Part shown: one piece after another, positions 1 through 44,221 of the stretch | Position numbering within the stretch: the stretch's first letter is position 1 | Layout: every line of letters begins with the position of its first letter | Virus record (IMG/VR): IMGVR_UViG_3300047160_000952 | Strand: one strand, 5' to 3' | DNA from: a virus | DNA: 44,221 nt | The notes under the pieces: model-generated | The model's input: the letters and a program-made list of their open reading frames with translations, nothing else | What the model was told of the DNA's origin: nothing | The model's database searches: none | Made by a program: the position numbers and the translations under genes

Positions 1-97
1 CTGCGCGCGTATGAAGCCGGCGTGGACGTGTACAAGCTCATGGCCGCGAAGCTGTACAACATCGCGATCGAGCAGGTCAGTGACGAGCAACGGCGCA
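1..97. repeat. Terminal overlap copy 1 (identical to 44125..44221)
   Basis: By eye, ctgcgcgcgtatgaagccggcgtggacgtgtacaagctc...gagcaacggcgca matches exactly at both window ends. Confidence 0.95.
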
Positions 98-735
98 TTG
101 CGAAGAACTTGGTGCTGGGCTGTGGCTACCAACTGGGTGGCGCCAAGTTCGTGGACTACGCGGCCAACGCAGGCGTGATCATCACTGAGGACTTCGCATT
201 CAAGGCCGTGCGTGCGTACCGCAAGTCGGTGCCGAACATCGTGGCGTCCTGGAAGGAGGTCGAAGCCCTTTGTGTCTTCGCCATCCAGAACCCGGGCATG
301 GTTGCCAGCGGGCTGAAGTGCCGGTACTACATGCGCAAGCACTGGCTGTGCATTCAGCTGCCGTCGGGTCGTGAGATTCGCTACCCGTACGCGCGCGTCA
401 CGCTGGTGGAGCGCTACGGCAAGCCGCACTGGCAGATCAGCTTCCGTACCGAGGTCAAGGGCTTCTTCCGCCGCGAGACCACCTACGGCGGCAAGCTGAT
501 CGAGAACATCGTGCAGGCCATTGCACGCGATGTGATGATGGAAGGCATGCTGGCCGCTGAGACCAACGGCTATCCGGTGTTCGGGACGGTGCATGACGAG
601 CTGCTGACGCTGCGCAAGCGGGGCACCAGCGACATCCCGTTCCTTGAGAAGTTGATCTGTCCAAAGCTGGCGTGGACGCGTGGCATGCCGTTGCATGCGA
701 AGGGATTCATCTGTGAGCGCTACGAGAAAGGCTGA
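1..735 (+). CDS. DNA polymerase I (family A), C-terminal segment; same gene as 42832..44221 across the circular junction
   Basis: Frame 1 is open from base 1. It carries family-A motif-B-like RRIAKNLVLGCGYQLGG and motif-C-like GTVHDELL. Bases 1-97 duplicate 44125-44221 in the same frame (44124 is divisible by 3). Confidence 0.9.
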   Translation: MRAYEAGVDVYKLMAAKLYNIAIEQVSDEQRRIAKNLVLGCGYQLGGAKFVDYAANAGVIITEDFAFKAVRAYRKSVPNIVASWKEVEALCVFAIQNPGMVASGLKCRYYMRKHWLCIQLPSGREIRYPYARVTLVERYGKPHWQISFRTEVKGFFRRETTYGGKLIENIVQAIARDVMMEGMLAAETNGYPVFGTVHDELLTLRKRGTSDIPFLEKLICPKLAWTRGMPLHAKGFICERYEKG

Positions 736-1009
736 CCGCTACGTCACGGAAGACGTGATCGAACGGCACCTGCTGCGTGAGGTCAAGAAGCTGCGAGGCA
801 TCACGTTCAAGATGCTGTTCCGTCGCGGTTGGCCCGACCGCCTCGTTCTTCTGCCTGGCCGTTGGATGTTCATCGAGCTAAAGCGGCCCAAGGGCGGCAG
901 GTTCGAACCGTTGCAACTGCGCACCCACGCGCGCCTGCGGGCGCAAGGGTACGAGGTGCACGTCTGTTACACGAAGGAGCAAGTCGATGTTGTCCTGTCC
1001 TATCTGTAA
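680..1009 (+). CDS. VRR-NUC domain nuclease (true start possibly GTG 755, after the polymerase stop)
   Basis: GWPDRLVLLPG...FIELKRPKGG...Q resembles the PD-(D/E)XK core of VRR-NUC proteins. The position next to an SNF2 helicase and DNA polymerase is typical. Confidence 0.8.
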   Translation: MACRCMRRDSSVSATRKADRYVTEDVIERHLLREVKKLRGITFKMLFRRGWPDRLVLLPGRWMFIELKRPKGGRFEPLQLRTHARLRAQGYEVHVCYTKEQVDVVLSYL

Positions 1010-1343
1010 ACTGGGTGGCCCGCGCATCAAGGTGCTGGTCACGCGTGGCAAGTACCGCCAGCGTCGGTGCACCAACTGCCGGCACAAGTTCTTCACGTTC
1101 GAGGAAGAGGTCTGCACCAAAGCAGAGTTCTACCTTGCCGAGATGACCGCACGGGCACGTCGCAAGGAGCTGGAGGCCGCTGGCCAAGCCCCTGAGAGAC
1201 GCAAGGGGCCTGCGCCCAAGCCACAAGCGGTCGCACCCCCGCCGCCGATGCCGGACGTGGCGCCTGCGGCCAAACTGCTGCCCACCGGCCACTACGTGCA
1301 GGAACTCGCGCCGGGAGTTCGCCAATACAGGATGAAGCTATGA
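987..1343 (+). CDS. NrdR-like zinc-ribbon protein without ATP-cone; Pro/Ala-rich C-terminus
   Basis: MLSCPICK...RQRRCTNCRHKFFTFEEE resembles the NrdR N-terminal zinc ribbon (CPxC...RRRxCxxCxxRFTTFE). High GC3 and overlap coupling to neighbouring genes support the call. Confidence 0.7.
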   Translation: MLSCPICKLGGPRIKVLVTRGKYRQRRCTNCRHKFFTFEEEVCTKAEFYLAEMTARARRKELEAAGQAPERRKGPAPKPQAVAPPPPMPDVAPAAKLLPTGHYVQELAPGVRQYRMKL

Positions 1344-1555
1344 CCACGATCACCGTCAAGACCAACATGAACGACCAGTTCGACGCGCTGCGCGGTGCCG
1401 GCACGCCCGACGATAACATGTGGGAGATCGTCAACAAGCGACTCATGGACGCGGGCGCCCCGGCCGACTGGGTAGCGCACGGCACGCTCACCAAGGTGCC
1501 GAACCTCGCGACGGGTGAGTGCTCGATCACGTGGAGCGACGATGCTGACGCGTGA
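1340..1555 (+). CDS. Hypothetical protein (71 aa)
   Basis: The ATGA overlap with the upstream stop, GC3-biased codons and dense packing support a real gene. Confidence 0.7.
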   Translation: MTTITVKTNMNDQFDALRGAGTPDDNMWEIVNKRLMDAGAPADWVAHGTLTKVPNLATGECSITWSDDADA

Positions 1556-2963
1556 CAAGCTGCGCGGCTACCAACGGCGCGGAGTCGACTTCATCAAGAA
1601 GCGGCACCACGCCGGCCTGTTCCTGGACATGGGCCTCGGCAAGACCATCACGACACTGACGGCCTCGGTCGACCTTCTGGAACACGGCGTCATCCGCAAG
1701 ATACTGTTGGTAGCGCCCAAGCGACCAGCTCAGTCCGTGTGGCGTCAAGAAGCGCGCAACTGGCAACACACGCGACGGCTGACGTTCAAGCTGCTGATGG
1801 GCGACGAGCGCCAGCGCACGCTCGCCATGCAGTCCAGCGCGCAGATCCACGTCATCAACGTGGACAACCTCGTGTGGCTGCTCCGGCTGCTGCGCGCCAA
1901 GGGCTACGGCACGCGTCACCCGTGGCCGTACGACATGCTCATCGTGGATGAGTCATCCATGTTCAAGACCGCCAAGTCCAAGCGGTTCTCGACGCTGCGC
2001 TTCCTGCTGAAGCACTTCCAGCGCCGGGTCATCCTGACCGGCACACCGACGCCCAAGGGATTGCTTGACCTCTGGTCGCAGGCGTTCATCCTCGACGAGG
2101 GCCAGCGTCTCGGTGATTCCGTGACGGGCTACAAGCGGCGGTTCTTCAGCCCGGCCGGGTACATGGGCAAGAAGCACGAGGCCGACGAGGGCGCAGAGGA
2201 AAAGGTGCTGGCTTTGATCGCACCCATCGTGCTGACCATGCGCGCCGAGGACTGGCTGGAGCTGCCCCCGACCATCAAGCAAGAGGTGTACGTCGACCTG
2301 CCACCGAAGCAGCGCACGCAGTACGCCAAGCTGCAGAAGGAGATGTTCCTGGAGCTGGAGCACGGTGACGCCGAGGCGTTGTCGGCCGCGTCGCTGTCGG
2401 CGAAGTGCTGGCAGATGGCCAACGGGTTCCTGTACCTGGAGGACGAGCTGGGCGAGAAGACGTGGCAGGCCATGCACGACGCGAAGCTGGAAGCGCTCGA
2501 AGAGATCGTCGACGGCACGGGCGGCAACATCCTCGTGGCGTACTACTTCAAGCCCGACCTTGCGCGCCTGAAGGCCCTGTACCCGAACGCGCCTGCGCTG
2601 GCCGAGTGCAAGAACGAGCGTGCCCTGAATCAGCTAATCACCGAGTGGAACCAGGGCAAGCACAAGGTGATGTTCATCCACCCGCAAGGCGCGGGCCACG
2701 GCCTGAACTTGCAGGGTGGCGGCAACACCATCGTGTTCTTCAGCATGCTCTGGGCACGTGAGCCGTATGCGCAGGTCATCGAACGCATCGGCGCCGCGCG
2801 ACAGACGGGTCTCGGGCGCGACCACGTGATGGTCAAGCACATCATCTGCCGCGACACCGTGGACGAGGTCATGCTGGCCGCGCAACGCACCAAGCACGCC
2901 GACGAGCGGCGCCATATCACCATGCTGCGCGACTTCCACGAGGTACAGGAACTGCTAGCGTAG
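1542..2963 (+). CDS. SNF2-family DEAD/DEAH-box helicase
   Basis: LRGYQRRGVDFI, Walker A-like DMGLGKTITTL, DEAH-like LIVDESS and C-terminal helicase motifs (GLNLQ, QVIERIGAARQ). The ATG at 1542 (MLTRDKLRGYQ) is preferred over the longer ORF start at 1515. Confidence 0.9.
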   Translation: MLTRDKLRGYQRRGVDFIKKRHHAGLFLDMGLGKTITTLTASVDLLEHGVIRKILLVAPKRPAQSVWRQEARNWQHTRRLTFKLLMGDERQRTLAMQSSAQIHVINVDNLVWLLRLLRAKGYGTRHPWPYDMLIVDESSMFKTAKSKRFSTLRFLLKHFQRRVILTGTPTPKGLLDLWSQAFILDEGQRLGDSVTGYKRRFFSPAGYMGKKHEADEGAEEKVLALIAPIVLTMRAEDWLELPPTIKQEVYVDLPPKQRTQYAKLQKEMFLELEHGDAEALSAASLSAKCWQMANGFLYLEDELGEKTWQAMHDAKLEALEEIVDGTGGNILVAYYFKPDLARLKALYPNAPALAECKNERALNQLITEWNQGKHKVMFIHPQGAGHGLNLQGGGNTIVFFSMLWAREPYAQVIERIGAARQTGLGRDHVMVKHIICRDTVDEVMLAAQRTKHADERRHITMLRDFHEVQELLA

Positions 2964-2989
2964 GACACTGGCGCAATCAGGAGGTTTTC

Positions 2990-3622
2990 ATGAACATCGT
3001 CGTATTACACAACCAAGCCACGGTCAAGCCGTTCTCGGTGAACGCGGTCGAGAAGTTGCCGCCGTACTACACCGACCCGCACGCACTGGCCGTGCTGCGC
3101 TACCAGCACAGTCCCTATACTGCGCGTCGTCGCGTGTTCGAGCGGGCCATCGAGATGGAGGCCACCAAGCTGGTCATCGTCATGGGTGGCGTGGGTCTGC
3201 TGCACCGCGCGCACTGGAACGGCAAAGGCCCCAGGACCGAAGCCCGGTACATGAACGAGGCGCAGACGCATGGTCTCTGGAACTACATCGACCGGCTGCT
3301 CGACCGCTACGGCCACGTCTACGTCCCGCCCATGGCCTGGATGCGTCCGTGGAAGATCAGGCCGAAACCTAGCGACCACGTCACCAGCATCAACAACCCG
3401 ACGCTACCGATGGTAGCCGGTTACCGTGTGAAGGCGCTGGCTGAACTGGACGACCTGTCCAACGTCGGCGTGGGTGAAGCGTTGACCAAGCGCGGGTACG
3501 ACAGCTTCACCATTCAGGATTACTTTTTCACAACCCCCGGCAACCTCGACCGTCTCGACGAAACCGGCAGCGCCGCAACCTGGAGCAAGAACTATGAACG
3601 TGCAATCTCTCGTCTCGCGTGA
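2990..3622 (+). CDS. Hypothetical protein (210 aa), first gene of the modification block
   Basis: A strong RBS (caggagg) lies 5 nt upstream of the ATG. Codons are GC3-biased and the 3' end overlaps the next gene by 29 nt. I recognise no family. Confidence 0.85.
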   Translation: MNIVVLHNQATVKPFSVNAVEKLPPYYTDPHALAVLRYQHSPYTARRRVFERAIEMEATKLVIVMGGVGLLHRAHWNGKGPRTEARYMNEAQTHGLWNYIDRLLDRYGHVYVPPMAWMRPWKIRPKPSDHVTSINNPTLPMVAGYRVKALAELDDLSNVGVGEALTKRGYDSFTIQDYFFTTPGNLDRLDETGSAATWSKNYERAISRLA

Positions 3623-4457
3623 CTACTCGAACAGCTGGCGCGACTTCGCGACCGACCTGTTCAAGTACGAGGACGCCGACCCAGGCTACCTGCTGCTGAA
3701 GCGCAGCGGTCTCGACCGCAACACGATGCTGCGGTACGTGATGGCTTGGTGCACGTACTACAACCCGGGGATCGCTGCCGTCGCGTGCCAGTACCAGGGC
3801 CAGAAGTTCTGGGACTACCTGTTCGCCGTGTACGCGACGGCCCAGCGCGCCAGCGAGCGCCGGCACTTCAGGGGCACGGCAGGCATGCAGGCGCTGCACC
3901 AGTGGTCGTGCTCGAAGCCCGAGGCACTCATCGAAGGCACCTACGGCCGCACGTACCTCGACGTGCGCAAGAACATGCAGGGCATCGCGCAGATGGGCGA
4001 CTACTTCTACTGGAAGCTGGCCGACGTGTGGGACACCGTGTTCGACATGCCGGTGGACTTCACCGAGTGCGAGAAGTACATGCCCAAGGTGCCGAAGCAG
4101 GGCGCGGAGCTGATCAACGCGTCTCTGGATCGCAGGTACTACCCAAAATACGGCGCGGATGGGTGGCTCGTGGATACGATGCGGCCCATCACGCAACACA
4201 TCCAAGGCGTGCCGTACAAGGGCAAGAAGCCGGGCGTGAAGCTGGCGCTGCAGGAGGCCGAAACCGTCTGCTGCGTGTTCAAGCAGCACGTGAAGGGCAA
4301 GCACCGCATGGGCACCCGCACGCTCAAGGCATACCGTCGACTGCTGTCGGTGCAGCACGAGTCCAAGAACGCGCGGAAGCTGCTGGACGGGCTGCACGCG
4401 GGCGGCATCTGGACGCCGGCCCGACTGGACACCGTGTTCAGCTTTGTGCAGCCGTGA
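3594..4457 (+). CDS. aGPT-Pplase-like protein (alpha-glutamyl/putrescinyl thymine pyrophosphorylase superfamily, non-clade-1), tentative
   Basis: It shares two blocks with ORF 32059..32871: QGIAQMGDYFYWKLADVWD vs HGIGSFIGGQIIADLKE, and PKVPKQGAELI vs VPGPGSKRGAALL. It is translationally coupled to the P-loop kinase and ThyA-like genes. Confidence 0.55.
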   Translation: MNVQSLVSRDYSNSWRDFATDLFKYEDADPGYLLLKRSGLDRNTMLRYVMAWCTYYNPGIAAVACQYQGQKFWDYLFAVYATAQRASERRHFRGTAGMQALHQWSCSKPEALIEGTYGRTYLDVRKNMQGIAQMGDYFYWKLADVWDTVFDMPVDFTECEKYMPKVPKQGAELINASLDRRYYPKYGADGWLVDTMRPITQHIQGVPYKGKKPGVKLALQEAETVCCVFKQHVKGKHRMGTRTLKAYRRLLSVQHESKNARKLLDGLHAGGIWTPARLDTVFSFVQP

Positions 4458-5035
4458 GCACGCTGGTCTACGTCCACGGCACCAACGGCAGCGGCAAGTC
4501 CACGCTGGCCCGCATGGTCATTGCCGCCGCTGGTGGGCAGACGGCCTACGACCGGCACCCAAAGCTCGCTAGGGCCGCGTCCACGCACACGGCTAGGGGG
4601 TTGGTGCTGCTGGGTCGTTACCGCGCTGCCTGCGGGGGCGTCGACCTGATTGCGCCGTACCAGGACGTGCTCCCCGAGATCAAGCGTCAGCGCAAGAAGC
4701 ACGAGGACATCTTCGCCGAGGGCCTGATCACGCCGGGCGTCCAGAGCTGCACGCAGTTCGCCATGCAGTTCGACCACGCCTACTTCATCCACCTGGACAC
4801 ACCAGAGGAGCAGTGCCACGCCAACATGCTCAAGCGCCGTGCGCGCATGGGCAAGGCCGACCAACCCTACGACCCCAAGAACATCTACGGCAAGGCCCGC
4901 AGCGCACGCAGCTGGGTCGCCAACTTGCAACGAAACGGCCTGAACGCAGTCGGGCTACAGTTCCCTGAGGCACGGGCAACCGTGTTCAACCTGCTCGGCC
5001 TGCCCGAGCCCACCATCGACGACATCCTGGAGTGA
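4454..5035 (+). CDS. P-loop kinase (candidate 5-hmdU DNA kinase or dNMP kinase)
   Basis: Walker A is GTNGSGKST, about 10 residues from a GTG start that overlaps the upstream stop (GTGA at 4454-4457). Only the last 193 codons of track ORF 3746..5035 look coding. Confidence 0.8.
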   Translation: MSTLVYVHGTNGSGKSTLARMVIAAAGGQTAYDRHPKLARAASTHTARGLVLLGRYRAACGGVDLIAPYQDVLPEIKRQRKKHEDIFAEGLITPGVQSCTQFAMQFDHAYFIHLDTPEEQCHANMLKRRARMGKADQPYDPKNIYGKARSARSWVANLQRNGLNAVGLQFPEARATVFNLLGLPEPTIDDILE

Positions 5036-6129
5036 CCATGATTCACAACCCGACGAACCTTCGCCAAGGCCCCTGGGGCTTTGGTCTCACCGTTGACAAC
5101 GTCAACGAAGCCCTGCCGATGGGACTGCAGCTCGTGCAGCAGGTCGGTGTCCCGCGTTCGTCGCGCGGCATCGACACCATCAAGGTGCCCGGCCCGGTCA
5201 GTACCATCTACCGCACCCCGACGCGTCGCGTGCTGTTCGACGAGCAGCGCGATGCCAACCCGTTCTTCCACCTGATGGAGTCCCTCTGGATCCTCGGCGG
5301 CAGCAACAAGGGCGACCTCCCGTTCCACTACCTCGCACGGTACAAGGACTTCAGCGACGACGGCGTGACGCTGCACGGCGCCTACGGTGCACGCTTGCGC
5401 GCGTGGCCCAACGAGCACTCGTGGGACGGCAAAATCGACCAGCTGCTGGGAGTCATCGACCTGCTCCGCAGCAAACCCGACAGCCGGCAGGCGGTCGTGA
5501 GCATTTGGGATCCGAATCGCGACCTGGGCACCGTGACCAAGGACATGCCGTGCAACGACATGGTCATGTTCGCCATCGAGGACGGCATGCTCGACATGCA
5601 AGTGAACAACCGCAGCAACGACGTGATCTGGGGCGCCTACGGTGCCAACGCGGTGCAGTTCAGCATGCTGCACGAGATCGTCGCCATCGCCTGCGGCGTC
5701 GAGATCGGCTACTACGTCCAGAACAGCTGGAACTACCACGTCTACCCGAGCAACCCGTTCTGGCAGAAGTTCCTGGCCGGCGAGCACGACCACGGCGACA
5801 AAGTCAATCCGTACATGTCGGCCGACACGCAACCGTACGCGCTGGCCACGTCGCCGGCCGACGCGCTGATGTTCCTGGAGGACTGCCGCTTCCTGTGCGA
5901 CTGGTTCGAGAGCGACCCGGCGCTGCGCGCACCCAGCAAGGTCGAGGCCCTGCCGTTCAGAACGACGTACTTCAACAAGGTCGTCGTCCCGACGATGGCC
6001 GCGTACGAGGCATTCAAGGACAAGAACTGGGACAAGGCCATCCGCTGGGCGCAGGAAGTCGAGGCCAATGACTGGTCGGCCGCGATGACCCAGTGGCTCG
6101 TGCGTCGCATGGTGAAGGCGCAAGCATGA
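5032..6129 (+). CDS. Thymidylate synthase-fold enzyme (candidate dUMP hydroxymethylase)
   Basis: TS-family motifs are RDANPFFHLMESLWILGG, HGAYGARLR, DQLLGVIDLLRSKPDSRQAVVSIWDP, catalytic-Cys context MPCNDMV and NNRSNDVIWGAYGANAVQF. There is a C-terminal extension of about 100 aa. The GTGA overlap at 5032-5035 couples it to the kinase. Confidence 0.9.
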   Translation: MTMIHNPTNLRQGPWGFGLTVDNVNEALPMGLQLVQQVGVPRSSRGIDTIKVPGPVSTIYRTPTRRVLFDEQRDANPFFHLMESLWILGGSNKGDLPFHYLARYKDFSDDGVTLHGAYGARLRAWPNEHSWDGKIDQLLGVIDLLRSKPDSRQAVVSIWDPNRDLGTVTKDMPCNDMVMFAIEDGMLDMQVNNRSNDVIWGAYGANAVQFSMLHEIVAIACGVEIGYYVQNSWNYHVYPSNPFWQKFLAGEHDHGDKVNPYMSADTQPYALATSPADALMFLEDCRFLCDWFESDPALRAPSKVEALPFRTTYFNKVVVPTMAAYEAFKDKNWDKAIRWAQEVEANDWSAAMTQWLVRRMVKAQA

Positions 6130-6701
6130 TGTCCGAGTACACCGAAGCCAAGCTGTACCGGGACGCTGGCGCCGTCAAGCGGTTCCACGTCCTGCGCACG
6201 CACCGCGCGCAGTCGGTCGCCGAGCACTCGTTCGGCATGCTGATGCTCCTGAAGCAGGTCATGGAGGCCGGCTTCTGGACGACGCGCGACCAGCTCGAGA
6301 CGTACCACCGCGTCATGCATCACGACCTGCCGGAGTTCTACACGGGCGACATCCCCGGCCCCATCAAGCGTGCGCACCCAGCGCTGGGGCCGCTGCTGGA
6401 CGAGATCGAAGAAGACCTCGCGCCGCTGTACCGCCCCGAAGACACGGACACGGTCATGCACGGCGAGATCACCGCGCTGGTCAAGTGGGCCGACCGCATG
6501 GAGGGCGCGCTGTGGGCCATGGAAGAGCTGCGCATGGGCAACCTGAACATGCGGCCCGTGGTCGAGCGCTACCTGGGCTGGATGACCGCAGCCCGTATCC
6601 CTGACTGCGCGAACGCCTTGACCAAGGAAGTCGTGCAGATCGTCGTCGACGAGTTCGGCATCTTGCCCGCAACGGGCGCAACCCTGGAGATGAAGTCGTG
6701 A
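6126..6701 (+). CDS. HD-domain phosphohydrolase, YfbR-like 5'-deoxynucleotidase
   Basis: RFHVLRTHRAQSVAEHS ... HHDLPEFYTGDIPGPIK matches the YfbR pattern (R..R..E.V.EHS ... HD..E..TGD.P.P.K). An ATGA overlap at 6126-6129 couples it to the upstream gene. Confidence 0.85.
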   Translation: MMSEYTEAKLYRDAGAVKRFHVLRTHRAQSVAEHSFGMLMLLKQVMEAGFWTTRDQLETYHRVMHHDLPEFYTGDIPGPIKRAHPALGPLLDEIEEDLAPLYRPEDTDTVMHGEITALVKWADRMEGALWAMEELRMGNLNMRPVVERYLGWMTAARIPDCANALTKEVVQIVVDEFGILPATGATLEMKS

Positions 6702-7243
6702 GCCACGCCAACGCCCGCCAAGTCGGCGGCAATCACTACGTCGGTGCCGTGCAGCACTGGGACATCGCGGCCCTGTACGAGCTGGGCTACTACGAGGGCC
6801 AGATCACCAAGTACATCGCTCGCCACGCCAAGAAGAACAAGCAGCAGGACGTGGAGAAGGCGCTGCACTTCCTCGAGAAGCTGATCGAGCTGCACGTCCA
6901 CGGCAACAAGGCCCCGCAGCACCTGGACTACCCCAACCTGCCCGGCCGCGACCAGGAGAACCGCAACCCGGTGCAGGCGTTCTGCGCGCAAGCGAATCTC
7001 CCCAGCGACGAGACCATGGTCATCAACAAGATGTGCCTATGGCGCAACCACCTCGACCTCATCCGTGTCCGCACGCTGATCCAGGCCATCCTCGGCGGCT
7101 ACGCGCTGGGAGGCCGCGCGCACGAGAAGGTGTGGTTCGACGAGACGGTCGACGACGGCTCGCACCCGCAGGCCCAGGGCTACGTAAACCAGGACGGCCC
7201 AGAAGGCTGGGGCATGCACCCCGACAACCGCGAGGGCGTGTGA
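6698..7243 (+). CDS. DUF3310-family protein
   Basis: QVGGNHY....WDI......GQITKYIARHAKKNKQQDVEKALHFLEKL matches the DUF3310 signature (GG.HY ... KY..R...K...D..KA..YL). The start is a GTGA overlap. Confidence 0.8.
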   Translation: MSHANARQVGGNHYVGAVQHWDIAALYELGYYEGQITKYIARHAKKNKQQDVEKALHFLEKLIELHVHGNKAPQHLDYPNLPGRDQENRNPVQAFCAQANLPSDETMVINKMCLWRNHLDLIRVRTLIQAILGGYALGGRAHEKVWFDETVDDGSHPQAQGYVNQDGPEGWGMHPDNREGV

Positions 7244-7497
7244 GCAAGACGGTGCACGCCAAGCCCCTCCGTTCGCAGAGGTACTGGACGCGGCACCGTC
7301 TCCAGAAGTGCATGTGCGGGGGCTACTGGTTCCCGCACCGTCGCGGGAGCGGCGCCTGCGACTTCTCGCCGTACCGCGACTACCACCGGGCGCTACGTGC
7401 CGGCGTCCCGCTCGAAGAAGCCATGCTGCTTCTGACTGCCGACCAGCTGGACATCCAGCACCCGCTCAAGAAGACCCCACTTCAAGAAGGTTCTTGA
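7240..7497 (+). CDS. Hypothetical small Cys-containing protein (85 aa)
   Basis: The GTG start overlaps the upstream stop (GTGTGA), codons are GC3-biased, and a CMCGGYWFPHRRGSGAC segment is present. Only the 3' part of track ORF 7033..7497 is used. Confidence 0.6.
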   Translation: MSKTVHAKPLRSQRYWTRHRLQKCMCGGYWFPHRRGSGACDFSPYRDYHRALRAGVPLEEAMLLLTADQLDIQHPLKKTPLQEGS

Positions 7498-7523
7498 CGA
7501 CTCTTGAAGCCTCGGCGCAGAAT
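7494..7523 (+). promoter_or_regulatory. Sigma70-like promoter candidate (TTGACG-18-CAGAAT) inside a conserved repeat
   Basis: TTGACG at 7494-7499 and CAGAAT at 7518-7523. The surrounding ~75 nt are conserved with 35662..35735. It lies in the only sizeable gap of this + operon. Confidence 0.4.
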
Positions 7524-7580
7524 GAACTCACTGAACAACACGACGTTGCTCAGACGCAACATCAACCTTCGGAGTTCATC

Positions 7581-7931
7581 ATGACCAAGTCCAACAAGCC
7601 CGCCGCCAAGAACACCACCGAAACCGGCCGTCTGATGCCGACCGTGGTCGAGTCCAACACCGACATCGGCGACGCGGCCTTCGCCAGCGGTCGCAAGCGC
7701 GGCATCCTGGCCATCAACAACGATGGCGACCTCGTGGTCTGCTGCCGCGCCACGGCCCGCATCCACGGCTGGAAGCTGGAAGGCTCGCTGCACGTCCGCC
7801 CGTCCACCGCCGCCGTGAAGGAGGTCAAGGCCGACCAGCCGGCCCGCCGCAAGACGGACAAGAACCCCAAGGCCGCGATCAGCGCTGCCGCCGCTACGCT
7901 CGGTCTCGACGACATCCTGGCCGTCAAGTAA
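7581..7931 (+). CDS. Hypothetical protein (116 aa)
   Basis: An RBS (cggag) lies upstream of the ATG at 7581, and codons are GC3-biased. The longer track ORF from 7308 crosses the intergenic promoter region. Confidence 0.8.
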   Translation: MTKSNKPAAKNTTETGRLMPTVVESNTDIGDAAFASGRKRGILAINNDGDLVVCCRATARIHGWKLEGSLHVRPSTAAVKEVKADQPARRKTDKNPKAAISAAAATLGLDDILAVK

Positions 7932-7943
7932 GAGGTTCGCGCC

Positions 7944-8192
7944 GTGTCCAAGACCAAGCACCTGGACGGCGCCATCGCGGCGCTGTCCCACAAGCCGGGC
8001 ACGGAACGCGCCAAGCGCAAGGCCCAAGTGAACATCATCCTGTACGACCTGGGCGCGACCGGCGTGTCCGTGCAGGTGAACAACAAGGAGGTGTGGCTCG
8101 CGCCTGACATGACGCGCGCCGAAGAAGACGCCGACCGCCGCAAGGCCCGCGCGCAGGCGCTGGGCAAGACTGTCAACATCGAGAAATTCTGA
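7944..8192 (+). CDS. Hypothetical protein (82 aa)
   Basis: GTG start with an AAGAGG RBS 8 nt upstream. Confidence 0.75.
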   Translation: MSKTKHLDGAIAALSHKPGTERAKRKAQVNIILYDLGATGVSVQVNNKEVWLAPDMTRAEEDADRRKARAQALGKTVNIEKF

Positions 8193-8200
8193 GGTACAAC

Positions 8201-8650
8201 ATGATCCACGAATACTGCGTCACCTACGCCCGCGACGGCGAGGAGGTCTTCCACACGCACGTCGAGGACGCCACCGACGAGCAAGCGGCCATCCGTGTTG
8301 CGCTGACCGCCGCGCAGCAAGACATCGACGTGTCGGACTGCGACGTGCGCATCGCGGTGATCAAGCGCCTGCCCAAGGAGCTGAAGCACGTCATCAAGCT
8401 GGTGATGGCGCTGGGCACGTTCGCCGACGCGCTCAAGGTCGTCAAGTCGGCCGGCGGTGCAGAGCTGTTGACCCGCGAATCCATCGAGCGCGGCGTGGCC
8501 CAGTCGGTCGGCGCGCACAAGCGTGAAGGCGTGTGGCTGTTCCCGTCGCAGGAGGCGGAGGTCGAGTACTACCGCCGTCTGGCGACCGTGCTGGACACGG
8601 CCACGCCCGCCCCGCAGGACACTGGCAGGCCCAAAACCAACCTCCACTGA
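8201..8650 (+). CDS. Hypothetical protein (149 aa)
   Basis: ATG start with an upstream GAGG; GC3-biased codons. Confidence 0.8.
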   Translation: MIHEYCVTYARDGEEVFHTHVEDATDEQAAIRVALTAAQQDIDVSDCDVRIAVIKRLPKELKHVIKLVMALGTFADALKVVKSAGGAELLTRESIERGVAQSVGAHKREGVWLFPSQEAEVEYYRRLATVLDTATPAPQDTGRPKTNLH

Positions 8651-8662
8651 AAGGAGTCACTC

Positions 8663-8977
8663 GTGGCCAAAGACCGACTCGACGACCTGCCCCAAGTCCC
8701 GCAGGACTGGGCCAATCACATCCTCTGGGGTGGCGCCGAAGCCTCCGTGGTGGTCGTGATCATCGCGCTACTCACCCAGTTGGGCGGTGCCGTGATGACG
8801 CCCATGGCGTACTGGTACTGGGCCTTCGCGCTGGTGCTGCTGACCGCGACGGTCAAGAAGGTGTTCGACTACATCATCGAGCACGAGTCGCTGGCCATGT
8901 GCATCGGCAAGGCGTGGGTCACGACACTGATGCCCGGGTACATCCTGGTCATGCACTGGGTCGGCCTGCTGCCGTAA
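8663..8977 (+). CDS. Membrane protein, about 3 TM segments (last gene of the + unit)
   Basis: AAAGGAG RBS and a GTG start. Hydrophobic stretches are VVVVIIALLTQLGGAVM, YWYWAFALVLLTATV and TTLMPGYILVMHWVGLL. Confidence 0.8.
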   Translation: MAKDRLDDLPQVPQDWANHILWGGAEASVVVVIIALLTQLGGAVMTPMAYWYWAFALVLLTATVKKVFDYIIEHESLAMCIGKAWVTTLMPGYILVMHWVGLLP

Positions 8978-9033
8978 AGCTCTGCGGCGCGTCCCGCGCT
9001 ACCCCGCCTATGCCAACCCATAGGCACCAGTAA

Positions 9034-9057
9034 AAACGGCCCCGCTTGGGGCCGTTT
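9034..9057. terminator. Bidirectional rho-independent terminator between the convergent units
   Basis: Perfect hairpin AAACGGCCCC-GCTT-GGGGCCGTTT, with an A-run on one side and a T-run on the other. Confidence 0.75.
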
Positions 9058-9077
9058 GCATTTGGATACCGCTGGTA

Positions 9078-9647
9078 TCACTCCTTGGGTGGCGGAGTCG
9101 ACTGCGCCAGGAGTTCCGTCGTGCGGCCGGACTGGTGCGTCGTGCCGAACCAGAACGCCATGACCACGCCGAAGGCCGTGGACAGCGAGCCCAGCAGCAG
9201 GAGCAGTGCCTGCGAGTCGCTGGTCTTCAGCACACCCAGCATCATCGCCACCAGGATGCCCAGGAAACCCGCGACCACGATGGTGGACAGCACGGCCGGC
9301 ATGAACGACCGCGTGTTCACTTGCATGCCGCGTGCATCGGTACGATCCTTGACCTCCGTGTCGAACGCGTCCTGTTCCGCCTTGGCGCGGATCTGCAGGA
9401 TGGTCTCCGCGTGCCGTGCCTGGAACTCCAGCGCGGCTTCCTTGGCCTGCGCGTTGGCCGTCAGCGTGTCCACGAGGTTGTCCAGCGTGACCGTGGGTTG
9501 GCCCTTGGCGGCCGTGCCCAGGTGGTCGTCGACGGCCGACGCCAGCGCGGCGCCCAGAGCCATGCCGCCCGGTACCGGCAGGGCAGCGCCCAGCAGGGGC
9601 AGGCCAATGTCTGCGAGGCCTTTCGCAATGTCCTTCAGATCCATCAC
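9078..9647 (-). CDS. Holin-like protein resembling the 3-TM GTA-type holin family
   Basis: N-terminal Gly/Ala-rich segment, a central coiled-coil-like region (AQAKEAALEFQARHAETILQIRAKAEQ), then hydrophobic C-terminal segments. It overlaps the endolysin stop. Confidence 0.7.
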   Translation of the reverse strand: MMDLKDIAKGLADIGLPLLGAALPVPGGMALGAALASAVDDHLGTAAKGQPTVTLDNLVDTLTANAQAKEAALEFQARHAETILQIRAKAEQDAFDTEVKDRTDARGMQVNTRSFMPAVLSTIVVAGFLGILVAMMLGVLKTSDSQALLLLLGSLSTAFGVVMAFWFGTTHQSGRTTELLAQSTPPPKE

Positions 9648-10144
9648 ATCTTCTCCAGGTTGGTCGCCAGTCGGTTCATCCAGCCGGCGAGGTAGCGCGC
9701 ACGCAGCGCGGGGTCGAGACCCGTGTAGTACCGAATGACCTGTGCGGCGAAGCGCCGGAACAACTCGTTCGGCTCCATGCTGCCAGCCGCCATCAGCGTG
9801 TGGCCACCCAGCACGCCGTCGACGAACGCGCCCGTTGCACGCTGCAGAGCCTTGATGGCCGTGACCGGTCGACCGGGTTCGCTGGTGTTGACGGCGAAGT
9901 CGAACAACTCGTACTTCAGCACGGGCGGCACGCCGTCGCAGCCGGCTGGGCCCCAGTAGTACTTCGCGTACAGGAGCTTGGCACGGTCGAGCGTCAGGTT
10001 GGCGATGTCCTCGGTGGGGAACGCTCGCTTGCTGATGCCGTACTTGGTCTCGCCGCCCGGATCGGCCGGGTCGTTGACGTAGCCGCCTTCGTGCTGCGGG
10101 TCGACTAGGATGTTGAACGCTTGATCGAAGTCCATGTCAGCCAT
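9644..10144 (-). CDS. Endolysin, glycoside hydrolase family 108 type with a C-terminal peptidoglycan-binding-like region
   Basis: The signature HEGGYVNDPADPGGETKYGIS is typical of GH108 lysozymes. Confidence 0.9.
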   Translation of the reverse strand: MADMDFDQAFNILVDPQHEGGYVNDPADPGGETKYGISKRAFPTEDIANLTLDRAKLLYAKYYWGPAGCDGVPPVLKYELFDFAVNTSEPGRPVTAIKALQRATGAFVDGVLGGHTLMAAGSMEPNELFRRFAAQVIRYYTGLDPALRARYLAGWMNRLATNLEKM

Positions 10145-10337
10145 CCTTCGGAGGGTTGTTGCGATGCTTCCACGCGAGGTAGAACCTGTACACGATGAAG
10201 CAGATGGACAGGAAGGTCAGCGTGGACTGGCTGGTCAGAAAGGTTCCGACGTTGACGCCAGCGACCACGAGGGCTTCCAAGACAGGGTGTTGGTTCATCG
10301 TGTGACCGTTGCGGAGGAAGTCGATAAGTGCGCGCAT
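10137..10337 (-). CDS. Small membrane protein (holin/antiholin candidate)
   Basis: 66 aa with two hydrophobic stretches (VLEALVVAGVNVGTFL, LTFLSICFIVYRFYLAW), overlapping the endolysin start by 8 nt. Confidence 0.65.
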   Translation of the reverse strand: MRALIDFLRNGHTMNQHPVLEALVVAGVNVGTFLTSQSTLTFLSICFIVYRFYLAWKHRNNPPKDG

Positions 10338-10355
10338 TGTCGAGGCCTTTCGAGG

Positions 10356-10796
10356 TTACGGCGTGTAGCCCACGTCCCAGGACACAGAGCCAGTAGCGAG
10401 CGGATTGGTACCGCCAGAGTCACCATAGATGTACAGCGTGCCGTTGCCGGTGCCTTCCGTGACGTTGTTGACGCTGGTGAACGTCCATGACGAGCCACCC
10501 AAGCTAACCACAGAGCCGGTGGCCGTACCAGTGATCGTGGTACCTGACGAAGAGTTGATCGTCAACTTGCAGTACAGGCCAGTTGCGGCCCCGGTCGTGG
10601 GCGCCGGCGAGTACCATGCCGGCCCCGTGATGTTGGTACCGCCACCGGCAGGGGTCTGGGTAGTCGTGCCGTCGGAGTTAAGGCTGAAGAACGCGCTGCG
10701 GACACCGGTCGCGGCGGAGTTGTTCGACAACCCCATGCTGAACGGAATCGGCCCACCCTGGGCCATCCCTTGAAACGTGCGTGCTGCGAAGGTCAT
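10356..10796 (-). CDS. Gly/Ser/Thr-rich protein downstream of the tail fiber (146 aa)
   Basis: The ATG at 10796 overlaps the tail-fiber stop (ATGA). Only this 3' part of track ORF 10356..11762 is in a believable frame. Confidence 0.75.
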   Translation of the reverse strand: MTFAARTFQGMAQGGPIPFSMGLSNNSAATGVRSAFFSLNSDGTTTQTPAGGGTNITGPAWYSPAPTTGAATGLYCKLTINSSSGTTITGTATGSVVSLGGSSWTFTSVNNVTEGTGNGTLYIYGDSGGTNPLATGSVSWDVGYTP

Positions 10797-12298
10797 GAGA
10801 ACGCCTTGGTCAGAGTGCAGTAGACCTTGCCGGTCGTCGCGCGATACGTACAACACAGCAGATCGACCGCGTTCGCTGCCGTGGAAAGCACACCGGCAAC
10901 ACCGCCCGGCCAGACGTACCCGTTGGCGCTGGTAAGACCCGACAGCGTGCGAGTGCCGGTAGCATCCTGCGTGAAGAAGATGTTGACCGTCTGGCCGTCG
11001 GACAGGTTGCTCAACGTGAGCGACGTGGCGTTGCCGTTCAGAGTCTGTTCGAACACGTTGGACGTGCGGCAGTCGAACGTCAGAGCGCCGCTGGCTGCGG
11101 CAGGCTTGGTGGGCGTGGTGGCGGCCGAGCCGGCGAAGACGGTGTTGCCCGCAGAACCCACAGTCACACGCGTGATGCCATTGGTGTCCAGAGTCAGTGA
11201 ACCAGCGAGTGAGTTCATCACGTGCGCGTTGGTACCGTCGTGGTAGAAGTAGCCCGCAGCCGTGCCGCCGATCTTCAGACCGTAGATGGCGGTGGACGAG
11301 CCGTTGACTTCCACGGTGCCACGACCAGAAACCCACCACAGACTGGAAGTCGTGCCCCACAAGAACGCGCCGTTGTTGTCGAACCGACCGCGTTCCTGCC
11401 AGCCACCGTTGTAGCCCCAGAAGATCGACCCACCGTTGTAGGTCTGCATGCCAGAGCCCAGGCTGTCGGTACTGTTCCAGAGCTGGATCCAGGAGTTGGC
11501 ACCTACGGCAGCAGTACCGGCAGTGGTACGAGTGGCCAGGATGTCGTTGGACACGGTGCCACCGACACCGGTCGTCACCGCGAAGGCCGAACCCGACACG
11601 GTAGCGGTGCCAATCGCGAAGTTGCCACTGGTGTCGATGACTGCGCGGATCGTACCACCAGTCCCGAGTTTCAACGCTGCACCGTTCTCCGACATCAGTC
11701 GCACGTCGGCGCCCGTGTTGAACTGCAGATAGCCGGTGCGCGTGCTGTTCGCGGTGTTCCACCCGGAGATGTACCCCGCGTCGTGCTCGACACGGTGCGC
11801 TTCTTGCACGTTGTACGAGATCATCGACTTGTACGCCGTGAACGAACCCGAGCCAAAGACGATCACCTGCGCGCCGTTGACGTCGATCTCGACGCCCTGA
11901 CTGCTGCGCACGTAGGTCGACCCGCTGCCGATAGTGTTGTCGACGTCACCGAGGAAGATGTTGTTGCCAGAGTTGAGCAAGGCCACACGACGCGCGGTAC
12001 CTCCCGAGTCCTTCCATTGGAGGGCCACGTTGTTGGTGAACGTCATGGCGCCAGTGAACGTGTCACCGGCCTTGAGCGTGTAACCAGTGGCTTGCGCTGC
12101 CCAAGCCGTGCCACTGTACTGTTCGAGTACGCCGGTGGACTTGTTGAACCGGTACATTCCGGCCGTCAAGTTGGCGTACGAGGTCACGTAGGCCGGGTCG
12201 AGCATGAAGCCCAGCGACTGCATGTTGCCTTGCAGTTCGGTGGGCCACGCCGTGTAGGCGTCTGAAGTTACCGGCTTGCTGAAGTCGACGGTAGACAT
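10793..12298 (-). CDS. Tail fiber protein
   Basis: 501 aa, Gly/Thr/Ser/Asn-rich with a beta-rich composition, directly downstream of the host-specificity protein. Confidence 0.85.
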   Translation of the reverse strand: MSTVDFSKPVTSDAYTAWPTELQGNMQSLGFMLDPAYVTSYANLTAGMYRFNKSTGVLEQYSGTAWAAQATGYTLKAGDTFTGAMTFTNNVALQWKDSGGTARRVALLNSGNNIFLGDVDNTIGSGSTYVRSSQGVEIDVNGAQVIVFGSGSFTAYKSMISYNVQEAHRVEHDAGYISGWNTANSTRTGYLQFNTGADVRLMSENGAALKLGTGGTIRAVIDTSGNFAIGTATVSGSAFAVTTGVGGTVSNDILATRTTAGTAAVGANSWIQLWNSTDSLGSGMQTYNGGSIFWGYNGGWQERGRFDNNGAFLWGTTSSLWWVSGRGTVEVNGSSTAIYGLKIGGTAAGYFYHDGTNAHVMNSLAGSLTLDTNGITRVTVGSAGNTVFAGSAATTPTKPAAASGALTFDCRTSNVFEQTLNGNATSLTLSNLSDGQTVNIFFTQDATGTRTLSGLTSANGYVWPGGVAGVLSTAANAVDLLCCTYRATTGKVYCTLTKAFS

Positions 12299-12301
12299 AG
12301 G

Positions 12302-15300
12302 TCAGTATCCTCGCGTTTTCCAAGAGAAGGGGACGCCAGCGGTCTCGACGCCAGCACTGTCGAACATGCGCACCGCAAAGCTCGTCGGATTGGGTGGCCC
12401 ACTGTATATCACGGCGGGTCGCCACGGCAGGTTGTGCGAGTCCAGGCCACCGGGCTGCACGTCCGGGTAGTCAGCCTCGATAAACGGGTAGTTGAAGTTC
12501 ACGGTCACGCCGCTGGTGCCACTTACCACGCTCGTGCTCTGGCCGCTGTCCATGCGTTGCTTGATGTTCAGCTTCAAGTTGATGTTGGTGATCTGGATCA
12601 GGTTGGCGCCCGCAGTGCCAGAGACAGTCAGCACGAACTTGACGTAGCGGAACGACGTACCCAGTCCACTGAACCCCGCCGTCAGCGCCGTCCAGGTCGT
12701 GCCATCCGGACTGGTCGAGATCTGGCACGTGATCGACTCCGAGCCAGCCAGGATGTTGTACGTCGGCGTGACCGTGATGATGGATGCCGGGATCGACGTA
12801 CCGTAGTCGTACGTCTCGGTATACGAGCCGGACGCCAGCGACGGTTCAGCATAGATCGGGTAGCCAGCGGTGATCTGGTCGTTCGGCGACGTCCAGCTAT
12901 GGCCCGTGAAGTGCGTCGCCCACGTCTGCGTCGTGTCGTACGGGCCGATCATGGCACCGTTCTCGAGGTACATGTTCGACAGCGTACCGCTGAACGTCGA
13001 GTTGTAATTGACCTTTAGCACATAGTCGGGCGGCTGAGTCACGGTGCACGTGAGCGACGCGGGCGTGCCGTAGGTGCCGGCGCTGTCGATTGCGGCGAAC
13101 CAGTACGTGTACGTGCCGGCCAGTTGCTCGAACACCATGGCGAACGTCGAGTTGCCGTTGGAGCCGATCAGCGTACCGGATGCCCACGATGAACCCTTGC
13201 GCACTTCGTACGACGCAATGGGTAGCGTAGCGGTCGCCGGTGCGCCCCAGTACAGCAGAACGTTGTTGTCGACGATGTCTGCGCGTGTACCCGTCACGGC
13301 AGTCGGAACAGTGACAGTCACGGTCACGCTCACAGGCGTACCGTAGTTGCCTTGCACGTCGATCGGTGCGACCCAGTAGTTGCGCGTACCCGACCAACGG
13401 ATAGTCTCGACGTACGACGTGATGTTGAACACACCCATCGACGTCGCGCCCGACCACGTCAGACCGTAGCGCACTTCGAAGCCTGCGTTGGCGAACGCGC
13501 CCAGCACGTTGCTCCACGTCAGGTTCAGGTTCGGGCCGGCAATGTTCTGCGTCAGACCCGTCACGGTACCGGCCGTGACCGTGGTCGTCGCACTGACCGG
13601 CACGGAGTACGCACCGAAGGCGTCCACCGCTGCAACCCAGAACGTGTACGTACCAACGGCTTGGACTTGGTACAGGTAGCTGGTACCGCCGTCTGCAGCC
13701 AGCAGCGCGGCAGTTGCCCAGGAACTTCCCACGCGGTACTCGTAGCGCACCACGTCCAGGTCAGGGCTACGCGCGGTCGTCAGACGCACGCCAAAGAGTT
13801 CCATGGTGGGCGTCAGGCTTGCCGGCGACGTCGGGGGCAACGCGGCCATGTACCCCGTGATGGTGTACGAGTACGCCGACACGTCTGCGAGGCCCTGCTG
13901 CGCGCCGCCGTACTGGTTGAAGCTGCACAGCTTGACGTAGATGGTCTTGCCGACCATGGTCAGATCAAGGTCGTCGTACAGCGCAACGGCCGTGTCGACG
14001 CGCACGAACGGGTCGCCACTGCTGTGAGCTTGCGGGCCCGTGCTGTACGCGCCGCGATTCAGACCCGACAGCGTGTAGGCTTGCGCCCCGGTCAGCGTTG
14101 CCGTCTGGAACGCGAAGTACTCAGGGTTCGCGCCACCGATGTAGCAAAGCGTCGACAGGTTCGCTGCGTCCGTCGCGCTGCCGCTGGTCAACTGCGTGAC
14201 GCCGTTCAGGTTGTTGATGGCGACCGACGTATCCGTGTTCAGCACGTTGGCAGACAGCGTGCCGGCGCGCGACGGGCCGTAGACCACGCCGATCTGGCGA
14301 TAGTTGGTGCCGTCGTTCGATGCCCAGACCTGCGTACCACCCCAGTTGGTGTTCGTGCTGGGGTTGACCGCTATGTTCACGCTCAGACCGGTCGGGGTCT
14401 TGGCGGCGGGGCCTTCGAAGAAGTACGGCGCCGGCGCGGTGCCGGCCGGCGTGTTGTAGTCGTGCTGGTAGCCACCGGGGCTCTGGTTCGGGTACAACGT
14501 GGCCGAAGCCATGCCGGCAGGGTAATCCTCTGCCTCAATCTGGATGTCGCCGTTCTCGGCTTCGGTGACGGACGTGATGCGCACAGGCCACTTGCTCATC
14601 CCGAGCTTGGTGTCCGTGAGCGTGACCAAATCCATGGGCTCCAGCAGCGCGAAATGCCATGGAAGCGTGAACTTGTACGTGCCGTTCACATACAACTGCC
14701 GCTGCAGCGACAACTGCGCCATGTTCTGCGCAACACTCATGACGCAGACCCAGTGCGCCTGAATTGTGCTCATGTCGCGCAGACCGTTCAGACGAATGTC
14801 CGTCAGGTCGCGCGCATCGGCGATGCAGACGTTGTACTGCTGCGAGCGGTCGAGATATTCGATGCGAACATGGTTGTACCGATCTGCCGCAGTCTTCAGG
14901 TCGTACTGCACCGGGTCGGTCATGCCGCCCGGCGCGATCCAGCAGGTGTCGTCCAGGTCGTACACCGGGGTCGTGTTCGGCGTGTATGTGACGCCGTTCG
15001 CGGTCGCGGCTTGGTCGCCGTAAGGGATGACCTTCAGACGACCACCACTCCACACGATGGCGCTGTTGGTCAGCTCAGCGGCAGTCTTCAGCAAGTCGCC
15101 GGCCGGCTGTTGCGTGTCGATGCAAGGCGACACCAGCAGGTTGTTCGCGACGCAGTAGTTCGACCACGCGCTGAAGTCCACCGCAGCGGGCGGGAAGTTG
15201 GCACCCTGCCGTGCGTTGGTCAGCAGTTCACGGAAGATTGCTGCCGGGTCGGCGTCAGGCTGGGACGACCCCAGCGCATAGGCGAACGGGAACACGCCCT

Positions 15301-16048
15301 CGACGACGTGGTTGTCGACCTGAGCGTTGCTGCCCAGCACGTACTGCGTAGCAGCGATGGCACCGATGCCGCTGTAGCCAATGGCTTGCGGCGCACCGTA
15401 TGAGTTCAGGCCAGACCAGACGGCCTGCCCAATGTCACCCTTGATCAGCGTGAAGCCGAGTGTGGACAGCGCGCCGGTCGACGGCGTGCCCGTCGTGTAC
15501 TGATATGTCACGCTCAGCAAGATGCCGCGCAGGGCACCGTTCTGGATGGTGACGATACCATTCTCGATGGTGTAGTCCGCGCCCAGTGACAACGGAACAA
15601 CCACACCGGTCGTGCCATCCTGCGCCGTGGTCGTGCGTGTGATGGACTGCATGCCGGCGTAGGTCGCGGCGTGGCCCAGCGTGTAGGTCATGGCACCGCT
15701 CGACTGAACGGTGTAGGGTTCCGTAATGGTGGGCAGATTCGCGCCGCTGACGCCGCCGCTGTACAGGTTCTTGCCGACCCATACGCGCGGAATACCACTA
15801 ATGCGCGTGGCGCTGATGCCCATGATGACGTCGGCAGCGTACGAGTACGTCGTGCTCTGCTGTTTCACACCGCCCTTGCCGCCGCTCGACGTGGTGTGCG
15901 GGATGCTCTTGAACCCGTTGTACCACAGCAGGTTCACCGGTACCTTGCAGACACCGTAGCAGAGCGGGATGACAGCGCCGTAGCACGACGACTGCAAGGC
16001 CAACGCGTCGAGGCGGGTGTCACTGGTTCGAATGGTCGTGCCGCCCAT
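12302..16048 (-). CDS. Host specificity / central tail tip protein (lambda J / RcGTA gp15-like) with three FN3-like repeats
   Basis: 1248 aa. The N-terminus (RLDALALQSSCYGAVIPLCYGVCKVPVNLLWYNGF) is typical of this family. It follows an NlpC/P60 and DUF2163/DUF2460 tail-tip set. Confidence 0.9.
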   Translation of the reverse strand: MGGTTIRTSDTRLDALALQSSCYGAVIPLCYGVCKVPVNLLWYNGFKSIPHTTSSGGKGGVKQQSTTYSYAADVIMGISATRISGIPRVWVGKNLYSGGVSGANLPTITEPYTVQSSGAMTYTLGHAATYAGMQSITRTTTAQDGTTGVVVPLSLGADYTIENGIVTIQNGALRGILLSVTYQYTTGTPSTGALSTLGFTLIKGDIGQAVWSGLNSYGAPQAIGYSGIGAIAATQYVLGSNAQVDNHVVEGVFPFAYALGSSQPDADPAAIFRELLTNARQGANFPPAAVDFSAWSNYCVANNLLVSPCIDTQQPAGDLLKTAAELTNSAIVWSGGRLKVIPYGDQAATANGVTYTPNTTPVYDLDDTCWIAPGGMTDPVQYDLKTAADRYNHVRIEYLDRSQQYNVCIADARDLTDIRLNGLRDMSTIQAHWVCVMSVAQNMAQLSLQRQLYVNGTYKFTLPWHFALLEPMDLVTLTDTKLGMSKWPVRITSVTEAENGDIQIEAEDYPAGMASATLYPNQSPGGYQHDYNTPAGTAPAPYFFEGPAAKTPTGLSVNIAVNPSTNTNWGGTQVWASNDGTNYRQIGVVYGPSRAGTLSANVLNTDTSVAINNLNGVTQLTSGSATDAANLSTLCYIGGANPEYFAFQTATLTGAQAYTLSGLNRGAYSTGPQAHSSGDPFVRVDTAVALYDDLDLTMVGKTIYVKLCSFNQYGGAQQGLADVSAYSYTITGYMAALPPTSPASLTPTMELFGVRLTTARSPDLDVVRYEYRVGSSWATAALLAADGGTSYLYQVQAVGTYTFWVAAVDAFGAYSVPVSATTTVTAGTVTGLTQNIAGPNLNLTWSNVLGAFANAGFEVRYGLTWSGATSMGVFNITSYVETIRWSGTRNYWVAPIDVQGNYGTPVSVTVTVTVPTAVTGTRADIVDNNVLLYWGAPATATLPIASYEVRKGSSWASGTLIGSNGNSTFAMVFEQLAGTYTYWFAAIDSAGTYGTPASLTCTVTQPPDYVLKVNYNSTFSGTLSNMYLENGAMIGPYDTTQTWATHFTGHSWTSPNDQITAGYPIYAEPSLASGSYTETYDYGTSIPASIITVTPTYNILAGSESITCQISTSPDGTTWTALTAGFSGLGTSFRYVKFVLTVSGTAGANLIQITNINLKLNIKQRMDSGQSTSVVSGTSGVTVNFNYPFIEADYPDVQPGGLDSHNLPWRPAVIYSGPPNPTSFAVRMFDSAGVETAGVPFSWKTRGY

Positions 16049-16053
16049 GGCGT

Positions 16054-16473
16054 TCAGTCCTTCCAGAACGTGAAGTAGCAGACCTCACGTCCGTTGAGTG
16101 GTTCGTCCGCGACATTGTTGACGACGACGCCCGTGGTGATGTAGCTGTGCACGACCACGTCAGGTTCGACCAAGATCGCGCCATGGCTGAAGCATCGGCC
16201 GAACTTGTACACGGCGATGTCGCCCGGCTTGGGGGTCTGGGTCGGTACCGCGCCAAACGACCGCACGTGGGCCACAAAAAGCTCCTCAGTGCGGTGCAAA
16301 TGCCAGTCGTGTGCGTAGTCATAGACAGGGTGCCTGACAAGCACGCCTGCGGCCCCGTAGACGCCAATCAGTAACTGGCCGCAGTCGACACCTACGCCCT
16401 TGACCTGCGCGTGGTGGTGGTACGGCGTGCCGAGCCAGCTACGGGCCTCTGCGATGACAGCTTCTCGAGTCAT
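16054..16473 (-). CDS. NlpC/P60-family tail peptidase (lambda K / RcGTA gp14-like)
   Basis: WLGTPYHHHAQVKGVGVDCGQLLIGVY contains the catalytic Cys context; the downstream His (FSHGAILV) is present. Confidence 0.9.
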   Translation of the reverse strand: MTREAVIAEARSWLGTPYHHHAQVKGVGVDCGQLLIGVYGAAGVLVRHPVYDYAHDWHLHRTEELFVAHVRSFGAVPTQTPKPGDIAVYKFGRCFSHGAILVEPDVVVHSYITTGVVVNNVADEPLNGREVCYFTFWKD

Positions 16474-16474
16474 G

Positions 16475-17353
16475 TCACATCACCGTGTTGGCGGTCGGGA
16501 TGTACGGTTGACCCCGGAAGTGGATGACGTTGTTGAACTTGGTCGTGCAAGTCGACTGCGTGCCATCGCAGCCGGGCACGACGGTGAACGTGTCACCACT
16601 GGAAACCGGATTCGGCCACGGGTTGGCTACCGTGATGGTGCCGGACGCGTTCAGGTAGGTCTTGATGGCGCGGCTGATGCCTGCGTTGACACCGGTCAAG
16701 CCCACGATGTACCCCTGCGAAAAGTAGCCGTTGGCTTGCGTCAAGCCGGTCGAGAACGTCGCCTTCAGTGCATCGGTCGCGCTGGTGGCGGTCGCAGTGA
16801 CGGCGAATGTGCTGGTCTGCAGCGTGCAAGCGCTGTCGAATACTGTGTTCAGGCACCCCTGTTGCCAAATCTCGCGCGGCAGTTGCGTGTCCAGCAGCTG
16901 AAGCGGGCTGTTGACCGTGATGTCCACGCTGTTGCGGCCACCCTTGATCTCGCCGACTTGACCGCTGAAACAGAACAGCGCACCGACGGGCGACGTCTGA
17001 CCGATGCCCCAGTACGCCTTGTCGACCTCGATTGTAGCGTTCTGCAGTGCGCCACTACGCACCCACGCCATGAGCGTCAGTCCGTTGATGACGGTGCCAA
17101 TGTTATCAGTGAGCGTGATGCTCAGGTCATCGGTGGCGATGCCGACCGTCCAGCGGATCTTGCTGCGCGTGATGCCAGGGCCGATAGCCCAGGTGTTGCC
17201 GTTGCCGCTGATGGCATAGGTGTGGCCCGACCAGCGCAGCACGGTACCGTTGGTGAGCGTGATGGTGTACAGGTCTGCCATCTCCAGCGGCTTGCCGGAG
17301 TTGAGCAACGCCACCAGCGCGCCCGACGAAGTTTCCCACAGAGCTTTTCTCAT
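16475..17353 (-). CDS. Tail tip protein, DUF2163 + BR0599-type C-terminal domain (RcGTA gp13-like)
   Basis: The C-terminus SGDTFTVVPGCDGTQSTCTTKFNNVIHFRGQPYIP matches the BR0599 signature. The ATG at 17353 overlaps the upstream stop (ATGA). Confidence 0.85.
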   Translation of the reverse strand: MRKALWETSSGALVALLNSGKPLEMADLYTITLTNGTVLRWSGHTYAISGNGNTWAIGPGITRSKIRWTVGIATDDLSITLTDNIGTVINGLTLMAWVRSGALQNATIEVDKAYWGIGQTSPVGALFCFSGQVGEIKGGRNSVDITVNSPLQLLDTQLPREIWQQGCLNTVFDSACTLQTSTFAVTATATSATDALKATFSTGLTQANGYFSQGYIVGLTGVNAGISRAIKTYLNASGTITVANPWPNPVSSGDTFTVVPGCDGTQSTCTTKFNNVIHFRGQPYIPTANTVM

Positions 17354-18534
17354 GATTGCGCCGAGATGAAAGCCACCTTGCGCAGCTCCCACAAGTTGTT
17401 CATGAACTTGGACGGGTCAAGTTGACCATCCAAGAAGCGGCAGCGACGGTAGTAGTTGCCCGTCCAGGTCAGTGGCACAGACGCGCCCGGCGTCGCAGCA
17501 GCCGTGAACGTCACCACTCCACCCGTACCCAGCGCCCACTCTGCGGGCGCGGTCAGCGCGGACGTCGTGGTGTTGGGGATGTAGGTAGTCGCAACGGTGC
17601 CGGTCTCCAACTGGATGCCCCAGATGAAGGCGCCGCTGACGCCGTCGCCGGTGTACGATACCGCGAGATTGGTGTAGCTGTTGGCCAGTCGCATCTGCAC
17701 GCCAGAAGATGCAGTCGATACAGCCGTCGCAGTCGCGCTGAACCGCCACCAGCCACTACCGACCGACACGGCAGAAGCGGTCACGCCGGTCGGTGCAGAG
17801 ACTGCGCCCGTCGACATGTCCAGAACGGCCGCGATGTTGCCGGAGAACGGCCCGCTGGGGAACAGCAGTTGCACCCAGCGCGTACTGCCACTGCCAGTCG
17901 CCTTGAAGTACGCAGAGAACGTGTACGACGTGCCTGACGTGAACGAGATCGATCGCGTGATGTAGTGACCCGTCGATGCCGTCGTGTCTTCCGCAAATGT
18001 GTCGGCCGTCGTGGTGCCGTCCGGTGCCGTCGTGGTGTTGCCGGTCGCGGTCGAAGCAAGCTTCGACCAGTACGCGTTGGTGATGTCTTGTGACATGCCG
18101 ACGAGGTTCGTACGATCGTAGCCGTAGGACACCAGACCGTTCTTGAAGATCTGCAGCGTGGCGCCCTGGATGTCGTAGACGGCCTCGCTGAAGCCTCCGT
18201 ACGCGCGCACCAACTGGAAGACACGCGTCGTGCCATCACCCAGCGCGAACTGGGTGTTGGTTGCCGCGTTGTCGTCCGGGTCTGTGAACAGAAACGTGTC
18301 GAATGGGCCGCCCACGAGGTTGTAGAAACCCACGAGGTTCTGCAGTTCAGCGTAGGACGCCGCGCTGCGCAAGAACGCGTACGACAGCTCGTAGCTGTAG
18401 CGCACGAACGACGTGTCGCGCCCACGGTACTCCCGCAGGCTCGGCGTCGTGCGGATGGCGACCGGCGGCGCCATGGGGCTACGCTTGACGCCGAAGTCCA
18501 GACCCGGCAGGGTCGGGTAGACGAGATTGCCCAT
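17350..18534 (-). CDS. Distal tail protein, DUF2460-like N-terminus (RcGTA gp12-like) with a C-terminal extension
   Basis: N-terminal pattern ...SLREYRGRDTSFVRYSYELSYAFL...LVGFYNLVGGPFDTFLFTDPDD. It sits directly after the tape measure gene. Confidence 0.85.
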   Translation of the reverse strand: MGNLVYPTLPGLDFGVKRSPMAPPVAIRTTPSLREYRGRDTSFVRYSYELSYAFLRSAASYAELQNLVGFYNLVGGPFDTFLFTDPDDNAATNTQFALGDGTTRVFQLVRAYGGFSEAVYDIQGATLQIFKNGLVSYGYDRTNLVGMSQDITNAYWSKLASTATGNTTTAPDGTTTADTFAEDTTASTGHYITRSISFTSGTSYTFSAYFKATGSGSTRWVQLLFPSGPFSGNIAAVLDMSTGAVSAPTGVTASAVSVGSGWWRFSATATAVSTASSGVQMRLANSYTNLAVSYTGDGVSGAFIWGIQLETGTVATTYIPNTTTSALTAPAEWALGTGGVVTFTAAATPGASVPLTWTGNYYRRCRFLDGQLDPSKFMNNLWELRKVAFISAQS

Positions 18535-18536
18535 GT

Positions 18537-20945
18537 TCAGAACCTTCCGTAGCGTTGTGCGTGGCGCATGACCTTGACGATCTCGTCCTGGTGCATCATG
18601 AAGAAGCCCCCGGGCATCGGAGTCGCGTTGATGGACAGGCCACCGCTGGTGCCTTGCGCCATGTCCCGCACCGCGTTGGCTTGCTCCTTGGGCAGCACCA
18701 TTTCTTCCTCGTGCAGTTGGGTCATGGGGTTGACACCTGACGGAATGTCGTAGCCCCCGCGCGCCGACTTGACGTTGGACTGCATACCAATGGTCGCAGC
18801 AAACACCGCAGCCATGGCAGCAAGGGCCAGGATCGGGCCGACGTACGGGATGTCCGCCATGGCCGACGCAGCACCGGAGCCGGCCTTGGCCGCGTCACCC
18901 GAGATGCCCGCCATGTTGATGGCCTTCTCCGTTGCGAATACTGCCAGTTTCTTCTCGATGTACTGCGCCAGGAAGCCCGCGATGGCCGACATGGTCTGCT
19001 GGAACATGCTGCGCACGGCCTGCGTCCAGGTCATCTGGTGCGTCATGAGCGACTGAATGGTGTTCTGGAACGCGGTACCGATCTTGTTGAAGGCATCCTG
19101 GTAGTTCTTAACGGCCTCCTGGTTGCCCTTGATCTCGATCTGCCGCAGCTTGGCGTTGTGCGCTTGCTCCTCGGCCTCCAGCTCGTCGTCCAGCTTCTTC
19201 AGCGCGACGACGTTCTTGGTTGGATCCTTGGCCAGCGCAGCCAGTCGGTCGTCGATGCCTTGCTTGACGATGCGGTACCGGGCGTCTTCCAGCCGCTCCT
19301 CTTCCTTGATCATCTGCTCGTTGGTGATCAACCCCAGCGTCAGCTTGTTCTGAGCTTCAGCTTGCGCAGACGCGATGGATGCCAGCGCCATCTTCTGGCG
19401 GGACGCGGCTTGCTCCTCATCAAGTTGCAGCTCCTTCTGCTTGGTCTCCTTCATGTCGGCAAGCTGGACTTGCCCGGCCTTGCGACGCAGCGCGGTCTGT
19501 TCCTCCAGCGACAAGTCAGCGATGCTCAGCTTCTGTTGCCAGAACGCCTCTTCCTGTTGCTTGTCCATCTCACGCAGGTCGTTTGCCTTCTCGTAGGCAA
19601 CCTTCTGCTCCTCGAGTTCCGCCTCCCACTCCCCCATGCGTGAAGGGGCCTTTTGCTTCTGATCCTTGAGATCTCCCATCTGCTTCTTGCCCTTCGAAGA
19701 AGGGCCTGATGCAGCGACTTTATCGCCGTAAAGTCCATCCAGGTCGTTTGCGAACGCATCGGAAGCACCTTTGAAGTTGTCGACCGCTGCGTCTTTGATG
19801 TTGACGAACGACTGCACCATGCGGTCTTTCATCGCCACCACATCATCCGCAGCCTTGCTCCAGCGACCGTGCAGCACGTCGTCGATCAGCGTGCCCAGGT
19901 TGCCGATTTGATCCATCGTCGAGTTGATGAACTCGAAGATGACAGAGGCCACCGTCTTGACGACGGCGCCAATCGAACGAAACACCAGCAGCAGACCAGT
20001 CAGCGCGCCCTTGAAGACGGCAATGACGGTCGGGCCAGTGGACGCAAGGTACTCGGCCAGTTCCGTGAAGACTGGCATGACTGCGTCGCCAATGGTCTTC
20101 ATGACCGCTTCCATGACCTCGCTGACGTCGTGCATTGCCAGCTTGTACGCCTTGGCCGCAGCAACATTCTTCTGCGTGACGATCAGGCCCAGCGCCTCGT
20201 TTTTCTCCTTGGCTTCTTCCAGCACTGAGTTGTTCAGCTTCTGCAGCTTCATCACGTCGTCGACGCTGCGACCAAACAGCTTCTGCGCTGCGGCCGTCTG
20301 GTCAATGCCGGGCGCGTAGTCACTGACGACCCGCAGCGCTTCCTGGAAAACCTCGTTGGCGTCGCGCAGGTGCCCGTTGGCGTCCCGCGTCTCGACGCCC
20401 ATGGCCTTGATACCTTCCTCGTTGCGACGCAACTGCATCGTGAACCGTTGGAAGGTACCGGTGTACGTGTCGGCGTCCGTGCCGATCATACCCAGCGCGC
20501 TGTTCAGCGTGCCGGCTTCCTCGCCGCTGATGCCCAGCGACTTGGACAGCTTCAGGACTTCACCCGTCAGCTTGTTGGACTCGTTGATGGCTTCCTTGAA
20601 GAAGGCCCCGCCACCAACCACAGCGGCGAGACCCAAGAATACACCGGACACGGACTCGAAGATCTCGCTGACGGCGCTGAGCGACGACTTCAGCGCACCG
20701 ACGGAGCCAGTGACTTTGCCACCCATGCTCTCCATGGCTTCAGCGGCTTTTTCACTGTGCTCCGTCGCGCCGTGTGCCATCGACTGGAAGCCGCCCAGGA
20801 TGGCCTTGAACGTGTTGCCGAGGTTGCCCAAGCTGCCCTGGATGCGCTCGGTGCCGGCCTGCGTCGCTTGCGCGGCCGACTCCATGGCGTTGGTTGCGCC
20901 GGACGCGTCACCAGAGATGACGACTTTGGTTTCGTTGTCAGCCAT
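18537..20945 (-). CDS. Tail tape measure protein
   Basis: 802 aa, Ala/Lys/Glu-rich and helical, with a hydrophobic Gly/Ala segment near the C-terminus. It is preceded by the G/GT chaperone pair. Confidence 0.9.
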   Translation of the reverse strand: MADNETKVVISGDASGATNAMESAAQATQAGTERIQGSLGNLGNTFKAILGGFQSMAHGATEHSEKAAEAMESMGGKVTGSVGALKSSLSAVSEIFESVSGVFLGLAAVVGGGAFFKEAINESNKLTGEVLKLSKSLGISGEEAGTLNSALGMIGTDADTYTGTFQRFTMQLRRNEEGIKAMGVETRDANGHLRDANEVFQEALRVVSDYAPGIDQTAAAQKLFGRSVDDVMKLQKLNNSVLEEAKEKNEALGLIVTQKNVAAAKAYKLAMHDVSEVMEAVMKTIGDAVMPVFTELAEYLASTGPTVIAVFKGALTGLLLVFRSIGAVVKTVASVIFEFINSTMDQIGNLGTLIDDVLHGRWSKAADDVVAMKDRMVQSFVNIKDAAVDNFKGASDAFANDLDGLYGDKVAASGPSSKGKKQMGDLKDQKQKAPSRMGEWEAELEEQKVAYEKANDLREMDKQQEEAFWQQKLSIADLSLEEQTALRRKAGQVQLADMKETKQKELQLDEEQAASRQKMALASIASAQAEAQNKLTLGLITNEQMIKEEERLEDARYRIVKQGIDDRLAALAKDPTKNVVALKKLDDELEAEEQAHNAKLRQIEIKGNQEAVKNYQDAFNKIGTAFQNTIQSLMTHQMTWTQAVRSMFQQTMSAIAGFLAQYIEKKLAVFATEKAINMAGISGDAAKAGSGAASAMADIPYVGPILALAAMAAVFAATIGMQSNVKSARGGYDIPSGVNPMTQLHEEEMVLPKEQANAVRDMAQGTSGGLSINATPMPGGFFMMHQDEIVKVMRHAQRYGRF

Positions 20946-21194
20946 GCTTGGGCCTCATGTCGATTGTAGGCGCCTGAGCCATCCGTTGGTCTAGCTCGAA
21001 GCTGCCTTGTTCGGGGGACGATGCACCGCCCGACTTACCCCATCCCAGGTACGCGGCCACTGAGTAGTGGACGGGTGGACTCTTGAGCCAGTGTTTGTTC
21101 ATGCGCTCCAGACGGGGCAAGTCCATGAACTCGTCAATGTACTCGAAAGTCCACCCAGTGGCCGTGATCAGGAACCCGTAGAGGTCGTCCCAGT
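20938..21194 (-). CDS. -1 frame extension of the tail assembly chaperone (T part of a G/GT fusion)
   Basis: The -1 frame is open from the slippery site to a TGA at 20938 and encodes FDWDDLYGFLITATGWTFEYIDEFMDLPRLERMNKHW.... It overlaps the tape measure start by 8 nt. Confidence 0.6.
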
Positions 21195-21524
21195 CGAAGG
21201 GTTTCCGTCAGCTTGCGCGGCAGCGGCTTCCACCGCCTTGCGCTTCAGGCCACTGGCGTCCATGACCGCTTCCATCACCTCCTGGAAGTTGCCCACATCC
21301 AGCTCGTTCTCGAGGTCAGGCAGTTGGTCTTCCGTGTAGTTGCGGAGGAGCGCGGCCTTGGTGACGTCGATGACGAGCGTGAGCGTGTCGTTGGACAGCT
21401 CACCCTTGTAGCCGGCGAGGCGATCCTGGAACTGCTGCAGCGACTTGAAGTTGAGCGGTGGCACGACGAACGTGCGGTCGCCCAGTTGGACGGGGATGCC
21501 CTTGTACTTGGGAGCTTGGCTCAT
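21168..21524 (-). CDS. Tail assembly chaperone (G-like, 118 aa)
   Basis: It lies between the major tail and tape measure genes. The ATG at 21524 follows a hairpin and a GGAAC-containing RBS region. Only the 3' part of track ORF 21168..21986 is used. Confidence 0.8.
   Translation of the reverse strand: MSQAPKYKGIPVQLGDRTFVVPPLNFKSLQQFQDRLAGYKGELSNDTLTLVIDVTKAALLRNYTEDQLPDLENELDVGNFQEVMEAVMDASGLKRKAVEAAAAQADGNPSTGTTSTGS
21188..21194 (-). promoter_or_regulatory. Candidate -1 slippery heptamer A_AAC_CCT
   Basis: On the - strand the zero frame reads GGA AAC CCT, which fits the X_XXY_YYZ pattern. It lies 18 nt before the G stop, and the downstream -1 frame is open. Confidence 0.45.
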
Positions 21525-21532
21525 ATTGGTTC

Positions 21533-21566
21533 CTGAGAAAAGAAGTGGCCCGGCGAGTGCCGGGCC
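21533..21566 (-). terminator. Hairpin plus U-rich tract after the major tail gene (attenuator or partial terminator)
   Basis: On the - strand: GGCCCGGC-ACTC-GCCGGGCC followed by ACTTCTTTTCTC. Confidence 0.55.
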
Positions 21567-21577
21567 GGGGTTGCTGG

Positions 21578-22348
21578 TTACTCGGACAGACCGCGATACA
21601 GCACGTTGCCGGACGGATCGGCGAAACAGTCGAAGTCCATCTCGGGCACCATGTAGTCGTCCAGCTTGGACTGGAGCGACAGCTTGGAGGCGAGCGCACG
21701 CGGGTAGCGCGTGCTGAAGGTCTTGCCGTTCTTGGTGAAGTACACGTCCAGCTGCACGAGCGGGGCGGCGCCCATCGGCAGGTTCTGGATGGTCATCTGC
21801 GTGGCGCCCGGCGTCTGCGCGACCGTGGTCGTGTACGCGTACGAGATGAACACCTGCAGACCCGTGTCGGCCGCAGCGAACGTGTACACGCCCGCAACCA
21901 CCGAGTACTGGCCCGTCGCGGGCGCGCTGGCCACCTTGGTCATGGGCACGCCGCTGGCGTTGCGCACACCCATGTCCTGCGACCACGTGCCGCCGCTCGG
22001 GATGGTCGGCGTGATCTGGTACGGCGACGCCGGGATCAGCGAACCGGTCACGTCGAAGTTGTACGCGAACTTGCCGGTCGACAGCGTCTGGCCGAAGAAC
22101 AGCGACGAGATCGTCAGGCCGTTCACCTGTGCGAACTTGGCCTTGACGCCCACCTTGCCCTTGCCGCGACCCACGTCCACGGGGAACTGGTTCTGGCCGT
22201 ATAGTTGCTTGGTGTCGAACGACTCTTCCATCGAGATCTCCTGCGAGACCGCGAGTTGGATGGGCGTGCCGTTGGCGATGGTGTTGCCGTAGGCGTCCTG
22301 GAGCGGCGTCGCCCAGATGATGCCGGAGCCAAAGATGTACTGGGACAT
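21578..22348 (-). CDS. Major tail (tube) protein
   Basis: 256 aa, positioned between the tail completion genes and the chaperone, followed by an attenuator hairpin. RBS is aaggagg. Confidence 0.85.
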   Translation of the reverse strand: MSQYIFGSGIIWATPLQDAYGNTIANGTPIQLAVSQEISMEESFDTKQLYGQNQFPVDVGRGKGKVGVKAKFAQVNGLTISSLFFGQTLSTGKFAYNFDVTGSLIPASPYQITPTIPSGGTWSQDMGVRNASGVPMTKVASAPATGQYSVVAGVYTFAAADTGLQVFISYAYTTTVAQTPGATQMTIQNLPMGAAPLVQLDVYFTKNGKTFSTRYPRALASKLSLQSKLDDYMVPEMDFDCFADPSGNVLYRGLSE

Positions 22349-22357
22349 AGAGCCTCC

Positions 22358-22798
22358 TTAAGAAGCGAGAATGGAAATGGGGATGATGGCGACAGCCTGC
22401 GTGCCCAGCGTGCCCTCGTCGGTCTCGATCGTTCCCTCGATTCGAGCGTAGTCGACAAGGCCACCCAGAGTCTGCACATTCTCCGCCGCGTTGCCAGACA
22501 ACGCAGCCTCGATGGCGTCGAGGATGGGGTTGATGACAGACGACGGCACCTGATCACCGTCGGTTTTGACGTAGATGTACACCTTGGCATCTAGCGTCCA
22601 CAAGGTAGGCTTGCCCCTTTCGGTCTTGGCGCTCTGATTGCCTTGGGCCATGAAGAGCGCGGGTTGGTCGGCAGACGGAACGTCGTCCCAGTGCTTCAGG
22701 ATACGACTGCTGGTCGTGATGCCGCTAGTCGCGGCCAGCAAGTTGAACAGAGCCGCGTAGATCGGCTCACGGTTGATGAGCGGGTAGCCGGGCATCAT
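22358..22798 (-). CDS. Tail completion / tail terminator-like protein (call based on position)
   Basis: 146 aa with an ATGA overlap to the upstream gene. Gene order is connector, gp10-like, this gene, then tube. Confidence 0.75.
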   Translation of the reverse strand: MMPGYPLINREPIYAALFNLLAATSGITTSSRILKHWDDVPSADQPALFMAQGNQSAKTERGKPTLWTLDAKVYIYVKTDGDQVPSSVINPILDAIEAALSGNAAENVQTLGGLVDYARIEGTIETDEGTLGTQAVAIIPISILAS

Positions 22799-23283
22799 TC
22801 ACCTTTCGCGATGTAGTTGGCTGCGTTGCGCAGCTCTTCGTCGACCTTGGGCTCCAGGTCAGCCAGCGCACTGCGCAAGAACGATCGCTCGGGCAAGTTC
22901 ATCTTCATCTTGTGCGCCTTGATGGACACCTGGATGGGGCTGATCGGCCGACCGAACGCCTGCGTCCGTGTCTGCAAATGCTCCTTGACGTTGACAATGC
23001 CGCTGAAGCCCATCTCATGCGGGCGCGCGTACACGAGGTTGGTACCGACCGTGCCGGAGACCTTGTCCGTGCCGGCGCCGTCGACGCGCTGGTTGATGCT
23101 GCGCTTCAGCCGACCAGACTGGACTTTCAACACCTGCCCGGTCAGCTTGTTTTCCTTCACATCACGCAGCAGCATCATCGTCAGGCGCGTGACGGCACGC
23201 GTCAGGCCGGTAGCCACGCGTTCCTTGCCTTCACCCAGGAACTTCTTCAGCTCCTCGGCGCCGATGAGGCGGCCAGTGATCAT
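22795..23283 (-). CDS. HK97 gp10-family head-tail joining protein
   Basis: LKVQSGRLKRSI...GTVGTNLVYARPHEMG resembles the HK97 gp10 family pattern. Confidence 0.8.
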   Translation of the reverse strand: MITGRLIGAEELKKFLGEGKERVATGLTRAVTRLTMMLLRDVKENKLTGQVLKVQSGRLKRSINQRVDGAGTDKVSGTVGTNLVYARPHEMGFSGIVNVKEHLQTRTQAFGRPISPIQVSIKAHKMKMNLPERSFLRSALADLEPKVDEELRNAANYIAKGE

Positions 23284-23834
23284 GACATCTGCACCCGCTT
23301 GTACTGGTTCAGCAGCGTCAGCGTGGCGGCTTGCATGTCCTTCTGCGAGAACGTGATGACCTCGCCGGCAAGCGTCTTGGACGAGATGCCGATGCGCTGG
23401 CTGTCCTTGAACCGGAACGTCACCATCTCGATGGTTGCCTGCGCGATGTCGGTCGGGATGGGGCTGTAGCCGGCCGTGTATGTCACGACCACGTTCTGGT
23501 AGTCCTTGTCGAACACGTACTGCCGCAGGATGATCGCGGTCGGCGTGAAGACCCAGCCCGGCACGGTCGGGCCAGTCGACTGCGGGATGACGATCTGCCC
23601 CACCTGGACAGACTGCACCGCCGTGATGGGGTAGTTGGGGAAAGTCATCTTGACGTGCCCGGTGCCGTCACGGGTGTCCGTGTAGCTGCGCTGGTCAATG
23701 TCACGGTTGAGCCACGACCTGATGAACTGCGACGCGGACGTGATCAGCCGGTTCAGCACCGCGTCGTCGTTGGTGTTGGTCGGCGCGATGCCCAGATAGG
23801 CTTTCACGTCAGAAAGGGCGCAGAAGTCGGTCAC
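23280..23834 (-). CDS. Head-tail connector (gp6-like)
   Basis: LSDVKAYLGI...NDDAVLNRLITSASQFIRSWLNRDI is the typical gp6-like N-terminal motif. GTG 23834 with a GGAG 7 nt upstream is preferred over the track start at 23882. Confidence 0.8.
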   Translation of the reverse strand: MTDFCALSDVKAYLGIAPTNTNDDAVLNRLITSASQFIRSWLNRDIDQRSYTDTRDGTGHVKMTFPNYPITAVQSVQVGQIVIPQSTGPTVPGWVFTPTAIILRQYVFDKDYQNVVVTYTAGYSPIPTDIAQATIEMVTFRFKDSQRIGISSKTLAGEVITFSQKDMQAATLTLLNQYKRVQMS

Positions 23835-23941
23835 GGTCGGGCTCCAGTTGTGGGTTGGCCCCGGGCACTGCGGGTGCAGCACGCCGGGGCCAAAAAGCTC
23901 TCAGGCTGGGCTTTTGGGGCCACGCCTAGGGGCAGGTAGCG

Positions 23942-24202
23942 TCAGACGGGCTGGTCGGGCACGACGGTCGTCTGCGTGGCCGGGTCGTTGGGGACTTCCT
24001 GGGCCAGGGCGGTGTCCGTCGTGGACGTGTCGATGGCCGGGACGACTTGGTTCAGCTCGACCTGTTGCCAGCCAGCCAGCGGGATCGAGTAGTCGCCGAC
24101 GTCGCCCGTGTCGATGCAGTTGTTGGCATCGAGGTTGTAGCAGCCGCCACCGATGTAGATGCACGTGCCGGTGAAACCGGGCGGGGCTTGGTACTTCGGC
24201 AT
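23942..24202 (-). CDS. Hypothetical protein (86 aa) between capsid and connector genes
   Basis: Tight packing (1-nt gap to the upstream stop); GC3-biased codons. Confidence 0.7.
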   Translation of the reverse strand: MPKYQAPPGFTGTCIYIGGGCYNLDANNCIDTGDVGDYSIPLAGWQQVELNQVVPAIDTSTTDTALAQEVPNDPATQTTVVPDQPV

Positions 24203-24203
24203 G

Positions 24204-24371
24204 TCACTTGGCCTTCTTGGCCTCGACCACCGGCACCGGCTTGAAGCCGTGGTGCAGCAGGTCAGCGACCGCCTCGTCGGGGACTTCGACGTTGCCGTCC
24301 TTGTCCACGTCGTAGGAAACCCCGTCGTGCGAGCAACCGTCGCAGTTCTCGGGGGCCTTGAGCTTGTTCAT
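24204..24371 (-). CDS. Hypothetical small protein (55 aa)
   Basis: The ATG at 24371 is preceded by AAGGA. The longer track ORF start (24431) lies inside the capsid terminator hairpin. Confidence 0.65.
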   Translation of the reverse strand: MNKLKAPENCDGCSHDGVSYDVDKDGNVEVPDEAVADLLHHGFKPVPVVEAKKAK

Positions 24372-24391
24372 CGTGATTCCTTGATGTTGGT

Positions 24392-24420
24392 GAAAAAGCC
24401 CCAGGGCCGAAGCCCCGGGG
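24392..24420 (-). terminator. Hairpin plus U-tract after the major capsid gene (attenuator or partial terminator)
   Basis: On the - strand: CCCCGGGGC-TTCG-GCCCTGGGG (one G:U pair) followed by CTTTTTC. Confidence 0.6.
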
Positions 24421-24440
24421 TTCCTCAACATGCCGTAGCG

Positions 24441-25943
24441 TCAGCCGTTGGCGATGTTGGTGATGACACCCAGACCGAACGGCACGTACACGGCGAGCAC
24501 TTCTTCCGCGTACACGCCGAACTCGTGGGCGCGGGTGCGCAGCGGCCAGTTCAGCTGGTAGTAGTCCACCCGCGTCTTGACGTTCGCGACTTCCGGCACG
24601 TTGTTCGACTTGTACTGCGCGGGCAGATCGCCGCACCAGCCGATGATCGTGCCGGCCGGCAGCGCCGGGTGCAGCATGATCGGGATGCGGTAGCCGCCGT
24701 CCATCGCGAACGGGTTGAAGTACCAGCCGATGACACCGCCGGCCATCATGTTCGGCGTGCCGGTCTGCGGGTCGACGCGGATCTGCAACAGGGCGTTGGT
24801 GCCGGGGCCGGTCAGCGCCTTGTTGGTGATGTTCAGCAGCTCCTGCGAGTTGACGTACAGCACGGTCGGGCCGAGTTGGTACTGATCCCACATGGCCTTC
24901 AGCATGGTGTCGATCTCGTTGATCGTGCCGCGCGACGACGCCGTCAGGACGGTGCCGGTGCCCGGAGTGCCGGTGGCCAGTGTGTTGATGTACGCGCCGG
25001 AGCCCGACTTGAACGCCGTGTACAGCAGACCGTCGAAGGCGTAGTTCGCGTTCGCCGAGTTGTCGGCCGTGACGGCGGTCGCGGCTTGACCCGTGCCGGC
25101 CAGCGGCGCCGAGAAAGTCACGGAGTTGATCGTGGTGATCTTCTCCAGCTTCTCGTTGCCGGCGGTGCCGGTGTACCACGCGTAGCCCATGGCGCCCCGG
25201 ATGGCGGTCGTGGAGCACGAGAGGATCTGGCCCAGCGTGACGGCCTGCGTGGCAGCAGCCGACTTGTTCGACGAACCGCCCGACAGCGTGTAGGTCTGGC
25301 CGTCGGCGCCCGTGATGGTCAGCGACGTGGGGACACCGCCGGACAGCGACGCACCACGGAAGCCTTCCAGCGTCAGCGCGACGACGATGACCGAGTAGGT
25401 CGCGGCCGGCAGGGTGCCGGACGAACCTGCCACGGACAGGGTCGGCGTGGCCGGCGTGCCGAGGCTCACCGACATGTTGCCGCCGAGGATGGCGTTCTCC
25501 TCCTTGAGCATCATCTTCTGCAGCACGCGCATCGAGGCGGTCGCCTGCACGTCCTCGAACGTGCGGCCGGCGGACACGGCTTCGAACGTCACGCTGTCTT
25601 CTTCGCCGATCGTCACGTAGCTCGCGGCCACGTTGTTCACGGAGTAGGACATGCGCGCCGTGCGCTGACCTTCCGGCACCCAGCCCATGGCATCGAAGCC
25701 GGAGCCGAGGATGGCCTTGATGGTCTTCCAGTTGGTCGCGGTGCTGACGCCACCGCCGACGCGGTTCATCTTGTTGCGGATGGGCGTGTTGACCGGGTAC
25801 AGGTTCTTGGCCGGAGCCTGGAGGTCGAACGGCACCAAGCCGGTCGACGTCGAGATCGTCTTGGCGATGTCGTCGCTGGACTTGCTCAGCGCCGTCTTGG
25901 CCAGTTCGAGGGTCTCTTGCGAGACGTTTTGGTTCGCGGACAT
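24441..25943 (-). CDS. Major capsid protein (HK97-fold type, 500 aa)
   Basis: It sits directly after the protease-scaffold gene and is followed by an attenuator. Its size and composition are typical of large HK97-fold capsid proteins. Confidence 0.9.
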   Translation of the reverse strand: MSANQNVSQETLELAKTALSKSSDDIAKTISTSTGLVPFDLQAPAKNLYPVNTPIRNKMNRVGGGVSTATNWKTIKAILGSGFDAMGWVPEGQRTARMSYSVNNVAASYVTIGEEDSVTFEAVSAGRTFEDVQATASMRVLQKMMLKEENAILGGNMSVSLGTPATPTLSVAGSSGTLPAATYSVIVVALTLEGFRGASLSGGVPTSLTITGADGQTYTLSGGSSNKSAAATQAVTLGQILSCSTTAIRGAMGYAWYTGTAGNEKLEKITTINSVTFSAPLAGTGQAATAVTADNSANANYAFDGLLYTAFKSGSGAYINTLATGTPGTGTVLTASSRGTINEIDTMLKAMWDQYQLGPTVLYVNSQELLNITNKALTGPGTNALLQIRVDPQTGTPNMMAGGVIGWYFNPFAMDGGYRIPIMLHPALPAGTIIGWCGDLPAQYKSNNVPEVANVKTRVDYYQLNWPLRTRAHEFGVYAEEVLAVYVPFGLGVITNIANG

Positions 25944-25995
25944 ATGGGTTCCTTTTGCGAGAAGTTGCGGAACGGGTTCTGTTGGCAGGGGTTGG

Positions 25996-27438
25996 TTACC
26001 GGAGGCCCATGGACGAGACGGCCTTCCGCATCTCGTATTCGGCTCGTTCGACGGTGCCCTCGGGCGGAGCGACTTCGGCCTTCGCCGTCTGGTCGGTGGA
26101 GGCCGCAGCGTCCTGCGCCTTGGACAACGTCTTCAGCAGCGCCTTGCCGCGCAGCGGCTGAGCGTTGATGGTGGCTTGCGCCGCTTGCAGTTGCTTCTGC
26201 AGATCTTCCTTCTCCTTTCCGAGCTTCTCGAGGGAATCGGTGAGCGGGGCCATCGCCTTGGCGACAGCAGCGTTGATCTTCTCGTCGATACCGGTGGTAT
26301 CGGCCTTGGCCACCTTGCCGGCCGTGCCGTTGTTCTGGCCGTGCTGGTCTTGTCCGTCGGTGGCGCTGTCGATCTCTTCCTCGTCTTCTTGCTTGTAGCC
26401 GAGGGCGTCCATCTTGTCGCAGCAGTCTTTCATCGACTTGTGCACGTCGGCGAGCGCGGCCTTGGTGTCGGCGCTGAACTTGGCGCCCTTCTTCTGCAGC
26501 GTGGTCGGCAGACCAGCCTTCGCAGCCATCTCGATGACTTCCGGATCGCCGACCAGTTGACGCAGGTTGGCCAGCATCTCCTGGGTCTCTTCCTCCGCCA
26601 TCTCGCGGAAGATGTCCGTGCCGGTCTTCAGCCAGTCCAGCATCTTCGCGGGCACGGGGCTGTTGTCGCCTTCGTACTCCGCCTCCCACGCGGCGTCGCT
26701 CACCATGTAGGCCAGCGAATTGAGGGTGTACGCGAAGTCGCTGACGGAGTACATGCCCTTCTGGATGGTGTCGCCTTCAGCAGAGCGGCCAGTTCCAGGG
26801 GTTGTGCCCCCTTTAGGGGGCAACCCCACGGAACCATCGCTTGCGGCGGGGGTGGCGTTTTTGTTCACCGGTTCCGGGGTCGGTTCCGGGTCGGCGGCGC
26901 CGTGTCGCTTGAGCAACTCGAGGATACGGGCCGGCAGTTTGTCGTTGCCGTCGATCATCTCGGCCAGCTCCACGACTTCCTCTTCCGGCGTCATGGCGGC
27001 CTTGTACATCGTCAGCAGCGCGTCCGGGTTGGCAGGACGGTCGACCAGCGAGACCTCGATCAGGTTGAGGCCCTTGATGATCTTCTTGTCCTGCGGGTCA
27101 CGCTCGGTGACCTTGCCACCGATGCTGAAGCCCTTGTACACGGACGTCTTGACCTTCTTGATCGCGGCATCGTCGACGACCAGCGCGCTGAAGTTGGTCT
27201 TGCCCGTGGTGTCGTCGACGTCGATGCTGAGCGCGGTGCCCGCAGCGCTGGGCTGGTGCATCTCGCGCAGGGCACCGAACTTCATGTAGTCCGGGATCGC
27301 AGCCTTCATGGCTTCGGGGGTGATGGTCTCCCCGTCGCTGTCGACTGCGCCGCTCGACGCAATGCCGTGGACGGTGATGGTACCGTCATCGTTGTCCTCG
27401 ACCTTGCTGATGTCGCAGTAGATCCGCTTCTTGGCCAT
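25996..27438 (-). CDS. Prohead serine protease (S78/HK97-like) fused to a scaffolding-like C-terminal region
   Basis: DSDGETITPEAM...GALREMH...KGFSIGGK...IEVSLVDRPANPDA matches prohead protease motifs. The C-terminal ~300 aa are coiled-coil and acidic. The ATG at 27438 has an AGGAG RBS. Confidence 0.9.
   Translation of the reverse strand: MAKKRIYCDISKVEDNDDGTITVHGIASSGAVDSDGETITPEAMKAAIPDYMKFGALREMHQPSAAGTALSIDVDDTTGKTNFSALVVDDAAIKKVKTSVYKGFSIGGKVTERDPQDKKIIKGLNLIEVSLVDRPANPDALLTMYKAAMTPEEEVVELAEMIDGNDKLPARILELLKRHGAADPEPTPEPVNKNATPAASDGSVGLPPKGGTTPGTGRSAEGDTIQKGMYSVSDFAYTLNSLAYMVSDAAWEAEYEGDNSPVPAKMLDWLKTGTDIFREMAEEETQEMLANLRQLVGDPEVIEMAAKAGLPTTLQKKGAKFSADTKAALADVHKSMKDCCDKMDALGYKQEDEEEIDSATDGQDQHGQNNGTAGKVAKADTTGIDEKINAAVAKAMAPLTDSLEKLGKEKEDLQKQLQAAQATINAQPLRGKALLKTLSKAQDAAASTDQTAKAEVAPPEGTVERAEYEMRKAVSSMGLR
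26791..26839. repeat. Imperfect 45-bp palindrome plus GGAACCATCG, related to 33080..33127, embedded in the protease-scaffold linker
   Basis: AGTTCCAGGGGTTGTGCCCCCTTTAGGGGGCAACCCCACGGAACCATCG compared with GGTTCCACCCCCTATAGCCCTTTAGGGGCTAGGGGGTCGGAACCATCG. Confidence 0.75.
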
Positions 27439-27442
27439 GGGG

Positions 27443-29923
27443 TTACTCCTGGGATTGGCTGTCATCTTCTGCCGAGTTATCGGCGAGCACCGGCAGTATA
27501 TCGCACCGGCAGTTCGGGTGCAGCGGGGGGCCGTCGCCACCCTCATCGGGGAAGTCGTCATCGAGCGGAACCTGCACCTTGTCCAGCCCGTTGCACTCAT
27601 CACACGTGTCACCGCCGCCGGTCGACCACTCCTTCATGTCGACGACGCCAGAAGCCTTGTAGCCTTCGAGGTTGCCTTGCACGTCTGCGTAGGCGGTCTC
27701 GGTACGGGCGATGGTCTCTGCACGTTCGTCGCTGAAGCCGTAGTTGTCGGCCAGCGCTGTGGCGATGTCGTCGTTGGTCGCGCCCGACTCGATGCCACTG
27801 ATCAGGTCAGTGCGCAGCATGTCTCGCGTGCTGTCCTCCAAGTCCTTGATCAGCGTAGCGCTGCGCTCGGCAGCGTAGTCCACGGCACGTTCGTTGACTT
27901 GGTCGAGCATGCTGTCGTCGATGTCGCTAAGCACCTGAGCCAGCGCGACTTCACCGGCCTCTTGCGTCATGTCCTCCAGCAGCTCGGCCAAGTCCGGCGC
28001 GATGTCCTGCAGCTCCTCGAACGTCAGCTCGCTGAGCAGGCGCGTCGTCTTCTCGTCGGCGCTGATGGCCGCTTCCTTGACGCCGGCCTTCTCGCCCAGT
28101 TCACGACTGATGCGCTTCCCCGCAGCGGCAAGAGCCGTCTGCACGAGCGTAGTGATACCGCTTGTACACTCCTTCACGGACTTGCGGTTGCGGTTCAGCG
28201 GCTTCACTGCCTTGCGCAGCGAGGCCGCTTGCGTTTTTCCCACCGGTTTCGCCGTACCTCCTTGCGCTGCGACCGGGCCGCCGGGCTTGCCACCCGGGGG
28301 CGGTTGACCGTCTCCTGGTACCTGGGCATTGGGCGCACCCGGTTGGCCCAGCGCAGGAGGTGCTGGGGGCGTCAGCGTGGCCTTTTGCTCCTCCGTCAGC
28401 GCCGGCATGCCCAGCTTGTCGCGCGCCTCGTCCGGCGTCATGATCTTGGCCGTGGTGTAGCCCGTGAGCGTCTGCATCTGGGCCAGCGGCGCGGCTTCCT
28501 CGTCCTCGACCCACTTGAACTCCAGGTCATCGTAGCCGAAGTACTTCCAGATGATGTAGTCCATCATCCCCTTGAACCACTTCATCAGCGGCGTCAGACC
28601 TTCGGCCTGTGCTTGATCCTTCTGGGTCTCGGCAGTCGCACGGTTGACCTGTTTCACCAGCGCAGACGGCGGCAGCGAGAAGCAGAAGCAGATGACACGA
28701 GCCAGCCAGTCGTCCATGTCGTCCTTCAGGCTCTCGCCCTTGGTCGGCGTGTACGCGGTGCCACCGGGCACGAACTTGGCGTGCCGGCGCTGCGCGGTGT
28801 CGCCTTCGAGGATGCTGTCCCAGTACTCCTGGAACAGACGGATCTGGTCGGGCGACCACTCGGTCGGCACGCCGATCAACGCTTCCGGCACGTTGCCTTC
28901 GGTGTAGAACTGCAGCTGGTGCACCTGACGGCGCAACGCGATGTTGACCGTCATGATGATCTGTTCGACCGGGCTGTAGCCGTACATCTTGTGCGTGCGC
29001 ACGTTGCGCGGGCGGTAGATCAGCTCGTCGCGCGTGTAGTTGATGGCCGGCAGACCGTGCATGATCTGCTGGTATGCGGGATCGGGCGGCAGCGGCGTGC
29101 GACCGGTGTCGTCCAGAACGCGCTTGATCGTGCTGCCATCGATCAGCTCCATGGCGTACAAGTCGCCACCGACGGTCATGCGCGGGAACAGCGTGGGCGC
29201 GTCCAGCACCAGCAGATCTTCCAGGATGGCGCGCATCCAGGTGTTCCAGTCGTGCTCCTGGTCGGGGTACTGGAAGAACTTGGTGATCTCCTCGATGCGC
29301 GGGTCTTGCACCGGCAGCTCGGGGATCTCCGGAACATCCTTGGGCTTGGGTGCCAGCGGCGCCGGTTGACTGAACGTGCCGTCACCGTTGTCGACCGGCT
29401 GTTGCGACTCGAAGTCCTTCTGCTGTTGGGCGTTGTCCGCCTTGACCTTCTCAGCGTGCTTCTTGACGGCCTCGACGCGCTTGACCGCCTGCTGGTGCTT
29501 CTCGATCTCGGGCTTCAGACCGATCTGCCACTCCATGGCTTCCATCTGGTCTTTGCGTGTCTCGATGGCGATGCGCAGCAAGTCCAGGTTTTCGGACAGG
29601 TTGCGCAACTGGTGGAAGCTGATGCCTTCGCCGTCGCGTGGCGTGCGGCGCACGTTGACGTTGACCGGGTAGTTGAACGCACGACCGCGGATGCCAGATG
29701 CTTCCGGCACGATAGGTGCGACCGGCTGACCCGGGCCCATCCACTGCGTCGGAGTGCCAGCGTTGATGTGCGGGATCTGGTCACGCGCACCTTGCACCAC
29801 GTCGTCCAGCAGTCCGTTGTCGATGGGCGTCGCTTTGGTGCCAGGGTTCTTGCGCGGCGAGTTGTCGCCGGCACCGAACACGGCCTTGAGCAGCCGGTTC
29901 AAGAGCGTTTGGTTTGCAGCCAC
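27443..29923 (-). CDS. Portal protein fused to a C-terminal Mu F / SPP1 gp7-like head morphogenesis domain
   Basis: 826 aa. The C-terminus ERAETIARTETAYADVQGN...W.TGGGDTCDECNGL...GPPLHPNCRCDILP is the MuF signature. The N-terminal ~520 aa sit where a portal gene is expected, after terL. Confidence 0.9.
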   Translation of the reverse strand: MAANQTLLNRLLKAVFGAGDNSPRKNPGTKATPIDNGLLDDVVQGARDQIPHINAGTPTQWMGPGQPVAPIVPEASGIRGRAFNYPVNVNVRRTPRDGEGISFHQLRNLSENLDLLRIAIETRKDQMEAMEWQIGLKPEIEKHQQAVKRVEAVKKHAEKVKADNAQQQKDFESQQPVDNGDGTFSQPAPLAPKPKDVPEIPELPVQDPRIEEITKFFQYPDQEHDWNTWMRAILEDLLVLDAPTLFPRMTVGGDLYAMELIDGSTIKRVLDDTGRTPLPPDPAYQQIMHGLPAINYTRDELIYRPRNVRTHKMYGYSPVEQIIMTVNIALRRQVHQLQFYTEGNVPEALIGVPTEWSPDQIRLFQEYWDSILEGDTAQRRHAKFVPGGTAYTPTKGESLKDDMDDWLARVICFCFSLPPSALVKQVNRATAETQKDQAQAEGLTPLMKWFKGMMDYIIWKYFGYDDLEFKWVEDEEAAPLAQMQTLTGYTTAKIMTPDEARDKLGMPALTEEQKATLTPPAPPALGQPGAPNAQVPGDGQPPPGGKPGGPVAAQGGTAKPVGKTQAASLRKAVKPLNRNRKSVKECTSGITTLVQTALAAAGKRISRELGEKAGVKEAAISADEKTTRLLSELTFEELQDIAPDLAELLEDMTQEAGEVALAQVLSDIDDSMLDQVNERAVDYAAERSATLIKDLEDSTRDMLRTDLISGIESGATNDDIATALADNYGFSDERAETIARTETAYADVQGNLEGYKASGVVDMKEWSTGGGDTCDECNGLDKVQVPLDDDFPDEGGDGPPLHPNCRCDILPVLADNSAEDDSQSQE

Positions 29924-31260
29924 GGGTTCTCCTTCTTGGCGTCGTCCGCCAGTTGCTTCATGTAGTTCAGCATGCCCATCTGACGCTGCTTGCTCACGGG
30001 TTCGAGCGCGTAGCGGATGGCGTCGATGATGTGGTTGTGCTTGTCCTCGATCTCGTCGGTAGGCAGCTTCGACAGCCGGTCAATTTTGTACGAGTACAGC
30101 CGGAACTCCTCGGCAGTGTGCACGCACCGTGTATGGATGACGACCTTTTCGAAGCTGCGGATGAACGCCACGCCGTCCTCGACGCTGCCCTCACCCTTGG
30201 TGCACGGGACGACGTTGGGGTAGCCGTGCCGTTGGAGGTAGCTGATGGTCTCAGGCCGCGCGCTGTCGGCACGGATCTGGCCCTTCTTGCTGCCAGGGAT
30301 CTTGTCGTAGCACGACGGCAGTACATCACTGTCGATGTTGCATCCGTAGAACTCGTACTCGATGTACAGGCGGTTGTTGGCGATCCAGCACTTGACCAAC
30401 GTGGACGGGTCGGTGAAGCCGAAGTCGGCGCCCTTGTACGGGCCGTCCCAGTCAGGCTCAGGCACGAACGGTTCGATGACGTACTTGCCGCGCATGATCT
30501 GCGCCGCGCTGTTCTTGCGGAACTTGCCGCCCCAGACGTGCTCGGCGGCCTCGGGGTCGATGGCGTAGAGGTAGTCCTTCTCAGCGCGCAGTTCGTCGGG
30601 AAACCACGGATTGTCCTGCCAGCCGATCTCGACCACGATAGCGCCGGGCGGCTGATTCTTGATGAACCGCTTGCTGGTCGGGTCGGTCTCTTCGTCAGGA
30701 TTGAACGTGACCCAGATCTCGCTGCCCGGCTTGCGGATCGTCGGGATCAGCACGAGCCAGCTGTAGTCGCTGACCTTCTCCGCTTCTTCGACCCAGACGA
30801 TGTCGATGCCTTCCATCGACTTGATCTTGGTCACGTTGTTGCGGATGCCCGCGAAGATGAACTCGCTGCCCGTGGTCTTGCAGACGATGGTCTTCTTCTG
30901 GATGTCGTAGACCTCGGCCAACCACGGGTCGGCCATGATCTGGTCGCTCAGCAGCTTGTGTACCGAGTCCTCGATGGAGACTTGCAGTTCACGCGCGCAC
31001 AGGATGCGCAGCTTCTTTTGCGCTGCCATGACCAGCAGCACCTTCGCCACGCCCCAGCTCTTGGCACCACCGCGACCGCCGTGAAGTACCTTGTACCGCG
31101 CCTTGTTGAACAGGATGCGGAGCTTGCTCGGGATGCGCAGCGTGGGCCGTTCCGTGCGCTTGGCCTTGGGCGGCTCAGGCGCATCGTACAGCTCAGGGTA
31201 CAGAGCATGGAGGTTACGCTGACTCCGCAACAGAGCGCGCTCTGAGACACGCAGGGCCAC
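29899..31260 (-). CDS. terL: Terminase large subunit (PBSX/Terminase_3-like)
   Basis: Walker A context is YKVLHGGRGGAKSWGVA, followed by LCARE and VWVEEAE. A C-terminal nuclease-like region is present. The start is GTG at 31260. Confidence 0.9.
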   Translation of the reverse strand: MALRVSERALLRSQRNLHALYPELYDAPEPPKAKRTERPTLRIPSKLRILFNKARYKVLHGGRGGAKSWGVAKVLLVMAAQKKLRILCARELQVSIEDSVHKLLSDQIMADPWLAEVYDIQKKTIVCKTTGSEFIFAGIRNNVTKIKSMEGIDIVWVEEAEKVSDYSWLVLIPTIRKPGSEIWVTFNPDEETDPTSKRFIKNQPPGAIVVEIGWQDNPWFPDELRAEKDYLYAIDPEAAEHVWGGKFRKNSAAQIMRGKYVIEPFVPEPDWDGPYKGADFGFTDPSTLVKCWIANNRLYIEYEFYGCNIDSDVLPSCYDKIPGSKKGQIRADSARPETISYLQRHGYPNVVPCTKGEGSVEDGVAFIRSFEKVVIHTRCVHTAEEFRLYSYKIDRLSKLPTDEIEDKHNHIIDAIRYALEPVSKQRQMGMLNYMKQLADDAKKENPWLQTKRS

Positions 31261-31262
31261 GA

Positions 31263-31457
31263 TCAGTCCTTGCAGGTCGGCTTCATGCGGTAGGTGCCGG
31301 CACCAGCACGCGGGCCAGATTGCTCACGTGGCGTGGGCAGCGACATGACGTGATGGCGGTGCGGACATTCGACCATGCTGCACGCGCTGAACGTGCGCTG
31401 GTCGTGATGGCACTGCTCGTAGTGCCGGCACTTGATGGGTGGGCTGACTTGTCCCAT
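31263..31457 (-). CDS. Cys/His-rich small protein (64 aa) between terS and terL
   Basis: MGQVSPPIKCRHYEQCHHDQRTFSACSMVECPHRHH.... Gaps to both neighbours are 2 nt, and codons are GC3-biased. Confidence 0.6.
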   Translation of the reverse strand: MGQVSPPIKCRHYEQCHHDQRTFSACSMVECPHRHHVMSLPTPREQSGPRAGAGTYRMKPTCKD

Positions 31458-31459
31458 AC

Positions 31460-31582
31460 TCACACCCAGCGCAGATGCTGCAGCAGCCACACCACGAGGT
31501 GCGAAAGGCCGCTGAACAACAGGTAGCCGATGACCATGACGATGATGGTTGCGACGATGGCGTCACGCGTGCTCCAGAACAT
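31460..31582 (-). CDS. Small single-pass membrane peptide (40 aa)
   Basis: MFWSTRDAIVATIIVMVIGYLLFSGLSHLVVWLLQHLRWV, with a 1-nt gap after the terS stop. Confidence 0.5.
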   Translation of the reverse strand: MFWSTRDAIVATIIVMVIGYLLFSGLSHLVVWLLQHLRWV

Positions 31583-31583
31583 G

Positions 31584-32018
31584 TCAGTTCTCCTGAGTGA
31601 GTTTGGGCTTGCCGTCGCCGTCGCTCTCGACGAACTCGATGAGGAACGGCACCGGGCCGGTCTGCTGATCACCACTGCCTTGCGTGCGCACGGCGTTCTT
31701 CAACTCCACCGTGCTGATCTTGCCGTGCATGTAGGGCGCGGCGGCTTCGGCGTACTTGGCTGCGAACAAGCTGCCGCCCACCATGAACGCGCGACGCATG
31801 GCCATGACCATCACGTCCAGCGGCGTGGCGTCTTCGGGCAGCTCCATCGCCTCTTCCGGCGGCGGCTTGCGAGTGCCGGCAGCATAGCCGTCAGCGATGG
31901 CTTTGGTGCGGCGCACGCTGGCGCCCTTGTTCATGGACGCATTGGCCTGCGCCTTGGTGGCGGGCTTGCGTGCTGCGGTCTTCTTGGCCGGCTGTGCGGC
32001 CCTGCGCTGGGTAGCCAT
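31584..32018 (-). CDS. terS: Terminase small subunit candidate
   Basis: Basic N-terminus (QRRAAQPAKKTAARKPATKA) followed by ...AAKYAEAAAPYMHGKIS, resembling small terminases of similar phages. It lies upstream of terL. The alternative GTG start is at 32084. Confidence 0.6.
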   Translation of the reverse strand: MATQRRAAQPAKKTAARKPATKAQANASMNKGASVRRTKAIADGYAAGTRKPPPEEAMELPEDATPLDVMVMAMRRAFMVGGSLFAAKYAEAAAPYMHGKISTVELKNAVRTQGSGDQQTGPVPFLIEFVESDGDGKPKLTQEN

Positions 32019-32058
32019 GATGTACGGGTCGAGTTGTGAGGTCGGCCCGCAGTTTGCC

Positions 32059-32871
32059 TCAGAGCTTGCGCTTGTACGTGCCACCGTTGACTACACGCAT
32101 GTACTTCTCGAACTCGCAGAGGATGTTCTGCGCGTCCTGCGCGTCCACGCTGTAGCTCGCACCCATGCTGGCCAAGATCTTGTTGGCCCAGTCGCGCACC
32201 TGGATGACCGTTGCGTGCCACGTAAGGTCGGAGTTCAGCAGAGCGGCGCCACGCTTGGAGCCAGGGCCGGGCACAGCGAAGTCGTCCAGGTCAGGCAGCT
32301 GCATCATCCAAGGCATGTGCTCCTTGAGGTCAGCGATGATCTGACCGCCGATGAATGACCCGATGCCGTGCAGCTTGCGCAGGCGCTTAGCGTACAGGCT
32401 CAGGCTACCGGCAGGCTTGTTCAGGATGTGACGGTTCGTCCACGCGTCTTCCCAGACCTGATGTGCATAGAACTCAGCCCATGGCGTTGCGTGGCCGTGT
32501 GTGGTGGCCATGTACGCTTGGCTGCGGATGGGCAAACGAAGCTGCAAGCGTGCGTCCAAAACATCCTGGGCGCGCTGCGCGACGTAGCCAATAGGCGACC
32601 CCACTGCACCTACCGACAACAGCGCATGCACCGTGTCCGCGTGGTTGACGCAGCGTGCCACCAGCACCACGTGCGGCAGCGCACCCAGAGGGACATCGCG
32701 GTAGAGCTTGAAGAGCGCGATCGTACCGGCGTCCAGCGTGCGCTTCAGGTTGCAGAAGCGGTACATGCGAAGGATGTCGTCCGTCGGAGCCGGGCCGCCG
32801 TGCTTGCGCCACAGATAGGCCGTGTGCCGTTGCTGTATGAAGTGGGCGAGCTGGTCGTGGATGTGTGCCAT
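32059..32871 (-). CDS. aGPT-Pplase clade-1-like protein (DNA base hypermodification family)
   Basis: N-terminal signature HTAYLWRKHGGPAPTDDILRMYRFCNLKRTLDAGT, plus LHGIGSFIGGQIIADLKE and VPGPGSKRGAALL blocks, as I recall for this family. An AAGGAA RBS is present. It is the first gene of the late operon. Confidence 0.7.
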   Translation of the reverse strand: MAHIHDQLAHFIQQRHTAYLWRKHGGPAPTDDILRMYRFCNLKRTLDAGTIALFKLYRDVPLGALPHVVLVARCVNHADTVHALLSVGAVGSPIGYVAQRAQDVLDARLQLRLPIRSQAYMATTHGHATPWAEFYAHQVWEDAWTNRHILNKPAGSLSLYAKRLRKLHGIGSFIGGQIIADLKEHMPWMMQLPDLDDFAVPGPGSKRGAALLNSDLTWHATVIQVRDWANKILASMGASYSVDAQDAQNILCEFEKYMRVVNGGTYKRKL

Positions 32872-33010
32872 GTCGGTTCCTTGTGTTCAGAGCGTGATGG
32901 GGTGGTGGCGGACTCGGCAAATTTTGCGAGTGGACGTGGGGGTGTGGTTAAGAGAACCCACCCGAGCGACCTCCCGACCGTGGTGCCGTGCGACCTGAGT
33001 TGGGATTGCC

Positions 33011-33200
33011 AGTTCCAGGGTGGGTCACTGAGGGAGCGCTTGGTTCCTTCCGATCGCGCCACAAGGTCGGTCGGTTACCGGTTCCACCCCCTATAGCCCT
33101 TTAGGGGCTAGGGGGTCGGAACCATCGACCAGACTGCCATTGATGGTTCCACTGGAACTACCTGGAACTACCCTGGAACCGGAACTACCCCTGGAACCAT
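33011..33200. repeat. Iteron/palindrome-rich non-coding region (at least 10 GGAAC/GTTCC cores)
   Basis: AGTTCCAGGGTGGG at 33011; palindrome 33080-33123; inverted repeat GGAACCATC...GATGGTTCC at 33118-33150; direct CTGGAAC(T/C) repeats starting at 33152, 33162, 33173 and 33191 (10-11 bp phasing). Confidence 0.85.
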
Positions 33201-33206
33201 CGTTGT

Positions 33207-35519
33207 TCAGAGGATTTCCTCCTGAGCCTTCAGGCGCAACCAAGTGCGGCCCATCTTGGTGATGCGCACCTGATTTTGACCGCCGCTGGACTCCATCTCG
33301 ATCCAGTCTTTCTCCGTGTACAACTCCAACAACGCCTTGATACGGCGACGGTGAATGTGTGCGCCAATGGACACCTGCGACTGGCTGATGAAGTCGTCAT
33401 GTTCTGCGAGGAACGCCAGCACAGCCTGCGCGCTGGACATGTCACGGAACTCTTCGTCTTGCATGACCTGCCGTTGCTTGGCTTCAGCGAGTTGGTGTGC
33501 TTCAAGGCGCACGAGTTCGGGACGGGGCATGAGCAAGGCTCCTTTGCGTTCGAAGATGTGAGTGCCCAGAGGGGCGGAGTAGTTGTGCTTGACATGTTTG
33601 AAGACCGCGTACCGCGCGACGGTCTCAGCCGTTGCGGGCAGGCCGTAGTTCAGTGCGTCCTTCATGGGCATGGACACCAAGACACCCACCGACCGCGCGT
33701 TGTCGGCAAAGCTGCTGGCGCCGCGCAAAGCTCCTTGGTTGATCTCGTCCAGCTGTGCCCAGGAGCCGGCCTTGGACATGTGGTGCAGCACCATGACCGC
33801 GCAGTTGGCCTGCTTGGCAATGACCGTCAGGGTCTGCATGTACGCGGCCATGTCGGCGATGTTGTTCTCGTCGAGCTGGTGGGTGTACACCGCCGGGTCA
33901 AGGATCAAGAGCTTTACCTTGTTGCGCGTCAGGAAGCCTATGAGCCAGTTGACGCGCTCTGTGCGCTCGGGCGTCTCGAAGCGGTCGGACTTGGTGAGGA
34001 TGAGCCACGAGGCCGCGTCGTCATCGGCCGCGTACATCAGCAGGTTCTGGGCGAGCGTGCCACGCACGTCGTACAGCGCGTCGTACACTCCACCGTCTGC
34101 TTCAGCGAGCTGCGTGACCAGAGCGTGAACGCGCTTGTGCATCTCCTGCTTGTCGTCTTCGTACGATACCGCGAGCGACCTGATGGGGCCACTGGGCTTG
34201 AAGGGGCCGAACTCACGACCCATCGCAGCGTAGACCGCCATGTGCAGCGCGAGCATGGACTTGCTGACACCACCGGGGCCAGCAATCACCGTGACTTTGC
34301 CGACCGGGGCCATCTGCTCGATCGCCCATTCACGTGCGACAGGCTCGGTGGCAAGGTACTGCAGCAGGTTCGCCTTCTCGAGGAACGTGGCGTCATCGTC
34401 CAGCACACCAGCCTCGGCCTGTTCTGCGGCCGACATGTAGTCGTTCTCACGCAAGAACCTGACGAGCGTGCCCATGGTCAGATGAGGCTGTCCGTCCGTG
34501 TCGGGCGCGGTGTCGAAGCACTTGACAGCGGCGCGTGGATTGCCGTCGTAGTTCGCCTCGTAGTACACGGTCTGCGTGTCGTTCTCGGAGTCATGCTCGT
34601 CAAGGAACGGACAGACGATGTAGTGCATGCCCTTGTGCTTGGGGTTCTCGCGCAGGTACAGGCCGGCTACCTTGATGGCTTGCAGGACGAGATCAGCCTT
34701 TGCCTCAGCACGTGCAAGTCCGTCTTTGGCGTCGTCAGCCGCAGTGTCCCAATCGGCAACATCGCGTGCGTCAGACCGCTCGGAAACCGTGCCCTTGCTT
34801 GCGACAGTTCGCCAAGGCTTGCCCTGATGGTAGCTTTCGTAGTACGAACCGCCGTCGAGCTGGGCCGGTAGGTACATGGCCTGCGAGAGTACCCAGCTCT
34901 CGGGTTGAGTCCATTCCTCGACGCCCAGTTTCTTCGCGGCTGACAGCGTGCTTGCTCGTAGAGCCGCCACTGCATGTTCCACTCCGCCATCAGCTGCTGG
35001 GTCGATTGGTTGGCCGAGGGGGAGCACAACTCGGAACCGAGGAGCATCATCTGTGTGGGATAGGCTGGTGTAGACCCAGCCTTCGCCGCCCAGCTCCTCA
35101 AGGCGCTGCGCAACGAGTTCAGGGCTTGGCGGAGGAACATCGTGGTCTCCTTGTTCGATGTCGAGGGTCAGGTAGGTGCGTGCCTTGACGTGCGTGTCGT
35201 CGCGCTTGCGGCAGGTGCCACCGACGAAGTACGGCAGGTGCCGCTTGACGTTGCCCTTCTCACGCTTCGACATACCTTGATAGGTATCGAAGTCGGTGTC
35301 GACTTGCAACGGTTCGTGGAAGGAGTCACGCAGGTCAGCGAGTGTCGCGTCCTCACCACTGAGCCGTGGCTTGGTGTTCGCGACGCCACCTTGCGTGACG
35401 TAGCTGTAGGGGTTGGCTGGCATGGGTTCGTGGCTGTCGTTGGTGTAGGCTGGGAGGCCGTATTGTGGGCGACCGGTTCCAGGGGTAGTTCCAGGGGTGC
35501 TACCAGTGGTATCTGGCAC
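33207..35519 (-). CDS. Primase-helicase: AEP prim-pol-like N-terminus, RepA/AAA_25-like P-loop helicase core, C-terminal winged-helix
   Basis: YLTLDIEQGD, YTSLSHT and RVVLPL resemble AEP motifs. Walker A is VIAGPGGVSKSMLAL, Walker B LLILDP, followed by VMVLHHMSKAG. The C-terminal ~80 aa look like a wHTH. The start is uncertain (GTG 35519 or ATG 35423). Confidence 0.9.
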   Translation of the reverse strand: MPDTTGSTPGTTPGTGRPQYGLPAYTNDSHEPMPANPYSYVTQGGVANTKPRLSGEDATLADLRDSFHEPLQVDTDFDTYQGMSKREKGNVKRHLPYFVGGTCRKRDDTHVKARTYLTLDIEQGDHDVPPPSPELVAQRLEELGGEGWVYTSLSHTDDAPRFRVVLPLGQPIDPAADGGVEHAVAALRASTLSAAKKLGVEEWTQPESWVLSQAMYLPAQLDGGSYYESYHQGKPWRTVASKGTVSERSDARDVADWDTAADDAKDGLARAEAKADLVLQAIKVAGLYLRENPKHKGMHYIVCPFLDEHDSENDTQTVYYEANYDGNPRAAVKCFDTAPDTDGQPHLTMGTLVRFLRENDYMSAAEQAEAGVLDDDATFLEKANLLQYLATEPVAREWAIEQMAPVGKVTVIAGPGGVSKSMLALHMAVYAAMGREFGPFKPSGPIRSLAVSYEDDKQEMHKRVHALVTQLAEADGGVYDALYDVRGTLAQNLLMYAADDDAASWLILTKSDRFETPERTERVNWLIGFLTRNKVKLLILDPAVYTHQLDENNIADMAAYMQTLTVIAKQANCAVMVLHHMSKAGSWAQLDEINQGALRGASSFADNARSVGVLVSMPMKDALNYGLPATAETVARYAVFKHVKHNYSAPLGTHIFERKGALLMPRPELVRLEAHQLAEAKQRQVMQDEEFRDMSSAQAVLAFLAEHDDFISQSQVSIGAHIHRRRIKALLELYTEKDWIEMESSGGQNQVRITKMGRTWLRLKAQEEIL
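35475..35498. repeat. Tandem GTTCCAGGGGT repeats; 35475-35492 is the exact inverted copy of 33181-33198
   Basis: GGTTCCAGGGGTAGTTCC at 35475-35492 is the reverse complement of GGAACTACCCCTGGAACC at 33181-33198. Confidence 0.85.
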
Positions 35520-35685
35520 CTATGGCCGACCCATGCGACACTGGCGTCACTCCACGGGAATGGGGTGTTGTCAAGGGTTCGCTCGTACCTCCCTGATCAG
35601 GTCGTCATGACTCGCCAGTTAGGCCGGTTCATCGCAAGGTGGCCGGCCTTCTTTTTCGCCTGAAGACCCTACATCAAGAAGGCTC

Positions 35686-35714
35686 TTGTGAAGGTCGAGT
35701 TGTTCGCGCATCAT
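35686..35714 (+). promoter_or_regulatory. Sigma70-like early promoter candidate (TTGTGA-17-CATCAT) inside a conserved repeat
   Basis: It lies in the divergent control region. The surrounding sequence is conserved with 7471..7545, including the upstream TCAAGAAGGyTCTTG palindrome. Confidence 0.4.
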
Positions 35715-35748
35715 GAACGCACTGACTCAACGAACTAAGGTAAACGAC

Positions 35749-36078
35749 ATGCAACGCTACGTTATTGAAACCAAGCAGATCGATGGTGGTGTGTGGCTGG
35801 CCCCGTGGAAGAACGGCAATCACACTGCCCGCAGCAAGGCCGCTGCACTGGTGGCGATGCGCACTGCTAACACCATCAACGCTTGTCCCAAGCGTGTTGT
35901 GGACACCAAGACGGGCAAGGTCATTGCCACCATCGGTGATGACGAAGCGTGGGCTGAATATGCGGCTCGTTGCCAGCAGATTCGCCAAGATCGGGAAACC
36001 AAGGCGTTCAACTACGACGCGCCGCTGAACTCCGAGTTCCTGGGTGCTGCCAAGCCTCGCGCTGGTGAAGACTACTGA
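35749..36078 (+). CDS. Hypothetical protein (109 aa; track ORF starts at 35713)
   Basis: An AAGG lies 8 nt upstream of the ATG at 35749. Codons 35713-35748 have low GC3 and overlap the conserved promoter/leader repeat. Confidence 0.75.
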   Translation: MQRYVIETKQIDGGVWLAPWKNGNHTARSKAAALVAMRTANTINACPKRVVDTKTGKVIATIGDDEAWAEYAARCQQIRQDRETKAFNYDAPLNSEFLGAAKPRAGEDY

Positions 36079-36079
36079 C

Positions 36080-36250
36080 ATGGCACCGCAGCGCCTGAGT
36101 CCCTTGTTCGCGACTGACCCCCGCGTGCTGCGGGTGGTCAGCAGCCGGCTCAATCTGATCCGCGCCTTTAGTATCGAAGCGGCTTCGCGACAAGACCCCA
36201 AGTCCAAGAAGGTTTCTCGAAGTCGGTCAAAGAAGGCCGCAACAAAATAG
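36080..36250 (+). CDS. Possible small basic protein (56 aa)
   Basis: The ATG lies 1 nt after the upstream stop. GC3 bias holds only in the first two thirds, and the 3' end overlaps a regulatory-repeat copy. Confidence 0.35.
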   Translation: MAPQRLSPLFATDPRVLRVVSSRLNLIRAFSIEAASRQDPKSKKVSRSRSKKAATK

Positions 36251-36272
36251 CCGTGTAAGTACGGAGGGTACC

Positions 36273-36488
36273 ATGAACGACAGCAACACCGTCATCCTGG
36301 GCAAACCGTTGAAACGTCTGATCGGCGCGACGCGCTGGCATGACGTCATGCACACCCCGGTGCAAGTCAGCGCAGAGACCTGGGTTCGTTTCGTCGCCGT
36401 CATGGGGCTCGAACGCAAAGGTTCGAACCTGTGGACTGATGGCACCTGTGAGTACATGTTCGAAAGAAGGAGAGATGACCGTGCGTAA
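36273..36488 (+). CDS. Hypothetical protein (71 aa)
   Basis: A strong RBS (GGAGGG) lies 5 nt upstream of the ATG. Confidence 0.75.
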   Translation: MNDSNTVILGKPLKRLIGATRWHDVMHTPVQVSAETWVRFVAVMGLERKGSNLWTDGTCEYMFERRRDDRA

Positions 36489-36702
36489 CACCGCTTCGAA
36501 AGACAAGAACGTGCGCCTCGTGCGTGCATACCACACGGCGACCGAGACCACCATGGAGTATACGGGCTACGGCTTCACTCTATGGGTGAAGCACACCAAG
36601 GATACGCAAGGGTGGCGCGTCCAAGGCGTCCCCGGCACGCACAAGAAGTCGGCTGCCATCGCCCTTGTAGCCAAGGCGCTGTTTGATCTGCAGGGGGTCT
36701 GA
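36475..36702 (+). CDS. Hypothetical protein (75 aa)
   Basis: An AAGGAGAG RBS lies immediately upstream of the ATG at 36475. Only the 3' part of track ORF 36340..36702 is used. Confidence 0.75.
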   Translation: MTVRNTASKDKNVRLVRAYHTATETTMEYTGYGFTLWVKHTKDTQGWRVQGVPGTHKKSAAIALVAKALFDLQGV

Positions 36703-36704
36703 CC

Positions 36705-36878
36705 GTGTCGGACTTCGAAGCGTGGTTGCTGGTGACGGCGTGCAGCTTTCTAGGCTACGTCTCGCTGCGCTGGCTCGTCGTACACCTGTACATCTTCATC
36801 CGCCTGATCATCTACTTCACCGTCTACGCTGGCGCGGCGCGCATCTTCCGCACGCTGCGCGGGCGCAACTGGAAGTAA
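36705..36878 (+). CDS. Small membrane protein (57 aa, below the track cutoff)
   Basis: GTG start after GGGGG. It encodes SDFEAWLLVTACSFLGYVSLRWLVVHLYIFIRLIIYFTVYAGAARIFRTLRGRNWK with strong GC3. The competing track ORF 36683..36904 is Arg/Leu-rich wrong-frame sequence. Confidence 0.6.
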   Translation: MSDFEAWLLVTACSFLGYVSLRWLVVHLYIFIRLIIYFTVYAGAARIFRTLRGRNWK

Positions 36879-36942
36879 GAAACTTCTGTAGAAGGGTCTT
36901 CTGAACACGCGATACTTCCTCATACCCCACATGGAGACCGTC

Positions 36943-37380
36943 ATGCTCAAGACCCTGCTGCTTCTTCTGCTCGCCGCGCTGTCGTCCATCGAAGATCACG
37001 ACCCGGCGCGAGTCACCCGCATTCGCACCCGCGCTGAGGTCAGCGGCAGCCGCATCAAGCGTGATGGCGACACGGACGAGCACGAAGACATCGTACCCAC
37101 GCGCAACGAAACACAAGTGGTCGTGGTGTTGATGCAGTACGACACGCCGAAGGCCGTCGTCCACGCTTGCCAGAAAATGGGCGCGTGGCCTGGCTGGACG
37201 GACACGCAGGTGCTGGCGGGTCATCCGGCCCCGGGTTGCAATTCGTTCGACCCTAGCACTAAGGTGTGCACCATTCATACGCTGCGCCCCCGCTTCGTCG
37301 AAGACGACGACCGCATGGCCAACGCAGGGCATGAGCTGCTGCACTGCTTCGAAGGCGCGTACCACAAACAAGACGCATAA
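36943..37380 (+). CDS. Secreted/exported small protein with an HExxH motif (zincin-like candidate)
   Basis: Signal-peptide-like MLKTLLLLLLAALSS. C-terminal NAGHELLHCFEGAYH. A GGAG lies 6 nt upstream of the ATG at 36943 (track start 36931). Confidence 0.75.
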   Translation: MLKTLLLLLLAALSSIEDHDPARVTRIRTRAEVSGSRIKRDGDTDEHEDIVPTRNETQVVVVLMQYDTPKAVVHACQKMGAWPGWTDTQVLAGHPAPGCNSFDPSTKVCTIHTLRPRFVEDDDRMANAGHELLHCFEGAYHKQDA

Positions 37381-37439
37381 GAACCCGCGCTGTCGAGCCG
37401 CGTGACGCTCGACGAACTGCCCATTCCCAAGGATGAACC

Positions 37440-38450
37440 ATGACGACGATTTTCAAGTTCCCTGAGTACGAGCAACACCCCATCGCCGCTGAGCTGATGC
37501 CGGGTGGCATGGACGAGCAAGAGTTCGAAGGCTTCGCCGAGGACATCGGCGAGCGCGGTGTGCTCATGCCCATCAGCCTGTTCGAAGGCAAGGTGCTGGA
37601 CGGATGGCACCGTTACCGCGCCGCTCGCCAGCATCAGTGCGCGTTCAAGACCGTCGAGTACACCGGCAAAGACCCTGCCGGCTACATCGCGTCGGTGAAC
37701 GTGCTGCGCCGCAAGCTGGGCTCGCTGCAGCGCGCGCTGGTCGGTTGCAAGCTGCACCGCGAGCACGGATACACCCAGCGCAACGCGTGCAAGAAACTGG
37801 GCATCTCGAACGAAGTGCTGACGCTCGTCCTGCGCGCCATGGACTCGAAGAACGCCAAGCTCGTCAAGCGTATCGAGACCGACAGCGATTTCACGCGCGG
37901 CATGCTCCGTGAAGAGTTGGAGGACGCTGGCCTGATGCGCACCAAGAAGGTCGAAGCAGCCCCCGCCGCTCCGAACTCCGTGTTCGACACCAAGGCCATG
38001 CTGTCCAGCGCTGCCGCATCCGCCGGTCTGGACGACGTTCTGGGCCGCGCTACCGATGGTAGCGACGACGGAGAGGACGACACGGACGACCTACTGAGTG
38101 TCCCCGACACGGGCAAGCGGCGCACGCACCCCGAGCGCAAAGGGAAGGCCAGTGCGGCTCAGCTTCTGCAGGAAGGGTTCACGGCACTGATGGAGGACGA
38201 AAAGAAGACGTTCCTCGAGATGATCTGGCCCGTAGCCCGTGAGTTGGCCCTGGAGTTGCAGCTGCCCGGCACCAATACGGCCCCGGCCAAGCCCGCAAAG
38301 GCTCCTGCAGAGCGTCGAGCGGCCAATGTGGTGGAGACGTCTACCCCCAGGGCCGGCAAGCGCAAGGACGACGCGCCTACGACCCCGCTCGACGTACTGA
38401 AGAAGGCCGTCAAGACCAGTCCGGCGACGAAGGCCAAGAAGTCGGCCTGA
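37440..38450 (+). CDS. ParB-like nuclease (ParB/Srx N-terminal) domain protein with a low-complexity C-terminus
   Basis: LFEGKVLDGWHRYRAA is the ParB/Srx-fold signature. An HTH-like KKLGISNEVL segment is present. RBS is AAGGA. Confidence 0.85.
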   Translation: MTTIFKFPEYEQHPIAAELMPGGMDEQEFEGFAEDIGERGVLMPISLFEGKVLDGWHRYRAARQHQCAFKTVEYTGKDPAGYIASVNVLRRKLGSLQRALVGCKLHREHGYTQRNACKKLGISNEVLTLVLRAMDSKNAKLVKRIETDSDFTRGMLREELEDAGLMRTKKVEAAPAAPNSVFDTKAMLSSAAASAGLDDVLGRATDGSDDGEDDTDDLLSVPDTGKRRTHPERKGKASAAQLLQEGFTALMEDEKKTFLEMIWPVARELALELQLPGTNTAPAKPAKAPAERRAANVVETSTPRAGKRKDDAPTTPLDVLKKAVKTSPATKAKKSA

Positions 38451-38514
38451 GCCACACTGCATACCCACGCCGACGCGGCCCCGGCATCACGGGCCGCACA
38501 CAACGGAGAACCCA

Positions 38515-39138
38515 ATGGACAAGAAGTACCTCACCAAGCTGGCCGAGCAGATGGACGAAGCCGCGCAGGTGTTCATCGCCATGTCCGGCACCTTTCGAGC
38601 TGCCGCTGGCGGCACTGCGAGTGGCGGAGTCAATGGCAAGGCTGGCGGCGGGGCCGCTGCCAAGACCGCCAAGGGCAAGCCCGAACCGGACGACACCGGC
38701 AGCGACGACGCGGTCGACATCGAAGCCGTCCGCGAGAAGCTGAAGGAGCTGGCCGAGACCAAGGGCAAAGAAGCGATGGTCGCCGCGCTGGCCGAGGTCG
38801 GCGCCGCCAAGCTGGCCGAGGTCGACGAGTCGCAGTACCAGGAGCTGTTCGACAAGGCGCAGGAGCTGCTCGACGCCGAGGACGAAGAGCCGGCCAAGCC
38901 CGCTGCCAAGAAGCCGGCCGGCAAGAAGCCCGCTGCCAAGAAGGGGCCGACCCTCGAGGAAGTGCAGGCCGCTGCCAGCGCGCTGATCGAGGCCGACAAG
39001 CCCGCCTACCTGAAGCTCGCCAAGAAGTTCGGCAAGCCCAGCGAGGCCGAGGAGTCCGCCTACCCGGCCATGATCAAGGCGTACGAGGCCGCGATGCCCG
39101 CCGCCGAGGAAGAAGCCGGCGACGACGACCTGCTCTGA
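38515..39138 (+). CDS. Lys/Ala/Glu-rich protein with an acidic C-terminal tail (..AGDDDLL)
   Basis: RBS context is AACGGAGAACCCAATG. It has an AKPAAKKPAGKKPAAKK tract and a terminal DDDLL resembling the SSB tail. Confidence 0.8.
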   Translation: MDKKYLTKLAEQMDEAAQVFIAMSGTFRAAAGGTASGGVNGKAGGGAAAKTAKGKPEPDDTGSDDAVDIEAVREKLKELAETKGKEAMVAALAEVGAAKLAEVDESQYQELFDKAQELLDAEDEEPAKPAAKKPAGKKPAAKKGPTLEEVQAAASALIEADKPAYLKLAKKFGKPSEAEESAYPAMIKAYEAAMPAAEEEAGDDDLL

Positions 39139-39199
39139 CCGCAGGCTGACGGCCCGGCAGTACACGGGCCACTTCATTCGCAACTGTTAGGAGAACCAA

Positions 39200-39529
39200 G
39201 TGTTCATTCACATCGCCAAGATCGTCGAGCACGCCAACGCGTGGCTCGTGAAGAAAGGCCACGAGCTGGGCAGCGTCGAGCAGAAGGTCGTCCAGGACGT
39301 GATCAACTACATCGGGAGCGCCAGCGAGTTCGAAAACGCCCGGCAGACGCTGGAACGCGCCGGCTACACCGTGCTGCAGCCGCAGGACAAGGATCCCAAC
39401 TACCCGCCCGAGATGCCCAACATGCAGGCGAACGGTATCGTGCCGCTGCCGCATGTCGACGAACCGCCGCCGGGCGCCATGACCGTGGACGGCCAGACGA
39501 CCGCCGAAGCCAAGCCCGACGCCCAGTAG
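39200..39529 (+). CDS. Hypothetical protein (109 aa)
   Basis: AGGAG RBS and a GTG start; followed by a terminator hairpin. Confidence 0.75.
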   Translation: MFIHIAKIVEHANAWLVKKGHELGSVEQKVVQDVINYIGSASEFENARQTLERAGYTVLQPQDKDPNYPPEMPNMQANGIVPLPHVDEPPPGAMTVDGQTTAEAKPDAQ

Positions 39530-39554
39530 CACACTGGGAACGGCACTAACCATC

Positions 39555-39579
39555 AGGGGGCTTCGGCCCCCTTCTTTGT
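39555..39579 (+). terminator. Rho-independent terminator/attenuator
   Basis: AGGGGGC-TTCG-GCCCCCT followed by TCTTTGT. Confidence 0.65.
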
Positions 39580-39595
39580 ACACAAGGAGTAGAAC

Positions 39596-39754
39596 ATGCG
39601 AACCCTTGACCCCGTGTCCCCGTCGCTGCCGCGCCCCGTCAGCAGCGTCATCGAAGAGCACCACTTGCAGCAGCTGTTCGGCCGCTTCAAGATGACGCCC
39701 GTGGCGCTCGCCGTCATGGCCCTGCCCATCCTCATCAAGCGGGGTGCGCTGTGA
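39596..39754 (+). CDS. Small hypothetical protein (52 aa, below the track cutoff), hydrophobic C-terminus
   Basis: An AAGGAG RBS lies 6 nt upstream of the ATG. The stop overlaps the next start (GTGA at 39751-39754). Confidence 0.65.
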   Translation: MRTLDPVSPSLPRPVSSVIEEHHLQQLFGRFKMTPVALAVMALPILIKRGAL

Positions 39755-40395
39755 ACCCGGTCATTGTCATCACCATCGTGGCGCTGGCTTTCGCGCTGTT
39801 GTACGTCCTGTTCGCACCTCTGGACAACTGGCGCCGCACGCATGGCCCGCGTCGTGGGTCGCTTAACGACGCGGGAGTCAAGTTCGGCCCCGAGACTGAT
39901 CCGTATGACGACCATTGCTGGCGCGATGCGGAAGTCGGCCAAGTGCGGACGCCGTTCGGCGCACCGAACGGTACTGCAGGCTACGACATCCCAGTCGGCA
40001 CGCAACTGAAGCTGCATGACAAGGAGTTCGTCATCCCGCACCGTGATGAATACCCTTTCGAGAAGGTCAAGACCGTGGACAGCACCATTGACGCGCTGGA
40101 CATGGAGCCGAGCGACTTCTGCGCCGTCAGATACACGGAGCTGATGGGCCGGTTGCGGAGTGGCACGCTGGAACTGCGCGACATGCCTCCGAAGTTGCCC
40201 GTGACATTCGCGATGCTGCTGTCGATGATGATGGAGTTGGTCAGCGCCAACGAACGCAAATGCAACGAGATGCTCGACCGCGTGTTCGCGCTGCTGCACC
40301 GCAAATACGGTACCACGGCGATCAACGCTGTGCCGGAGTCGCGCTATCTGGAGTTGTGGGTCGACCTGAAGCAGATGGAGCGGGGCCGTGGCTGA
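39751..40395 (+). CDS. Hypothetical protein with an N-terminal TM helix (214 aa)
   Basis: NPVIVITIVALAFALLYVLFAPL is followed by a soluble domain; GC3-biased codons. Confidence 0.8.
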   Translation: MNPVIVITIVALAFALLYVLFAPLDNWRRTHGPRRGSLNDAGVKFGPETDPYDDHCWRDAEVGQVRTPFGAPNGTAGYDIPVGTQLKLHDKEFVIPHRDEYPFEKVKTVDSTIDALDMEPSDFCAVRYTELMGRLRSGTLELRDMPPKLPVTFAMLLSMMMELVSANERKCNEMLDRVFALLHRKYGTTAINAVPESRYLELWVDLKQMERGRG

Positions 40396-41149
40396 CCATG
40401 CCATCCTCAGCCCCAGCAGCTCGCACCGATGGCTGGAGTGCCCCGGCAGCGTGCGGGCTAACTGGGGTGTCCACCGGGAGTCCAACGAGCACGCGCTGCT
40501 GGGCACCAGCGCGCACGGGCTGCTGGAGGTATGCCTGCGCCTAGGCACCCAACCGCGCGACCACCTGGGGAGCTTTTTGGCCCCGGGGCACAACGTCGTG
40601 ACGGAGGACATGGCCGACGCCGTCAGCTACGCGCTGGACTACGTCGAAGGCTACGTGGCCAACCACCCCGGCACCGTGGTGCGCGTCGAGCAGCGGCTGG
40701 TCATCGGGCCGCAGGTCGGGTGCAGCGCGGAGGAGTGCTTCGGCAGTGGCGACATCACGCTGACGAACAAGCAAGAAGCCGTGTCGGTGGACTACAAGCA
40801 CGGCACGGGCGCCGCAGTCACGGCGAAGGACAACACCCAGCTACGCATGTACCTGTTAGGCATGCGCAACGAACGTCGCTACCAGCGGTATCGGGGTGTC
40901 ATCGTGCAGCCTCGCCTTCGCGGCCGCAAGCCCGTGCAGGAAGCACCTGCGCTGAGCGACAACCAGTTGATGGCGTGGGCGAACAAGGTCGTGCGTCCGA
41001 TCATCCCTATCGCGCTGTCTGACGATGCGCCACGCAAGGCCGGTAAGTGGTGCTACTACTGCGCCGACTACAACTCATGTCCGGCCCGTGATGACGAACG
41101 GCAGCTGAGCGCACAGAAGGAGTTTGCGAGCACCAGTAGCCTCCTCTGA
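40388..41149 (+). CDS. DUF2800-type PD-(D/E)XK (Cas4-like) nuclease
   Basis: ILSPSSSHRWLECPGS, GTSAH, SGDITL...VDYKHG and the C-terminal Cys cluster WCYYCADYNSCP are as recalled for DUF2800. Confidence 0.85.
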   Translation: MADHAILSPSSSHRWLECPGSVRANWGVHRESNEHALLGTSAHGLLEVCLRLGTQPRDHLGSFLAPGHNVVTEDMADAVSYALDYVEGYVANHPGTVVRVEQRLVIGPQVGCSAEECFGSGDITLTNKQEAVSVDYKHGTGAAVTAKDNTQLRMYLLGMRNERRYQRYRGVIVQPRLRGRKPVQEAPALSDNQLMAWANKVVRPIIPIALSDDAPRKAGKWCYYCADYNSCPARDDERQLSAQKEFASTSSLL

Positions 41150-41206
41150 CCCCACAATGCGCCAGCGGTCGCGTACCGCTATCCCCATCAATCCCCAAGG
41201 AACCAC

Positions 41207-41809
41207 ATGTCCCGCATTCACACCCCCGAGGGCACCGCCCGTTTCGTCAGCATCCTCACGCCGCGCCAGCGCAAGGACAGCAAGGGCAACGCCCAAGGCG
41301 AGCCGAAGTACGAGATCACCCTGATCTTCGACGACAAGGACGAACTCACCGCCATGCGCAAGGAAGCGCTGGCGGTCGGCGTCGAGAAGTTCGGCACCAA
41401 GTTCTCCGACATGGTCAAGAAGGGCAAGTACCTCTGGCCGTTCAAGGACAACACCGAGATGGTCAACGAGGACGACGAACGCCTCGCCGGCTTCGAGAAC
41501 GACGATGGCGTCTGCGTCAAGTTCAAGACCAAGGACAAGCCGGGCATCGTCGACCAGGACGCCGAGCCGATCATGGACAAGGCCGACATCTACGACGGCA
41601 TGCGCGCCCGCGTGAGCTGCCGTGCGTTCGCCTACGACAACGAGTCCAAGGGCGTGGCGTTCTTCCTCATCAACGTGCAGAAGCTGGGCGACGGCGAGCG
41701 CCTGTCCGGCGACCCCGCTGCCGAGGACGACTTCAAGCCCGTCGCCAAGGGCAAGAAGCCGGCCGCGAAGGGCAAGTCCAAGGCCAGCGACGTTGACGAC
41801 CTGCTGTGA
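41207..41809 (+). CDS. DUF2815-type single-stranded DNA-binding protein (T7 gp2.5-like) with an acidic tail
   Basis: N-terminal pattern TPEGTARFVSILTPRQ...KYEITLIFD. It partners with DUF2800 and DNA polymerase A. The C-terminus is KKPAAKGKSKASDVDDLL. Confidence 0.85.
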   Translation: MSRIHTPEGTARFVSILTPRQRKDSKGNAQGEPKYEITLIFDDKDELTAMRKEALAVGVEKFGTKFSDMVKKGKYLWPFKDNTEMVNEDDERLAGFENDDGVCVKFKTKDKPGIVDQDAEPIMDKADIYDGMRARVSCRAFAYDNESKGVAFFLINVQKLGDGERLSGDPAAEDDFKPVAKGKKPAAKGKSKASDVDDLL

Positions 41810-42054
41810 ACCAGCTCGCCATCATCCTCAACTGCGAGGGCAAGTTCCCGCAAGCCAAGCAACTCGACACGGTGACGGCCATCGGTCGTCTGCCGCGCGG
41901 CATGGTCTCCGGAAAGAGCAGCGTCACGGTCGAGATCACCGCCCCCAACGGCGACAAGACCTACGGCCAGATGTCGCTGGAAATGCTCAACGCCGCCGTG
42001 AGCGCCATGAACGCTCGTGACGACGAAGTGCAGGCCGGTCGGCTCAAGGACTGA
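41806..42054 (+). CDS. Hypothetical protein (82 aa)
   Basis: The GTG start overlaps the SSB stop (GTGA); GC3-biased codons. Confidence 0.7.
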   Translation: MNQLAIILNCEGKFPQAKQLDTVTAIGRLPRGMVSGKSSVTVEITAPNGDKTYGQMSLEMLNAAVSAMNARDDEVQAGRLKD

Positions 42055-42129
42055 TCTTTTCCAGGCACACTGAACGCCTGTCCGGCTCCGCAGCGGTTCT
42101 GCGGTACATCAACCAACGGAGAACCCAAG

Positions 42130-42546
42130 ATGTCCAAGGAAGACGTGGCCGACCTGCTCGGCGAAGACACCAAGCCGGCGAAGAAGGCCGCTGCCAAGAA
42201 GACCCCGGTCAAGGCCGAGAAGGTCGCCAAGGAGAAGCCGGCCAAGGAAGCCGCCAAGCCGGCGAAGAAGGCCGCTGCCAAGAAGACCCCGGTCAAGGCC
42301 GAGAAGGTCGCCAAGGAGAAGCCGGCCAAGGAACCGATCGTCTTCGCCGAGGGCGAGCGCGAGGGCCTGTACAAGCGCATCAAGCAGTTCGTCAAGAAGC
42401 CGATCAACTCGCGCGACCTCGCCGAGAAGCTGGGCATCGCCACCCGCAAGCTGCGCCCGGTGCTGTACAGCCTCCAGGGCCAGGGCGTCGTGACCCTCAA
42501 GCTGGGCTCCAGCAAGGTCGCCGGCATGACCGTGTCGCCGGCCTGA
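42130..42546 (+). CDS. Histone H1-like Lys/Ala/Pro-rich repeat protein with a C-terminal winged-helix-like domain
   Basis: PAKKAAAKKTPVKAEKVAKEKPAKE occurs twice, followed by LYKRIKQFVKKPINSRDLAEKLGIATRKLRPVLYSLQGQGVV. RBS context is AACGGAGAACCCAAGATG. Confidence 0.85.
   Translation: MSKEDVADLLGEDTKPAKKAAAKKTPVKAEKVAKEKPAKEAAKPAKKAAAKKTPVKAEKVAKEKPAKEPIVFAEGEREGLYKRIKQFVKKPINSRDLAEKLGIATRKLRPVLYSLQGQGVVTLKLGSSKVAGMTVSPA
42175..42333 (+). repeat. Perfect 75-bp direct repeat x2 (42175-42249 and 42259-42333; period 84 bp), in frame
   Basis: ccggcgaagaaggccgctgccaagaagaccccggtcaaggccgagaaggtcgccaaggagaagccggccaaggaa is present twice. Confidence 0.9.
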
Positions 42547-42616
42547 CGCCTGCGCGACACTGATGACGCAACGCTGCGGCCTCTTCGGAGGCCGTAGTCA
42601 TCTTCAGGAGTGAGTC

Positions 42617-42835
42617 ATGCCCCTGCTCTTTCCCACCGACCCCGCGCTCAAGCACCGCAACTACAACGGTTCCTGGCGCGCCCGTGAGAAGCCGCACCTT
42701 GTTCGGTACGCCAACGGTGACTGGTTCTGCACGGCTCTCGATAACAACGGGTATCCGTGGTGCGCGATCATGCCGACCGCCAAAGAAGCGTACGACAAGG
42801 TCGTCGGCAACTGCCTCAAGAGGTACAAGCTGTGA
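42617..42835 (+). CDS. Hypothetical protein (72 aa)
   Basis: A CAGGAG RBS is present. The stop overlaps the polymerase GTG start (GTGA). Confidence 0.75.
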   Translation: MPLLFPTDPALKHRNYNGSWRAREKPHLVRYANGDWFCTALDNNGYPWCAIMPTAKEAYDKVVGNCLKRYKL

Positions 42836-44221
42836 TCCCACAAGTCACCATCGACGAGGACATCGGACACCTCGACTACGAAACGTTCTGCGAGCTGGAC
42901 ATCCGCAAGGTCGGTGGCCATCGCTACGCGAAGCACCCGTCGTGTGAAGTGCTGATGGCGTCGTACAAGTTGCCCGGCATGGCCGACGTGGTCACGTGGT
43001 TGCCGTGGTGCGAAGAGCCGCCCGAAGACCTCGTCGAGTACATCGAGAACGGCGGCAAGCTGGGTGCGCACAACGCGTCATTCGAGCGCAACGTCACGGC
43101 CTACGCGCTGTCGCGCATGCACCCCAAGTTCCCCAAGGTCAATAACAACCAATGGGTGTGCACCGCAGCCAAGGCCGCAGCGTCGGGCCTGCCAAGGAGC
43201 TTGGACAAGGCGCTCAAGGCCCTTGAGGCACCCATCGAGAAGAACACCGACGGCACCGCGTTCATCAAGATGTTCTGCAAGCCCCGCAAGCCGACCAAGA
43301 AAGACCCGCGCACGCGCATCCGACCGCGCGACAACTGGCCCGAGTTCGAGAAGGGCATCAGGTACTGCGAGGACGACGTGCGTGGTGAAGAATGGTTGCA
43401 CCACGCCATCCCCGACCTGTCGGCGCGCGAGCAGCGGTTCTTCATCCTGGACATGGTCATGAACGACCGTGGTCTGCCCATCGACATCCCGATGGTAGAG
43501 AAGGCCCTGCGTGTCGTGCAGTCGCTGGAGGCCGACATTGCGGCCGAGGTCGCCAAGCTGTCCGGGGGACTGCGCGCGACCCAGGTGCAGAAGATGCTGG
43601 ACATGTTCGCCAAGCGTGGGCTCGACTTGGAGAACATGAAGAAGATCACCATCGAGAACGCGCTCAAGGATACGACGCTCGACCGCACCACGCGACGACT
43701 GCTGGAGCTGCGGATCGAGGCAGGCAAGGCGTCCACCAAGAAGCTGGTGTCGATGCTGCTGTGCGCTGATCCGTATGAGTGGGTCGTGCAGGGCGGCTTC
43801 CTGTACCACGGTGCCCACACTGGCCGGTACGCGGGTCGTCTGGTGCAACCGCACAACTTCATCCGAGGCATGCTCAAGGCCAACATGCGCGAGTTCATCT
43901 TCGCGCTGCTGGGCATGGACGACGCCGACTACATGCGGATGCTCATCGATGGCGTGCCGTTCCGCGCCAAGGACGGCTTCGCGCTGACCAGCGGCCCGAT
44001 CGACGCCATTAGCCAGTGCATGCGGGGCTTCATCAAGGCGCCCAAGGGCTACGAGTTCGCAGTCGTCGACTACACGGCCATCGAGGCACGGGTGCTGGCG
44101 TGGCTGTGCGACGAAGAGGAGATGCTGCGCGCGTATGAAGCCGGCGTGGACGTGTACAAGCTCATGGCCGCGAAGCTGTACAACATCGCGATCGAGCAGG
44201 TCAGTGACGAGCAACGGCGCA
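42832..44221 (+). CDS. DNA polymerase I (family A) with a 3'-5' exonuclease domain, N-terminal segment; it runs off the window and continues at 98..735
   Basis: My translation from GTG 42832 gives VIPQVTIDEDIGHLDYETFCE (Exo I), GAHNASFE (Exo II), YCEDDV (Exo III) and FAVVDYTAIEARVLAW (motif A). There is no stop before the window end. The total is about 675 aa once joined. Confidence 0.9.
   Translation, partial: MIPQVTIDEDIGHLDYETFCELDIRKVGGHRYAKHPSCEVLMASYKLPGMADVVTWLPWCEEPPEDLVEYIENGGKLGAHNASFERNVTAYALSRMHPKFPKVNNNQWVCTAAKAAASGLPRSLDKALKALEAPIEKNTDGTAFIKMFCKPRKPTKKDPRTRIRPRDNWPEFEKGIRYCEDDVRGEEWLHHAIPDLSAREQRFFILDMVMNDRGLPIDIPMVEKALRVVQSLEADIAAEVAKLSGGLRATQVQKMLDMFAKRGLDLENMKKITIENALKDTTLDRTTRRLLELRIEAGKASTKKLVSMLLCADPYEWVVQGGFLYHGAHTGRYAGRLVQPHNFIRGMLKANMREFIFALLGMDDADYMRMLIDGVPFRAKDGFALTSGPIDAISQCMRGFIKAPKGYEFAVVDYTAIEARVLAWLCDEEEMLRAYEAGVDVYKLMAAKLYNIAIEQVSDEQRR
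44125..44221. repeat. Terminal overlap copy 2 (identical to 1..97)
   Basis: 97/97 identity by eye with the window start. Confidence 0.95.

Follow-up and report, generated by a model that had tools for sequence, protein, structure and literature searches.

A compact candidate thymidine-hypermodification module in a 44-kb circular phage genome

The 44,221 nucleotides of the window analyzed here make up a complete genome that is circular and 44,124 bp long, the other 97 bp being an assembly overlap. Our data make it quite likely that the region from 3594 to 7243 encodes a thymidine-hypermodification pathway like those of M6, PaMx11 and PhiW-14, self-contained and composed of the core only (Table 1). 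A preliminary description had read three coupled genes at 3594-6129 as a hypermodification core, and assignment of their products to the AADT, 5-HMUDK and M6-type ThyA-fold families supports that reading.

Gene order and coupling

The three ORFs and the GTGA overlaps that couple them (4454-4457 and 5032-5035) were read directly from the sequence, but the chain is longer than first described: ATGA at 6126-6129 joins gene 3 to the HD gene and GTGA at 6698-6701 joins the HD gene to the DUF3310 gene, both of which had been missed. Upstream, the stop of ORF210 and the start of gene 1 overlap by 29 nt, and between 2990 and 7243 each of the six genes is connected to the next by a start/stop overlap. 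The longest ORF of the HD gene begins at 6093; a start at the ATGA overlap (6126) is likelier. GC3 of genes 1 and 3 is of the coding type (0.90-0.91).

Table 1. Features of the module and of the separately located clade-1 gene.
Feature	Coordinates	Strand	Description
ORF210	2990-3622	+	210-aa conserved protein; candidate GT-A fold
Gene 1	3594-4457	+	287-aa ORF; predicted amino acid:DNA transferase (AADT)
Gene 2	4454-5035	+	193-aa ORF; predicted 5-hydroxymethyl-dU DNA kinase (5-HMUDK); Walker A GTNGSGKST
Gene 3	5032-6129	+	365-aa ORF; thymidylate-synthase (TS) fold
HD gene	6126-6701	+	YfbR-like 5'-deoxynucleotidase; PF12917
DUF3310 gene	6698-7243	+	PF11753; phrog_236 "nucleotide kinase"
Clade-1 protein	32059-32871	-	PF18723; phrog_2396

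Predicted activities of the module enzymes

Judged by its profile matches, gene 1 encodes a true AADT, formerly called aGPT-Pplase clade 2: it matches Pfam PF18724 (ADDT) at E 9.4e-25 (88 bits, cutoff 26), PDB 8z2m (the PaMx11 gp46 glycinyltransferase) at E 2.2e-16 and 25qc at E 4.3e-13. Comparison with the residues described in PMC8989533, PMC11472151 and PMC13458397 indicated that it keeps the catalytic C227, the metal ligands E223/T224, D29 and K141, and it is predicted to swap the phosphate of 5-phosphomethyl-dU in DNA for a small-molecule nucleophile. The donor pocket (V228, H237, Y137, R242 and K245) appears to be of neither known type. Glycine-binding K248, Y257 and W146 of the glycinyltransferase are V, H and Y in gene 1, and D262 and E265 are R and K; G227, D238 and D243 of the diamine pocket of the PhiW-14 and SH-Ab 15599 enzymes are V228, H237 and R242, making a diamine donor unlikely. 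At the W146 position, gene 1 has the Tyr of those diamine transferases. The pocket residues and the reversal of E265 to K245 in the phosphate-release pocket next to them would jointly make the site more basic, and because the pocket resembles neither type, the adduct is not predictable from it.

Gene 2 itself scores 16 bits against PF18748, under the cutoff of 27, but its clade aligns with three proven kinases over 169 columns (hhalign probability 99.6%, E 2.2e-24), from which we infer that it encodes a P-loop 5-HMUDK; like that of gene 1, this profile result bears out the family first suggested. Six of eight orthologues match PF18748 at E<=0.01, and one of them (L016), scanned singly, reaches 30.5 bits, whereas Pfam dNK is touched by a single member of the eight (E 0.005). 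By tblastn, gene 2 also matches the validated kinases PaMx11 gp49 (2e-7), PhiW-14 gp37 (3e-6) and M6-like gp54.

Gene 3 matches PF00303 (E 1.2e-23) and phrog_5131 (E 2.4e-106), is 40.6% identical to the M6 ThyA homologue gp58 over 95% of its length (41-46% in full-length comparison), and has the CMP hydroxymethylase MilA as its top PDB match. Numbered on what we take to be the E. coli ThyA sequence, in agreement with known residue numbering, it keeps E58, Y94, R126, C146, R166, S167, D169, N177, H207 and Y209, among them the catalytic and uracil-specifying residues. W80 is replaced by Y, W83 by F and H147 by N, and an extension common to M6 and PaMx11 takes the place of the C-terminal ThyA tail. 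It falls below every NCBIfam ThyA equivalog cutoff (best, 77.6 bits against 174.55), in keeping with the earlier view that it is something other than an ordinary ThyA. Because of these losses and scores, and from its context, gene 3 is most likely an M6/PaMx11-type dUMP hydroxymethylase making 5-hmdUMP.

The HD gene matches PF12917 (E 9.3e-15) and, in the PDB, YfbR (1.4e-6) and DatZ (2.1e-5), and it follows the TS homologue in M6 (gp59), PaMx11 (gp52), Rhodoferax phage P26218 and the Manatee Spring podovirus. By analogy, its product would deplete dTMP/dTTP, letting 5-hmdUTP be incorporated. The DUF3310 gene scores 26.2 bits against PF11753 (cutoff 24) and matches phrog_236 at E 1.2e-14; homologues lie at the equivalent position in M6 (gp61) and PaMx11 (gp53), and its product is a putative 5-hmdUMP kinase. 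Neither a dCMP deaminase nor a dUTPase-type dTTPase was found in this phage.

Related gene clusters

The genome had initially been considered unlike those of known hypermodifiers, a view that its gene order contradicts. Pseudomonas phages PaMx11 (gp46-gp53, 5-AcNmdU) and M6/YuA (gp51-gp61, 5-NedU) are siphoviruses with the same order of AADT, 5-HMUDK, ThyA-fold hydroxymethylase, HD and DUF3310 genes. M6 is a proven hypermodifying phage, and the PaMx11 and M6 clusters have been experimentally reconstituted. In PaMx11 the genes run gp46 AADT, gp47 FAD enzyme, gp48 acetyltransferase, gp49 kinase, gp50 clade-1, gp51 TS, gp52 HD and gp53 DUF3310, with the same order in M6. Like the window, both phages have a clade-1 Pplase in the genome, a cluster close to a family-A DNA polymerase, and an AADT with conserved catalytic Cys and Glu/Thr metal site. 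The window differs in lacking the FAD lyase and acetyltransferase of PaMx11 and the PLP decarboxylase and radical-SAM isomerase of M6, in having ORF210 upstream, in the transfer of the clade-1 gene to the opposite strand beside the packaging genes, and in the low identity of its AADT and kinase (22-29%) and of its TS homologue (36-46%).

The nearest public relatives of the module are in P26218 (KP792623) and the Manatee Spring podovirus (MW202557), which share with the window the order PolA, VRR-NUC, SNF2 helicase, AADT, kinase, TS, HD and DUF3310 at 39-73% amino-acid identity (51-62% for AADT, kinase, TS and HD). Within the five-gene block, identities are 50-61%, except for DUF3310 (~39%). 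These podoviruses of 36-39 kb lack ORF210, a clade-1 gene was not detected in them, and their AADTs have Y at pocket position 237, where gene 1 has H. Their module genes are annotated as hypothetical, thymidylate synthase or deoxyguanosine kinase, and DNA modification has not been reported for them (PMC4657236). The five-gene block is also present in at least eight metagenomic relatives, and compact versions of the module occur in pelagiphages (PMC9599517).

The core-only logic of hydroxymethylase, 5-HMUDK and Pplase2 is that of Delftia phage PhiW-14 (alpha-putrescinylthymine) and Acinetobacter phage SH-Ab 15599 (alpha-diaminopropanylthymine), in which the transferase product is the end product (PMC8989533, PMC13458397). 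Unlike the window, these phages (a T4-like myovirus and a member of the Ackermannviridae, respectively) have genomes of 143-157 kb in which the genes are scattered, and they encode a dUTPase-fold dTTPase. The stretch ORF230-ORF238 of Ralstonia phage phiRSL1 groups GT-A DNA glycosyltransferase-like genes with a TS homologue and a clade-1 Pplase; the phage also has sugar-nucleotide and sulfotransferase genes, and no P-loop 5-HMUDK or clade-2 AADT was seen in the stretch.

Proposed pathway and alternative readings

In the pathway that we propose, the ThyA-fold enzyme would convert dUMP to 5-hydroxymethyl-dUMP before replication, the DUF3310 kinase-like protein and host kinases would phosphorylate it further to the triphosphate, the HD nucleotidase would clear competing thymidine nucleotides, and the phage family-A polymerase would place 5-hmdU in DNA instead of T. 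After replication, as homologous reconstituted enzymes suggest, the P-loop kinase would phosphorylate the hydroxymethyl group on DNA; Cys227 of the AADT would then attack C6, with the metal on E223/T224 helping to expel the phosphate, and a free nucleophile would be added to the exocyclic methylene. The clade-1 protein and the GT-A-like ORF210 may act on the same 5-hmdU DNA. No PLP, radical-SAM, flavin, acetyltransferase or other tailoring-enzyme domain was found in the scanned ORFs of the 44-kb genome, so the group transferred by the AADT is probably the final adduct.

Several ORFs, ORF210 among them, have no detectable domain, which leaves room for an unrecognised tailoring enzyme. The preliminary description had recognised no PLP-dependent, radical-SAM, glycosyl- or other tailoring enzyme; although no such domain emerged from our scan, a structural model of ORF210 makes that claim unsafe. 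ORF210 has no match in Pfam, PHROG or NCBIfam, and its family is small, with 33 representatives in a set of 1.84 billion proteins, but its AF2 model (14 sequences; pLDDT 76.7, pTM 0.76) is matched best in Foldseek by STIV A197 (5.6e-5) and by TAGT proteins of phages (down to 4e-8), those of phiRSL1 included, making it a candidate GT-A-fold, TET-associated-glycosyltransferase-like enzyme and a putative pathway member. A tentative alternative to the core-only pathway is that ORF210 is a DNA glycosyltransferase or other tailoring enzyme that depends on a nucleotide sugar, with 5-hmdU or the AADT adduct as its substrate, in which case the final DNA would contain a glycosylated base, alone or beside the adduct. 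Translational coupling to gene 1 favors this idea, as does the position of the family directly upstream of AADT-kinase or kinase-TS genes in ~9/10 independent lineages; in phiRSL1, a clade-1 Pplase and a TS homologue independently share a cluster with three TAGT genes, and pelagiphages place a glucosyltransferase together with TS and Pplase1 (PMC9599517). Set against it are TM-scores of 0.46-0.60 with high rmsd for a medium-confidence model, hhalign to the phiRSL1 TAGTs at E 0.0034 and only 9.6% probability, no detectable sequence membership in PF20691 (TET-associated glycosyltransferases), Pfam glycosyltransferase models matched by 0/34 family members, and no recognised DxD motif. Moreover, the module occurs without ORF210 in P26218 and the Manatee Spring phage, and ORF210 without the module in L017/L018; the co-location could therefore simply reflect the gene order inherited downstream of the SNF2 helicase.

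The minus-strand protein at 32059-32871, which lies apart from the cluster beside packaging genes, had been noted for two blocks of similarity to gene 1. The blocks are real and in the same register in a profile-profile alignment, with statistics that are weak alone (BLASTP E 0.17 and 0.47; hhalign E 0.022); kinship follows because each protein passes the Pfam model of one aGPT-Pplase clade (PF18724 and PF18723). By its PF18723 match (E 3.3e-22), the protein is a member of the clade-1 family (Pfam "HMUDK_hel") and not a second clade-2 transferase; its identity to M6 gp55 is ~27%, and it also resembles PaMx11 gp50 and phiRSL1 ORF231. We regard it as possible, if doubtful, that it also processes 5-phosphomethyl-dU, as a second transferase that uses a different donor or in the long-sought return of remaining 5-hmdU to thymine, a conversion given as unknown in PMC5889632. 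Its invariant LCEFxKY cysteine lies in a "..LC..K" motif common to the PF18724 and PF18723 families that aligns with the AADT catalytic Cys, but the E/T metal-ligand positions are Q/N, and Pfam now calls the family a helical domain of the kinase. In the relatives L016 and L020, kinase, TS and HD genes are accompanied by a clade-1 gene within the cluster, and no clade-2 AADT was found in the DNA available; M6, PaMx11, ViI and PhiW-14 have both clades and SP10 has clade-1 only (PMC5889632). Nevertheless, N-alpha-glycinylthymidine formed in lysates without need for M6 gp55 (PMC8989533).

That the genes serve ordinary nucleotide metabolism, with gene 3 a divergent normal thymidylate synthase, gene 2 a kinase of free (deoxy)nucleosides or nucleotides and plain T in the DNA, is very improbable: "thymidylate synthase" and "deoxyguanosine kinase" are the labels of homologues in PHROG and GenBank, gene 3 keeps all residues that the first half-reaction of ThyA requires, N177 among them, and gene 2 is under its Pfam cutoff, but this would not explain the presence of a genuine AADT, its active site intact, whose gene overlaps that of the kinase, and it conflicts with the full-length match of the gene 2 clade to DNA kinases rather than dNK, with the ThyA scores and losses of gene 3, and with hypermodifying phages as the nearest characterised context of gene 3. 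Hypermodification by exchange of thymine in viral DNA for a decorated base is a kind of system already known, and the module in this phage would be a stripped-down version of it.

A tightly packed six-gene unit

The window is a phage genome, complete and either circular or terminally redundant, that measures 44,124 bp once an exact 97-bp assembly overlap (1-97 = 44125-44221) is discounted. A family-A DNA polymerase gene, at ~42745-44221 and 1-735, spans the junction. The preliminary description had reported three consecutive ORFs joined by GTGA start/stop overlaps at 4454-4457 and 5032-5035. All three are present exactly as described, direct reading of the sequence confirmed both overlaps, and the codon composition is of the coding type (GC3 0.90-0.91 in genes 1 and 3). 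The coupled chain extends beyond these genes, however. Upstream, ORF210, which encodes 210 amino acids, overlaps gene 1 by 29 nt; downstream, an ATGA at 6126-6129 contains the end of gene 3 and the likely start of an HD-domain gene, and a GTGA at 6698-6701 contains the end of the HD gene and the start of a DUF3310 gene. Because start/stop overlaps run through the chain, we consider the six genes between 2990 and 7243 to be a single tightly packed unit. It is preceded by genes for the polymerase, a VRR-NUC nuclease and an SNF2 helicase. Elsewhere in the genome, a portal domain and a C-terminal Mu-F-like domain are found together in one protein of 826 aa, and the tail region is GTA-like (Phage-tail_3, Rcc01698_C, DUF2460, BR0599, NlpC/P60).

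Coordinates, strands and assignments of the genes discussed in the text
Feature	Position	Strand	Assignment or match
ORF210	2990-3622	+	Candidate GT-A-fold protein; overlaps gene 1
Gene 1, amino acid:DNA transferase (AADT)	3594-4457	+	Pfam PF18724 ADDT, whole domain
Gene 2, 5-hmdU DNA kinase (5-HMUDK) family	4454-5035	+	Walker A GTNGSGKST; homology to proven 5-HMUDKs
Gene 3, predicted dUMP hydroxymethylase	5032-6129	+	PF00303, E 1.2e-23; phrog_5131, E 2.4e-106
HD-domain gene, YfbR-like	6126-6701	+	Pfam PF12917
DUF3310 gene	6698-7243	+	Above Pfam cutoff; PHROGs labelled 'nucleotide kinase'
Portal-domain protein	27443-29923	-	PF04860; PF04233
Likely small terminase proper	31584-32084		Adjoins large terminase
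Clade-1 protein	32059-32871	-	PF18723 ('HMUDK_hel'); between packaging genes and primase-helicase
Candidate ParB-like protein	37440-38450	+	Weak PHROG and NCBIfam matches, below cutoff

Family membership and residue patterns of the core enzymes

Gene 1 had been described as aGPT-Pplase-like, and profile comparison bears this out: on PF18724 (AADT, formerly aGPT-Pplase clade 2; cutoff 26.2) its product scored 88.1 bits, and its residues 11-233 aligned to profile positions 2-229 of 232. Two solved structures were also matched, that of the PaMx11 gp46 glycinyltransferase (PDB 8z2m, E 2.2e-16) and PDB entry 25qc (E 4.3e-13). We aligned gene 1 with five experimentally characterised transferases (M6 gp51, YuA gp10, PaMx11 gp46, PhiW-14 gp109 and that of SH-Ab 15599). 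The catalytic cysteine, C227, falls in an invariant column (cysteine motif LQEAETVCCVFKQH vs IQEVETILCKWKSH), and E221 and E223 are invariant as well. A catalytic Cys and a nearby Glu are essential in this family, as mutants of M6 gp51 and ViI gp247 are inactive (the PaMx11 cysteine is C247), and the metal-coordinating residues are a Glu/Thr pair (E222/T223 in 15599, E243/T244 in PaMx11) and an Asp (D25 in 15599, D24 in PaMx11) (PMC8989533, PMC11472151, PMC13458397). E223 and T224 of gene 1 align with the metal-binding Glu/Thr, D29 is the equivalent of 15599 D25, and K141, the HhH-helix Lys, is retained.

The donor pockets of the characterised enzymes are distinguished by K248/Y257/W146 for glycine and G227/D238/D243 for diamines (residue roles from the same three sources). 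The corresponding residues of gene 1 (V228, H237, Y137 and R242) fit neither pattern. By its sequence, gene 1 is a true AADT family member, predicted to place a nucleophile on 5-phosphomethyl-dU in DNA, that lies outside the characterised specificity groups and has a more basic pocket, and its donor is probably not one so far characterised.

Donor-pocket positions in characterised transferases and in gene 1
Position	Glycine enzymes	Diamine enzymes	Gene 1
Residue after catalytic Cys	K	G	V228
YuA Y257 / 15599 D238	Y	D	H237 (podovirus relatives Y)
PaMx11 W146 / 15599 Y139	W	Y	Y137
PaMx11 D262 / 15599 D243	D	D	R242
PaMx11 E265	E	15599 E, PhiW-14 K	K245

Gene 3 has the thymidylate-synthase (TS) fold that was first proposed for it, as its PF00303 match indicates. 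Identity is 40.6% to the M6/YuA homologue, across 95% of the protein, and 36-43% to PaMx11 gp51, and the protein has in common with these homologues a C-terminal extension of ~125 residues that is absent from ThyA. Residues were mapped onto what we take to be the E. coli ThyA sequence, with consistent numbering. In its own numbering, gene 3 keeps the ThyA residues C174, E83, Y118, R152, R194, S195, D197, N206, H236 and Y238; in E. coli numbering, E58, Y94, R126, C146, R166, S167, D169, H207 and Y209 are kept, together with the Asn at position 177 that confers uracil specificity, where the cytosine-specific MilA has Asp. Lost are W80 (replaced by Tyr), W83 (Phe), H147 (Asn), R127 (Gln) and the ThyA C-terminal tail, features that in ThyA are tied to shielding of the exocyclic methylene intermediate and to hydride transfer. 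Gene 3 missed the cutoffs of all NCBIfam ThyA equivalogs (77.6 vs 174.55, 76.4 vs 327 and 67.7 vs 108.35 bits), and its best solved relative is MilA, a hydroxymethylase. Taken together, the kept uracil residues, the lost ThyA features, the failed cutoffs and the MilA match lead us to read gene 3 as a dUMP hydroxymethylase; the losses of W80, W83, H147 and the tail, along with the gene context, predict 5-hmdUMP rather than dTMP as its product.

The kinase of the core, gene 2, shares GTGA overlaps with both the AADT and the predicted dUMP hydroxymethylase genes. Its own score on Pfam PF18748 (HMUDK_HMUD1) is 16.0 bits, below the cutoff of 27, but an alignment of its clade to three validated kinases by hhalign gave a probability of 99.6% (E 2.2e-24, 169 columns), which upholds its proposed membership in the 5-hmdU DNA kinase family. 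An orthologue that is 48% identical, from the related metagenomic locus L016, scores 30.5 bits on the same model, above the cutoff, and six of the eight orthologues match it at E<=0.01. In tblastn searches gene 2 found the validated kinases PaMx11 gp49, PhiW-14 gp37 and M6-type gp54, and BLASTP aligned it to PaMx11 gp49 with E 1e-14. A phmmer search of the PDB was uninformative, since the structures it matched (RecA, ABC ATPases) were alike in the P-loop only. We rejected the label 'terminase small subunit' that phrog_800 and RefSeq attach to this protein as a propagated error, because the validated kinases M6 gp54, PaMx11 gp49 and PhiW-14 gp37 carry it too; the small terminase proper is likely the gene adjoining the large terminase. 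This misannotation conceals hypermodification pathways from automated annotation.

Related clusters and the accessory genes

The proposal that these genes form a thymidine-hypermodification core is supported by the family memberships of genes 1-3 and by the gene order of phages M6 and PaMx11, whose pathways have been reconstituted. The PaMx11 order is gp46 AADT, gp47 FAD lyase, gp48 acetyltransferase, gp49 kinase, gp50 clade-1, gp51 TS, gp52 HD and gp53 DUF3310, and that of M6 is gp51 AADT, gp52 PLP, gp53 radical SAM, gp54 kinase, gp55 clade-1, gp58 TS, gp59 HD and gp61 DUF3310. The cluster described here is alike in families and order; it is without the tailoring genes of PaMx11 and M6, and its clade-1 gene is located elsewhere. 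Sequence comparison therefore supports a known kind of thymidine-hypermodification cluster pared to its core, plus the HD and DUF3310 genes, with the clade-1 protein and ORF210 as accessory candidates. Core-only pathways in which the transferase product is the end product are known from PhiW-14 and SH-Ab 15599 (PMC8989533, PMC13458397), and compact modules in small phages from pelagiphages, with TS and Pplase1 partner genes (PMC9599517), and from Rhodococcus phage Tonitrus (PMC11955845).

When the region was compared with 50,697 phage records by megablast, no close relative emerged; similarity was confined to 319 nt of the TS gene, at 75% identity. Among public genomes, the nearest belong to two podoviruses, Rhodoferax phage P26218 with 36 kb and one from Manatee Spring with 38.5 kb. 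Both have the same order of polymerase, helicase, AADT, kinase, TS, HD and DUF3310 genes, with identities of 39-73% overall and 51-62% in AADT, kinase, TS and HD. Their module genes are annotated as hypothetical or generically, and neither DNA modification nor restriction resistance is dealt with in the P26218 genome paper.

Related loci fall into four layouts. ORF210, AADT, kinase and TS occur together in the window and about five other lineages, whereas the two podoviruses have AADT, kinase and TS without ORF210, and the metagenomic loci L017/L018 have ORF210 without the module. In the fourth layout, seen in L016 (5857-10329), L020 (7001-11525) and L021, ORF210 is followed by kinase, TS, HD and DUF3310 genes, and the available DNA showed no clade-2 AADT; a clade-1 Pplase gene follows DUF3310 in L016 and L020, and the L021 contig ends before one could show. 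This arrangement suggests either that a clade-1 protein can stand in for the AADT or that the pathway ends at another product in these phages.

The clade-1 protein matched PF18723 (formerly aGPT-Pplase clade 1) with 79.6 bits (cutoff 25) and is ~27% identical to M6 gp55, which was dispensable in lysate reconstitution (PMC8989533). Clade-1 proteins have an invariant cysteine in an LCEFxKY motif, and C251 is invariant with M6 gp55, PaMx11 gp50 and L016. A profile search of PDB sequences with this protein returned nothing useful. The two blocks of similarity to gene 1 noticed in the preliminary description recur in the same register in hhalign, although the match is weak (E 0.022), and BLASTP also paired the cysteine motifs of the two proteins. 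These direct matches are too weak to establish paralogy by themselves.

The HD protein scored 55.2 bits on PF12917 (cutoff 25.9) and 33.3 on the NCBIfam equivalog (cutoff 122), and in a PDB search it resembled the YfbR 5'-deoxynucleotidase and DatZ. DatZ is the dATP hydrolase of phage S-2L, where it keeps adenine out of the phage DNA, and the match offers a suggestive parallel for exclusion of thymidine nucleotides. By analogy with the pre-replicative steps described in PMC8989533, depletion of thymidine nucleotides would fall to the HD protein, and the predicted substrate of the DUF3310 protein as a kinase would be 5-hmdUMP.

ORF210 and possible products of the pathway

The preliminary description recognised no tailoring enzyme in this genome. 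Searches of its ORFs with Pfam and PHROG models indeed found no PLP, radical-SAM, flavin/FAD, acetyltransferase/GNAT or amidoligase domain, and no TET/JBP dioxygenase, dCMP deaminase or dUTPase domain; yet ORF210 overlaps gene 1 and yields a GT-A-like model, and the statement is unsafe because ORF210 is a candidate glycosyltransferase-like enzyme. Conservation of the ORF is high in three close relatives. Its family is small: among 1.84 billion proteins it has 33 representatives, of ~200 residues each. It has no family match in Pfam, PHROG or NCBIfam, none of 34 family members matched a Pfam GT model at E<=1, a profile search of PDB sequences gave no GT match, and the family alignment contained no recognisable DxD motif. 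With 14 sequences as input, AlphaFold gave a model of pLDDT 76.7 and pTM 0.76 (with 3 sequences, pLDDT was 40). Its best Foldseek match in the PDB was STIV A197, a glycosyltransferase (E 5.6e-5); all those ranked after it were glycosyl- or nucleotidyl-transferases of the GT-A type, and TMq values among the leading matches were 0.46-0.60.

The TET-associated glycosyltransferases (TAGTs; PF20691) of the Ralstonia jumbo phage phiRSL1 are also among the structural neighbours of the model. By hhalign, ORF210 aligned to them with E 0.0034 and 9.6% probability, with a common VAGY block, and the phiRSL1 TAGT genes adjoin a clade-1 Pplase and a TS homologue. That phiRSL1 stretch (162402-171498) contains three TAGT genes, two sugar-nucleotide genes, a sulfotransferase and an APS kinase beside the Pplase and TS homologue, and may represent a glycosylated or sulfated hmU pathway. 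On the strength of the predicted fold, we tentatively propose ORF210 as a glycosyltransferase-like tailoring or parallel-modifying enzyme, a role that is possible rather than probable.

Alternatively, ORF210 could be merely helicase-associated. In L017 and L018 (5887-7917 in each), near-identical contigs, a homologue comes after an SNF2 helicase gene and is followed not by kinase, TS or HD genes but by a 354-aa ORF without a Pfam match. Further genomic contexts and the fold result weaken this reading. The genome also encodes a 336-aa protein with weak ParB-like matches. In other thymidine-modifying phages, T-dioxygenases are partnered by ParB-like proteins; no dioxygenase was found in this genome.

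A broader reading joins these leads: the phage would make an undescribed thymidine adduct, since the charge-reversed basic pocket of its AADT clade (V228/H237/R242/K245) suits neither glycine nor diamines; ORF210 would be a new GT-A DNA glycosyltransferase acting on the same 5-hmdU DNA; and the clade-1 protein would provide a third fate of 5-phosphomethyl-dU, possibly reconversion to thymine. We regard this combination as unlikely. If it were true, virion DNA would carry two different T replacements or a glycosylated adduct.

Thymidine hypermodification shields phage DNA from restriction, and new DNA chemistry can be drawn from the enzymes involved. With five to six overlapping genes in ~4 kb, the cluster is near the minimal size for such a pathway, and its reconstitution as a cassette should therefore be convenient; the same module is present in a phage in culture, Rhodoferax phage P26218. 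Because gene 1 belongs to an uncharacterised AADT branch with a pocket unlike the known donor patterns, it could reveal a new base, and ORF210, if the lead is confirmed, would bring a further protein family into the DNA-modification toolkit. The cluster is of value as a cassette that is both minimal and testable, and because it may lead to a new adduct.

Follow-up and report, generated by a model that had tools for sequence, protein, structure and literature searches.

The window analysed here, a 44,221-nucleotide stretch of viral DNA, represents a complete circular phage genome of 44.1 kb. Removal of a 97-nt terminal overlap closed the PolA gene, which remained unclosed when the raw window ends were joined. 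Genes for a transferase, a kinase, a hydroxymethylase and an HD-domain hydrolase form one tight block at 3.6–6.7 kb, and a clade-1 aGPT-Pplase gene (the target of this analysis) lies between a primase-helicase gene and the packaging genes (Table 1). The clade-2 protein of the block has more than 120 homologs at 54–72% identity. The kinase gives a weak match to PF18748 (E 2e-3, below the cut-off) and matches a kinase HMM derived from M6 gp54 and PaMx11-type kinases. The probable hydroxymethylase falls under every NCBIfam ThyA equivalog cut-off. As in the genomes of the recognized clade-1 members, we identified a dUMP hydroxymethylase, an HD hydrolase, a 5-hmdU DNA kinase and a clade-2 transferase, the first and third of these as probable assignments.

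Table 1. Features of the clade-1 locus and of the modification block (window coordinates).
Feature	Coordinates	Strand	Evidence or remarks
Clade-2 aGPT-Pplase / amino acid:DNA transferase	3594..4457	+	PF18724 E 9e-25
P-loop kinase, probable 5-hmdU DNA kinase	4436..5035	+	Walker A GTNGSGKST; start codon uncertain
Thymidylate-synthase homolog, probable dUMP hydroxymethylase	5032..6129	+	PF00303 E 1e-23
HD-domain (YfbR-like) nucleotide hydrolase	6093..6701	+	PF12917 E 9e-15
Portal protein fused to Mu F-like domain	27443..29923	-	PF04860, PF04233
Terminase large subunit (TerL)	29899..31260	-	PF04466 E 2e-34, PF17288 E 2e-20
Small Cys/His-rich ORF (...CSMVECPHRHH...) between terS and TerL	31263..31490	-	Conserved in L003, L004
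terS-like protein, 144 aa from ATG at 32018	31584..32018	-	40 nt downstream of target
Clade-1 aGPT-Pplase (target; PF18723 'HMUDK_hel')	32059..32871	-	Pfam, phrog_2396, invariant residues, AF2, BFVD
GCAAAATTTG element	32918..32927	-	About 50 nt upstream of target start; also in L003/L006
GGAAC/GTTCC repeat cluster	33012..33202		Directly downstream of primase-helicase; motif counts, repeat families
GC-rich stem-loop flanked by GGTTCC/GGAACC, without U-tract	33079..33124	-	81-nt fold
Primase / AAA_25 (RepA-type) helicase	33207..35519	-	PF13481 E 6e-30; PHROG primase/helicase families

The target is a 270-aa open reading frame with an ATG start, confirmed at its position. Its product matches PF18723 (earlier named aGPT-Pplase1) at 79.6 bits (cut-off 25; E 3.3e-22), nearly over the full length of the profile (residues 4–261 aligned to positions 3–275 of 281), and also matches phrog_2396. 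PF18723 is present in all 48 of its 48 database relatives, and tblastn with the target matched M6 gp55, YuA gp14 and records annotated as aGPT-Pplase1. The motif blocks quoted in the preliminary description (an N-terminal signature, GIGSF...ADL and PGPG..RG) are all present, with LWRKHGGPAPTDDILRMYRFCNLKRTLDAGT at residues 20–50, GIGSFIGGQIIADL at 169–182 and PGPGSKRG at 201–208. The usual P-W-T is missing from the N-terminal motif, which reads PAP--TDD where PxPWTxDP is typical. Identity is 26–28% to clade-1 members of cultured phages and no higher than 36% to relatives outside the target's own lineage. The profile search yielded no unrelated family, and the target is thus, as first proposed, a genuine, intact but divergent clade-1 aGPT-Pplase, like M6 gp55, YuA gp14, ViI gp160, ΦW-14 C9DG43 and the C-terminal half of SP10 gp186. 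In phages, the family is found together with thymine hypermodification based on 5-hydroxymethyl-dU (5-hmdU). No NCBIfam model was found for the target, the terS-like protein or the transferase. Megablast of the 29–36 kb region against the phage collection gave zero matches, so no cultured phage is closely related to this one.

An identity of the target as the terminase small subunit was considered and rejected, as it has no terS profile match and a separate terS-like gene comes next. In the GenBank records of PAKlein3 and M6, the clade-1 homolog, the neighboring kinase or both carry the label 'terminase small subunit'; these genes are inside a nucleotide-metabolism block, far from any TerL.

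Upstream, a gap of 335 nt (32872..33206) separates the target from the primase-helicase gene. GGAAC/GTTCC occurs in 10 copies within 33001–33300, compared with 0.68 expected per 300 nt, and this is the sole such cluster in the window. The equivalent gaps of three related contigs (L003, L004 and L006) are filled by the same motif, and we infer that the cluster is a candidate replication origin or regulatory site. The target had been described as the first gene after an iteron-rich region. The repeat cluster does adjoin it, but another gene of that strand, encoding the primase-helicase, is found further upstream, and the target therefore does not head the leftward arm. The stem-loop within the cluster is predicted to be strong (-42.9 kcal/mol for the 81-nt fold, z -4.86, with 0 of 200 shuffles as stable), and comparable CCCCC...GGGGG hairpins occur in L003 and L004. 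It may terminate transcription of the primase-helicase gene or belong to an origin; the terminator scan did not call it. Closer to the target, GCAAAATTTG occurs once in the window and is a candidate promoter or operator element. A scan of 31.0–36.6 kb for sigma-70 promoters and intrinsic terminators returned no promoter and no minus-strand terminator.

Downstream, the terS-like protein, which also has no Pfam match, was assigned from where its gene lies and from its homolog in Rhodoferax phage P26218, gp42, which overlaps the TerL start, and not from a profile match. Its homologs come after clade 1 in L003, L004 and L022. A role for this 144-aa protein as a partner of clade 1 was rejected, given that homologs are found directly before TerL in phages without an adjacent clade-1 gene. 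Between terS and TerL, the small Cys/His-rich ORF matches a 63-aa gene of L003 (tblastn E 2.7e-8). A 40-aa hydrophobic peptide (31460..31582) was considered as the conserved ORF of this interval and rejected, because it is not conserved. The target and the terS-like gene are on the same strand with no terminator-like site in between, and late expression of the target, as originally predicted, is plausible from this arrangement. The target is equally downstream of the early-type primase-helicase gene, with the hairpin that lacks a U-tract alone in between.

The target is separated from the clade-2 gene, as had been noted, and does not show the canonical adjacency to the modification genes: it is about 15–27 kb from the kinase and hydroxymethylase, on the other arm and the opposite strand. 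We surveyed the genomic context (±10 kb) of about 80 related viral loci, the best 80 of 504 IMG/VR relatives. The usual place of clade 1 in these loci is directly upstream of the hydroxymethylase gene, and in the window this slot is closed, since the hydroxymethylase gene overlaps the kinase stop by 4 nt. A hydroxymethylase was found in 65 of 86 clade-1 loci (adjacent in at least 39), a kinase within 10 kb of clade 1 in 25 of the 86, and a clade-2 gene in nine. Loci without a kinase or clade-2 gene often have glycosyltransferases or radical-SAM enzymes instead. Across the survey, clade 1 stays with the hydroxymethylase also where these enzymes stand in for the kinase and transferase. In about 95% of the surveyed loci, clade 1 is among early-type nucleotide-metabolism genes. 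Pfam scans of clade-1 neighbors in the very large contigs L020 and L026 and in L022 gave nothing informative. Tight clustering of modification genes has been described for M6-like phages only (PNAS 2018 paper), so it is not unprecedented for a clade-1 gene to lie away from the rest of the modification genes. What differs from the cultured clade-1 members is the location between a primase-helicase/repeat region and terS.

Among the roughly 80 loci surveyed, the order clade 1 followed by terS was found only in the lineage of the target (L003, L006, L004 and L022), where four diverged contigs keep it with a spacing of 40–77 nt. Identities between the window and L003, L004 and L022, respectively, are 61, 49 and 34% for clade 1, 74, 64 and 52% for the primase and 71, 52 and 45% for terS, which fits vertical inheritance of the pair. 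In L022 the primase gene is inverted and the clade-1/terS pair is intact. The reported placement directly upstream of terS, TerL and portal is therefore non-random, being kept in three contigs besides the window as clade-1 identity falls to 34%.

Relatives without clade 1 are informative about this slot. MW202655 (Bacteriophage sp., a complete circular genome of 38.5 kb) shares with the window PolA (74% identity), SNF2 (73%), the transferase (61%), a kinase in the equivalent position (51%), a hydroxymethylase annotated 'pyrimidine hmase' (51%), the HD hydrolase (55%) and a primase annotated 'repA' (55%), and unlike the window has P22-like structural genes. We identified no clade-1 gene in MW202655 (hmmsearch at E ≤ 1), and its repA-terS slot contains an endonuclease V gene and small ORFs, whereas the slot is occupied by clade 1 in the window. 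In Rhodoferax phage P26218, the slot between helicase and terS contains a single small hypothetical gene and then a gap. Both phages have the backbone of the window, with the terS-like gene directly before TerL and downstream of a helicase gene. The absence of clade 1 from MW202655, with other genes in the primase–terS slot, indicates that the clade-1 gene is accessory and the slot variable.

The location could reflect coupling to packaging, with the enzyme made together with the terminase and acting on concatemers as they are packaged or shortly earlier. It might, for example, finish the modification or convert any 5-hmdU/5-PmdU left over, restricting encapsidation to mature DNA. The conserved spacing of the pair in four contigs, its persistence past the primase inversion of L022, and the strong hairpin between the target and the primase-helicase gene are consistent with such coupling. 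We consider it quite unlikely, given the prevalence of clade 1 among early-type genes elsewhere, the unrelated cargo (endonuclease V) carried by the slot in another phage, the lack of a promoter in the 31.0–36.6 kb scan, and the fact that MW202655 and P26218 (the latter as judged from this slot) have the same terS-like gene and package without clade 1. A position beside terS is not in itself evidence of a mechanistic tie with packaging.

The target keeps every family-invariant residue in alignments of 29 and 42 sequences, which include M6 gp55 and a PaMx11-type protein. These 24 residues are mostly polar, and include R15, D31, N41, R44, D47, R73, N76, Y120, D181, D194, the GPG at 202–204, G208, Q248, N249, C252, E253, K256 and Y257. 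Those of the C-terminus form the motif C252-E253-x-x-K256-Y257 in the last helix. The AF2 model (pLDDT 94.3) predicts an all-helical fold with a helix-hairpin-helix (HhH), similar to DNA glycosylases. Its top matches in BFVD are clade-1 proteins (E 2e-12 to 4e-8), namely those of phiRSL1 (TM 0.82), the SP10 kinase fusion (F8WQ30, 0.80) and ΦW-14 (0.73). The best PDB match is the clade-2 transferase PaMx11 gp46 (8z2n_B; probability 0.99, TM 0.47, 257 aligned columns), followed by OGG, AlkA, MutY and Nth (NTHL1) at TM 0.28–0.38 and E 0.16–1.1. Searches of PDB sequences with phmmer and a clade-1 profile found nothing meaningful.

The modelled likeness to the clade-2 structure is at the superfamily level only. 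It comprises an HhH-containing two-bundle helical fold and a conserved near-C-terminal Cys after a Q-[DE]-x-[QE]-[NT] block. The two aGPT-Pplases of the window had been called paralogs. Both do belong to this superfamily, but BLASTP detects no significant similarity between them (E 0.17), and PF18723 was the sole Pfam family reported for the target at E ≤ 0.01, with no PF18724 match seen. A first hhalign run of clade 1 against clade 2 (E 0.11, not significant) paired C252 collinearly with the clade-2 Cys, as did BLASTP, and a deeper run (E 0.047, also not significant) paired the N-terminal RFCN motif instead. As these runs are contradictory and insignificant, we claim no residue-level equivalence for the cysteines. 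The catalytic Cys of clade 2 is Cys247 in PaMx11 and C226 in 15599, with E222/T223 and D25 as nearby acidic or metal-ligand residues, and the metal ligands are the E-T pair before the Cys (PMC13458397). If the collinear alignment is right, this pair is Q-N in clade 1, so that the metal-ligand positions of clade-2 enzymes (PaMx11 gp46, M6 gp51, and the Pplase2 of YuA and SH-Ab 15599) appear replaced in the target.

Two divergent enzymes in one genome had suggested two nucleophiles or two-step chemistry. Clade 1 would then be a second transferase that either attaches a different group to 5-PmdU or carries out an additional reaction on it, so that modification would be mosaic or proceed in two steps. 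The shared superfamily and fold, the invariant Cys-Glu motif and the presence of a kinase that makes 5-PmdU are all compatible with this possibility. However, a pairing of one clade-1 with one clade-2 gene is also what ΦW-14, ViI and M6 normally have (PMC5889632, Table 3), and M6 gp55 can be omitted from the lysate reaction that yields the glycinylated product, with later steps given to other enzymes (PMC8989533). Two such genes being normal and clade 1 being dispensable in vitro, a second nucleophile is unlikely. In addition, MW202655 has the block without clade 1, no solved pathway gives clade 1 a role, and no second modified base is ascribed to clade 1 in the cited literature. Clade 1 is also common without a recognizable kinase or clade-2 gene within 10 kb, implying that the phosphate leaving group is often absent, and the E-T pair would be Q-N if the collinear alignment holds. 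We regard a second transferase as improbable.

The glycosylase-like fold raises the possibility that the protein acts outside hypermodification chemistry, as an HhH protein that excises a base or shields it from host glycosylases (T or U in host DNA, for example, or 5-hmdU in phage DNA). The target and HhH-GPD glycosylases (OGG, AlkA, MutY, EndoIII/NTHL1) appear to have in common the general HhH architecture and an Asp downstream of the hairpin. GIGSF...ADL is followed in the target by the invariant D194, about 23 residues past the hairpin, in what we take to be a position resembling that of the catalytic Asp in HhH-GPD enzymes. Tight linkage to the hydroxymethylase, whichever decoration enzyme is present, could also be explained by such a function. 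The glycosylases differ from the target in having no sequence match to it and in lacking its invariant Cys-Glu motif; the structural matches are weak (TM 0.3–0.38, E > 0.1), the solved structure nearest to it belongs to a transferase, and no glycosylase activity is reported for the clade-1 family in the cited literature. This explanation appears very improbable.

The Pfam name '5-hmdU DNA kinase, helical domain' implies a different role, that of a non-catalytic module which binds DNA, flips the base and offers 5-hmdU to the small P-loop 5-hmdU DNA kinase. SP10 gp186 is a kinase/clade-1 fusion (PMC5889632, Table 3), and in M6, PaMx11-like phages and at least 13 viral loci the gene directly before clade 1 encodes the kinase. 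This role is unlikely, as M6 gp54 phosphorylates 5-hmdU DNA in reactions without gp55, most clade-1 loci have a hydroxymethylase but no detectable kinase nearby, and MW202655 retains the kinase without clade 1. Furthermore, the target is about 15 kb from the kinase on the other arm, and its invariant Cys, Glu, Asp, Asn and Arg exceed the needs of a passive module.

We favor, with slightly more confidence than doubt, the interpretation that the target is a clade-1 enzyme acting on 5-hmdU-derived bases in an auxiliary step, relocated to a variable slot and co-transcribed with terS. The protein would bind phage DNA after replication, flip out a 5-hmdU-derived base and act on it catalytically, as judged from the conservation of the 24 mostly polar residues, among them Asp194 past the HhH motif and Cys252-Glu253 in the last helix. 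Cys252 would probably correspond to the clade-2 cysteine that attacks C6. The step would be auxiliary to amino-acid or amine transfer, whether it prepares or presents 5-hmdU or disposes of undecorated 5-hmdU/5-PmdU. The gene was probably inserted or translocated into a recombination-tolerant slot, and co-transcription with terS could result in later or longer expression than a place beside early nucleotide-metabolism genes. Placement before the packaging genes is unusual and conserved in the lineage, and is probably incidental.

Retention of the pair down to 34% identity and despite the L022 inversion could instead mean that the linkage is selected rather than incidental. The pairing would then be functional, with the enzyme of this lineage made together with the packaging machinery for a terminal step on concatemeric 5-hmdU-derived bases that requires neither kinase nor transferase, such as the clearing of undecorated 5-hmdU/5-PmdU. 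We hold this to be a minor possibility. If true, clade 1 would more broadly be a generic 5-hmdU-DNA enzyme common to amino-acid, glycosyl and radical-SAM decoration pathways, and not a 'kinase helical domain'.

The clade-1 family was already known; what is new here is a divergent member in an unusual, lineage-conserved position. Adjacency to the terminase is, taken alone, a modest curiosity. The broader importance is that clade 1 is a recurrent component of phage thymine-hypermodification gene sets, and its association with the hydroxymethylase, regardless of which decoration enzyme is present, focuses the hypotheses on a step that acts directly on 5-hmdU DNA. Closely related genomes provide a natural comparison, with one transferase–kinase–hydroxymethylase cassette accompanied by clade 1 in the window and L003 and lacking it in MW202655, and in the window the clade-1 gene is uncoupled from the transcription unit of the cassette. 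DNA composition, or pathways reconstituted with and without clade 1, could thus reveal its contribution.

The ORF at 32059..32871 begins with ATG, encodes 270 aa and contains the motifs quoted in the preliminary description. Residues 4-261 match positions 3-275 of the 281 in the Pfam profile PF18723 (E 3.3e-22; 79.6 bits, with a cut-off of 25 bits), and the protein also matches PHROG 2396. We identified 74 homologs by tblastn against 50,697 phage records, each at <30% identity, including M6 gp55, YuA gp14 and PaMx11-type proteins; some of these records are labelled 'aGPT-Pplase1' or 'clade 1'. Thus, the earlier family call is correct. The protein adds a divergent member to an established but uncharacterised family. 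PF18723 is the family once called aGPT-Pplase1; its present Pfam name is '5-hmdU DNA kinase, helical domain'. That name presumably derives from SP10 gp186, in which a kinase is fused to clade 1 (PMC5889632, Table 3). The product of 3594..4457 matches PF18724 (clade 2), a family now known to consist of amino acid:DNA transferases (PMC8989533).

The AF2 model of the clade-1 protein is all-helical (pLDDT 94.3, pTM 0.90). The nearest solved structure is the clade-2 transferase PaMx11 gp46 (8z2n; probability 0.99, TM 0.47), followed in the PDB by the HhH glycosylases OGG, AlkA, MutY and NTHL1, and the best viral structure matches are the clade-1 proteins of phiRSL1, ΦW-14 and the SP10 fusion (TM 0.73-0.82). 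The family alignment has 24-27 invariant positions, mostly polar (R15, D31, N41, R44, D47, R73, N76, Y120, D181, K183, D194, GPGS, Q245, Q248, N249, C252, E253, K256 and Y257), all of which are retained here. This degree of conservation speaks for an enzymatic role of clade 1 and against a passive helical module. In clade 2, a cysteine (Cys247 in PaMx11 gp46) adds to C6 of flipped 5-PmdU (PMC11472151), and the E-T metal ligands lie four residues before it (PMC13458397). Clade-1 Q-N-x-L-C252-E was placed against clade-2 E-T-x-x-C, collinear with the HhH motif, by BLASTP and one hhalign run (neither significant); a deeper hhalign run of clade 1 against clade 2, also not significant, paired a different cysteine. 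C252 may be equivalent to the clade-2 catalytic cysteine. The options are narrowed by published biochemistry: in lysates, phosphorylation and glycine transfer did not require M6 gp55 (clade 1) (PMC8989533), and ViI gp160 was given no role. Clade 1 is mentioned in neither of the later papers on structure and biochemistry.

The same 97 nt occur at both ends of the window (1-97 and 44125-44221). With this overlap removed, the sequence forms a circle of 44,124 bp, which closes the family-A DNA polymerase (PolA) gene as a 700-aa ORF (42757..44124 joined to 1..735); along its full length, the product is 70% identical to the MW202655 polymerase. Thus, the window is a complete phage genome, circular or circularly permuted. 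Its genes are arranged in two divergent arms, of which the plus arm extends from ~36.3 kb across the junction to ~9 kb and encodes, before the modification block, a PD-(D/E)XK nuclease, an Enc34-type SSB, PolA, VRR-NUC, a SNF2 helicase and a 210-aa protein. The latter has no Pfam or NCBIfam match and no counterpart in MW202655; it may be a tailoring or accessory protein that this lineage has added to the modification block. Beyond the small Cys/His-rich ORF, the minus arm encodes TerL, a portal-MuF fusion (also in the related loci L003 and L004), head and tail genes and a GH108 endolysin.

Coordinates of features in the window and, for related viral loci, of the region that shows the feature
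Feature	Sequence	Coordinates	Strand	Remark
210-aa ORF	window	2990-3622	+	29-nt overlap with start of clade-2 transferase gene
Clade-2 transferase	window	3594..4457	+	PF18724
P-loop kinase	window	~4436..5035	+	Walker A GTNGSGKST; weak PF18748 match
Thymidylate-synthase homolog	window	5032..6129	+	modification block
HD hydrolase	window	6093..6701	+	modification block
Portal-MuF fusion	window	27443-29923	-	PF04860 and PF04233 in one 826-aa ORF; Mu F-like head-morphogenesis domain
Small Cys/His-rich ORF	window	31263..31490	-	...CSMVECPHRHH...; between terS and TerL
terS-like gene	window	31584..32018	-	40 nt beyond clade 1
Clade 1	window	32059..32871	-	after 335-nt gap 3' of primase-helicase
GGAAC/GTTCC cluster	window	33012-33202		inverted symmetry
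Primase/AAA_25 helicase	window	33207..35519	-	first gene of minus arm
Tandem GTTCCAGGGGT pair	window	35476-35499		within 5' end of primase-helicase gene
5-hmdU DNA kinase gp54	L001 (M6)	6408-6971		labelled 'terminase small subunit' (GenBank/RefSeq)
Kinase and clade-1 homolog	L002 (PAKlein3)	5351-6807		both labelled 'terminase small subunit'
Two extra ~435-aa genes	L004	5638-8257		between TerL and portal
repA-terS slot	L087 (MW202655)	24514-28201		opposite-strand 'endonuclease V' gene, two tiny ORFs
TET-associated glycosyltransferase (PF20691)	L012	9174-10864		just 5' of clade 1
TET-associated glycosyltransferase (PF20691)	L015	8889-10852		just 5' of clade 1
TET-associated glycosyltransferase (PF20691)	L075	9092-10825		just 5' of clade 1
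TET-associated glycosyltransferase (PF20691) and nucleotidyltransferase	L005	329-3884		just 5' of clade 1
GT4-like glycosyltransferase	L043	8662-10759		just 5' of clade 1
Radical-SAM/SPASM enzyme	L019	8039-10825		just 5' of clade 1
Radical-SAM/SPASM enzyme	L056	7774-9595		just 5' of clade 1
Radical-SAM/SPASM enzyme	L085	8931-10849		just 5' of clade 1

As described earlier, the clade-1 gene lies upstream of terS, TerL and the portal gene, after a repeat-rich gap; the primase-helicase gene, however, precedes it on the same strand. The terS-like protein has no match in Pfam or NCBIfam. By position and homology, we nevertheless regard it as the small subunit of the terminase, because its homologs, Rhodoferax phage P26218 gp42 (which overlaps the start of TerL in the order helicase, gap, gp42, TerL, portal) and an identically placed protein of MW202655, precede TerL. 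The Cys/His-rich ORF is conserved (63 aa in L003, 61 aa in L004) and may encode an accessory protein of the terminase that binds zinc. The extra genes of L004 are missing from the window and L003 and have no Pfam match on record. The 'terminase small subunit' labels on the M6 kinase gene and on the PAKlein3 kinase and clade-1 genes look like propagated mis-annotation, which could misguide context-based inference.

How unusual is this position? A 42-member family alignment led to 504 related IMG/VR loci, of which the best 80 were fetched; neighbourhoods of 86 clade-1 loci were surveyed over ±10 kb by tblastn and iterated HMMs. The hydroxymethylase is nearby in 65 of the 86, mostly on the same strand and starting <~100 nt downstream, the HD hydrolase in 49, the 5-hmdU DNA kinase in 25 (often directly upstream) and the clade-2 transferase in nine. 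M6 and PaMx11-like phages show the canonical order: kinase, clade 1, hydroxymethylase, HD. Within this sample (best 80 of 504), a terminase adjoins clade 1 only in the window, L003/L006, L004 and L022. Identities of L003, L004 and L022 to the window are 74, 64 and 52% for the primase, 71, 52 and 45% for terS, and 61 (also L006), 49 and 34% for clade 1, which thus diverges in parallel with its neighbours, at a faster rate. This fits vertical inheritance of the clade-1 and terS pair. In L022 the primase gene is inverted and the pair is still kept. Given both observations, the arrangement is a stable, lineage-specific exception. Dispersal of hypermodification genes is itself already known, as only M6-like phages cluster them tightly (PNAS 2018 paper).

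The gap 5' of clade 1 contains GGAAC/GTTCC motifs at 10 per 300 nt (0.68 expected). This cluster, the only one in the genome, directly follows the primase-helicase gene and may be a replication origin or an array of binding sites. L003, L004 and L006 have the motif in their corresponding gaps as well. A stem-loop (-42.9 kcal/mol, z = -4.9) and a GCAAAATTTG element ~50 nt 5' of the ATG are also present. Hairpin, repeats and GCAAAATTTG are kept in the lineage (the last in the window and L003/L006). They may represent a terminator followed by a late promoter or, alternatively, an origin of replication next to the primase-helicase gene. Co-transcription of clade 1 with terS is likely, given their close spacing (40-77 nt in relatives) and the lack of a terminator-like element between them. 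A scan of 31.0-36.6 kb revealed neither a sigma-70-type promoter nor a canonical terminator. The late expression predicted earlier is thus no more than plausible, and transcription could just as well read through from the primase-helicase unit. A functional tie to packaging seems to us quite improbable.

The window's clade-2 transferase has >120 homologs that are 54-72% identical to it and lie on contigs of 37-47 kb, whereas its clade 1 has only seven at ≥49%. MW202655 (complete, circular, 38.5 kb) shares PolA (74%), SNF2 (73%), the modification cassette (transferase 61%, HD 55%, kinase 51%, hydroxymethylase 51%), the primase-helicase (55%) and the location of terS, but no clade-1 gene was found (hmmsearch, E ≤ 1); its repA-terS slot instead holds a T4 DenV-like 'endonuclease V' gene. 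The P26218 slot contains one small hypothetical gene, then a gap. Thus, clade 1 is accessory in this phage group and resides in a variable inter-module slot. In the window, as in MW202655, the kinase gene directly adjoins the hydroxymethylase gene, which leaves no vacated clade-1 slot. The separation of clade 1 from the modification block is best and most simply explained by residence in this variable slot between replication and packaging modules. Judging from the endonuclease V gene of MW202655, this slot looks like a hotspot for accessory genes directed at DNA bases.

Some relatives share the PolA-SNF2 backbone but have no kinase or clade-2 gene that few-seed HMMs recognised within ±10 kb (absences that are provisional); in these, glycosyltransferases or radical-SAM/SPASM enzymes lie just 5' of clade 1 (see table). 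The hydroxymethylase is always next after clade 1 in these loci. Clade 1 is therefore, with absences provisional, the hydroxymethylase's constant companion across differing decoration chemistries, which suggests that it acts on the 5-hmdU DNA itself. Provisionally, this argues against clade 1 being a second amino-acid transferase, as the two-nucleophile or two-step proposal for the paralogs would have it, and against it being merely the kinase's helical domain, as its Pfam name would have it. The pattern suggests uncharacterised 5-hmdU decoration pathways, possibly to glycosylated hmU, with clade 1 as a common component.

The preliminary observation is therefore confirmed and its interpretation partly supported: the position is atypical yet conserved within its lineage. 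The arrangement by itself is a curiosity; the natural presence/absence contrast of clade 1 and its kinase-independent link to the hydroxymethylase provide handles on the function of this family.

What the first reader, a model, noticed from the sequence alone, without database searches (positions are those of the whole stretch)
33011..33200. Iteron and palindrome array between the primase-helicase gene and the late operon (origin, pac or late-control region)
This is about 190 bp of non-coding DNA packed with GGAAC/GTTCC cores:
- AGTTCCAGGGTGGG at 33011.
- A 44-bp imperfect palindrome at 33080-33123.
- A 9-bp inverted repeat GGAACCATC...GATGGTTCC at 33118-33150.
- A phased direct array of CTGGAAC(T/C) starting at 33152, 33162, 33173 and 33191, plus GGAACT at 33181. 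The 10-11 bp spacing puts the sites on one face of the helix.

Such phased iterons typically mark replication origins bound by the adjacent initiator. Here that would be the primase-helicase, which has a C-terminal winged-helix. They can also mark TerS-bound pac regions; terS lies about 1 kb downstream on the same strand.
Basis: partly seen in the sequence, partly recalled or inferred. Interest (0 to 1): 0.62.

Follow-up and report, generated by a model that had tools for sequence, protein, structure and literature searches.

The report
Phage replication origin beside its primase-helicase
The repeat-packed DNA just after this phage's primase-helicase gene is most likely the replication origin, where the enzyme's own DNA-binding tail docks to start copying the genome; this is a familiar kind of element, not yet described or tested in this phage group.

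Summary
The 335-bp gap between the primase-helicase gene and the first late gene holds 10 GGAAC/GTTCC cores in 200 bp, against 0.45 expected and a maximum of 4 elsewhere. It also holds a 44-bp palindrome flanked by inverted cores.

The window is a complete circular 44.1-kb phage genome, and all these genes lie on the minus strand.

All 20 informative relatives of the 26 fetched have the same layout at the same place. Each lineage has its own repeat word: GGAAC, GTGAGTACTCAC, GGTGAGTACGA, GGGAGTAC, CTGCTAC or GGTAACC.

In most relatives (about 13 of 18) the same word also sits in the promoter-like leader of the primase-helicase gene.

One natural module swap is decisive. Two phages whose TerS (99%) and ParB-like (97%) proteins are nearly identical carry different words, and they differ only in the primase-helicase module.

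The enzyme's C-terminus models as a winged helix. Its recognition-helix start differs by word class.

Best reading (about 0.65): an iteron-plus-hairpin origin read by a self-loading primase-helicase, with an autoregulatory operator upstream. A TerS-read pac site is disfavoured. A role in late-gene control is not excluded.

This scan has found the same layout before in other phages, for example Dhillonvirus coliphages.

The parts
33011..33200 (.). Main iteron array: 10 GGAAC/GTTCC cores. GTTCC is at 33012, 33043, 33081 and 33146. GGAAC is at 33118, 33154, 33164, 33175, 33181 and 33193. Cores on the two sides of the palindrome point in opposite directions.
   Evidence: equivalent arrays in relatives
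33080..33123 (.). Central palindrome or hairpin (GC-rich stem, A/T-rich loop) flanked by inverted GGTTCC/GGAACC.
   Evidence: Folds at -18.8 kcal/mol as ssDNA, z -5.6. A hairpin of different sequence sits at the same position in every relative. No T-run follows it.
33118..33150 (.). Second inverted pair, GGAACCATC ... GATGGTTCC, around a 15-bp spacer.
   Evidence: I13
33151..33198 (+). Head-to-tail run of five sites (CTGGAACTACC type). It ends 9 bp from the stop codon of the primase-helicase gene.
33207..35423 (-). Primase-helicase gene (738 aa from ATG 35423). It has an N-terminal AEP PrimPol-like domain, an RSF1010 RepA-like helicase (Pfam AAA_25) and a C-terminal winged helix.
   Evidence: The start codon is set by the homologous non-coding leaders of relatives and by codon-position GC.
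33210..33420 (-). C-terminal winged-helix domain, the proposed iteron reader. The class-specific block GAHIHRRR lies at the turn between helices 2 and 3 and the start of the recognition helix.
35476..35499 (-). Leader operator: two tandem CTGGAAC sites (CCTGGAACTACC, CCTGGAACCGG). They lie between a conserved GATACC..GGTAGC palindrome (35498-35515) and a -10-like ACAATA (35461-35466).
26789..26894 (.). Secondary unit: GTTCC-hairpin-GGAACCATCG (26789-26839) plus two GGTTCC sites (26869-26894). It lies in frame in the linker of the protease-scaffold gene.
   Evidence: the insertion is absent from homologous proteins of relatives
32927..32959 (-). Conserved box GGGTTCTCTTAACCACACCCCCACGTCCACTCG between the array and the first late gene. 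It is a candidate late promoter or leader, and it is not part of the iteron system.
   Evidence: it travels with the TerS module
31584..32084 (-). TerS-like protein (probable start ATG 32018), conserved in all relatives.

Best explanation
The array is the phage's replication origin.

Proposed mechanism:
1. The primase-helicase binds the GGAAC sites through its C-terminal winged helix.
2. The sites face each other across a palindrome. Two helicase rings could therefore assemble head to head immediately downstream of their own gene.
3. Melting lets the palindrome fold into a hairpin on each strand. This hairpin may serve as the start signal for the enzyme's own AEP-type primase domain, as the ssiA/ssiB hairpins do in IncQ plasmids.
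4. The phage's T7-like DNA polymerase and gp2.5-like single-strand-binding protein then take over.
5. Two further GGAAC sites lie in the promoter-like leader of the primase-helicase gene. They would let the protein repress its own synthesis.
6. The extra hairpin unit at 26789-26894 would be a second docking site, either a second origin or a cis enhancer.

Shown here: the elements themselves, their conservation, their co-variation with the primase-helicase module, and the predicted folds.

Inferred: binding, melting, priming at the hairpin, and autorepression.
For: Real and unique.
- 10 cores in 200 bp against 0.45 expected.

Conserved layout.
- In all 20 informative relatives of the 26 fetched, an array of a lineage-specific word lies after the primase-helicase gene and before the late genes.
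- In each, a hairpin sits between inverted copies of that word.
- Twelve such hairpins fold with z from -2.9 to -7.3 although their stems differ completely.

Same word in the gene's leader.
- The word recurs in the leader in about 13 of 18 loci, in a block-diagonal pattern.

Natural module swap.
- L014 (GGGAGTAC) and L019/L020 (CTGCTAC) have TerS 98.5-99% identical and ParB-like protein 97% identical.
- Their flanking DNA is 92-93% identical on both sides.
- The primase-helicase is only about 70% identical, and its C-terminus, the small ORF and the array are unrelated.

No other conserved protein in the module.
- In this window and the other GGAAC-class phages the array starts right after the stop codon.
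- The ORFs upstream in this window have no homologues in the relatives.

The domain fits the role.
- The C-terminal 130 aa model as a winged helix (pLDDT 83). They match MarR/Sso10a-type DNA binders.
- The block at the start of the recognition helix is class-specific; G[AS]x[IV]H[KR]R occurs only in the GGAAC class.
- Across classes this domain is 35% identical on average, against 58% for the rest of the protein.

The enzyme fits the role.
- The helicase matches RSF1010 RepA (1G8Y, E 3.5e-22). The N-terminus has an AEP PrimPol fold (6ZP9, E 4.8e-5).
- No other initiator was recognised in the genome.

Precedents.
- SaPI Rep: 6-12 short iterons just after rep, in two opposed sets (PMC9371898).
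- pRN1 ORF904 and Bordetella phage BIP-1: a stem-loop origin just 3' of the gene (PMC4234260).
- RSF1010: iterons plus ssi hairpins (PMC8567376).
Against: - There is no experimental evidence of binding or origin activity for any member of this phage group.
- Co-variation is partly confounded by shared descent. Only one clear recombinant pair separates the candidate proteins.
- In three word classes a small, class-specific ORF that looks winged-helix-like lies between the primase-helicase gene and the array.
- Within the GGAAC class the winged helices are only 30-47% identical between the more distant members.
- There is no clear AT-rich unwinding element. The centre is a GC-rich stem.
- P26218's secondary hairpin unit carries GAGTAC flanks, not that phage's own CTGCTAC word. 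Secondary units therefore need not match.
- No secondary unit was seen in two GGAAC-class relatives.
- GC skew follows transcription direction and gives no origin signal.
- The array always lies directly upstream of the late operon, which would equally suit a transcriptional role.
Confidence: 0.65

Rival explanations
1. Late-operon control region. The repeats would be binding sites for a transcription factor that switches the late operon on and tunes the primase-helicase promoter, without any role in starting replication. The factor could be the primase-helicase tail itself or a small module-encoded winged-helix protein.
For: - The array always sits directly upstream of a conserved box and the first late gene.
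- The same word lies in the promoter-like leader of the primase-helicase gene.
- Small winged-helix-like ORFs sit next to the array in three classes.
Against: - The GGAAC class, including this window, has no such small ORF.
- The conserved box travels with TerS while the array travels with the primase-helicase. They are therefore separable units.
- A hairpin kept through complete sequence turnover, and Watson-Crick on both strands, is not expected for a plain activator site.
- A copy inside a coding region at 26789 has no promoter to serve.
Confidence: 0.15
2. Packaging (pac) recognition site. TerS would bind the repeats and direct the first terminase cut for headful packaging.
For: - The array lies 0.9-1.1 kb upstream of terS on the same strand.
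- By my recollection, SPP1 and P1 pac sites contain short repeats flanking the cut region.
- P26218 assembles as a circle, as expected for headful packaging (PMC4657236).
Against: - TerS is 98.5-99% identical between L014 and L019/L020, yet their arrays use unrelated words.
- TerS is conserved across all classes while the word changes.
- Contig ends do not coincide consistently with the array.
Confidence: 0.05
3. RNA-level element. The hairpin would be a transcription terminator, attenuator or processing site between the replication gene and the late genes, and the repeats would be incidental stem extensions.
For: - The hairpin is strong and lies between two transcription units on the same strand.
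- In P26218 and MW202557 the secondary units lie in intergenic gaps after head genes, a usual place for terminators.
Against: - No T-run follows any of the hairpins, and the terminator scan finds nothing here.
- No Rfam family matches.
- Wobble pairs show no strand bias.
- This reading does not explain 8 further sites outside the stem, or the matching sites in the leader.
Confidence: 0.05
4. Centromere-like or mobile-element ends. Either the conserved ParB-like protein binds the repeats as parS-type sites, or the inverted repeats that bracket the primase-helicase gene are the ends of a transposable unit.
For: - A ParB-like gene is conserved in all relatives.
- A perfect 18-bp inverted repeat brackets the primase-helicase gene (33181-33198 and 35475-35492).
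- The best PHROG hit of the N-terminus is labelled 'DNA transposition protein'.
Against: - The ParB-like protein is 97% identical between phages with different words, and its helix-turn-helix is nearly invariant across classes.
- The swap boundaries lie 150-800 bp outside the repeat clusters, within homologous flanks, which indicates homologous recombination.
- The N-terminal domain models as an AEP primase.
Confidence: 0.03

Closest known systems
SaPI Rep / PriRep self-loading helicases and their ori (Staphylococcus aureus pathogenicity islands; PMC9371898)
   Same: - 6-12 penta- or hexanucleotide iterons lie immediately downstream of the helicase ORF.
- They form two sets pointing in opposite directions around a centre.
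- A C-terminal winged helix on the helicase reads them.
- In SaPI5 the primase is fused to the helicase.
- Specificity differs between elements.
   Different: - SaPI Rep is an AAA+ helicase of the pre-sensor II insert clade that moves 3'-5'. The helicase here is RepA/DnaB-like (Pfam AAA_25; 1G8Y).
- The SaPI centre is an AT-rich tract. Here it is a GC-stem hairpin with an A/T-rich loop.
- SaPI binding is shown experimentally. Nothing is shown here.
IncQ plasmid RSF1010 oriV with RepC, RepA and RepB' (PMC8567376; PMC4234260)
   Same: - The helicase domain is homologous to RepA (E 3.5e-22).
- The primase is of the AEP type.
- The origin combines iterons with hairpin-forming priming signals on both strands.
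   Different: - RSF1010 uses three separate proteins, and its iteron reader is RepC. Here the three functions appear fused, with a winged helix in place of RepC.
- I recall the RSF1010 iterons as about 20 bp, and ssiA and ssiB are two separate 40-nt elements. Here there are 5-bp cores and one palindrome.
- Priming at the hairpin is only inferred here.
pRN1 ORF904 and Bordetella phages BIP-1/BPP-1 (PMC4234260; PMC2777425)
   Same: - One polypeptide carries a prim-pol domain, a helicase and a C-terminal winged helix.
- The origin is a stem-loop just 3' of the replication gene.
- The promoter upstream of the gene is also part of the minimal replicon.
   Different: - ORF904 has an SF3 helicase.
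- No iterons were found at the pRN1 origin.
- The pRN1 stem-loop is about 100 nt long.
Satellite phage P4 alpha protein with ori and crr (Ziegelin & Lanka 1995, cited in PMC4234260; the details of crr are from my own recollection)
   Same: - It is a primase-helicase-winged-helix protein that binds repeats at its origin.
- The same repeats recur at a second, distant cis site.
   Different: - P4 alpha has a DnaG/Toprim-type primase and an SF3 helicase.
- No central hairpin is known to me in the P4 origin.
- The distance and function of the second site are untested here.

Membership tests
SaPI-type Rep origin | Short iterons (6-12) begin immediately downstream of the helicase ORF | tested here: met
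   10 GGAAC cores lie in 33011-33200. The nearest ends 9 bp from the stop codon at 33207-33209.
SaPI-type Rep origin | Two iteron sets point in opposite directions around a central AT-rich region | tested here: inconclusive
   The opposite orientation is met: GTTCC at 33012, 33043 and 33081 against GGAAC at 33118 and 33154-33193. The centre is a GC-stem palindrome, and only its loop is A/T-rich.
SaPI-type Rep origin | A C-terminal winged helix of the helicase sets iteron specificity | tested here: inconclusive
   The winged-helix fold is predicted (pLDDT 83). Its recognition-helix block and the repeat word co-vary, and both follow the module swap. Binding itself is not testable with these tools.
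SaPI-type Rep origin | Helicase of the AAA+ pre-sensor II insert (MCM-like) clade | tested here: not met
   Pfam gives AAA_25 (E 6e-30). The only PDB sequence match is RSF1010 RepA 1G8Y.
IncQ (RSF1010) replication system | RepA-type hexameric helicase | tested here: met
   hmmsearch against 1G8Y gives E 3.5e-22.
IncQ (RSF1010) replication system | RepB'-type AEP primase acting on ssi hairpins | tested here: inconclusive
   The N-terminal 200 aa model as an AEP fold. The best match is cyanophage S-2L PrimPol (6ZP9, E 4.8e-5), not RepB'. A hairpin is present, but priming at it is untestable.
IncQ (RSF1010) replication system | Separate RepC initiator that binds the iterons | tested here: not met
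   No RepC-like protein was found by Pfam, PHROGs or NCBIfam scans of the genes tested. A winged helix is fused to the helicase instead.
P4 alpha / ori-crr | DnaG-type primase plus SF3 helicase plus winged helix in one protein | tested here: not met
   The three-part architecture is analogous, but the primase is AEP-type and the helicase RepA-like.
P4 alpha / ori-crr | The same iterons occur at a second cis site | tested here: met
   There are sites at 35476-35499 and a hairpin unit at 26789-26894. Their function was not tested.
TerS-read pac site (SPP1/P22/P1 type) | The site's sequence follows TerS specificity | tested here: not met
   TerS is 98.5-99% identical in L014 and L019/L020, while the arrays use GGGAGTAC and CTGCTAC.
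Intrinsic terminator | GC hairpin followed by a T-run on the transcribed strand | tested here: not met
   The scan finds none in 32000-37600 except at 37373-37390. None of the relatives' hairpins has a T-run.
Curated RNA families (Rfam 15) | Match at the gathering score | tested here: not met
   There are 0 matches in the whole window and no tRNA.

The most novel reading that the evidence does not exclude
A one-protein version of the IncQ replication system in lytic phages. A single polypeptide would carry the iteron reader, the RepA-type helicase and the AEP primase. The conserved palindrome between opposed iterons would be a two-strand priming signal that the same protein uses. The origin sits directly in front of the late operon, so firing of the origin could open the late genes, coupling replication to late transcription. 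Extra copies of the hairpin unit, one of them inserted in frame into a structural gene, would act as secondary origins or long-range enhancers.
Probability: 0.2. Interest if true: 0.6.

Novelty: new member of a known kind. Interest (0 to 1): 0.4.

Why it matters
Phages of this group are freshwater phages of Betaproteobacteria-type hosts, related to Rhodoferax phage P26218. They carry a T7-like replisome but no RNA polymerase and no recognised initiator, so how they start replication has not been described.

The comparison gives a concrete, testable origin and names its reader. It provides at least five natural specificity variants, plus a natural module swap, for domain-swap experiments.

It also shows the replication module moving between tailed-phage morphotypes: the structural genes here are siphovirus-type, while those of P26218 and MW202557 are P22-like podovirus-type.

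On the practical side, it corrects the start codon of the primase-helicase gene and marks the array as non-coding for annotation.

Tried and rejected
No read-start, coverage or terminus analysis could be done.
- **The window's own genome** is not held.
- **First scan of viral contigs** with the single protein found nothing. The scan with an alignment found 24 loci.
- **Rfam and tRNA** gave no matches.
- **Sigma-70 promoter scan** found none in 32000-37600. The -10-like ACAATA in the leader rests only on conservation.
- **GC skew** follows transcription direction and does not locate an origin.
- **TerS as reader** is rejected by the L014 versus L019/L020 swap.
- **ParB-like protein as reader** is rejected: 97% identity across classes and a near-invariant helix-turn-helix.
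- **Transposon ends** are rejected: the swap boundaries lie outside the repeats, within homologous flanks.
- **attP** is rejected: no integrase was seen among the genes scanned here or in the annotated relatives.
- **Translation of the array** is rejected: only short ORFs overlap it. The 35424-35519 extension has non-coding codon-position GC.
- **Secondary hairpin units in GGAAC-class relatives** (the contigs of L007 and L009) were searched for and not found.
It was repeated without them.
- **Helical phasing** as a general feature is not supported.

Full report
**Observation.** The window is a complete, circularly assembled phage genome. Its first 97 bases repeat at its end, giving about 44,124 bp at 63% GC. 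The finding lies in a 335-bp non-coding gap, 32872-33206, and all neighbouring genes are on the minus strand.

The order on that strand is as follows:
- a 738-aa primase-helicase (35423->33207);
- the gap;
- a PF18723 (HMUDK_hel) protein (32871->32059);
- a TerS-like protein;
- TerL;
- a portal-MuF fusion.

The density is far beyond chance. The best 200-bp window holds 10 GGAAC/GTTCC cores, against a genome mean of 0.45 and no more than 4 anywhere else. CTGGAAC occurs 22 times against 5.4 +/- 2.1 in shuffles.

The claim that the sites lie on one face of the helix holds only in part. The spacings are 10, 11, 6 and 12, and spacing is not conserved in relatives.

**Further sites in the same genome.** Two tandem CTGGAAC sites lie at 35476-35499 in the opposite orientation. 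A second GTTCC-hairpin-GGAACCATCG unit, with two more GGTTCC sites, lies at 26789-26894.

The second unit is in frame in the Pro/Gly/Thr-rich linker of the protease-scaffold protein. It corresponds to an insertion of about 20 aa that the homologous proteins of two relatives lack.

**Relatives.** The collections gave 26 related loci: two GenBank phages and 24 IMG/VR contigs. The GenBank phages are Rhodoferax phage P26218 and the uncultured podovirus MW202557.

In every locus that reaches far enough (20 of the 26), the DNA after the primase-helicase gene and before a conserved box plus terS holds an array of a short word. In each array a hairpin sits between inverted copies of that word.

The word differs by lineage:

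| Word | Loci |
|---|---|
| GGAAC | this window, L003/4/25, L007, L009, L010 |
| GTGAGTACTCAC | L001, L006, L008 |
| GGTGAGTACGA | L013, L018 |
| GGGAGTAC | L011, L014-17, L022 |
| CTGCTAC | P26218, L019, L020, L023, L024 |
| GGTAACC | L012 |

The hairpin stems share no sequence between lineages. Even so, twelve of them fold as single-stranded DNA with z-scores from -2.9 to -7.3. Wobble pairs show no strand bias and no T-run follows any of them. This points to a DNA-level palindrome rather than an RNA element. Rfam and tRNA searches found nothing.

**The leader of the primase-helicase gene.** In about 13 of 18 loci the lineage's own word also occurs 30-140 nt upstream of the primase-helicase ATG. 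The counts form a block-diagonal matrix. There the word sits between a conserved GATACC-N3/4-GGTAGC palindrome and a conserved -10-like ACAAT(A/G).

The window's 35476-35517 stretch is homologous to these non-coding leaders, and its codon-position GC is non-coding: GC3 is 0.56 against 0.76 in the gene. The gene therefore starts at ATG 35423, not at GTG 35519. The two upstream sites are then an operator-like element, not codons.

**Which protein reads the word.** Three conserved DNA-binding candidates are encoded nearby: TerS, a ParB-like protein, and the primase-helicase C-terminus.

A natural recombinant separates them. L014 (GGGAGTAC) and L019/L020 (CTGCTAC) compare as follows:
- DNA 92-93% identical on both flanks;
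- TerS 98.5-99% identical;
- ParB-like protein 97% identical;
- primase-helicase about 70% identical at the DNA level;
- no detectable similarity over its C-terminal third, a small downstream ORF and the array.

The specificity determinant therefore lies inside that module.

Only the primase-helicase is common to the module in all lineages. In the GGAAC class the array starts right after the stop codon, and the window's upstream ORFs have no homologues in relatives and weak coding signal.

One caveat remains. In three other classes a small, class-specific ORF that looks winged-helix-like lies between the gene and the array (weak HTH hints only).

**The domain.** The last 130 residues model with mean pLDDT 83 as a winged helix. 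Helix 2 is residues 73-80, recognition helix 3 is 84-96, and the wing is 100-113. The best structural matches are MarR/Sso10a-type DNA binders.

The most variable block of the alignment is the turn before helix 3 and the first turn of that helix, and it is class-specific. G[AS]x[IV]H[KR]R occurs only in the GGAAC class. The other classes have ELNTRTNR, QLNSKPAL, DGGRRWNPA and so on.

Between classes this domain is on average 35% identical, against 58% for the rest of the protein. L001 and L012 share 75% in the core but 50% in this domain, and they use different words.

**The rest of the protein and genome.** The remainder of the protein is an RSF1010 RepA-like helicase (Pfam AAA_25; PDB 1G8Y, E 3.5e-22) and an N-terminal AEP PrimPol-like domain (6ZP9, E 4.8e-5).

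The genome also encodes a family-A DNA polymerase, judged by my reading of its sequence motif and by the relatives' annotation. It has a gp2.5-like single-strand-binding protein and an exonuclease. No recognisable separate initiator or RNA polymerase was found.

**Mechanism proposed.**
1. The winged helix docks on the opposed GGAAC sites.
2. RepA-like rings assemble on either side of the palindrome.
3. Melting lets the palindrome fold on each strand and offers the AEP primase a start signal.
4. The leader sites give autorepression.

The binding, melting, priming and repression steps are inferred, not shown.

**Precedents.**
- SaPI Rep/PriRep: a winged-helix C-terminal domain, 6-12 short iterons just after rep, and two opposed sets (PMC9371898).
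- pRN1 ORF904 and Bordetella phage BIP-1: a stem-loop origin just 3' of the gene, with the upstream promoter also essential (PMC4234260; PMC2777425).
- RSF1010: RepC on iterons, RepA unwinding, and RepB' priming at the ssiA/ssiB hairpins (PMC8567376).
- P4 alpha with ori and crr (cited; the details are from my own recollection).

This element is a member of none of these by homology of the whole system. Only its helicase is homologous, and only to IncQ RepA. It works like all of them.

**Rivals.**
- *TerS-read pac site.* The swap disfavours this. Contig ends give no consistent terminus. P26218 assembles as a circle (PMC4657236).
- *Purely transcriptional role.* This cannot be excluded, because the array always precedes the late operon. 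However, the conserved box next to it (window 32927-32959) travels with TerS, not with the array.
- *Terminator, ParB centromere, transposon ends, attP.* Each was considered and rejected. The reasons are given under Tried and rejected.

**Open points.**
- P26218's secondary hairpin unit (NC_029061 25986-26102) carries GAGTAC flanks rather than that phage's own CTGCTAC word. MW202557's unit matches its own word. The secondary units thus seem to travel with the structural module, and their role is uncertain.
- No secondary unit was found in two GGAAC-class relatives.

**Earlier notes of this scan.** Notes on the same genome pointed to the bracketing 18-bp inverted repeat and to the 26.8-kb copy. 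I checked both here. The scan has also reported the same layout in other phage groups, such as Dhillonvirus: iterons plus a hairpin 3' of a primase-helicase gene, with a second copy elsewhere. I did not test those reports.

**Verdict.** The feature is real and conserved, and it is very probably the replication origin with its matching operator. It is a new member of a known kind, with good natural material for experiments. No experimental proof exists.

Noticed in passing
window 26789-26894: A second GTTCC-hairpin-GGAACCATCG unit plus two GGTTCC sites lies in frame in the linker of the protease-scaffold protein (25996..27612, minus strand). It encodes about 20 extra residues (ASDGSVGLPPKGGTTPGTG) that the homologous proteins of two relatives lack. 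The stems of the two hairpins differ but stay complementary.
   Followed up: partly
window 32927-32959 (minus strand); L014 about 7748, L010 about 3794, L002 about 3104: A conserved box of the form G(G/T)TCTCTGC..CAC..CGACAC lies 55-85 nt upstream of the first late gene in every relative. It travels with the TerS module, not with the array. It may be the late promoter or leader, or the true pac region.
   Followed up: partly
window 35498-35515 and 35461-35466: A conserved GATACC-N3/4-GGTAGC palindrome and a -10-like ACAAT(A/G) flank the operator sites in the primase-helicase leader of most relatives. The factor that reads the palindrome is unknown.
   Followed up: no
L028 (NC_029061) 25986-26102; L027 (MW202557) 38464-38548: Homologous hairpin units lie in an intergenic gap downstream of the head genes. 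MW202557's unit carries its own repeat word. P26218's carries GAGTAC flanks, although that phage's origin word is CTGCTAC, which looks like a leftover from a replication-module swap.
   Followed up: partly
L002 2369-2662 (P26218 gp43), L014 7160-7522, L006 3873-4160, L011 3869-4186: Small, class-specific ORFs that look winged-helix-like sit between the primase-helicase gene and the array in three repeat classes. The GGAAC class, including this window, has none. They may be co-regulators or alternative iteron readers.
   Followed up: partly
window 37440-38450; all relatives: A ParB-like protein is conserved in every relative, on the strand opposite to the primase-helicase, with an almost invariant helix-turn-helix (TQR.ACKKLGISNEV). 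Its DNA target is unknown and is not the iterons.
   Followed up: partly
window 10356-31260 compared with L027 and L028: This phage has a siphovirus-type structural block (tape measure 18537..20945, Terminase_3-type TerL). P26218 and MW202557 share its replication module, TerS and ParB but have P22-like podovirus structural genes. The Terminase_3 TerL occurs only in GGAAC-class loci.
   Followed up: partly
window 35622-35660 (plus strand): A GC hairpin followed by TTCTTTTT reads as a plus-strand terminator just upstream of the primase-helicase leader. A similar 'cttctttttcgcc' stretch lies at the start of the P26218 record. ORFs in 35674-36702 have weak coding signal on either strand.
   Followed up: no
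L007 about 7700-7830: Four tandem copies of a unit of about 23 nt (gctgacgacttcagttgaaata) lie between the conserved box and terS in one relative.
   Followed up: no
L009 / L034 (IMG/VR contig of 41,770 bp): This contig, classed as having direct terminal repeats, begins and ends inside the iteron array. This could be an assembly break at repeats or a real end.
   Followed up: no
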